From a virus, in IMG/VR virus record IMGVR_UViG_3300005817_000001: 43,830 bases of DNA; one strand, given 5' to 3'. This document shows, piece by piece, positions 1 through 43,830 of the stretch; positions within the stretch are counted from its first letter, which is position 1, and each line of letters starts with the position of its first letter. The notes below the pieces were generated by a model, which did no database searches, was not told the DNA's origin, and was given only the letters and a program-made list of their open reading frames with translations. The position numbers and the translations under genes are program-made.

Positions 1-24
1 TACATATACCCTAGTACCCCCCTT
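1..24. repeat. 24-nt terminal direct repeat, identical to 43807-43830; either a circular-assembly overlap or the edge of a phage direct terminal repeat
   Basis: tacatataccctagtacccccctt is read at both ends of the window. Confidence 0.9.
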
Positions 25-152
25 TAAAATAATAATCAAATTTTGATACCCCCCTAACGGACCATGATATATACACTAACCATAGGCACCACATACTGAC
101 CTATATAGTATTATGCTAATACCCCCTCCCCATCCTCCCCACTTTCCTAAAT

Positions 153-252
153 CCCTTCAATCCCTTCATTTTTCCTCAATTCTCTACAAATTCCCTTCAC
201 CTTGCCTTCATCCTCCCCTCATGGCACACTTCATCCTCCCTTCATCCCTTCA
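153..252 (+). repeat. Phased array of about nine CCCTTCA heptamers (left array, inverted relative to 43598-43708)
   Basis: Copies start at 153, 162, 172, 193, 204, 215, 227, 238 and 246 (variants TTCCTCA, GCCTTCA, CCCCTCA, CACTTCA). Spacing is mostly 8-12 nt. The + strand has no G from 116 to 203. Confidence 0.85.
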
Positions 253-270
253 TCCCCGGAGTATTCTACA

Positions 271-945
271 ATGTCTGATAAACTAACCTTACAAGATATG
301 ATAGCAGACATGGGTATTGGCCTAACTGAGGCCGAATTTGACAAGCTAAAGGCTATAGAAGATGGCGCACCTTTAGATATTGATACCCTTACTAGCCTAC
401 ATGAAGAAAAGCAGTCTGTTGAGAAGGCTCTTACTAATCCTAATTTGCCCTCTGCTAGCATCCCCTCTAATAAGGGTAAGACATTCCACAATCGCCAATT
501 TACCCTAATATCTTGTGGCTATTTTAAAATCTATCTTCAATCCGTCCTTCCAATAGATAATATTGAGCCAGATAATATAGGCGAATTCCTCAAACTGGCA
601 GTGGCCTCTAGTATTGGCTATAAGGGCCCTAATAATCCTCCTCTGAAAGAATTCATGAGGCACACCATAGACTCTAAAGCCTACCTGAACTTCTACACTG
701 ATAAAGAATGGCATATGAATTGGCTCAAGGAGGCCCAAGAATTAAAGCTGGTCATTGATCCTAATAAGCTAGCTAATCGTCAAAGGGTATTGGCTACTAT
801 TAATGACTACCTAGATTCTCTTGCAGATCACCTTACTATCTATGGATGCAAATCAGCAGAGGAGTATCTACTTAAGAATCCTAAAAGATCATCTAAGGTA
901 AGACTAGATAATATCGATCTAATTAATCTATGGGATGATTTATAA
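271..945 (+). CDS. hypothetical early protein (225 aa)
   Basis: ATG at 271 is preceded by GGAG (257-260). The ORF-track extension back to 202 starts at TTG and simply translates the heptamer array. No motif recognised. Confidence 0.7.
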   Translation: MSDKLTLQDMIADMGIGLTEAEFDKLKAIEDGAPLDIDTLTSLHEEKQSVEKALTNPNLPSASIPSNKGKTFHNRQFTLISCGYFKIYLQSVLPIDNIEPDNIGEFLKLAVASSIGYKGPNNPPLKEFMRHTIDSKAYLNFYTDKEWHMNWLKEAQELKLVIDPNKLANRQRVLATINDYLDSLADHLTIYGCKSAEEYLLKNPKRSSKVRLDNIDLINLWDDL

Positions 946-954
946 CTAGACAAG

Positions 955-1071
955 TTAGTAGGAGGACTGCGCGACGGTTGCATATTTTGTAATCTTCAGG
1001 TATCCTGCCCACTGGACTCGAAAAATTATGTGTCAATTTTTTGACACTACCTGATCGGCTCCTCCTACTAA
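955..1071 (+). promoter_or_regulatory. Intergenic long-range 12-bp inverted repeat enclosing a perfect 7-bp hairpin; candidate RNA processing or regulatory structure
   Basis: TTAGTAGGAGGA (955-966) is the exact reverse complement of TCCTCCTACTAA (1060-1071). The inner hairpin is GTGTCAA-tttt-TTGACAC (1030-1047). No ORF lies in the 147-nt gap. Confidence 0.5.
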
Positions 1072-1092
1072 TTACTCTGGACATACTAAATC

Positions 1093-1407
1093 ATGAATCA
1101 GACTACTCGAAAGCCCTCAGATATTATTCAATTAATACTAGATAAAGGTTTGTACAAGCCAGAAAATCCTAGTACTTTTATGTGCTGCATAATTAATGAT
1201 GCTTATTGCTTTCGCGGACTGATAACTAGGCAAGAGGTATTAAATACTAGAGCTGAAGTACGGCTGGCTATTAAGCATCGACACTTACTAGATAGTTACC
1301 TACGGGACAATTTGAATATTAATCCTGCTACCATAGAAAAGTATCCATTCATCAAAACGCTATTCTACAAAGGCTTAATCAAACGCCTTAAAGCTCAGGG
1401 GAAATAA
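1093..1407 (+). CDS. hypothetical protein (104 aa)
   Basis: ORF in the co-directional gene string; no motif recognised. Confidence 0.65.
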   Translation: MNQTTRKPSDIIQLILDKGLYKPENPSTFMCCIINDAYCFRGLITRQEVLNTRAEVRLAIKHRHLLDSYLRDNLNINPATIEKYPFIKTLFYKGLIKRLKAQGK

Positions 1408-1410
1408 ATC

Positions 1411-1605
1411 ATGATAGCAGAATACATTCTAGTTACTCTAATATGCACTACAATGGATAAGCCTTGTGAGTCTTATGAGTCATTGCCTATGGCTAGTGAA
1501 GAATGCGAGACTAAATCAGTAGAAGTCCTAAGCAATGCGCAAAAGCTGGGAGTTAAAGAGACTGTTCTGACTTACTGCACCAATATGCAATATGAGGGAT
1601 TATAG
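1411..1605 (+). CDS. hypothetical small Cys-containing acidic protein (64 aa)
   Basis: ATG lies 3 nt after the upstream stop, preceded by GGGGAAA. Confidence 0.6.
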   Translation: MIAEYILVTLICTTMDKPCESYESLPMASEECETKSVEVLSNAQKLGVKETVLTYCTNMQYEGL

Positions 1606-1606
1606 A

Positions 1607-1789
1607 ATGGCCATTAAAAGGAATAGGTATTCAGAAAGAACTCCATGGAATCCTAGATTAATACTAATAAGACAAGAGGTAAAAAGATTTGTAGATAAGC
1701 CAGGTTACCCTTTACTACTATTAAACAAGCAGTTAATGAGTAGCCTTGGAATATCAGTAGCCGCAATAATCAAAATGACGGAGAAGTAA
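1607..1789 (+). CDS. hypothetical basic protein (60 aa)
   Basis: Start trimmed to the in-frame ATG at 1607, which has GAGGGA 8 nt upstream and follows the upstream stop at 1603-1605. Confidence 0.6.
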   Translation: MAIKRNRYSERTPWNPRLILIRQEVKRFVDKPGYPLLLLNKQLMSSLGISVAAIIKMTEK

Positions 1790-1792
1790 AAG

Positions 1793-2752
1793 ATGAACAC
1801 CAAAAAATTAGAAGCTGCGCAAACTGTAGCTACTCGCCTCACTTCCCTAATGGCTAAGCAACTAACAGTCATTTGTCCCCTCACTGGGCTGCTAGTATCT
1901 AATGACCTGCCGCCTGCTATTGGCCTTTATATTAACTCTTATCATCCGATAGCCTTACCTGAGAATGCTCGCCAAATTCTTAAAGATAGAGAATACTGGC
2001 GCACGCTAAATAAAGAGCATAAGTCAGCTCTTATTCTTTCCGTATTGAGTGCTTATAATCATCTGTCTCTAGAAGGCCCATCTATTGTAATTAAAGGCCT
2101 TATAGAAACTAACCTTAATGTAAATCAGCTAAATGGATTCCTAGAGTTCTGCGCTGATTATATGGCCACTACTACTAATGGTTGGCCGCTCCTTTCTTTA
2201 GGCCGTGACTTAAACGAGCATACTTTCCTAGACTACATGAACCGTTGTGCATTCATTGAATACCAATTAGCAGACGAAGGCGAAAAGAAAATAGTAGAAG
2301 TGCCTAAGTTTGTTACGTCTGATAAGCGCGGCACCGTACTAGATAAAGAATGTTATGAGGAATGGTTAGAAGCGGCACCGCACCTACCTAAAGAGTTTGT
2401 AGCCAAAGCGGCACCGTTCATCCGTACTATTGCAACAAATCCATCCTCTACTGTAGATAGTATGCTTGCAGTGGTTAAGGACAAAGCCCTAATGCTTTCT
2501 AATGAAGTAGCGCCAGAGGTAGACTGGTTCCTAGAAGCTGCTCATAAGAATAGGGAAGTAGCTAAGAATCTAGGACTTCATAAAGTATTTGAGGACCTAG
2601 AGCTATTTGATACTCCTCCTACTATCTGCACTTCTAATATGGTTGAGATAGACCTAAGTGCAATTGATGAAGTAGTTGAGACTGTAGTAGTAGAAAAAGA
2701 ATTAACTCCTTTCCAGCGTAGAATGGCAGCACTTCGGAGTAAGCAAGTATGA
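1793..2752 (+). CDS. hypothetical protein (319 aa), early/replication arm
   Basis: GGAGAAG RBS. The C-terminus LTPFQRRMAALRSK resembles the N-termini of the 3045 and 5635 gene products. No catalytic motif recognised. Confidence 0.7.
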   Translation: MNTKKLEAAQTVATRLTSLMAKQLTVICPLTGLLVSNDLPPAIGLYINSYHPIALPENARQILKDREYWRTLNKEHKSALILSVLSAYNHLSLEGPSIVIKGLIETNLNVNQLNGFLEFCADYMATTTNGWPLLSLGRDLNEHTFLDYMNRCAFIEYQLADEGEKKIVEVPKFVTSDKRGTVLDKECYEEWLEAAPHLPKEFVAKAAPFIRTIATNPSSTVDSMLAVVKDKALMLSNEVAPEVDWFLEAAHKNREVAKNLGLHKVFEDLELFDTPPTICTSNMVEIDLSAIDEVVETVVVEKELTPFQRRMAALRSKQV

Positions 2753-3045
2753 AATATTTTACCGCTAATCGTAATAATCCGAAACCATTCTACGCTAATC
2801 TATCAACCATCACTCTTACTCGCCCAATCTATTATGACGGGAAAGTAAGGTATGGCGGCAATGAGTATTCTATTCAACGGGCGCAGGATGTAGAAGATCA
2901 TCTAGTACACTATCCTGATGCCAAGTGCGTAATATCTTTTCAAATTTATAGAGATAAGGATAGCGGAATAGTAGAATGCGTTGCCATTCCTAGACTGCAC
3001 TTCTCTCTAACTCCTCCTTCTAATGGTTCCGAGGTAGAAGACTAA
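2749..3045 (+). CDS. hypothetical protein (98 aa)
   Basis: ATGA start/stop overlap with the upstream gene. Confidence 0.65.
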   Translation: MKYFTANRNNPKPFYANLSTITLTRPIYYDGKVRYGGNEYSIQRAQDVEDHLVHYPDAKCVISFQIYRDKDSGIVECVAIPRLHFSLTPPSNGSEVED

Positions 3046-4757
3046 TGGCTCTCACATTTGCGCAACGCTTAGCAGAAGTTAAGGCTAAGAAGAATAAACT
3101 GGCTCAGGCTGTAGAAGCTACTGTAGAGAACGAAGTAGTAGAAAAGCCAGAAGATAGTCTATATAAGTTTGGGGATATCATCCTTAATGAAAAGCAAGCC
3201 CAAGCAGTAGAATATGCAAAAGCCGGTAAGTCTTTCGTTCTTACTGGTGCTGCTGGTACTGGTAAGACGGCTACTCAAGGTGCTGTTGTAGAATACCTAG
3301 AGAAGACTGGTTCCTTTTCTACCCATGACTTCAAGTATATTGGCGTACAGGATTCTATTGCCATTGTAGCCTTTACTAAAGTAGCAGTTCGTAATATTCA
3401 AAAGGCTCTGCGTAAGAATCCAGCTACCGCTAAATACGCTAGACACTGTATGACCATTCACTCCCTACTGGAATATGCCCCAGAGCAAGTAGAGCGTATT
3501 AGTGACGAAGGGGAACTATACACTACTAGAATGTTTGTTCCTCATAGGAATGCTGATAACCCATTGGGCATTACTCATCTAATTATTGAAGAGGCCTCTA
3601 TGGTTGGCCTAGACTTGTGGGCTAATCTATACAATGCCCTACAACTAGGGGTACAGATAATCTACCTAGGGGATATTAATCAGATTCCTCCAGTATTTGG
3701 CAAGTCTATTATGTCCTATGCACTCTGTAAGCTCCCGGTTATCGAACTAACCCATGTATATCGCCAGGCTCTTGATAACCCTATTATTGCTAATGCTCAC
3801 CGAGTATTGAATGGGGAGTCTGTAGTGCCTTCTGCTGATGGTCGCTTCAACGTAATAACTGGTAATAGCAAATACCAAGTAGGTCAAGAGCGCATGGGCC
3901 TAGCACTAGGTAATATGTTCAACCAACTATGGGAAGTAGGAGATTATGATCCAGACAGGGATATGATCCTCATTCCGTATAATAAGCAGGCAATGGGCAC
4001 TACTGCTATGAATGAGAAGATAGCCTCATTCCTAGGAGCTAAGCGTAAAGCACTAGTAACCCCAGTTAAAGCGGGCTTCCAAACTATCTACTTGGCAGTA
4101 GGAGACAAGGTTCTAGTAGATAAGCAGGCTGGATGGGTTACTTCTATTCAGGACAATCCAAAGTATATGGGCCAGACTCCTCCGCCGCCCGGCTATTATA
4201 CTCGTGATGGCTCCCCTATTATTGGTATGGAAGGGGATATAGATTGGGAGGCTACTGGCGGTGAACCAGATGAGATGCCCAACTATGATAACTTCAAGCT
4301 AGAAGAGATTGAGGAAGATATTACTAAGCGAGCAGCTTCTCATATAGTCACCGTATCCTTTGATCCTCCTTGGGCTATGCAAGAGGCAGAGGAGAATGAG
4401 GAAGTATATGAGAGCCTTGGCTCTACTGAGTTAGGAAGTAGTGGAGACTTTGCAGAAGCTAAGTTCCAATTCGGCTATGCTATGACCATCCATAAGGCTC
4501 AGGGTAGTGAATGGCCTAAGGTCTACATTCTATTCCATCAAGATCATATGAACTTCCTATCTCGTGAGCTGGTATATACTGCTATGACCCGCGCTAGAGA
4601 AGTATGCACATTCATCTGTAAGATGGAACTACTTGATAGGGCTGTTGCTAAGCAGAAGATTGCTGGCGTAGGATTGGCTGAGAAGATTATGTTCTTTAAT
4701 GGTGGAGCATTGGCGGATCTGGATAGTATCCCTGTAGTAATGGAGGAGGCCGCCTAA
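3045..4757 (+). CDS. SF1 DNA helicase, RecD/Dda-like
   Basis: Walker A GAAGTGKT; Walker B LIIEEASMV; motif III YLGDINQIPPV; motifs V/VI YAMTIHKAQGSEW and YTAMTRAR. TAATG coupling to the upstream gene. Confidence 0.9.
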   Translation: MALTFAQRLAEVKAKKNKLAQAVEATVENEVVEKPEDSLYKFGDIILNEKQAQAVEYAKAGKSFVLTGAAGTGKTATQGAVVEYLEKTGSFSTHDFKYIGVQDSIAIVAFTKVAVRNIQKALRKNPATAKYARHCMTIHSLLEYAPEQVERISDEGELYTTRMFVPHRNADNPLGITHLIIEEASMVGLDLWANLYNALQLGVQIIYLGDINQIPPVFGKSIMSYALCKLPVIELTHVYRQALDNPIIANAHRVLNGESVVPSADGRFNVITGNSKYQVGQERMGLALGNMFNQLWEVGDYDPDRDMILIPYNKQAMGTTAMNEKIASFLGAKRKALVTPVKAGFQTIYLAVGDKVLVDKQAGWVTSIQDNPKYMGQTPPPPGYYTRDGSPIIGMEGDIDWEATGGEPDEMPNYDNFKLEEIEEDITKRAASHIVTVSFDPPWAMQEAEENEEVYESLGSTELGSSGDFAEAKFQFGYAMTIHKAQGSEWPKVYILFHQDHMNFLSRELVYTAMTRAREVCTFICKMELLDRAVAKQKIAGVGLAEKIMFFNGGALADLDSIPVVMEEAA

Positions 4758-4775
4758 AGGCGCACGCAACCTAGT

Positions 4776-5153
4776 ATGGATATCCCTACTGATGATTTAC
4801 TTCTGTTAGTGAGGGCCCTAGCAGTAACCGAGTACAATACTCCCCAAGATGATTTGTTCTATCTAATATGGCCATCCGCAATTAGTAGAATAAAAGAGAA
4901 CTGGAATCGCCATGAACATTCTTATATGGACCTGCTTAACTCTGATCTTGGTGTGTATTGTATACGGTGCGGGAGTATGTGCGGAGTATGCAAAGGAGGG
5001 GCCATCCGCAGTATTTGCCATATGTGTCCTTCTGATGTTTATCCTACTAACACTTGGAGGTATCATTGCCTTCGCGCTATTGCCGATAGTCCTTTCCAGC
5101 CCTATTACTGTTTAATAAAAGGAGGCCATAATGGCCATCAAAGTATCGTATAA
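4776..5153 (+). CDS. hypothetical protein with a Cys-rich (CxxC-type, zinc-finger-like) C-terminal half (125 aa)
   Basis: The N-terminal 45 aa look like ordinary acidic helical protein, followed by CIRCGSMCGVC...ICHMC. The 3' end overlaps the next gene by 23 nt, as 6348/6562 also do. See the alternative frame 4912-5115. Confidence 0.5.
   Translation: MDIPTDDLLLLVRALAVTEYNTPQDDLFYLIWPSAISRIKENWNRHEHSYMDLLNSDLGVYCIRCGSMCGVCKGGAIRSICHMCPSDVYPTNTWRYHCLRAIADSPFQPYYCLIKGGHNGHQSIV
4912..5115 (+). CDS. alternative-frame small membrane protein (67 aa, two predicted TM helices) embedded in 4776-5153
   Basis: Two ~20-aa hydrophobic stretches are separated by the polar loop AEYAKEGPS. The ORF ends just before the AAAGGAGG RBS of the 5131 gene. 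Its own RBS is weak. Confidence 0.35.
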   Translation: MNILIWTCLTLILVCIVYGAGVCAEYAKEGPSAVFAICVLLMFILLTLGGIIAFALLPIVLSSPITV

Positions 5154-5397
5154 AGATCTAGTGAATCAACTAGAGAAGGACTTGTCTATCTCTTTCTCTA
5201 CTTACGAAGATCCTACTAAGGTGAAGCGTAAAATCTCTATGGCTAAACATCGGGAGAATATTGAAGGTAAACTAATCTTCTCCCATCAACCTGCTCAGGA
5301 TGAAAACAATAAGGAGTACTATGTAATTACAGCAGTACTCACTCCTAAGCGCGGGCAATTAGAACTCATTAAACTTAATTCTACTGAGGGCTTTTAA
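5131..5397 (+). CDS. hypothetical protein (88 aa)
   Basis: Strong RBS AAAGGAGG 5 nt upstream of the ATG. Confidence 0.75.
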   Translation: MAIKVSYKDLVNQLEKDLSISFSTYEDPTKVKRKISMAKHRENIEGKLIFSHQPAQDENNKEYYVITAVLTPKRGQLELIKLNSTEGF

Positions 5398-5398
5398 G

Positions 5399-5635
5399 AT
5401 GGCTCCTAAAAAACTGAAGGTAGGGGATACTGTAATATTTAAGTTGGTTCCTACTCACATTGCTCCATGCTTTAAGTCTGGTCATAGGGTTAGAGGAGGC
5501 TGGCGCAAAGGTATAATTACTGACCTAGTTATGAGCGGCTGCATATGTATAAACGGCTGCATGGTAGTAGATAACGGCCCTATCGCCGCTAGCAGTTGGG
5601 GCGGCACCGTAATTCGTTATGTAGGAGATAAGTAA
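5399..5635 (+). CDS. hypothetical protein (78 aa)
   Basis: GAGGG RBS, tightly packed. Confidence 0.7.
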   Translation: MAPKKLKVGDTVIFKLVPTHIAPCFKSGHRVRGGWRKGIITDLVMSGCICINGCMVVDNGPIAASSWGGTVIRYVGDK

Positions 5636-6345
5636 TGGCTATGACATTTGCAGAACGTATGGCATTGCGTAAGAAAGAAGCTGAGGCTGGTAAGGTTAGT
5701 ACCCCTCTCACTGAAGTAAAGGAGGAGGTAGTAGATAAGCCTAAGCAAGAGATTCCAGAAAGGTTTGCTGAGCAGTTCCGTAAGCCTACTGGCCCCATTC
5801 GTCAATCTGTTGACCTAGATACTAGCAGCGCATCTAATCCTAAGCCTTCTCCTTTCCTAGATAGGCTGAAGAATAGCCCAGCTATTAAGGCAGCTCATCA
5901 AGTAGCAGAGCTAGAGAAGAAGCTGGAAGAAGTAGAAGAAGAGAAGCCTTCTAATAAGATAGAAACCTTCACCCTCTCCAAAGTAATTACAATGTCCAAT
6001 GTAGCTGGACAAGCTGCTCCTACTGAGGGTGAGCTTCTATTAGCTGGGGATATGCCAGAGGACGCCATTCGTATTAAGCAGCGCATAGCCCTTCTATCTA
6101 CCTGCGATGAACACTCATTGAAGAGTGAGATGGATGAGCTTAAGAAACTAATTAAAGCGGCACCGGAGGCCTGTCAATTCCTACTACCTGAAGAGCTAGG
6201 CCAATGTGTACGCGCCCTTCGTAGTATGACTGACAACAAACTAGCGGTAGATATGGGTAGGGCTAAGCCTCGCGCTTCTAAGAAGAAAGAAACTACTCCC
6301 CAACTTACTGCGGCTGACCTATCCGCTGCTCTGGATGATCTTTAA
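5635..6345 (+). CDS. hypothetical Lys/Glu-rich protein (236 aa)
   Basis: TAATG coupling. The N-terminus MAMTFAERMALRKK parallels the helicase N-terminus MALTFAQRLAEVKAKK. Confidence 0.7.
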   Translation: MAMTFAERMALRKKEAEAGKVSTPLTEVKEEVVDKPKQEIPERFAEQFRKPTGPIRQSVDLDTSSASNPKPSPFLDRLKNSPAIKAAHQVAELEKKLEEVEEEKPSNKIETFTLSKVITMSNVAGQAAPTEGELLLAGDMPEDAIRIKQRIALLSTCDEHSLKSEMDELKKLIKAAPEACQFLLPEELGQCVRALRSMTDNKLAVDMGRAKPRASKKKETTPQLTAADLSAALDDL

Positions 6346-6347
6346 TT

Positions 6348-6584
6348 ATGGCCTTCTCTAAAGTTGGACTAACCCCTCTACAAATGGCGCAGAAGAAGTA
6401 CTGGCAAGATATGGGTACTTGTGAGCGCGTAAGGATGCAGTTAGAAGCTATGCCCTATAGTGATGGCAAGTATGATGCCATTGAATATGTTATAAGGGCT
6501 AAAAGAATCATCAAGGAAAGATATGCAGAGGAGTCTGCTAGACTAAAGGAGGAAGCTAAGCATGGCTCAGAAATTCCCTTCTGA
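6348..6584 (+). CDS. hypothetical protein (78 aa)
   Basis: ORF in the gene string. Confidence 0.6.
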   Translation: MAFSKVGLTPLQMAQKKYWQDMGTCERVRMQLEAMPYSDGKYDAIEYVIRAKRIIKERYAEESARLKEEAKHGSEIPF

Positions 6585-6786
6585 TTATATCAACCTAGAT
6601 GAGCTGCCAGATACGCCTCAGATGAATAGAGTGTATGCAGCCCTTCTACAATTGAAGCATTACTATCAGCTATCCTATCTTGCAGCCTGCTACAATGAAG
6701 GTAAGGAGGAGCTGTTCTATAAGACTCTTGGTCTAGTGAAGCATGATAGGGCTATTACTGGGCACCCTAGGAGAATAGGTAAATGA
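6562..6786 (+). CDS. hypothetical protein (74 aa)
   Basis: AAGGAGG RBS at 6546-6552; 23-nt overlap with the upstream gene. Confidence 0.65.
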   Translation: MAQKFPSDYINLDELPDTPQMNRVYAALLQLKHYYQLSYLAACYNEGKEELFYKTLGLVKHDRAITGHPRRIGK

Positions 6787-7802
6787 TAGAGCTAGAGCAA
6801 AGCCTGGCTAATATACAGTCAGCCACTTCTCAGCTAGTAGAAGTTCCAGAAGGCGCGCTTACTATGGCAGATGAGGGTAGCCGTGTGCGCCTCTCGTATT
6901 CTACCCTTGAACTTCTTCATGGCTGTGAGCGTAAGTTTCAAAAGACCAAGCTACTGCACAATCCTATGGCTAGGGATGAGTCCCCTGCTATGGTATTTGG
7001 TAGCGCAATGGGTGCAGCGTGGCAGCATTACTTTGTCCTCCGTAGTTTTGGGCATAGCGTTCAAGAGAGTATTGATAGTGCTCTGTGGGAAGCCTATATT
7101 AATTATTGGCCAATACTGGAGGACGACCGTCGGTTCCAAGAACGCGCCTATTACATTATGATTCGCAGTGTAGATTTCCTAGAGAAGCAACTAAAGGAAT
7201 GGGAGATTGCGCTATTCAATGGTAGGCCCGCATCTGAATTATCCTTCAACCTAGATATTAATAAACGCTTCTACTTTGTAGGTGCCATTGACTTGGTATT
7301 GCGGCACCGTAGAAGCGGGAGGTATGCAGTAGTAGATATCAAGACTACTAGCATCTATGGGGAAGACCTAACTCCTCAGTATAAATTCTCTGACCAGACA
7401 CTAGGCTATACCATTGTCATTGATAAGGTAGCAGGAGAGGAGGTAACTCAATATGATACAGTGTATTGGGTATGCCAGATGCCTTCCAGAGGTATTGAAT
7501 CCCTCTATCAACCCAACTTCAAGGAGTATGTATTCCCTAAGACTCTTAAGGATCGCTTTGATTGGTTCCTTAAAGTCTACCTAGATGTAAACTATATTGA
7601 GACCCTTGCTGAACTAGATGCTTATCCCAAAAGGGGTAGCCATTGTATGAGCTTCAATAAGGTTTGCATGTTCTTCAATGAGTGCCAGTTCACCCACTCT
7701 GATACTCCGGCAATCTATGTTCCAGATGATAAGAAGTATGACTTCACTTATGAACTGGACGCTATCCTAGAGGATCACAATAGGAGACTTCTTTCCGCAT
7801 GA
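6783..7802 (+). CDS. PD-(D/E)XK nuclease of the Cas4 / RecB-like family with four Fe-S-type cysteines
   Basis: GAIDLV...YAVVDIKT (D...D-x-K); QTLGY (QxxxY); N-terminal HGCERKF plus C-terminal C-x6-C-x5-C (CMSFNKVCMFFNEC). Confidence 0.8.
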   Translation: MIELEQSLANIQSATSQLVEVPEGALTMADEGSRVRLSYSTLELLHGCERKFQKTKLLHNPMARDESPAMVFGSAMGAAWQHYFVLRSFGHSVQESIDSALWEAYINYWPILEDDRRFQERAYYIMIRSVDFLEKQLKEWEIALFNGRPASELSFNLDINKRFYFVGAIDLVLRHRRSGRYAVVDIKTTSIYGEDLTPQYKFSDQTLGYTIVIDKVAGEEVTQYDTVYWVCQMPSRGIESLYQPNFKEYVFPKTLKDRFDWFLKVYLDVNYIETLAELDAYPKRGSHCMSFNKVCMFFNECQFTHSDTPAIYVPDDKKYDFTYELDAILEDHNRRLLSA

Positions 7803-7927
7803 GTTCTTTAGAGGAGCTATACCTAACTTGGTATGAAGAGTGGGTAAGCATACTGATTGAAGCTGAGATAAGCCCTGAAGTATTCCCACTCGATTGGTAT
7901 TTTAGAATCCGTAAAGGAGAGTTTTGA
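7799..7927 (+). CDS. small hypothetical protein (42 aa), below the ORF-track length cut-off
   Basis: ATGA overlap with the nuclease stop. The ORF MSSLEELYLTWYEEWVSILIEAEISPEVFPLDWYFRIRKGEF fills the gap exactly and stops 2 nt before the next ATG. Confidence 0.55.
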   Translation: MSSLEELYLTWYEEWVSILIEAEISPEVFPLDWYFRIRKGEF

Positions 7928-7929
7928 TT

Positions 7930-8520
7930 ATGACGCGCACTTACGCAATGCTCGACCTTGAGTTCACTAGCCTTGACCTGAATCATTCCCACATTACTGA
8001 TTGGGGTATTGTAGTATTCGATAAGGATACCTTTGAACCCATCCAAGAATTAGGTGAGCGCTGCCCAGTATTAGAATCCCATTGGAATAAGCAAACCTTA
8101 GAGTGGGCTAAGGCGCATACTAGTGAAGAGGTGATGGCCCAAACCGTAGTCTATCCTTCTCCCCATTTTAACATGGATGAGTACAGGGAGATGCGGCAGG
8201 AATACTTCTTCCGTATGCACAGGGCTATCACTGATCTGATTACCTATTATGGTCAGAAGGAATTAGTCTTCATTATCAATCATCCAGAATGTGATGCTAC
8301 CCTACTTAAAAGGACCTACAAGAAGTATGGAGTAGAGTACCCAGTCCACTATCAAAACCATAAGGATATGGACTCGCTTATGATGGCTTCTATGGGGGCC
8401 AATTATGATGCGCGATATAGAATGTGGGATGAGATTAAAACAAAGACGGCTCACACTGCTATTGCAGACTGCCTTGAGCAGATCAATAAGCTTAAGTTCT
8501 TTGAGGTTAACCTTCCGTAA
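7930..8520 (+). CDS. DnaQ-like (DEDDh) 3'-5' exonuclease
   Basis: Exo I LDLEF; Exo II NHPECD; Exo III HTAIAD. Start set to the ATG at 7930, 10 nt after AAAGGAG. Confidence 0.8.
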   Translation: MTRTYAMLDLEFTSLDLNHSHITDWGIVVFDKDTFEPIQELGERCPVLESHWNKQTLEWAKAHTSEEVMAQTVVYPSPHFNMDEYREMRQEYFFRMHRAITDLITYYGQKELVFIINHPECDATLLKRTYKKYGVEYPVHYQNHKDMDSLMMASMGANYDARYRMWDEIKTKTAHTAIADCLEQINKLKFFEVNLP

Positions 8521-8527
8521 GTAAGGT

Positions 8528-8670
8528 AAGCGGCTTTATCTAATAGTCTTGTTCTAGTGGGGACGAGCATGTATTCTACGAAACGGGCTGCACTTGTGCC
8601 TGCCCGTGCAGTTAAGATACAGCGAAGTAGGGTCCCACGAACAAGGACTATTCGTAAAGACTAGCGAAAA
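8528..8670 (+). ncRNA. Structured intergenic element, copy A (twin of 17750-17897 on the - strand); class unknown
   Basis: AATAGTCTTGTTC (8542-8554) pairs with GAACAAGGACTATT (8639-8652), and GTGGG (8557-8561) pairs with CCCAC (8634-8638). The other copy has the same architecture with compensatory changes. No ORF. Confidence 0.6.
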
Positions 8671-8694
8671 GGATAATCCCTGAGGTATAAGATA

Positions 8695-8868
8695 ATGAAT
8701 GAGAAGGAGATGGTCCCATACCTACGGGTTAATGGATGGACTGAACATCCTGATGATCCTAGTTATTGGCTTAGTCCTAAAGGCGATCCCGCCTATAAGT
8801 ATAAGACCACTACTGCCTATGGAGCGCAGCGTAGATACGAACAGAGAAAGAGGAAGGGGAATGCCTAA
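8695..8868 (+). CDS. small hypothetical protein (57 aa), different frame from track ORF 8699-9115
   Basis: ATG at 8695 with GAGG 9 nt upstream. MNEKEMVPYLRVNGWTEHPDDPSYWLSPKGDPAYKYKTTTAYGAQRRYEQRKRKGNA has normal protein composition. It ends in ATGCCTAA, overlapping the next start. Confidence 0.55.
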   Translation: MNEKEMVPYLRVNGWTEHPDDPSYWLSPKGDPAYKYKTTTAYGAQRRYEQRKRKGNA

Positions 8869-9115
8869 CTGGTACATACAAAGGAAAGATAATAACCACT
8901 TCCTTAAGACTGTAAACAATACGGCGGTGCGTACTAAGTATTTATGGGTAGATAAGATAGAAGAGGCTACCAACTTTCGCTATCAGATAACTGCTCAGCG
9001 TACAGCTCATACCTTAACCCGAACCAATAGCAATAAGGACAGGCCAGTTAGACTACTCTGTCAAGAATCAACTGGAAAAATTTTCGAGGTTGCAAAAATC
9101 GAAATCGAGGAGTAG
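8861..9115 (+). CDS. hypothetical protein (84 aa)
   Basis: Internal ATG of track ORF 8699-9115, preceded by GGAAGGGG. The upstream part of that ORF (MRRRWSHTYG...) looks like an out-of-frame read of the 8695 gene. Confidence 0.55.
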   Translation: MPNWYIQRKDNNHFLKTVNNTAVRTKYLWVDKIEEATNFRYQITAQRTAHTLTRTNSNKDRPVRLLCQESTGKIFEVAKIEIEE

Positions 9116-9162
9116 CATGGGCCTCACCTTCGAAAATCATCTTAATAATCAGGCAAGCGAAT

Positions 9163-10155
9163 ATGAAACTTTCTCAGTTAATTAGCGCAAGCAATGCTGC
9201 TGGTATTAAGGCTCCGAAGCGAACTCATAGTATGCTAGTTTATGGAATGCCTAAAGTAGGTAAGACTGAATTAGCTGCAACAATCGCTAAGCTGAATGCA
9301 GTAGACAACGTATACTGGTTTGATCTGGAGAATGGCGCAGACACTATCCTTGATATGTATCGTCGAGGTCGCCTAACACTAGAACAGCTTGATAAGATTA
9401 CCCTTATTAAGGTTCCAGATACTCGTGAAAATCCTACTGGCATGGAGACTCTACTTCGCGCAATTGCTACTAGGAACCCCGTTAAGATTTGTGAGGAGCA
9501 CGGTAAGGTAGCCTGTCCGCAATGCGCTAAAGATGGTAGTCCAGTAATTGACTTCTGCCATAGCAAGCTAACTGATCGAGACGTTATTGTAATTGACTCT
9601 CTATCCCAGGCTGGTGTATCTGCTCTTAATATGGCAATGATTGGTAAGGCTCAAGAAGCTAAGGCTGAATGGGATCATTATGGAATGCAAGGCCGGTTCC
9701 TTTCTGATCTTCTTACAGTTATCCAAGCCGCTCAGTATACCAACTTCATTTGTATCACGCACGTTCAAGTACTAGAGGATGATGCCGGTAAGGATGTCTA
9801 TTCTCCTATGTGTGGTACTAAGACTTTCAGTGCAGGAGTAGCTAAGTATTTCGGCTCTATCATCTACGCTGAAATGAAGATGAAGAAGCATAAGGCTGGC
9901 TCTAGTACAAGCTATAATGCAATGACTCAAGCTGGCTCTCGTATCGGTATCGTATTGGAGAAAGAGGATGAACTTGATCTATCAATTGCTTTACCTAAAG
10001 CGGGGCTGTTTACACAATCCAGCGGAGCCGACACCGAAGCAGTTTCTACAGATGCGCAAGCTGTACAGAGTACAGCAGTTCGGCAAGAATCTGAAGTGGT
10101 AGAAAAGAATTCTTCTACAGTAGTAGAGAATAGGCCGAAGCGATTCGGTAAGTAA
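9163..10155 (+). CDS. RecA-fold AAA ATPase, Sak4-like recombination protein with an S/T/Q-rich C-terminal tail
   Basis: Walker A GMPKVGKT; Walker B VIVIDSLS; followed by a DUF669-like gene, as in Sak4 modules. Confidence 0.7.
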   Translation: MKLSQLISASNAAGIKAPKRTHSMLVYGMPKVGKTELAATIAKLNAVDNVYWFDLENGADTILDMYRRGRLTLEQLDKITLIKVPDTRENPTGMETLLRAIATRNPVKICEEHGKVACPQCAKDGSPVIDFCHSKLTDRDVIVIDSLSQAGVSALNMAMIGKAQEAKAEWDHYGMQGRFLSDLLTVIQAAQYTNFICITHVQVLEDDAGKDVYSPMCGTKTFSAGVAKYFGSIIYAEMKMKKHKAGSSTSYNAMTQAGSRIGIVLEKEDELDLSIALPKAGLFTQSSGADTEAVSTDAQAVQSTAVRQESEVVEKNSSTVVENRPKRFGK

Positions 10156-10204
10156 GTAAGTAAACCCAACGGCATAAGCCAACTCTATATCAAAGGAAAT
10201 AACC

Positions 10205-10702
10205 ATGTCCATTCTGAACCTCGATGACGCTCTCTCCCAGTCCCTGTCCACTACTGAAGCTGCTCCTGACTTCGTTACCCCTGAGAACGGCGTATACGTT
10301 TTTGAAGTAGAAGCTACTGGCGCTGAGCAGAAAGATACTAAGGATGCTAAGAAGGCTCAAGCTGAAGGCAAGCCGCTGAAGTATATCGTACTGAAGCTGA
10401 CCTATAAGATCACTGATATCATTGAGCAAGAAGGCGCTCCGATCAAGCCAGGCTCCCTTACTAGCGAGCAGTTCATTCTGAACGATCAAGGTCTGCCGTA
10501 CTTCAAAGCCCGTATCCGTGATATCGCAGTAGCCTCTGGTGGTAGTGCAGAAGATGTGGATGGCCTGTCTATTGCAGAGGCTCTGGAAGCCGTCAAGGGT
10601 ATTACCTTCAAGGTTAACGCCAAGCAGAACAAGCGTACTGTAGATGGCAACGAGATTGTCAACATTCGCTACTCTAACATTCGCAACGCTGAAGCTGAAT
10701 AA
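10205..10702 (+). CDS. probable ssDNA-binding partner of Sak4 (DUF669-like), highly expressed
   Basis: Position immediately after the Sak4-like gene, ~165 aa, acidic, with an N-terminal P-x-x-G-x-Y-x-F-E pattern. CTG/CGT/GCT-biased codon usage resembles the capsid gene. Followed by a terminator. Confidence 0.45.
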   Translation: MSILNLDDALSQSLSTTEAAPDFVTPENGVYVFEVEATGAEQKDTKDAKKAQAEGKPLKYIVLKLTYKITDIIEQEGAPIKPGSLTSEQFILNDQGLPYFKARIRDIAVASGGSAEDVDGLSIAEALEAVKGITFKVNAKQNKRTVDGNEIVNIRYSNIRNAEAE

Positions 10703-10721
10703 GCCTAGCTGCTAGTGTTAA

Positions 10722-10757
10722 ATAAGGGCTACTACGGTGGCCCTTATCTTCTTTCTT
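10722..10757 (+). terminator. Rho-independent terminator
   Basis: ATAAGGGC (10722-10729) / GCCCTTAT (10740-10747), 10-nt loop, then CTTCTTTCTT. Confidence 0.7.
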
Positions 10758-10778
10758 GTACCATCCGAGGGCTACACA

Positions 10779-11087
10779 ATGTCTAAAGTCATCATGGTTG
10801 CACTGGCTATTAATCTTGGCCAGCATCCTGCAATGGGTACTGAACGTCTCAACCTGTTCTTCGATACCTATCCTACTCACGCTGATGTAGAGAACGCTAT
10901 CCAAGAGGAAGATAAGGACGGCCGCTACGCTGAACTGTTCTCCCAACTGGAAGTAGATGACATTCTGGACTTCCAAACAGACTTCGAAACTGAAGGCTTT
11001 ATTAGCTTCGATGTAGCGGACGAGTCTGGTAGTGTCCTCATTCAAGAGCTGCCTCTACATAGTAGCTCTAACGTAGAAATGGAGTAA
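10779..11087 (+). CDS. hypothetical acidic protein (102 aa)
   Basis: Start trimmed to the ATG at 10779 with a GAGGG RBS. The track start at 10737 lies inside the terminator. Confidence 0.65.
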   Translation: MSKVIMVALAINLGQHPAMGTERLNLFFDTYPTHADVENAIQEEDKDGRYAELFSQLEVDDILDFQTDFETEGFISFDVADESGSVLIQELPLHSSSNVEME

Positions 11088-11149
11088 CTAAAAAGCCCTC
11101 TTATCATTAGTTTGGTAGGAGGGCTTCTTAGTTTCTCGGGGAGGAATTC

Positions 11150-11335
11150 ATGAATACGCATCGTACTACTCCAGATTCAGAAGAAGAGAAGTGGCTCCGC
11201 AGTAAGGGCTGGATTGAAAATAGTATAGGCCATTGGCAGAAGATGGGGGCCTTTATAGATGGAGCACTTACCTTAGAAGATGCCATCAAGCTAGAAAAGA
11301 TAATGGAGAGCTGGTGGAATGAAGGTCCTAATTAA
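11150..11335 (+). CDS. hypothetical protein (61 aa)
   Basis: GGGGAGG RBS. Confidence 0.65.
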   Translation: MNTHRTTPDSEEEKWLRSKGWIENSIGHWQKMGAFIDGALTLEDAIKLEKIMESWWNEGPN

Positions 11336-13685
11336 TTATACCTTAGAAGAAAAAGCCTACCTCAATGCGATGGACTGGCTGCTTAAGAAGAATGGGCACG
11401 AAGGCGTAGCTACTTCTCGCACTCTTAGTATGACAGAGATTAATACTCTGGCTGCCTCAGCTGGATGCTCTGCCGTGCTAGTAGGTAATGCGCACACTCT
11501 TAAGAACTTGGTGGGTGGAGAGAAGCCTACACTAGATAAGTGGCGTGGCACTAGAGTTGACCTCAATGTAGTCTGCATTGTAATCAATTCCCTTACTCAC
11601 TTCCACTCTGTAAACCATGGGCAGTGGCTATTCCAAAAGGACATTGATAAGCTAAAGTATATCCATAGGAAGCGCACGCCTTTCACCTATAGTGTACTGA
11701 AAGACCCAGCTCAATTCAGCAAGTGGTTAGACTTAGCAGAAAAAGCTATTCTAATCGGCTGCGACATTGAGACCAATCAACATAGCATGAAGAAGAACGC
11801 TAAGGCTTCTACTAAAGTATCCTGCTTTGATCCTAGTACCTATGACATTGCAGGGCTAGGCGAAACTTGGATTACTTGCTTGGGCTTTTCCATGCTCATG
11901 CCAGACTTAACCATTGAGACTTGTGTACTTCCTTTAGTGGAAGGCACTGAAGATTTCTGGTTAACGGATACTAACTATGCTTTGGCTATTGATTTCATGC
12001 GGAGTATGCTTGCTACTGATACTCCTAAGTGTTTCCACAATGGCCTATATGACTGCTTCCATCTCATTCGCTACAACGCTTGGCCACGTAATTGGGTGCT
12101 CGATACTATGGGGCTTTCTCATAGTTGGTATTCGGAGCTACCTAAAACTCTAGACTTCCTTTGTAGCTGGACTCTACATGACTACTACTTCTGGAAGGAT
12201 GAGGCAGACTCCACTCATAAGGCTAAAGACTATGGTAGCTATTACCAGTACAACGCTAAAGACTGTTGGGGAATGGTCCGCTCTTTGGTACAGCTCTTGC
12301 TCAATGGCGAGGACTGGATGTTTACGAACTATCAACCAGCTTTCCGCCTTGTCTATCCTAGTCTCTACGGTGCCTTCGAAGGACTTAAGGTTAACAATGA
12401 GACAAGAGCTAAATTGTTAAAAGGAGCCATGGAGAAGAAAGAGGAAGAGTTAAAGACTATCAGAGTAATGACTGATGATCCTGACTTTAATCCCGGTAGT
12501 CCTAAGCAAGTAGAGCATTTCATCTATGAAGTACTAGGCGCACGCCGTCCTCCTAGAAGTAAGAGTAAAGGAGCTACTGATAAGAAGTCTAGGGTATATG
12601 TAAGCGGACAGCATCCTCTGATTGCTATGTTCACTGACCGTCTCGATGTGTATAACAAAGAAGCTAAGGCAATCAGTACTTACTATACCTTCCTGCTATG
12701 GCATAGCCGGCTTATGTACTCACTTGACCCATTTGGTACGGAGACTGGCCGCTTTGCTAGTAGGGCTAGTGCAGGCTGGTGTGGTACTCAGATTCAGAAT
12801 CAGCCTCCATATGCTAAGTATATGTACGAACCAGATGAAGGCTTTATTGGATTTGAGTTTGACTATAGCAAAGCAGAAGCTGTATGTACTGCGCACTTAG
12901 CAGAAGCAGTTACCTTGATCGAAGCTCTAGCTGATAAGAGTGTAGACTTCTACAAGAGACTGGGTAATCTATTCTTCCAAATGAAAGTTGAGGAGGTAAC
13001 AGACGACTTCCGAAATAAGGTTTGCAAAAAGATTCAACACGGTACAAACTATATGATGGGGGCGATGACCTTTATTGATAATACTGGTGCTTCCATTCTA
13101 ATGTTTGCTGCTGGTATCCTCAACATAACAATTGTGGATATGAAGTCTACAAGGGATGATGAAATGACTATGCCGGAGTTCGCACAATTCCTGCTAGACT
13201 CTTATCATAATCCTTTCCCAGAAGTAAAACGTTGGTGGGAATCTATTCGATTGGAAGTAGCGACAACTGGTAAGCTCGTATCTCCTACTGGTCATGTACG
13301 TTATTTCTTCGGTGATCCTACCAAGAACCATAAAGTATTCCGTAGCGCAGTAGCGCATCAACCCCAGAACTTATCTGTCACTAAACTGAACGAAGGTATG
13401 TGGAAGGTCTACTCTTTGATGAAGCAGTACCCCGGCATCATAAGACTAAAGACCCAAATCCACGACAGCGTTAAGTGTCAGATTCGAATAGACAAATGCC
13501 GAGAACTGGTTCCACTAATCCAAGATACCATTACCGCAAGGCATATGGTAAAGGGGCGTATGATGGTTATTGAAGTAGACGCTGAAGCCTATAGCACCTG
13601 CTGGAAAGACAAGATCAAATGGTCTAAGTTTAAGGAAGAGCAACTGCCCGCACTAGAGGCAGAATATGCCAGGCTCACCAACTAA
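11319..13685 (+). CDS. Family A DNA polymerase with an N-terminal 3'-5' exonuclease domain
   Basis: Exo I CDIET; Exo II HNGLYD; Exo III YNAKD; pol motif A FDYSKAE; motif B RNKVCKKIQHGTNYMMG; motif C QIHDS. Confidence 0.92.
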   Translation: MKVLINYTLEEKAYLNAMDWLLKKNGHEGVATSRTLSMTEINTLAASAGCSAVLVGNAHTLKNLVGGEKPTLDKWRGTRVDLNVVCIVINSLTHFHSVNHGQWLFQKDIDKLKYIHRKRTPFTYSVLKDPAQFSKWLDLAEKAILIGCDIETNQHSMKKNAKASTKVSCFDPSTYDIAGLGETWITCLGFSMLMPDLTIETCVLPLVEGTEDFWLTDTNYALAIDFMRSMLATDTPKCFHNGLYDCFHLIRYNAWPRNWVLDTMGLSHSWYSELPKTLDFLCSWTLHDYYFWKDEADSTHKAKDYGSYYQYNAKDCWGMVRSLVQLLLNGEDWMFTNYQPAFRLVYPSLYGAFEGLKVNNETRAKLLKGAMEKKEEELKTIRVMTDDPDFNPGSPKQVEHFIYEVLGARRPPRSKSKGATDKKSRVYVSGQHPLIAMFTDRLDVYNKEAKAISTYYTFLLWHSRLMYSLDPFGTETGRFASRASAGWCGTQIQNQPPYAKYMYEPDEGFIGFEFDYSKAEAVCTAHLAEAVTLIEALADKSVDFYKRLGNLFFQMKVEEVTDDFRNKVCKKIQHGTNYMMGAMTFIDNTGASILMFAAGILNITIVDMKSTRDDEMTMPEFAQFLLDSYHNPFPEVKRWWESIRLEVATTGKLVSPTGHVRYFFGDPTKNHKVFRSAVAHQPQNLSVTKLNEGMWKVYSLMKQYPGIIRLKTQIHDSVKCQIRIDKCRELVPLIQDTITARHMVKGRMMVIEVDAEAYSTCWKDKIKWSKFKEEQLPALEAEYARLTN

Positions 13686-13700
13686 CAGAAGGAGTGTGGT

Positions 13701-14948
13701 ATGTCCTTCTTCAAGGAGTATCTCGACTACGTAGGAGAGTCAGAGTCACCAGACATTTATCATAGATGGACAGCTATATCTCTAATAGGCAGTGTACTAG
13801 GTAGGAACTTCTGGTTTCCTCACGGACACTTTACAATCTATCCTAACATGTATATCATGCTACAGGGTCTGCCCGCAGTACGCAAAAGCTCAGCTATTAA
13901 TATCGGTAATAAGATTCTCAAGAAGACTGGATATAAGAAGTTTGCTAGTAGTCGCATGAGTCGTGAGATGTTCCTTCAGGAACTGCACCATATCAATCAG
14001 CCTAACCCCGATGAGTATAGCTTCGATGAATTACTAGATATGAAGATGGATGGAGCCAATGAGATTACTATCCATGCAGGAGAGTTCTTAGACTTCATAG
14101 GCCAAGGGGATAAGGATTACCTAATGCTCATCACTAACCTATGGGATAACCTAGATGAGTACAAGAACCCAAAACTTACTAGTAAGACTGTGGTTGTTAC
14201 CAAGCCGACTATTAACTTCCTTGCAGCTAATACTCCAGAGGCGCTTAACATGGCTTTCCCGCCAGAGGTTATTGGCAGTGGTACTCTTAGTCGGTTTCTG
14301 TTTATACATAGTCCTGGTACTGGTAAAAAGATTCTTATGCCGAAAGCCCCGTGCCCGAAGAAAGAAGAAGCTATAATCAACTATTTATCGGACATACAGG
14401 ATCAGGTTAAAGGAGAGGCTAAGGTAACTGCAGAAGCACTAGAGGTTTTAGACTATCTGTATAACAATCAAGAGCCTATTGATGATCCAAGGTTCTCTCA
14501 CTACACCGCGCGTAGGCTGACTCATCTACTTAAGCTAGGCTTGATTGTAGCAGCCAGCCGACTAAGTACTACTATCACTGAGCGAGACGTATTGATTGCC
14601 AATACCTTTCTTGGTGCCGCTGAATATGGAATGCCGAAAGCCTTAGGCCACTTTGGTAGGAGCAAGTACTCAGCTAGTTATCATGCCATCTTAGAATTCC
14701 TTGAGGAAGCGGGACGGCCTATGACTATGAAGGACTTGTATATCAGGTTCAGTAGTGACTTCGCAAAAGAGACTGACTTCCTAGCTACCATGATGGATAT
14801 GCAGAACGCTGACAAAGTAGTAGCGATCAGGAAGGACGATAAGTTTATTGGCATGACAACTAAAGGAACCCCTTTCCCTAAATGGCTTAAGCCTGTCATG
14901 CTAACTGAAGAATTAACTAAGCAAGAACTAGGAGTGATCGGACTATGA
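13701..14948 (+). CDS. VirE / DUF3987-like P-loop protein (candidate replicative helicase or primase partner)
   Basis: The P-loop-like segment LQGLPAVRKSS has R in place of the second Walker A glycine. Size and position next to the polymerase fit. AGAAGGAG RBS. Confidence 0.4.
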   Translation: MSFFKEYLDYVGESESPDIYHRWTAISLIGSVLGRNFWFPHGHFTIYPNMYIMLQGLPAVRKSSAINIGNKILKKTGYKKFASSRMSREMFLQELHHINQPNPDEYSFDELLDMKMDGANEITIHAGEFLDFIGQGDKDYLMLITNLWDNLDEYKNPKLTSKTVVVTKPTINFLAANTPEALNMAFPPEVIGSGTLSRFLFIHSPGTGKKILMPKAPCPKKEEAIINYLSDIQDQVKGEAKVTAEALEVLDYLYNNQEPIDDPRFSHYTARRLTHLLKLGLIVAASRLSTTITERDVLIANTFLGAAEYGMPKALGHFGRSKYSASYHAILEFLEEAGRPMTMKDLYIRFSSDFAKETDFLATMMDMQNADKVVAIRKDDKFIGMTTKGTPFPKWLKPVMLTEELTKQELGVIGL

Positions 14949-16210
14949 ACTGGACAGAATATTCAAAGCTGGCTTTGCGCACTGAATCTATTCCAATTAA
15001 TACTTATGGCGCTATTACCCTAGGTAAATCAAATCAAGAGGAGCCATGTGAAAAGGCTACTCGTCTACTCCACGCTGCAATGGGATTAGTTACCGAAACT
15101 CAGGAGATTGAAACATATAGGGACAAGGTTAATCTAATTGAGGAGATTGGAGACTGCTTCTGGTATATTCCTATTATCGCTGATGTAATTCCTAAGTTTA
15201 ATATACAACCGGTATTAGCAGTAAGACTTGCATCTGGTTCACCGGAATATAACCTACGAGCCTGTAGACGTTACGCGGCTGAGTTAATAGACTTGATAGG
15301 CAAGCGCCATATCTTCTATGGAAAGGAGCTTGATCTTACTAAAGTAGTGAGCGCAGCGGAGTCTTACACCTATTACCTAGTTCGCTACTGTACAGTTATG
15401 CAGATTGATCTTGAGCATACTTGGGAAGCAAATATCAAAAAGCTAGAGAAGCGCTATCCTGATCTACGTTTCAATGGTGAGCACGCAGTTAATCGCAATG
15501 TAGCTAATGAGCTATCCCATATTGAAGAGGCAGTAGATATGGAGAGTAAGGATCAGGCTTATACAGAACCTACAAGTGTAGATGACCAGATTAAATTAAA
15601 CTGGGAAATTCTAAAGACTGGTATCCAGACTGATCTAGTGTATCATGCAGATCCAGATAAGGTAGCAGTAGCTGTACTAGAGTACCTGAACTGCTCTGAG
15701 GATCATGCTAGAATTCTGCTAGGAGAAGAGTTCGAACGCTGCCGATTTACTATAGTGCATGATGGGGATAAGCAAATTCTTACAGCAGTACCTCTCAAAT
15801 TCAAAGAGGCGGATGAAGATAAGGCGGATGCTAAAGCCATTGAAGAACGCAGCGCCGAACCCACCTATGAAGTAGCTTTGGATGGGCAGGGTATTCTAGA
15901 AGTTACAGCTAAAGGGTTCAATAGCATTCTCCGTAATGACTTCACTCCTAATGAGATTGAACGCATTGCAATGGGCCTATCCTTTGAGCTAGGCAATAAG
16001 TTTAAAGCTGCTGGCATGGATATCCTAGCTACCGCAATGGGCGGTGTATATAGAGAGTACAGCGGACGCGGAGATAAGCTAGCTGACAATACTGTATTCG
16101 GGATGTACGAGATGATGGGATATCCAAAGACTATGGAAGGTATCCTAGCTATCGCCAACTCCATTCTAAGGAAACCTAAAGATGCAAGTGATAACTCCAG
16201 CGCAGGATAA
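14945..16210 (+). CDS. MazG-like NTP pyrophosphohydrolase domain fused to a ~250-aa C-terminal region of unknown function
   Basis: LLHAAMGLVTETQEIE and EEIGDCFWY (E-x2-E / E-x2-D helix pair) lie in the first ~170 aa. ATGA overlap with the upstream gene. Confidence 0.7.
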   Translation: MNWTEYSKLALRTESIPINTYGAITLGKSNQEEPCEKATRLLHAAMGLVTETQEIETYRDKVNLIEEIGDCFWYIPIIADVIPKFNIQPVLAVRLASGSPEYNLRACRRYAAELIDLIGKRHIFYGKELDLTKVVSAAESYTYYLVRYCTVMQIDLEHTWEANIKKLEKRYPDLRFNGEHAVNRNVANELSHIEEAVDMESKDQAYTEPTSVDDQIKLNWEILKTGIQTDLVYHADPDKVAVAVLEYLNCSEDHARILLGEEFERCRFTIVHDGDKQILTAVPLKFKEADEDKADAKAIEERSAEPTYEVALDGQGILEVTAKGFNSILRNDFTPNEIERIAMGLSFELGNKFKAAGMDILATAMGGVYREYSGRGDKLADNTVFGMYEMMGYPKTMEGILAIANSILRKPKDASDNSSAG

Positions 16211-16409
16211 GACTCGCGCAGAATGTCGTAAGATGAAGTTCAGTGGAATTCGGAGTGATAAGATTCTGGAGAACTTCGAGATTTGGTTGATGGGTAATAT
16301 GGTAGAAGAGATTACTAGCGAGCAGTTAGCAGTTAATCCTTACGCCATCAGTCGAGCATACGAACGAGCCTTTGGTTTGCATGAAGGCACTGTGTACATC
16401 AGCCAATAA
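16182..16409 (+). CDS. hypothetical protein (75 aa)
   Basis: AAGGAAA RBS; 29-nt overlap with the MazG fusion gene. Confidence 0.5.
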   Translation: MQVITPAQDKTRAECRKMKFSGIRSDKILENFEIWLMGNMVEEITSEQLAVNPYAISRAYERAFGLHEGTVYISQ

Positions 16410-16455
16410 CTTAACCAATAAGGGGCATCTCATTCATGTCCCAGGAGATAATGTT

Positions 16456-26094: not shown

Positions 26095-29000
26095 TTATCT
26101 CCTGCCCTTGCGCTGGCTTTCAAAGGCCAGGCTCACTAAATTGAAGGCCCCTTCAAGTCGTATACTAAACCACTTACCTACCCGAGTAAAGGGGAATTGC
26201 ACAAACCTACTGCCCATATCTGTGGCTACTGACGAGTCCAGATCAATTACATCTCCATCAATAGAACTTTCCAATACCAACTGTCCTGAAGGATCCTCAG
26301 CAAATTGAGCTACTATCTTACTACCAAAGGTAACTCCTAGTCTATAATCTCCCAATTTCCCATAAGTAATAGTAGATTGAGGATTGTCTCCAGTGAAGAA
26401 CGAACACTCATTCTCTGGTGTCACTGCCCCAGCCCGCATTCCATTATCTTGAATTGGCAGAATAGATTGGTCAGTACGATTGATAGGGGATAAGCTGAAT
26501 ACTCCTCTATGGGGATTTGAGTAATGCCCCCACTTCTCTAGTTGAGTGTCGAGTACTACAGCGTGTTCATATATCTGATAATACGGGGATATAGTGCCCT
26601 TCTGAAATTGCACATAGTTATCAGGGAAGGGTAGCTTAGGTGGGTATTCCCATTCATACCCTGGGTTTGGAATTATGTCATTGTTATATATAGGTCCTGT
26701 AATAGTAGGTACTGGATTAGCCGAGCCTTCTACAGGATTGGTGATTCGACTAAATACAGTAGGTGGCATTGGGCAGGATGTGGATGAGTGCCTACTATGG
26801 GTCTTGCGGAAGATTGATCCCCCTGCAGGAATATATCCCCATCCAGACAGCTCTGCATCATATATAGTGACTGGAACATCTCCACCAAACTCTGGTGGAA
26901 CTAGCTCTGTTCTAGCCCAGAGATTTCCTACCAATTTGAGGGTTCTGGCATTTGGGTCTGGAGTTCCAAATTGGGCATAGATCGCATCACGTTCGGCTGT
27001 AGTCCACTCTCCATACGTCTCCTCTAGGGTAACTATATCTGCATAGGCTTGTATGGCTAGCGGATCATTAATATCATAAGACGCGCTCCAGTCACCTGAT
27101 GTACTATTAGTCGACGCCACATATTGATTGCTTCCATTGATATCAGTACCGATAGGCTTTATCAGTGGTAAGGCGGACCAGAATAGTCCAGTACCTCCTA
27201 AAGCCATCTCATCCCATCCAGGCACTTGTTGGAAGAGCATACCAGATACAGGCTTAAGTTTAGCCACGTTGCCGTCTACCATAGTACCTGATTGCCCAGT
27301 CTCAAAGTAGTCTATAATGCTTTGAGCAGAGCCTGCTATTATGCACTGAGGACGGAATCTAGCTACCCACACGGCTAATAATTGGGCTTCCTGTGTAGTT
27401 GTAGTATAGGTATACCCTCCTGCGTTAACTGGTAGATTGTCTTGATGCGGAGCTACCTGAGCTTGATAGTCTGCAAAAGCCTGTTTATCCTCCTCACTAA
27501 ATGTCCAGCCTAGATATACTTTTGGCCGATTAATAATAATCGTCTCAGTGCCATTAACTCCTGCTCCTCCTGACCCTGAGTAAGACCAGGATAGATTTCG
27601 AGTAATAGCCTCTGAAGAGAAGAAGGCATATTGCTTACCACCTTCTACTCGCTCTTCTCCTGAGAACTTATAAGTAATCTCTAGGTCCTCTTTAGCCTCT
27701 ACCAGCATACGCATACGACATTCGTTAGCTTCTACTTTAAGGCGGTTGGAGCGCACAAAATCAAAAATCCTAGTCTTACGCAACTCTTCTTCTGGTCTAG
27801 CTAGTACTGTACCTGAGGGAATATGATTGTATATAGCAGGCAGGGGGACTGACTCTTCTACTACTACTAGATTGTCATGAATGGCATCCATCCAAGCCTG
27901 CTCGTAAGCAAGATGCTTATTGTATTGAGCTATAGCAGAGTTGAATACTTCTATGGCTTCTGCTCCAGCTTTATCTATCCTCTTGGAGGTGAGACTGTAA
28001 CTATTGACTGTTACTACTGCATCTATCTCATAGGGTTCTACATTGAATTGCATCCCAGAGGCTAGTTGAGAGGTGATGTCTATGTTCCCTTGCTCCAACG
28101 GAGAGAAGGTAGTATTAGCCCAAGTAGAATCAAACTCACTAATGTCGTAGCAGGGCATCAGTATTGCTTGTCCGGGAATACTGCCAAGAGTTACTCCAGG
28201 CTCTAATGCGTAATCTGCAAAGCTGTTTCTAGGGAGGCCATCAGTCCCAACTATAATGGCATCAATCCACTGGGATGTCCCAGGAGTAGTAATGACCTCA
28301 GGGAAGGCATAAAAGCCATTACCATCAAAGTCTTTTAATTTTCCTACATTCTTTGCATATACGCTTGGAGTGTAGTTATTGGCAGCATGAATCAGCAGAT
28401 ACCGGGAGTCCACTAAGCTTAGGGCATAAAGAATATTATTCTTTCTAATGTAATCCATCACCTCAGGTTCAACAAATTCTGGATTGCCATTAGATATTAC
28501 ACATAGCCCGCCAGATGTGATAGCGTAATGGACTGTATCAGGCTGGCCCATAGCTACTTGAATATCGAATACTACGCCAACATCCGAGAATATAGCTCTA
28601 CCACTCCATTTCTCCGGACTACCACTAAGGGGAACTACCAAAGTGATGGACTTAGTAGCATAGATAATAAAGCCATTCCCATGCTGCTTAATTAATACTA
28701 TCTCCCCTACCACATCTGCAAAGGTAGTGACCCCGGCAAAGTTAGTAGTAGAGGGTTTGAAATCATAGATTTGAGTAGCAGAGGACCAAGCTACTGCGCC
28801 TTCACTATCCCAAAAACCTAGACGATTAGCCGCTTTAAACAGCCCGATCTGCCCGGACATATTAATAAAGTTAGGGGTATATTTTAGCAGCCCGATGCCT
28901 ATGTCGGTATTACTCCACACTTGGGTAATAGTAGCCCCTACAATGGCCTCTGGAATTGTAGTCTCTGCATAGGTGGCCAAATCTACTAACCCAAAGAACT

Positions 29001-29448
29001 CTGATGACCCCTGTTGGTATAAATATATGACATTAGAAATTACACAGTATGTCCATAGCCTGCGTACTCCTAGCTGCTCTGTAGCAGAGTAGTCTACAAT
29101 ATGTAGCCAATTAAAGCTGGCTACCTCATTAGTGGCATTGCATACATATAGCCCATCCTCACATAGGGCTAAAAAGATACTAGACATTAAGGGAGTCTGA
29201 GCTACTAACATCTGCTGTACTTTCTTGTCAGCCAGTTGCGGCCCAGTAGTAAACTTAGTATGCTCAGCGAAGAACGACCTATAGCCTAGTGCAGTGGGCA
29301 ACACATTCTGCCCATCATAGGCTAGAATAGGAAAGGCCCCTTCCGGGTAGTCTTCTCGCGTAGTATGGCCTAAGTTGACAGGCATTCCATCTCGATCCAG
29401 AATTATCATAGACCGATTGGTCTGGATTAGGTGCGAATTAGAACTCAT
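26095..29448 (-). CDS. Large tail protein (1117 aa), tail tubular B / nozzle-like by position
   Basis: Large beta-rich protein directly upstream of three internal virion protein genes, matching the T7-supergroup order; AAGGAG RBS. No catalytic motif recognised. Confidence 0.45.
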   Translation of the reverse strand: MSSNSHLIQTNRSMIILDRDGMPVNLGHTTREDYPEGAFPILAYDGQNVLPTALGYRSFFAEHTKFTTGPQLADKKVQQMLVAQTPLMSSIFLALCEDGLYVCNATNEVASFNWLHIVDYSATEQLGVRRLWTYCVISNVIYLYQQGSSEFFGLVDLATYAETTIPEAIVGATITQVWSNTDIGIGLLKYTPNFINMSGQIGLFKAANRLGFWDSEGAVAWSSATQIYDFKPSTTNFAGVTTFADVVGEIVLIKQHGNGFIIYATKSITLVVPLSGSPEKWSGRAIFSDVGVVFDIQVAMGQPDTVHYAITSGGLCVISNGNPEFVEPEVMDYIRKNNILYALSLVDSRYLLIHAANNYTPSVYAKNVGKLKDFDGNGFYAFPEVITTPGTSQWIDAIIVGTDGLPRNSFADYALEPGVTLGSIPGQAILMPCYDISEFDSTWANTTFSPLEQGNIDITSQLASGMQFNVEPYEIDAVVTVNSYSLTSKRIDKAGAEAIEVFNSAIAQYNKHLAYEQAWMDAIHDNLVVVEESVPLPAIYNHIPSGTVLARPEEELRKTRIFDFVRSNRLKVEANECRMRMLVEAKEDLEITYKFSGEERVEGGKQYAFFSSEAITRNLSWSYSGSGGAGVNGTETIIINRPKVYLGWTFSEEDKQAFADYQAQVAPHQDNLPVNAGGYTYTTTTQEAQLLAVWVARFRPQCIIAGSAQSIIDYFETGQSGTMVDGNVAKLKPVSGMLFQQVPGWDEMALGGTGLFWSALPLIKPIGTDINGSNQYVASTNSTSGDWSASYDINDPLAIQAYADIVTLEETYGEWTTAERDAIYAQFGTPDPNARTLKLVGNLWARTELVPPEFGGDVPVTIYDAELSGWGYIPAGGSIFRKTHSRHSSTSCPMPPTVFSRITNPVEGSANPVPTITGPIYNNDIIPNPGYEWEYPPKLPFPDNYVQFQKGTISPYYQIYEHAVVLDTQLEKWGHYSNPHRGVFSLSPINRTDQSILPIQDNGMRAGAVTPENECSFFTGDNPQSTITYGKLGDYRLGVTFGSKIVAQFAEDPSGQLVLESSIDGDVIDLDSSVATDMGSRFVQFPFTRVGKWFSIRLEGAFNLVSLAFESQRKGRR

Positions 29449-29459
29449 TTATATTCTCC

Positions 29460-29828
29460 TTAACTTACTACGTAAGTACCCAGATTGGTCATCTGCTGCC
29501 ATTTCTGTAGCAGATTTATAACTGCTCTGCCTCCAGTAGATTGGAAATGTACAGCTATCGCCTTAGGTACTATTAACTCGTAAGCCACATTGGCCAAGGC
29601 ATAGAATCCAGGCCCCTGAAAATTGCCATTTAAGATTGCCCCAGAGAATAGGATTTTACAATCCACGTTTGACCAGAAGCTAATAAGGTTAACATCCTCT
29701 GGTAAATTAAGAGCATAGTCAGCTGTTAGCGTGTAGAATCCTAATGGCCGCACTGCAGCTAGTGGAATATCTCTTCCCTCTGCTGTGGCGATAACATATA
29801 CATCATCTGGTACTGGGTTGAGAGCCAT
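29460..29828 (-). CDS. Small beta-rich virion protein (122 aa), tail tubular A-like by position
   Basis: Precedes the 1117-aa gene; GGAG RBS; overlaps the o-spanin 3' end by 26 nt. Confidence 0.35.
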   Translation of the reverse strand: MALNPVPDDVYVIATAEGRDIPLAAVRPLGFYTLTADYALNLPEDVNLISFWSNVDCKILFSGAILNGNFQGPGFYALANVAYELIVPKAIAVHFQSTGGRAVINLLQKWQQMTNLGTYVVS

Positions 29829-30063
29829 CTTGATACTCCATTCTAATACTTTCTAAGCGAGCATTACAACTGGTACCTAATAGAATATAATCCTTCCAAT
29901 AGGCTTCCATGTAATCCTCATAAGTTGTAGGTTCTGGACGAAGGGTAAAGGGCTTTAGCAGGTAGTCGGAAGGCGCCTCCCGTATATACCTATCTACGTA
30001 AACTATTCTCTCGCAACCTGTTAACAAGATCAGTAGGAGGAAGCAGATCAAGACACTTCGCAT
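29803..30063 (-). CDS. o-spanin (Rz1-like outer-membrane lipoprotein)
   Basis: Signal peptide with the lipobox LLTGC; Pro-rich mature part; the gene starts inside the 3' end of the i-spanin gene (74-nt overlap). Confidence 0.75.
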   Translation of the reverse strand: MRSVLICFLLLILLTGCERIVYVDRYIREAPSDYLLKPFTLRPEPTTYEDYMEAYWKDYILLGTSCNARLESIRMEYQDGSQPSTR

Positions 30064-30340
30064 TTTCTGTATCCCTTAGACGATAACCTCGTATGATACC
30101 AGTAGCATTACTAGTAAGCTCCTGAACATAGGTGGTCATGCTATTATAGGCATCAGCAGCGCCAGCCTTTCTGGCATTGCTAGCTATTAAATCCTTATTG
30201 CTCTCTTCTAGGCGGCTAATTTCGCTGTTCTTCTGTTCCAGCAAAAGGTTAGCAGATTCTAACCTAGCTGACGTCCAGAGTCCATACGAAAAAAGCCCCA
30301 CTATAAGCAAGCCAATAGCTGCATATAGATAGGGCTTCAT
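29990..30340 (-). CDS. i-spanin (Rz-like)
   Basis: N-terminal TM helix YAAIGLLIVGLFSYGLW followed by coiled-coil-like sequence; immediately follows the endolysin gene. Confidence 0.75.
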   Translation of the reverse strand: MKPYLYAAIGLLIVGLFSYGLWTSARLESANLLLEQKNSEISRLEESNKDLIASNARKAGAADAYNSMTTYVQELTSNATGIIRGYRLRDTENAKCLDLLPPTDLVNRLRENSLRR

Positions 30341-30341
30341 A

Positions 30342-30695
30342 TCACTTCACTCCATTGTGTTCTAGGCTGAAATGATTTCCATCCACCCTAGTTTTAAAAT
30401 CTCCACCCCAGCAGCATAGAGGGTGCATTGTTTTCCACTTATCTCCTAGCCGTTTATAATCTTCTGATTTATCCTTGTACTCGTAGTTCTCACCTTCGTA
30501 GAGGATCAAATCTCCGGCTAGCCCTACTAGATGATTAGAGTTAGAGATGCCCGCTCCAGACTTGGCATTAGCATTGGCTTCAGCTTGGGTTCTTTTTACC
30601 TGATCTATTGCTACGTACATTCCCTGAGCGTGCGCCCATACTATGAGTTCGGCAAACAGTCGGGAAAATAGTGCCCGCTTCTGGCTCAGCTTCAT
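30342..30695 (-). CDS. Endolysin, zinc peptidase M15 family (VanY / L-alanyl-D-glutamate peptidase-like)
   Basis: H-x6-D (HLVGLAGD) and D-x2-H (DGNH) zinc ligands. Start set to the MKLSQ ATG at 30695 with GAGGG 7 nt upstream. Confidence 0.8.
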   Translation of the reverse strand: MKLSQKRALFSRLFAELIVWAHAQGMYVAIDQVKRTQAEANANAKSGAGISNSNHLVGLAGDLILYEGENYEYKDKSEDYKRLGDKWKTMHPLCCWGGDFKTRVDGNHFSLEHNGVK

Positions 30696-30999
30696 CACAA
30701 CGCCCTCTATAGAGATTAGATACTGCATATAGCAGAGTGCATAGGGTTGCAGATACTAATAGGATTAAGATTGGAGTATCTATAGGAACTAGCTGAATAT
30801 AGGGATTACCCCATTTCATTACTAGTCCATGAGTTGCTACTAGGCTCCAGGCCAAAGAGATGAATATAGCCATCATTGCCGGCTTATGATCTCTTGGGTA
30901 AGGACAATCTACGCAGTGTTTGAACCTCCTCAATGATATGATTATGAAGACTACTGAGGTTATTAGTAGTACGATGTACGATGCTACTGAAGGGTTCAT
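30580..30999 (-). CDS. Membrane protein with three predicted TM helices (second holin / antiholin candidate); its 3' tail overlaps the endolysin gene out of frame
   Basis: TM stretches YIVLLITSVVFIIISL, MMAIFISLAWSLVATHGLV and ILILLVSATLCTLLYAV. TAATG coupling to the upstream holin-like gene. Confidence 0.55.
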   Translation of the reverse strand: MNPSVASYIVLLITSVVFIIISLRRFKHCVDCPYPRDHKPAMMAIFISLAWSLVATHGLVMKWGNPYIQLVPIDTPILILLVSATLCTLLYAVSNLYRGRCDEAEPEAGTIFPTVCRTHSMGARSGNVRSNRSGKKNPS

Positions 31000-31367
31000 T
31001 AGCCATCATCTCCATTCTTCTTTTCAGGGCGGTATCTATTAAGCAGGTCCCTCAACAATGCTAGAGGATCAACTTTCATCTGCTCAAATAGTTTAATTAA
31101 GATCTCTAGGATATCCTTAGCAAAGAATGCCCCAACGGCTACCAGAGCAGTAACCAATCCTTTGCTAGTAATACCAGTCAAGGCGTCTGTAGCAAACTCT
31201 AAGATCAACTGATAAGTAGCCAGTACTACCAGAAGCCCCCAGAGTATAGAGCCAAATAGCAGCTTCAGTGTTGGTGGATCTTTAGTTATCATGAATCTAG
31301 CCCCAGCTGCTATTAGCACCAATACCAAATAACTTATTGGAACCCCTAGCATTTCCGATAAAGTCAT
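30999..31367 (-). CDS. Holin-like membrane protein (three TM helices, charged C-terminus)
   Basis: Start set to the ATG at 31367, 8 nt after AAGGAG. C-terminal RYRPEKKNGDDG. First gene of the lysis cassette. Confidence 0.6.
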   Translation of the reverse strand: MTLSEMLGVPISYLVLVLIAAGARFMITKDPPTLKLLFGSILWGLLVVLATYQLILEFATDALTGITSKGLVTALVAVGAFFAKDILEILIKLFEQMKVDPLALLRDLLNRYRPEKKNGDDG

Positions 31368-31431
31368 TGGTATCACTCCTTATTGTTTGAGTATAAGATA
31401 GATCCCCCTCTAATGTTTTCTGATGGAGTAA

Positions 31432-31887
31432 CTATTCGAAAGAGTATATTTTTTCCCCTTGATACGCAGGGTTGTAGGGAGGCCATACTAAAGCAGTACT
31501 TCCAGCGTGTGGACCTGAGGTCACTGCATAGGGAGCCCCTTGAAGGTCTGAAGTAGGGTACGTGTCAGTTTTCCATGAACTGGTAAACGTATCATAGTAC
31601 GTAATCTTCATCTTAGTAAAAGGTAGAGTAGCTAAAGTGTAGGAGCCCTTAATATATAGAGTTATACCATACTGCGTTGTGACTTCGTCTTGTTGATAGT
31701 TCAAGTAATTGATCTGACCATTTGCATTGGCTATATTGGTTGTTTGATCCACATTACCGTATGTAGGGGTTATGCTACCTATCCCTGCCATCCTATCGTA
31801 CCGCCATGAAGACCCAGAACTAGCCGTAGTTATTTTCATCTCATACTCAGAGACCCCTTTTGGAAACCCAGCAATTGCGGCCATCAT
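31432..31887 (-). CDS. hypothetical beta-rich protein (151 aa) downstream of the tail fibre gene (fibre accessory or receptor-binding candidate)
   Basis: Start set to the ATG that forms an ATGA overlap with the tail fibre stop. Confidence 0.5.
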   Translation of the reverse strand: MMAAIAGFPKGVSEYEMKITTASSGSSWRYDRMAGIGSITPTYGNVDQTTNIANANGQINYLNYQQDEVTTQYGITLYIKGSYTLATLPFTKMKITYYDTFTSSWKTDTYPTSDLQGAPYAVTSGPHAGSTALVWPPYNPAYQGEKIYSFE

Positions 31888-33632
31888 GCTGCCACCGTCT
31901 GACCTATTAGGTCCCATACGTTTGTGTCTACTTTCTTTAGTACCGCTGTCATCCTTGCCGCTAGTACTAAAGTCCCATTAGCTGGAGCATGTATAGCAAC
32001 TCCACTAGCAGCCGCTATAGTAATGATACCATCAGCTCTGATGGTAATCTCTGTTCCCAATTCAAAAGCTACCGACGCATTAGTTGGGACAGTCAGGGTA
32101 ATAGCACTAGAAGTCACTGACCGCACATAATTCCAAGCATCTGTCAAGGCTAATGTGCGGGTAGTAGCAGTAAATACAACAGATGACTTGTCCTGCTTAG
32201 TGGCAGGGGTGAAGTTGCCGGTGTGGAATAGCTCGCGCCACGCGGTGGCGCCGATAGTTCGGAGAAAGCTGCGAGAACCATCCGAGGTTTGCAGCCGCTG
32301 TACCTTAGAGCCCGTAAAGCTAAGTTCTGAGTCAGTTTCCAGCCAGCCAGCGCCCTCCATACCTGCGGGTACGTTAGCTGCTGTTGAAAGGTTCACAATG
32401 GACAGCCCCATAGGGGCAGAATCGGCATCTGTAACTACGTGTCGGGAACCCAACCCAAACAACCCCATTGCCGCTCGCACGAACGCCGTAGTAGCTATAC
32501 TTGTATCATTGTCTGTGGCTGCCGCAGTAGGCGCTGTAGGGTTGCCTGTAAATACGGGACTATCTTTAGGTGCATAGACACTTAAATCGGGCTTATTACT
32601 TAAATCAGCATAAGACCCACTACTAGCCACCAGCGCTAATGCTAAGGTGTTCTGCATAGCCGCAGCATTAGCATCATCCAATAACGTACGAGCAAATGCT
32701 GTAAGAGGGGTAGTTCCTAGAGTCACTGCGCCAGTAGCATATACAAGAGTATCAGCAGCTAAAGTTAGATTCGACCAAGCCTGAAGAATAGCATGTAGAG
32801 TAAGAGTTACTGTATTAGTCTCCTGACTCCAAGTAAGTCCGGCACTACTGAGTAGGCTCCTAAATGGTAGATCGACTCCATTCTTTGGAGCTACTAGGCT
32901 AACTCCAGTTCCTAGACTACTTGCAGTGTTAGCTTCTCCAGATGCAGTGCTTCCACCAGCAGAAGCGATTACTATTTCGCCCTGAGCATTTACGCTAAGA
33001 GTTACATTATCGCCGGCTCTTAGAGTTCTAAAATCTAAATTGGTTCCAGTCTTTCCGGAGAATAGGGGAGTACCAGTTCCTACGTTAGAGGCATTCTGAA
33101 TGGCAGTAGCTAGCGGACTTAGATCAGGCTTATTGATTAGATCTGCATAGTTGCCGCTAAGCCCTACAGGAGCAATGTCAGCAGCATCCAAATAGCCAGC
33201 ATCATTAATAAAGGCGCTTACGTTAGTAGGTACTGTAGGGATAGTAGGCTTGTTTAGAATCTGAGCTACACCAGTGATAGCATCCCAATCACTATTAACT
33301 TGAGCTGCAGGAATTACCGGCTTCTCTATCAAATCATTATAGGAACCGCTAGTGGCTACTGCAGCTAGAACAGGGGTGCCCGTAAGGTCTGCGTAAGCCC
33401 CACTAGTAGCTACTGCGGCTAATACTGGAGCACCAACAAGATCAGAGTAGTTGCCAGAGAATAGGACAGGCTTACCAGTCAAATCCTCATAAGCCCCAGA
33501 AAAGCCTTGGTAGTCTATTGGTATATTACCAGTAGGGTCTGGAAGAAACTCGACTCCATTAAAGGTAATCTTATTTACTGTACCAGTCCCGCCGCCAGTA
33601 CTAGGAGGAGTAATAGGAGTCGAGTAATTCAT
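31884..33632 (-). CDS. Tail fibre protein (582 aa)
   Basis: Repeated G-x-Y-x-D-L-x-x-K-P motifs (SGAYEDLTGKP, SGNYSDLVGAP, SGAYADLTGTP, SGSYNDLIEKP, SGNYADLINKP, SGSYADLSNKP) and a DNDTSIATTAFV motif, both typical of phage tail fibres. Confidence 0.8.
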   Translation of the reverse strand: MNYSTPITPPSTGGGTGTVNKITFNGVEFLPDPTGNIPIDYQGFSGAYEDLTGKPVLFSGNYSDLVGAPVLAAVATSGAYADLTGTPVLAAVATSGSYNDLIEKPVIPAAQVNSDWDAITGVAQILNKPTIPTVPTNVSAFINDAGYLDAADIAPVGLSGNYADLINKPDLSPLATAIQNASNVGTGTPLFSGKTGTNLDFRTLRAGDNVTLSVNAQGEIVIASAGGSTASGEANTASSLGTGVSLVAPKNGVDLPFRSLLSSAGLTWSQETNTVTLTLHAILQAWSNLTLAADTLVYATGAVTLGTTPLTAFARTLLDDANAAAMQNTLALALVASSGSYADLSNKPDLSVYAPKDSPVFTGNPTAPTAAATDNDTSIATTAFVRAAMGLFGLGSRHVVTDADSAPMGLSIVNLSTAANVPAGMEGAGWLETDSELSFTGSKVQRLQTSDGSRSFLRTIGATAWRELFHTGNFTPATKQDKSSVVFTATTRTLALTDAWNYVRSVTSSAITLTVPTNASVAFELGTEITIRADGIITIAAASGVAIHAPANGTLVLAARMTAVLKKVDTNVWDLIGQTVAA

Positions 33633-34211
33633 TTAAAGCTCCTCAGAATCTGCTCTCATTTTACGGAATTCAGCAAGCAGGCGCTCGAACATAGACTGAT
33701 AGTCACCATAAGAAGTATCATCACCAGTAGCTTTAAATACATCAGCAGCTACACCAGTGATAATCAAAGTCTCTTGTTGCTCTATTAGCCAGTGCGTATC
33801 TGCTTCAGTTAGCCATGGAGTATGTTGGTAGTAGCCAATACGAGCACTAGGCCCTGCATACTGGACATTAAGAATCAGGTTATTACCACTGCGATAGTAG
33901 CATCCCTTAAAAGCGCAACCCTCAGAGGTTAAAGCATTCCGAGGCTTAATGGCTTTAAGAGGACGATCTGCTACAGTTACATACTCTATCTTACGTACAG
34001 CTGGATAGCCTTCAGGTAGAGTAAGTGGCAGAGTAATAGCGTATAGATCAGGAGTCGGATTGGTTAAGGATACTTCTATCAAATCTTCTGGAAAGTCTGC
34101 ATTATTGCAAATGCGACTAATTACAGTGTTGACAGAGGTAAGCGCCCGGCTCCTTGCATCCGGGCGCTTAGTAATATCCTCTACTTTATTTAGTAGAAGA
34201 CTTATTGACAT
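33633..34211 (-). CDS. Head-tail adaptor / gp11-size protein (192 aa), assigned by position only
   Basis: Lies between the capsid block and the tail fibre; its size is close to T7 gp11. Confidence 0.35.
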   Translation of the reverse strand: MSISLLLNKVEDITKRPDARSRALTSVNTVISRICNNADFPEDLIEVSLTNPTPDLYAITLPLTLPEGYPAVRKIEYVTVADRPLKAIKPRNALTSEGCAFKGCYYRSGNNLILNVQYAGPSARIGYYQHTPWLTEADTHWLIEQQETLIITGVAADVFKATGDDTSYGDYQSMFERLLAEFRKMRADSEEL

Positions 34212-34710
34212 AGGCGAGGCCTCGCTCTACCAGACTGTCCAGTTCCTTGATGGCTGCCTTATCCACATCAGCGGGATAGAAGAAGCCGCGATTAGTAGGA
34301 ATGCCTTTAACCCGCTTACCCTTGTCACCTTTTACGGTGCCGGCATTCATACTGTAGTAACCATTTTGAGTCTCAGGTACTACGAGGCTTTCCATAGCAG
34401 GATCCAGCTTAAAGCCAGAAGTGCTGTTATTAGCGCCAGTATGAATAGCGCCAGCAGTCTGCTTAGCGGCATTGAGTTGGGTAGTAGCAGCTACCAAATC
34501 CTGCTGCTGTTGTACATCGCCAGGAACTGCTACGCCATCTGCTGCATCCAGCTTAGGCTGAGTAGCAGCCGCAGTCTTGTCTTCAGCCTGCTCTTTAGGA
34601 GTAGGGGACTGATTACCAAAGAGGCGAGGAGCTACGCCTTTATCATTGGTTTGCTTAGCCTCAGTATCCACAGGCTTAGTAGTTTCGTTATTAGGCTTAT
34701 CAGTTGACAT
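34186..34710 (-). CDS. hypothetical virion-associated protein (174 aa), low-complexity N-terminal half
   Basis: Start trimmed to the ATG at 34710 with an AGGAGG RBS (34719-34724). The track start at 34761 lies inside the capsid terminator. Confidence 0.6.
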   Translation of the reverse strand: MSTDKPNNETTKPVDTEAKQTNDKGVAPRLFGNQSPTPKEQAEDKTAAATQPKLDAADGVAVPGDVQQQQDLVAATTQLNAAKQTAGAIHTGANNSTSGFKLDPAMESLVVPETQNGYYSMNAGTVKGDKGKRVKGIPTNRGFFYPADVDKAAIKELDSLVERGLAYVNKSSTK

Positions 34711-34730
34711 TGTGTAACCTCCTACTGGAC

Positions 34731-34782
34731 AAATAAAAAAGCCCCTATGACCCCAGGCCACTCACCGAGAATCATAGAGGCT
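34731..34782 (-). terminator. Rho-independent terminator or attenuator after the major capsid gene
   Basis: On the - strand, GCCTCTATGA...TCATAGGGGC is followed by TTTTTTATTT. Confidence 0.7.
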
Positions 34783-34809
34783 GTCTAACGATGGACTAAC
34801 TAGTGAAGC

Positions 34810-36042
34810 TTACGGAGTTACAGTCTGAGTAAGCTGTACTCGCTTGGCAGCAGCGGTGAGGCCGGTAATTACGAAGTTAGCCGGTGGGTTAACCATCTCC
34901 AGAGCGAACTCAGTAGTCAGACTACCCCCCTGAGCATCTACGCCGTCACCCATAGAGTTACTACCGCCAACTCCGTAGTTCTCAGCCTTCTGCTTACGAT
35001 CACCCAGGTAGGCCATACGAATACCCGGCAGGTCTACGCCTACTGCAATACCAGGCTGTACGTTAAGACCGTTAAAGAGCGGATGCTCAATAAGGTTCAT
35101 TACGCCATGGCGAGTACGGAAGCTGGTGAATACCATACCGTACGAGGTTTCAGACTGGGTTGCAGTACGCTCGCCATATTCTTCACCAATACCAACCAGA
35201 ACATCCATGGCCAGACTATCACAGAATACAGCACGAGTACGGGATTCGCCCAAACTAGTCTGATTCTGGAATGCAGTATTGGTATACTCGCGCAGGTCTT
35301 CATAGCTAGTAGTAGCACCAGCAACGTGGACGTTCTCAGGAGCATACTGACGAATGGCGTCAATGATGCCCTGAGTAGTGTGCAGCGGCTGACCATTGTA
35401 GACTGACATATGCGCCTGGCCCCAGAACAGAGCAGACTCAATATCAGTAGCGTGGAAGTTCATGCAGTCCTGCTTAGACTCAGCAATGTTGCTATAACCT
35501 TGCTCAGCGTAAGAGGCCCTGGCAGTATCAGTAAGTGCCCAAGCGTTACGGAAGATCTGAGTAAAGTTGCTAGCGTACACTGCTTGGATGCTACGAGCAG
35601 TAGGACGTGGAGAACCTTCTTCATGTGCGTTACCAACTACTACCAGTACTGCAGCATCTGCAATAGCGGCGGCAGCAATACGGCCTACTGCACGAGTTAC
35701 AGTAACAGAAGTAGCAGATACTACAGAGATGATACGAATGTTCTCGCCAGTAGTGGCATTGTGAACGATCATACCAGCTACGATACCCTGAGTATCAGTA
35801 ACAGTCAGAGTAGTATCAGTAGACAGTGCAGCAGCAGCCATAGTGATACGGCTGAACTCCATAGTCTTGGTGAAGTAACCATGGGTAGTGGCTTTAGCCT
35901 GACCATCCTTCAGCATAGAAGTCATGCCGAACAGAGGAGCAGTACCACCAGGGAAGCGACGCAGCATAGTACCTGCGAAAGAACGACTGTTCAGTTCCGG
36001 CGGGTTCTTAGTAGCGTTAAAGATACCGGCATAAATCGACAT
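34810..36042 (-). CDS. Major capsid protein (410 aa)
   Basis: Follows the scaffold gene; size fits; AGGAG RBS; strongly biased high-expression codon usage; terminator downstream. Confidence 0.8.
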   Translation of the reverse strand: MSIYAGIFNATKNPPELNSRSFAGTMLRRFPGGTAPLFGMTSMLKDGQAKATTHGYFTKTMEFSRITMAAAALSTDTTLTVTDTQGIVAGMIVHNATTGENIRIISVVSATSVTVTRAVGRIAAAAIADAAVLVVVGNAHEEGSPRPTARSIQAVYASNFTQIFRNAWALTDTARASYAEQGYSNIAESKQDCMNFHATDIESALFWGQAHMSVYNGQPLHTTQGIIDAIRQYAPENVHVAGATTSYEDLREYTNTAFQNQTSLGESRTRAVFCDSLAMDVLVGIGEEYGERTATQSETSYGMVFTSFRTRHGVMNLIEHPLFNGLNVQPGIAVGVDLPGIRMAYLGDRKQKAENYGVGGSNSMGDGVDAQGGSLTTEFALEMVNPPANFVITGLTAAAKRVQLTQTVTP

Positions 36043-36057
36043 AGTTGATACTCCTAA

Positions 36058-36810
36058 TTACTTGTCTAGGTACTCGTCCCAATTGATTTCAGACGCCCTA
36101 GCCTGTTGAGTTTGTTGTTTCTTGTCCACGTCCAACTCACCACTGAAGCTCTTCATGATGGTCCATACTTCTGCTTCAATCTCAGCAGGAGACGCTTCTG
36201 GATATTGGCGGCTAAGACGTTTAGCCGTATCAATAACCATATTCTTCGCTACAGGGTGCAGATCTTTTACGGAAGGTAGTTGAGACGTGAGGACTTGTTC
36301 GCGCACGGATTGCTGGGTAGCAGTCTGTTGATAGGCAGTGCTATCTTTAACATACTTATCTACCAATGCCGAATTGTGCTGGATGCCCATCTGCCAACTA
36401 TTACGCATTACGCTTGTTAGCAGCTCAGGTAGAGCAGACAAATCGCCTTGTTGCATTCCGTCTTGTAGACGCTGCATAGCGTCCTGGGGGATTAGTTTAC
36501 CGAAGTCTATTTTACTAGCTGCTTCGGAAAGAGCTTCAGGGGAGATATTAAGCGAGGGAGCCTGACCAAGGTCAGTGTTCGTATTTTGCTGCAAAATCCC
36601 CAGCGCGTCAAGAGGGTTGAAATCTTTAGTAGGATTAGCAGCTCCAGTAGGATTAGGAATATTCTGATTGTTGCCTTCCGGCTGATTAGTCGGAACTTGT
36701 ACATGCGGCGAACCAGTAGGGTTAGCTACGTTAGTAGTGGTTGGCGCAGTAGGCTGGGTAGCTGGGGCAGCAGAGGCTTGCTTAGCGAAAAGACCTTGGA
36801 GGAAGCTCAT
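36058..36810 (-). CDS. Scaffolding protein (250 aa)
   Basis: Located between portal and capsid; the N-terminal half is P/Q/N/T-rich and the C-terminal half helical; ATGA coupling to the upstream gene. Confidence 0.6.
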   Translation of the reverse strand: MSFLQGLFAKQASAAPATQPTAPTTTNVANPTGSPHVQVPTNQPEGNNQNIPNPTGAANPTKDFNPLDALGILQQNTNTDLGQAPSLNISPEALSEAASKIDFGKLIPQDAMQRLQDGMQQGDLSALPELLTSVMRNSWQMGIQHNSALVDKYVKDSTAYQQTATQQSVREQVLTSQLPSVKDLHPVAKNMVIDTAKRLSRQYPEASPAEIEAEVWTIMKSFSGELDVDKKQQTQQARASEINWDEYLDK

Positions 36811-37130
36811 TGGATATTACCTTCTGTAGTGAGTTGGGTCAGGGTATTACGAATCTCTACGATATTAGTTGCTAGGCCATATAGGTGATCGTAGGCTCGT
36901 ATTTGGCTTTGGCATTGCACTAGAAACGCGCGGGCTACTTCTGGGGATTGCCCCATAGAATGAGCATTAACTAGCTCAGAGGTTACATAATCTATCTGGC
37001 TCTTGATATACTCCACGATAATAGGGTTGGCCACTAGAGCTTCAGCTACTTCTAGCTGCTTACTATAGTGTGCAATATCTGCTGGTAAGGAGGGTTCTGC
37101 TGGTTTATGGAAGTACGAGAGCTTGTCCAT
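36807..37130 (-). CDS. hypothetical helical protein (107 aa) in the head module
   Basis: ORF coupled to the scaffold gene. Confidence 0.6.
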   Translation of the reverse strand: MDKLSYFHKPAEPSLPADIAHYSKQLEVAEALVANPIIVEYIKSQIDYVTSELVNAHSMGQSPEVARAFLVQCQSQIRAYDHLYGLATNIVEIRNTLTQLTTEGNIQ

Positions 37131-37160
37131 TGTGGAGTTCCGTTACGATGTAGTTTCTAT

Positions 37161-37281
37161 TCCCCTTATACACGGGGACCCCTGCAGGATAAAGAGATAG
37201 CTACGCACCAGCCCCCGGTTGCAGGCAACCTAAGCGGCTTGCTGCTGAACGCTACTCTTCCCTGCTCCCCGTATAAAGGGA
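37161..37281 (-). promoter_or_regulatory. Highly structured 121-nt intercistronic spacer (long-range 16-bp helix plus inner helices); RNase III-type processing site or leader candidate
   Basis: On the - strand, TCCCTTTATACGGGGA (37281-37266) pairs with TCCCCGTGTATAAGGGGA (37178-37161). Inner pairings are CAGG/CCTG, AAGAG/CTCTT and GCAGCAA/TTGCCTGC. No ORF lies in the 179-nt gap. Confidence 0.5.
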
Positions 37282-37309
37282 CGTTACACTGAATATCAAC
37301 GAATCTTCA

Positions 37310-37888
37310 CTAACCTAACTTACTAGCCTTAGGAATAAGGAAAATATCCTCGATGATTCCCAGTACCTCTCTCGCGCCTTTTTGTATTTTACCCTTGCTA
37401 AGCCCAATAATTGAATCTCCTTGGACAAAGGGCAGAGGCTTTTCACTGATGTGGGCACTAGCTTCATCAGTAGTGGGCCGAACCCAATTACAGCGGAGGT
37501 GGATAATATGGCCACCCATACGCCTAATCCAATCTGCTTCATTAGGGAAGCGTACATCAGAATAGAAAACGGGCTTACTGGTCTGGCTTAGCCGCGCCTC
37601 TTGTATTAGAGTCCAGAGACTATTATGAATCATGCAGCGCCCGAACTCAGTACCCAGCTTCTGTAGAAAGTCCCGTCTAGTACCAAGCTCAGGATTACCT
37701 AGAAGCCATTCATTCTTCTCTGCATGAGACATACTAGGATGGAAGGCAGGATCAACCTCCTTAGCCATAGCATATAGCGGATCAGCGAACTTCATTACGG
37801 TGCCGCTCATTGCCTCAGCAGTTGCGTGCGCCATTGTATCTTTACCACTGCCTATTGGACCTGCAAACCCTACTAGAATGCGATTCAT
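37310..37888 (-). CDS. Deoxynucleoside monophosphate kinase (T5-type dNMP kinase family)
   Basis: P-loop GPIGSGKDT; LQKLGTEFGR; SDVRFPNEADWIR. Confidence 0.8.
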   Translation of the reverse strand: MNRILVGFAGPIGSGKDTMAHATAEAMSGTVMKFADPLYAMAKEVDPAFHPSMSHAEKNEWLLGNPELGTRRDFLQKLGTEFGRCMIHNSLWTLIQEARLSQTSKPVFYSDVRFPNEADWIRRMGGHIIHLRCNWVRPTTDEASAHISEKPLPFVQGDSIIGLSKGKIQKGAREVLGIIEDIFLIPKASKLG

Positions 37889-37903
37889 TCCCCGCCCCTT
37901 ACC

Positions 37904-39832
37904 TTACTGTTGTGTTGGTTCTTGTGTAGGTGCTCCACCTAATTGCTGCTGCAGTTGCTGCATTAGTTGCATCATTTGCATTTGTACATTGGCAGCCTTC
38001 TCATGCTCCTTAATAGCTACATCTGCATACTGATCGAATCCTCGTAGGCCGCCAAGAGAAGCCAGATGCGCTACCATAGCTGGAAGCTGTTGACCGAAAG
38101 CTTGCTGTAGGAATGGGCTAGTACCAATGAGGTTAATTACACCCATTAGCATTTCCGTAGAGGCCATCTTACTCTTAGGAGTGTAGCCATCTGCTACTTC
38201 GAATTGCATATTAGTAGCCATCAATTCTTCAATGGATACTTCCAGGCTCTTCTTAGTACGAGGTGCGATGATGGTGGTATCGGTTCCAAACATGAGGATG
38301 TTTAGTTTGAACTGTTCTTTCAGGGGAGTCAATGCCCTTCGATCAATTACTAGTGCGCTTAGGCGTGCGCGATTATCACTGTTGCCCATTACAGTTTGGA
38401 ACTCTCCTAGGGTCTTATTACCCTTTTGGAATTGTCCACGTCCTGGAGCATTTACACCAGTGAGGTCATTCTGCCAGCTAGTAATCAGCAAAGCATCCTG
38501 TAGTAGGCCCTCAGTACCACGGTTATCAAATGGAATCTGCTGATAGGCGTTGGCAAATGGGTTATCTAGTAGGGCGTTGGCGCGTACTGGAATCTTAGCA
38601 GAAGGATCAGGATTCATCATATCACTAGGACGAATCATATCCGGGTTATAGAGTGCTCGATCTGCAATAGCTCGCTTAGCAGAAGAGAAGCGCGCATTGA
38701 ATAGGCGAGTAGTAGCATCTTGAATGGGCATAGTCATCTCAGCATAAGACTGAGTTTGCAATTCCATGCCATCTTCTAGTGCAGGAGTAAGTACTACAGG
38801 GAAGCGATCTTGTGCAGTATTCAACTTCTCGGCACTGATAAGTACTTGCCCATTTACTACAGTGAGCTTCCAGATTTGAGGGCTAGTTTTAGCCGGCACG
38901 TTGATATTGTAATCTACTGGAATTATGCGAGCGTAGATAGTAGAGACTGCGTACTTACCAGTGGAGTTGCGCGGCACTCTACGGGTAGCATTCTCATCAG
39001 TATAGCCAGCCCAAGTATCCCAGTTGATTTCTTTTTCCCGATTAGTAGTATACTCACTAATTACTGGGTCATCTTGCAGTAGTTCGGTAGCCATTGCAGA
39101 CTCGAGAGCTGCTTTAACTACAGTAGTATGGACTAGTTTCTTCTCATTGCTGAGGATATTGAGCAGGCGCTTGAGCTTTACTCGATTGTAGAGTTCCGTA
39201 TAGCCTACGTATTCCCCATCTTCTGATACTTTGGAGGGGGCGCAGGACTCATCCCAGAATGTATTACGCAGATTGAGGCGTTTAAGGCGGTTAACGTGCT
39301 TAATATCTACCTTAATATTGCGATCAGTAGAGAAGTCTGCCAGATCTTGGGAAGGGTTGTAAGTAGGAATGGGTGCCCATGCACACTCAATAGCAGCTAG
39401 GTTGTATTTACCTAGGTCATTGAAGGCCATTTGTAGTTCAGCATCCCCTGCAGTAAGGGTAATGTGATCCTGAATAATGCCTTCTAATGCTTCTGCTTGG
39501 TCCTTATTTGAAGGATCTGATACTACAGGGAAGATGGGATAGCCTGAGAGGAATACTTCTACCCAGTAGGCTACCATACTCTGTACGTTAGAGATTACAA
39601 TAGGGTTTACTACTGGGCGCACGGAAGTATCGCACTTAACCTTGCCGTAAGTATCAATACCTTTCTTATCTCCAGATACTACTGCCTGCTCATAGCGTGC
39701 ATAAGCCAGGTCAATAGCATCCATCTTACTACGGAAAGTAGTATTGCCCTGATGATACTGCAGGATTAATTTAAAGTGGGCTAGTAGCCTAGCCTGTGAA
39801 TCTTGTGTTAAGACTACCATTGGTTCAGCCAT
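37904..39832 (-). CDS. Portal (head-tail connector) protein, 642 aa
   Basis: Immediately downstream of the large terminase; size fits; Q-rich C-terminal tail; GGAG RBS. Confidence 0.8.
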   Translation of the reverse strand: MAEPMVVLTQDSQARLLAHFKLILQYHQGNTTFRSKMDAIDLAYARYEQAVVSGDKKGIDTYGKVKCDTSVRPVVNPIVISNVQSMVAYWVEVFLSGYPIFPVVSDPSNKDQAEALEGIIQDHITLTAGDAELQMAFNDLGKYNLAAIECAWAPIPTYNPSQDLADFSTDRNIKVDIKHVNRLKRLNLRNTFWDESCAPSKVSEDGEYVGYTELYNRVKLKRLLNILSNEKKLVHTTVVKAALESAMATELLQDDPVISEYTTNREKEINWDTWAGYTDENATRRVPRNSTGKYAVSTIYARIIPVDYNINVPAKTSPQIWKLTVVNGQVLISAEKLNTAQDRFPVVLTPALEDGMELQTQSYAEMTMPIQDATTRLFNARFSSAKRAIADRALYNPDMIRPSDMMNPDPSAKIPVRANALLDNPFANAYQQIPFDNRGTEGLLQDALLITSWQNDLTGVNAPGRGQFQKGNKTLGEFQTVMGNSDNRARLSALVIDRRALTPLKEQFKLNILMFGTDTTIIAPRTKKSLEVSIEELMATNMQFEVADGYTPKSKMASTEMLMGVINLIGTSPFLQQAFGQQLPAMVAHLASLGGLRGFDQYADVAIKEHEKAANVQMQMMQLMQQLQQQLGGAPTQEPTQQ

Positions 39833-39834
39833 TG

Positions 39835-41388
39835 TTATACTCCAATATCCACAGATTCCATGGGAGGAAGTGAAGCTAGGTTATTAGCTATTTGAGTAGG
39901 AGGAGCTAGAGCAGCCCCGTATTCTGTCATGACTTGCCTAGAGTAAGCGGGGGCATCTAGGTAGTCATCCCTATTGTCAGTCTTGTCTATCTTGTACATT
40001 GATGCGTAGTAGGAGAACAAGGCTCTAGGCCCTGCAGTCATACCAGCATCCCCACTCATTAACTCTGTAATATAATTCCTAATGCGAGAGAGCTTGGTTT
40101 TATTGTTAGTTTTGAGTTCAACTACTTTGATATGAGTGAGGCCTTTGGCTATTAGGAACTGCTCTACCCAGAACTTAAGGGACTGCTGATAGCCAGTTGA
40201 TTCAATACCTATAACAGATACGCCCCATTCTAGAGCCATCTCTAGGATATTGATTACAGTCTCTTTGGGATTCCACACGCCGCCCTTTAGCTCAATGCAG
40301 ACTGGAGTTCCAGCGTATACTGCATGTAGGGCAATTACGTTGTCATCCGAAGACTTACGGAAGCCTGCAGGGTCTACTGTTAAGAAGTAGGCGTCTGCTT
40401 GAATCTCTGCTGCTTCCTTATCCCACTTAGTAGGAATCGGTGCCGCTAGTAATCGGTAACGTGCGTCCAGTGGATCATTCTGTACTTCCGCAAACCAAAT
40501 GTGACCTTTGCCCATCTTCTCATCGTGCTTATATTCTTCAATGAGAGAGGATACTGGCTGCAGTTCTGGCCATAGGCTTTCTCCATCAGTGAGGATAGCG
40601 CCAGTAATCATAGATACCCAAGATGGGTTATCCCGTAGAACTTTGAGTAGGCAATCCCCTGGATACATGTTACCTAGGAAGATGACCCTTCTATTATTAC
40701 CTCGCTTACTCATACACTTTAGTAGTGTACCAGTGAACCATTCAATTAGTGCATCATTCTGAATCTCGCTTAACGCAGATTCCCTAGTTTGAATATCATC
40801 GCAGATTAGTAGGTTAGGCCGCTTATGGTGGATGTTAATACCACGGACTGATGCGCCAGCCCCTTTGGGTACTAGTACAATGCGCTTGCCTTCTAACCAG
40901 CCTATCTTCATCTTAGAGTTGTCGATGTCCTTAGTAGCTGACCATCTACCATACAACTCTTCAGGCTTAGGCCCTGATAGCATTTCATCTAGGTCATTTA
41001 GGAAGTTCTGAGCCAGGCCATCTGTAGCGCATACAATTAGGATGAAGTCATTATAGCCGTGATGGATAAGCCAGCAGGTAATGATCTTACAGAATGTAGT
41101 CTTTACGAAGCCACGGGGAAGCCCTAGTGCAAAACGCAGTAGATGATATGGATCATCATCAGTACCAGTGAGAAGCCCGAATAAGTCTCTCGCATAGAAT
41201 GGAGGGAATGCCGTCTCCATAATATCCGGCCCAAGCAAAAGTCCCGCATAGAAATTAAAATCTACCCTACATCTAGCCTTTACTGACTCCACTGATGCAG
41301 AGAAAGCAACTTCTTCAGCTATAGCAGTAGACTTAATCTCTTTGCGGGACTCTATGAAGTCCTTAACGGACGTGTATGTACCTTCCAT
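39835..41388 (-). CDS. Terminase large subunit
   Basis: Walker A-like LPRGFVKTT; Walker B LLICDDIQT; C-terminal nuclease-sized domain; 517 aa, directly upstream of the portal. Confidence 0.85.
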   Translation of the reverse strand: MEGTYTSVKDFIESRKEIKSTAIAEEVAFSASVESVKARCRVDFNFYAGLLLGPDIMETAFPPFYARDLFGLLTGTDDDPYHLLRFALGLPRGFVKTTFCKIITCWLIHHGYNDFILIVCATDGLAQNFLNDLDEMLSGPKPEELYGRWSATKDIDNSKMKIGWLEGKRIVLVPKGAGASVRGINIHHKRPNLLICDDIQTRESALSEIQNDALIEWFTGTLLKCMSKRGNNRRVIFLGNMYPGDCLLKVLRDNPSWVSMITGAILTDGESLWPELQPVSSLIEEYKHDEKMGKGHIWFAEVQNDPLDARYRLLAAPIPTKWDKEAAEIQADAYFLTVDPAGFRKSSDDNVIALHAVYAGTPVCIELKGGVWNPKETVINILEMALEWGVSVIGIESTGYQQSLKFWVEQFLIAKGLTHIKVVELKTNNKTKLSRIRNYITELMSGDAGMTAGPRALFSYYASMYKIDKTDNRDDYLDAPAYSRQVMTEYGAALAPPTQIANNLASLPPMESVDIGV

Positions 41389-41475
41389 TATGCGGCCTTT
41401 TTCTTACCAAAGGAAGGGATTAATGCAGCCTGTAGTAAACCACCCTTCAACAAGTTGATGGTAGAGGACAGTTGT

Positions 41476-42063
41476 TTAGAGGCTGTCAATTGCTTGGGCG
41501 ATAAAGTCTTGTTCATAGCTTTCTCCGTTTATGACATCTAGGGAATCCCCATCAATAATTTTCTGTAGTGTAGCAGTTGGCATTGGGGCAATACTACGAC
41601 TGCCTATTTGTACAATTTCCCTATTAGGGCCGAATGTAATATCCGGTGCAGCTACTTGTGGAATAGAGATCTCAATCATTCTCATACTTCCACCAGTTTG
41701 TTTGAGATCTTTAATAGCATTGTTAACTAGTGAAGTCTTACGCAGTGAGTCGTTGCGTGCGCCTATTTCCCTTAGGGCGACAATAGCAGTTCTATCTTCC
41801 ATTAAGTCTAGGCGTGAGATAATGTGGTCTACTATTTTGTGCTCTGCGCCTAGTAGCTTATCAGTGTAAGTAGTGATCTCATTCTCTGAGGAGGATTCCT
41901 CTTCTGCTATTTCCGCGCGCAATTCTTGTACATGTAGTTTGAAGTCTGGATCAGCATATAGTTGAGATACATAGGAAGGGGATACTGCTGTAATACTAGC
42001 TACCATACTGGGTGGGAGACCAGTGGCTAGTAGATGTGCAATGCGGTCGATCTTGCTGGCCAT
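41476..42063 (-). CDS. Terminase small subunit candidate (195 aa)
   Basis: First gene of the late arm, directly upstream of the large terminase; the N-terminal region is helix-turn-helix-like; CAGGAGG RBS. Confidence 0.5.
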   Translation of the reverse strand: MASKIDRIAHLLATGLPPSMVASITAVSPSYVSQLYADPDFKLHVQELRAEIAEEESSSENEITTYTDKLLGAEHKIVDHIISRLDLMEDRTAIVALREIGARNDSLRKTSLVNNAIKDLKQTGGSMRMIEISIPQVAAPDITFGPNREIVQIGSRSIAPMPTATLQKIIDGDSLDVINGESYEQDFIAQAIDSL

Positions 42064-42100
42064 TGGCTGCCTCCTGAAAAAGTGGTTGACCTTGAGGGAT

Positions 42101-42129
42101 ATTGTAGGGTATGGGCGCCGGGATGTCTA
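42101..42129 (-). promoter_or_regulatory. sigma70-type promoter for the leftward (late/structural) arm
   Basis: - strand reads TAGACA, 17 nt, TACAAT, ~30 nt upstream of the small terminase RBS. Confidence 0.55.
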
Positions 42130-42211
42130 GGGAGAATGCCTCCTTATTAGGCGCGCGCACGCATGGACCATGTTCATTATTCTAAATCACCGAAGGTGGG
42201 ATGGCCCACGT

Positions 42212-42240
42212 TAGTTATTCTATTTAAGGATTGGTATAAT
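42212..42240 (+). promoter_or_regulatory. Rightward promoter with an extended -10 (TGgTATAAT)
   Basis: TATAAT at 42235-42240 is preceded by TGg. The -35 (TAGTTA) is weak. Confidence 0.5.
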
Positions 42241-42258
42241 AAGGCATTTGTAGAAAAG

Positions 42259-42288
42259 TTTAGAAAATTTTTTGGTTTGGTATATAAT
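42259..42288 (+). promoter_or_regulatory. Second tandem rightward promoter (TTTAGA ... TGgTATATAAT) with an A/T-rich upstream direct repeat
   Basis: TATATA/TATAAT at 42281-42288 is preceded by TGg. The upstream direct repeat is TAGAAAAgttTAGAAAAttt. Confidence 0.45.
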
Positions 42289-42494
42289 AAAAGGCGCGCT
42301 GGTGGGTGGAAAAGGCCCCCTACTCCCCTAGCCAATCTAGTCAGACTTGTTACGTTATAGCATAACACTTTCCCATTGATCGCTCCCAGGTAGACTGACT
42401 AGGTAGAGGATTAGATGAAAATAGTAGTTGCACACTAGGTTTAGGTGTGAGATATTACCCACCTCGGAACAATAAACTAAAGAGGTACTGGAAG

Positions 42495-42638
42495 ATGGAC
42501 ACATTAATCAGCGAAGTGGTGAAGGCCAATAAATTGCGTGCACGTCAGCAGGCAGTAATGAACAATAGCAAGCTGAGCTATAAAATGCGCTTAGCTGCTA
42601 TCATCACAATGGATACTCGCAAAGGAGTGAACTACTAA
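42495..42638 (+). CDS. small basic protein (47 aa)
   Basis: ATG at 42495, 9 nt after AAGAGG. The track start at 42447 is a GTG with no RBS. Confidence 0.5.
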   Translation: MDTLISEVVKANKLRARQQAVMNNSKLSYKMRLAAIITMDTRKGVNY

Positions 42639-42784
42639 TGCCTAAGGTAACTATGCGCCGGGTCGGCTCGCCTACTATTATCAAGCAATACTATACTGTT
42701 AATGTAGGACCAGCTATGGAACTGGGTTTCCGGCCTATCGTGTTTAATTGGAACGGGGCGCCATTCTGCCAGATTGAATGGTAA
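42638..42784 (+). CDS. small protein (48 aa), below the ORF-track cut-off
   Basis: TAATG coupling to the previous gene, with AAAGGAG 8 nt upstream. MPKVTMRRVGSPTIIKQYYTVNVGPAMELGFRPIVFNWNGAPFCQIEW. A faint AbrB/SpoVT-like R-x-V-G-x-P pattern is noted but not relied on. Confidence 0.45.
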   Translation: MPKVTMRRVGSPTIIKQYYTVNVGPAMELGFRPIVFNWNGAPFCQIEW

Positions 42785-42796
42785 GTCGCTTCCCTA

Positions 42797-42828
42797 GAGC
42801 ATACTAGATTGCACTGATTAGTATGCTC
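42797..42828 (+). promoter_or_regulatory. Perfect 10-bp stem / 12-nt loop hairpin without a U-tract (operator, processing or stability element)
   Basis: GAGCATACTA (42797-42806) ... TAGTATGCTC (42819-42828). Confidence 0.6.
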
Positions 42829-42841
42829 GCGGGGAGGTTGC

Positions 42842-42870
42842 TTGACTCTTGCCCATCGTGGGCAGATAAT
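42842..42870 (+). promoter_or_regulatory. Strong sigma70 promoter with a palindromic spacer
   Basis: TTGACT (42842-42847), 17 nt, GATAAT (42865-42870). The spacer contains TGCCCA-tcg-TGGGCA (42850-42864). Confidence 0.75.
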
Positions 42871-42930
42871 GGCGCCTCTTTCGGGATGAACCCGATTCTT
42901 TAGGCCACTCAACTGCAAAAGGTAAATATC

Positions 42931-43515
42931 ATGACTATGATCAAAATGGCGGTATCGAAGACTGTTAATGGCAAGCGCGAGGAAGTGGGCGTTCAGGAAT
43001 TGTTCGCTCCTACTCTGGCTGAAATCATTGCCGCAGTAACCAATGCTGAGCCGACTAGCCAGGACGAGAAGACTGGCGAACTGGTATACGAAGGGCGAGT
43101 AGAACAATTCCTTTATTCTGCTCTGATCGCACAAGTTAAGGCGAACGCGCGTAATAAATTCGTGCCGGGCACTACTGATCTGCGCCCAAGCGCTAAGCTG
43201 CCTGAGACTCTTGACGAGCTGGTCGCGCCGACTGTATCTAATAAAGGCCAAGCGCTGGCTGAGCGTCGCGCTCTCATGGATATGTTCAAGGAATACGCTG
43301 CTAGTCTGGCCAAGCCTGATGCTATCAAAGCTGCTCTGGTCATGTTGTTTGATAAGCCGGACAATCTGGTCCTGCAAGATGCTGATAAGCGCGCCAAAAT
43401 TAAGCCTTACTTCGAAGAGTTTGGTAATAGCGTGGCAGAGCGTCTGACCGATTGGCAGGCTAACTACATTGAGGCAGTCCTGAATCAGTGTGATGCTGAG
43501 GAGGTTAACTGGTAA
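42931..43515 (+). CDS. hypothetical, mildly acidic, apparently highly expressed protein (194 aa)
   Basis: Has its own consensus-like promoter and strong terminator; codon usage resembles the capsid and SSB-like genes. No motif recognised. Confidence 0.7.
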   Translation: MTMIKMAVSKTVNGKREEVGVQELFAPTLAEIIAAVTNAEPTSQDEKTGELVYEGRVEQFLYSALIAQVKANARNKFVPGTTDLRPSAKLPETLDELVAPTVSNKGQALAERRALMDMFKEYAASLAKPDAIKAALVMLFDKPDNLVLQDADKRAKIKPYFEEFGNSVAERLTDWQANYIEAVLNQCDAEEVNW

Positions 43516-43533
43516 CTTCCTAAGGAAGTAAAT

Positions 43534-43565
43534 AAAACCCCGGCCTAATAAGCTGGGGTTTTTTA
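43534..43565 (+). terminator. Rho-independent terminator
   Basis: AAAACCCC (43534-43541) ... GGGGTTTT (43555-43562) with a T6 run. Confidence 0.85.
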
Positions 43566-43597
43566 TTGCCTATTGGAAAGTAGAATAGATGGGGGAA

Positions 43598-43708
43598 TGA
43601 AGGGAGAATGAAGGGATTTTGAAGGCTGATGAAGGGTTTGAACCTAGGGATGAAGGGAGTCAGTAGAGATTTTGAAGAGATTTGAAGCGATTTGAAGAGA
43701 ATGAAGAG
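43598..43708 (+). repeat. Phased array of about ten TGAAGGG/TGAAGAG heptamers (right array, inverted relative to 153-252)
   Basis: Copies start at 43598, 43609, 43620, 43630, 43639, 43651, 43673, 43683, 43693 and 43702. Spacing is 9-12 nt (one of 22). There are only 6 C in 43591-43726. Confidence 0.85.
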
Positions 43709-43726
43709 ATTGGAAATTTTCAGTAG

Positions 43727-43739
43727 CCCCCCCCCCCCC
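43727..43739 (+). repeat. C13 homopolymer at the purine-rich to pyrimidine-rich switch point
   Basis: 13 consecutive C, followed by ATTAGCATACTAC, whose reverse complement recurs with a 3-nt insertion at 106-120. Confidence 0.9.
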
Positions 43740-43806
43740 ATTAGCATACTACATACCCAATACATACTATGGCATCCACATATACACTAGTCTATCTATC
43801 CATATA

Positions 43807-43830: not shown

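Follow-up and report, generated by a model that had tools for sequence, protein, structure and literature searches.

A structured RNA element with covariation support in a small clade of uncultivated PaP2-like phages

To our knowledge, phages rarely carry structured RNAs with covariation support other than tRNAs, introns and a few regulatory motifs. Imperfect palindromes of about 100-150 nt occur in transcribed intergenic DNA as ERIC/IRU, Correia and REP/BIME repeats and as attC sites, with a conserved base, a variable interior and either orientation; these bacterial palindromic repeats and attC sites are present in many copies at polymorphic positions, together with a cognate transposase or integrase or a target-site duplication, and some of the repeats affect mRNA stability or are cut by RNase III. 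RNase III signals need a coaxial duplex of about 20-22 bp (two A-form helical turns), in which bulges or internal loops restrict the enzyme to one strand and yield stabilising 3' ends, and several related signals of this kind are found in the early mRNA of phage T7 (PMC3867540). The put RNAs of phage HK022 are composed of two stem-loops, comprise about 70 nt and lie just downstream of the early promoters (PMC9378689).

The window analysed here (the whole stretch of DNA, ~43.8 kb) has identical sequences at positions 1-24 and 43807-43830, indicating a circular assembly or a terminally redundant genome. The contig matches Ga0245549_0058 of JGI metagenome 3300038944, and its portal and Sak4-like proteins share 48% identity with those of the Pseudomonas phages PaP2 and 119X (family Fredfastierviridae). 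The genes form two convergent arms: a plus arm (1-17676, replication) that codes for a Dda-like helicase, a PD-(D/E)XK nuclease, an Rv2179c-like 3'-5' exonuclease, a Sak4-like ATPase, PolA, a primase-like protein, MazG and a GH5-domain protein, and a minus arm (43765-17901, late) that codes for terminase, portal, capsid and tail proteins and ends with the gene of a 1893-aa protein. The element studied here is found once in each arm, in the following setting:

7924-8520, plus strand: gene of the Rv2179c-like 3'-5' exonuclease.
8528-8669, plus strand: copy A of the element in its full extent (covariance-model match of 165.8 bits, E = 6e-41; fold z = -3.84).
13701-14948, plus strand: primase-like gene (phrog_14296 'DNA primase', E = 9e-138; weak match to DUF3987).
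17690-17730, both strands: bidirectional intrinsic terminator where the convergent arms meet, next to copy B and outside the element.
17751-17896, minus strand: copy B of the element in its full extent (covariance-model match of 108.2 bits, E = 6e-26; fold z = -2.97).
17901-23582, minus strand: gene of the 1893-aa protein (end-to-end match to phrog_16165; homologues gp25 of PaP2 and Tiera_022, a 'putative structural protein').

Several other features of these genomes deserve mention. The 1893-aa protein has no match in Pfam and no sequence match in the PDB, and one idea is that it might be a virion RNA polymerase that uses hairpin promoters. At the end of the plus arm, the ORF at 16372-17676 (plus strand) contains a GH5 cellulase domain (PF00150, E = 8e-32), and this locus differs among relatives, with versions of 406 aa, 434 aa or 526 aa, or none at all. 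Between the divergent arms, spanning the contig junction, direct and inverted repeats of the form (G)AATGAAGGG(A) are clustered at 43583-43692 and 159-254; these clusters look like iterons and could represent a replication origin or a regulatory region. Two strong terminator-like hairpins of 11 and 14 bp (10722-10747 and 11093-11126, plus strand) occupy short gaps ahead of the polymerase gene and probably mark a boundary between transcription units; both have syntenic counterparts in the related contig L159 (8549-8575 and 8925-8958), similar single hairpins precede the polymerase gene in the related contig L135 and in PaP2, and the related contig L160 has none. In the PaP2 record (L152), identical sequence hits 547 nt apart (30254-30291/30801-30838 and 30568-30587/31115-31134) suggest that about 0.55 kb is directly repeated in the part of the record whose annotation shows gp33-35 as overlapping genes.

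A first-pass annotation of this DNA had described a structured element behind the exonuclease gene and a diverged twin on the opposite strand, an observation that is confirmed as real. The two basal pairings proposed, of AATAGTCTTGTTC (8542-8554) with GAACAAGGACTATT (8639-8652) and of GTGGG (8557-8561) with CCCAC (8634-8638), are exact in their coordinates, and the twin is indeed on the minus strand at 17882-17768. Copy A fills the gap between the stop codon of the exonuclease (8520) and the start of a 138-aa ORF, which is at 8699 and not at 8695 as initially read. Copy B is located in the 3' UTR of the 1893-aa protein gene, the last of the late operon, about 20 nt upstream of the terminator stem. 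Each copy has ORFs upstream on its own strand, so the claim that both are sense to local transcription holds. The A/B pair is the longest and best inverted repeat of the window (I1 and I6), and the covariance model, even with filters off, detects these two copies and no others in the 43.8-kb genome; they share a mean column identity of 74% over the whole gaps and 66% over the element proper. The four differences between them in the basal helices P1 and P2 (A-U to C-G, G-C to U-A, U-A to C-G and G-C to U-A) are all compensatory, as had been stated, and both copies fold better than shuffled sequences, the comparison by which the annotation had proposed to judge the pairing.

The failure of the annotation to recognise a tRNA, ribozyme or riboswitch was also borne out. 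Rfam 15 gave no match at the gathering threshold in the window, L159, L160 or L135, and searches of both copies at E<=10 returned nothing relevant, the best match of copy A being a 10.9-bit chance match and those near copy B falling on the terminator, while ARAGORN found no tRNA or tmRNA gene.

The consensus of the homologous copies is one long rod, with a basal half conserved in sequence and a variable apical half. From base towards tip, it is composed of a tentative outer helix (P0); an invariant base (C-G, U·C and AAU:AUU); two to three covarying pairs with a bulged nucleotide; an invariant CUUGUUC/GAACAAG helix; an invariant UA bulge; P2; a 3' bulge (RRGGN); P2a; a GNA/GNA loop; and P2b. 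These parts, and the apical ones above them, are placed in copy A as follows:

8530-8540, plus strand: 5' strand of P0, GCGGCUUUAUC, in loose pairing with CGUAAAGACUAGC (8653-8665); a tentative outer helix.
8542-8554, plus strand: 5' strand of P1, AAUAGUCUUGUUC; the upper CUUGUUC is invariant and the lower AG(U) covaries.
8555-8556, plus strand: UA bulge between P1 and P2, invariant in 14 of 14 distinct sequences.
8557-8562, plus strand: 5' strand of P2, GUGGG(G), paired with (U)CCCAC at 8633-8638; four of the five core pairs are changed on both sides.
8563-8568, plus strand: 5' side of P2a (AC), of the loop, G(N)A, and of P2b (GC).
8570-8575, plus strand: 5' strand of P3, UGUAUU, paired with GAUACA at 8616-8621; in A-type copies only.
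8584-8606, plus strand: apical hairpin P4, CGGGCuGCA-CUUG-UGCcuGCCCG.
8622-8632, plus strand: 3' side of P2b (GC), of the loop (GAA) and of P2a (GU), followed by the purine-rich bulge AGGG; together, the first-pass annotation's 'AGCGnAGTAGGnTCC'.
8639-8652, plus strand: 3' strand of P1, GAACAAGGACUAUU, with one bulged nucleotide.

In the outer helix P0, copies A and B differ by G-C to A-U and U-A to C-G changes, but the helix is not kept in L159. P2 covaries and has a length of 5-6 bp, and the 2-bp P2a is found as AC/GU, GC/GC or GU/AC, is paired in 100% of cases and has both of its pairs changed on both sides, whereas P2b (GC/GC) is invariant. The strands of this region had been described as a conserved unpaired junction, but parts of them form two small helices, P2a and P2b, flanking the symmetric GNA/GNA internal loop. 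The 3' motif AGACTAG, which had been listed as conserved, is common to A and B; L159, whose copy is the most diverged, does not keep it.

The apical half of A-type copies is formed by P3, an internal loop conserved in sequence (UCUAC / GCAGUuAAG) and the capped hairpin P4. In L159 and L013, U-A pairs of P3 are replaced by G-C and C-G, and the P4 helix of L159 is retained with a different sequence (GGGCCAUA-CCCG-UAUGGCCC). B-type copies, collinear with A in the basal half, have an unlike apical half composed of CAC/GUG and a long imperfect hairpin, which is 100% paired in the four distinct B copies, with three one-sided changes, all of them through G·U. TACGAnAC and CCGTGCAG are collinear in the two copies and represent residual homology; the hexamer CTTGTG, also listed as shared, is differently positioned in each copy. 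Further pairings were considered and rejected. The variants, by inspection, give no support to pairing of CUAC with GUAG; for the 3' tail AGACUAG, pairing with CUAG at the P1/P2 junction or with the P1 5' strand likewise lacks support from the variants, which back P2a instead; and a pseudoknot in copy A combining CGGGC/GCCCG with CUGCAC/GUGCAG is sterically impossible, the CUUG-capped P4 being backed by L159.

Relatives were sought through the flanking exonuclease and the Sak4-like protein in Logan contigs, covering eleven further sequencing runs, and homologues of the element were found in 11 related metagenomic phage contigs. Copy A is at the same place in nine of them (L011, L012, L013, L014, L154, L155, L156, L157 and L161) and, in diverged form (81.5 bits), in L159; copy B is present in L014, L155, L156, L158 and L161. 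The fold z of the RNA ranges from -2.3 to -5.3 across all 16 copies. Among the 14 distinct sequences, 95.8% of the cells of the basal structure are paired, compared with 87% in shuffles and 36-46% in register-slid controls, and 13 pairs are changed on both sides, a number that none of 500 shuffles reaches and that is at most 3 in the slid controls. The nine A-type sequences alone give the same picture (11 pairs changed on both sides), and compensatory changes occurred in at least four lineages (B, L013, L014/L161 and L159). The element is thus shown to be a conserved RNA structure with covariation support.

At the nucleotide level, the element is conserved at least as well as the best core genes. 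It shares 94% identity with its homologue in L014, as against 80-83% for Sak4, PolA and the primase-like gene, and 70% with that in L159, as against 54-69% for the best core genes; similarly, copy B is 94-98% identical among genomes in which the adjacent coding sequence is 82-83% identical. These values show that the element is under purifying selection. A neutral palindromic duplication or a by-product of recombination, with no function of its own, would agree with the narrow distribution and with the small number of lineages sampled, but is extremely unlikely given an element more conserved than its flanking genes, with compensatory changes in at least four lineages and 95.8% pairing.

The genome of L159, whose Sak4 protein is 71% identical, carries copy A and lacks copy B: the stop codon of the corresponding 1889-aa gene is followed directly by the same terminator. 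Copy A is, then, the older of the two and copy B a later duplication, which, by comparison with L159, looks as if about 170 nt had been inserted cleanly ahead of the terminator, directly behind the stop codon; models that require an inverted pair are weakened by this genome with a single copy. Beyond these contigs, blastn against INPHARED gave no match among cultured phages, and a covariance-model search with filters off found no copy in PaP2 or in the Polaromonas phage Tiera. Scans of IMG/VR with three specific patterns gave no match, and a 14-base pattern gave chance matches only; in the representative genomes of 185,579 GTDB species there were two chance pattern matches, neither of them confirmed by the covariance model. 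No copy was found in the primase relatives from IMG/VR (L001-L009), in the Sak4 relatives from JGI/ENA (L135-L151) or in the Logan contig L160, the element-less L160 and L135 having Sak4 identities of 66% and 64%; contig P0018 begins at Sak4 and does not include the upstream region. A 13.5-bit match in L135 was discarded, as it is inside a coding region and unstructured (z = -0.33). It follows from this distribution that the element arose in a narrow clade of uncultivated PaP2-related phages.

The surroundings of copy A are in part more variable than the element itself. The gene content beside it (window 8520-9163; L011-L014, L154-L157 and L159) is highly variable while the element is nearly constant: upstream, ORFs of 53-168 aa come and go, and downstream, ORFs of 131-138 aa and 84 aa are variably present. 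In L160, the gap syntenic to that of copy A contains a different structured stretch of about 200 nt (9569-9779, plus strand; z = -3.80), including an 88-nt rod, which has no match in Rfam and may be a functional analogue of the element.

Regarding the molecule in which the structure acts, the sense RNA is more stable than the antisense by 3-19 kcal/mol in 16 of 16 copies. The basal helices contain 23 G·U/U·G cells versus 2 A·C/C·A, and the apical hairpin of copy B nine G·U versus no A·C cells. When DNA energy parameters are used, folding is significant for either strand (z = -3.8 and -3.0), which makes a role as single-stranded DNA compatible with thermodynamics, although the substitution pattern is nonetheless RNA-like. 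Taken together, the data point to an element that acts as a sense-strand RNA.

The first-pass annotation had proposed three functions, namely an RNase III-type processing or stability site, a stable non-coding RNA, and a single-strand priming signal acting in DNA, the last of them attractive because no primase was recognisable. This premise is wrong, since the primase-like gene at 13701-14948 is present, and the proposal is further weakened by the lone copy A of L159, the sense-strand and G·U bias and the iteron-like repeats elsewhere in the genome. Signals of the ssi type (RSF1010 ssiA/ssiB, G4 ori) form an opposed hairpin pair at the origin; here, the copies are 9 kb apart, and L159 has one. 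More generally, a hairpin acting at the DNA level, as an ssi priming signal, as a recombination site or as a small MITE- or attC-like mobile palindrome whose base provides the terminal inverted repeats, seems quite unlikely. MITEs and attC sites do have a conserved base and a variable interior, copy B resembles a clean insertion of about 170 nt, gene content varies on both sides of copy A and both strands fold with DNA parameters, and the P1 strands, with their invariant outer and upper parts, would trivially pass as terminal inverted repeats. The junction of copy B, when compared with L159, nevertheless shows no target-site duplication, and the two copies are at fixed, syntenic positions, with no confirmed copy in the GTDB representatives or in the IMG/VR pattern scans. 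Neither Pfam nor PHROG identifies a transposase, integrase or HUH protein among the ORFs of the window, many of the small ones being without annotation. Covariation, moreover, extends well beyond what 'terminal repeats' would involve, G·U is strongly favoured over A·C and the sense strand over the antisense, and an opposed pair is unnecessary in view of the single copy of L159, with the primase-like gene and candidate iterons located elsewhere.

Another possibility, very unlikely in our view, is an antitermination RNA acting in cis, of the HK022 put or EAR RNA type, in which the nascent element would modify RNA polymerase and make it resistant to downstream terminators. Like putL and putR (PMC9378689), the two copies are related, occupy opposite strands and are both in the sense orientation of their operons, and the terminator-like hairpins that lie 2.1-2.5 kb downstream of copy A are kept in L159, the equivalent region of the element-less L160 having none; yet L135 and PaP2, which also lack the element, have strong terminator-like hairpins before the polymerase gene as well. 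The architecture and position also differ from those of put: instead of two adjacent stem-loops of about 70 nt in all, close to a promoter, the element is one rod of about 140 nt, located about 8.5 kb into the plus arm (A) and at the very 3' end of the minus arm (B), where the only terminator beyond it is the final convergent one, read-through of which would produce antisense RNA.

Two of the three initial proposals, the RNase III-type site and the stable non-coding RNA, are the best readings of the element, and the present results do not separate them; the interpretation of the first-pass annotation as a whole is thus partly supported. Our best guess, offered tentatively and by analogy with T7, is that the element serves as a module for RNase III-type processing and stability embedded in the mRNA. 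The element would be made as part of polycistronic mRNAs, copy A in the early (replication) operon and copy B in the 3' UTR of the late operon. Its basal half would form a coaxial duplex of about 20 bp (the C-G/U·C/AAU base, P1 and P2, with the invariant 1-nt bulge and the UA bulge), followed by the purine-rich bulge and the GNA/GNA loop, and this duplex would serve as a recognition platform for a double-strand-specific factor, most likely the host RNase III. Once this duplex is cleaved or bound, the mRNA would be severed at the element, its new 3' end closing in a stable hairpin, and the flanking mRNA segments would be uncoupled in decay and expression, as happens at the RNase III signals of T7, with the apical half mainly providing a stable rod.

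Several features are in line with a processing module of this kind. The C-G pair, P1 (13 bp) and P2 (5-6 bp) add up to 19-21 bp, about two turns, interrupted by the 1-nt and 2-nt bulges, and the element is a sense-strand hairpin in an intercistronic region or 3' UTR of a polycistronic phage mRNA. It also carries bulges and internal loops, which may direct a single-strand cut, as at cleavage sites of the T7 type, or may block RNase III instead. One difficulty is that recognition by RNase III is largely independent of sequence, and therefore does not explain the invariant nucleotides of the helices and bulges (CUUGUUC/GAACAAG, the CUAAU/AUUCG base, the UA bulge and the GNA loop). In addition, at 140 nt the element is two to three times the size of a T7 signal; it does not occur at many gene boundaries, as those signals do, with two copies in this genome and one in L159; and processing directly upstream of a strong terminator, as at copy B, would bring no obvious benefit.

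This pattern of invariance suggests a sequence-specific partner and, because it exceeds what RNase III demands, makes a decoy or regulatory RNA a serious rival, possible if still rather doubtful. According to such a model, the rod would be excised from early (A) and late (B) transcripts, accumulate and bind in trans a host or phage protein through its basal half, acting as a sponge, decoy or regulator, for instance against a defence system. Such a mix of invariant nucleotides and freely covarying neighbours is what a sequence-specific protein site typically shows, the apical half varies freely, and the element, a discrete module of about 145 nt, was duplicated as a whole, its duplication into the late operon being expected to give expression throughout infection; the accessory distribution, in one clade only, would fit as well. 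On the other side, copy A has no promoter or terminator of its own in the scan, the best internal promoter candidate (TTGTTC-17-TATTCT) matching the sigma-70 consensus at 7 of 12 positions and not being flagged, and the search for a partner protein yielded none, its sole lead from co-occurrence having failed.

That lead was a Cys/His-rich ORF of 125 aa with three CxxC motifs (4776-5153, plus strand), to which JGI assigns no call. Conservation extends to L013, L014 and L159 and, in weaker form, to L160 (4011-4421). By tblastn the ORF first seemed restricted to element-bearing genomes, but L160, which lacks the element, encodes a syntenic counterpart that shares the CxxC pattern, and the ORF was therefore rejected as a partner. 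The protein has no family match and a single cluster of homologues, and its AlphaFold model (pLDDT 38) is unusable.

A broader version of a role in trans, which we likewise hold to be no better than a doubtful possibility, is a new class of phage RNA, whose basal half would dock a specific host or phage protein and which, once excised, would sequester a host nuclease, a defence protein or an RNA-polymerase factor, or which would be catalytic or regulatory in a way that has yet to be described.

Whatever its function, the element is a structured RNA family absent from Rfam and confined to a small clade of PaP2-like phages. It is well supported, evolves more slowly than the surrounding core genes and has been duplicated and retained. 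As a processing and stability module, it would show how phages that depend on the host RNA polymerase partition their long operons; as a protein-binding decoy, it would represent a new phage counter-measure or regulator. Although the phages are uncultivated, the element is small enough for direct tests based on synthesis.

Among known systems, the families of Rfam 15 (self-cleaving ribozymes, riboswitches, sRNAs, Y RNA, 6S RNA, pRNA and phage motifs) include compact RNAs of similar size, but none of them matches. The element differs from ERIC/IRU, Correia and REP/BIME repeats and from attC sites in having one or two fixed copies, no enzyme found, no occurrence outside a phage clade and covariation that runs along the whole rod. 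With putL and putR of HK022 it shares the occurrence as two related structured RNAs, one per strand and both in the sense orientation of their operons, and the conservation of important bulges while the stems covary (PMC9378689), although it is a single rod of about 140 nt in mid-operon or at an operon end, and one relative has a single copy. Compared with the R0.3 and R1.1 signals of T7, it is two to three times longer, is present in one or two copies, has helices that are invariant in part and, in one copy, is found just before a terminator; there is no sequence in common. Like those signals, however, it is an intercistronic sense hairpin with more than one related copy, of about two turns with loops and bulges, in which the sequence is conserved around the loops while the stems covary, and it is filed here with the structured intercistronic elements of phage mRNAs.
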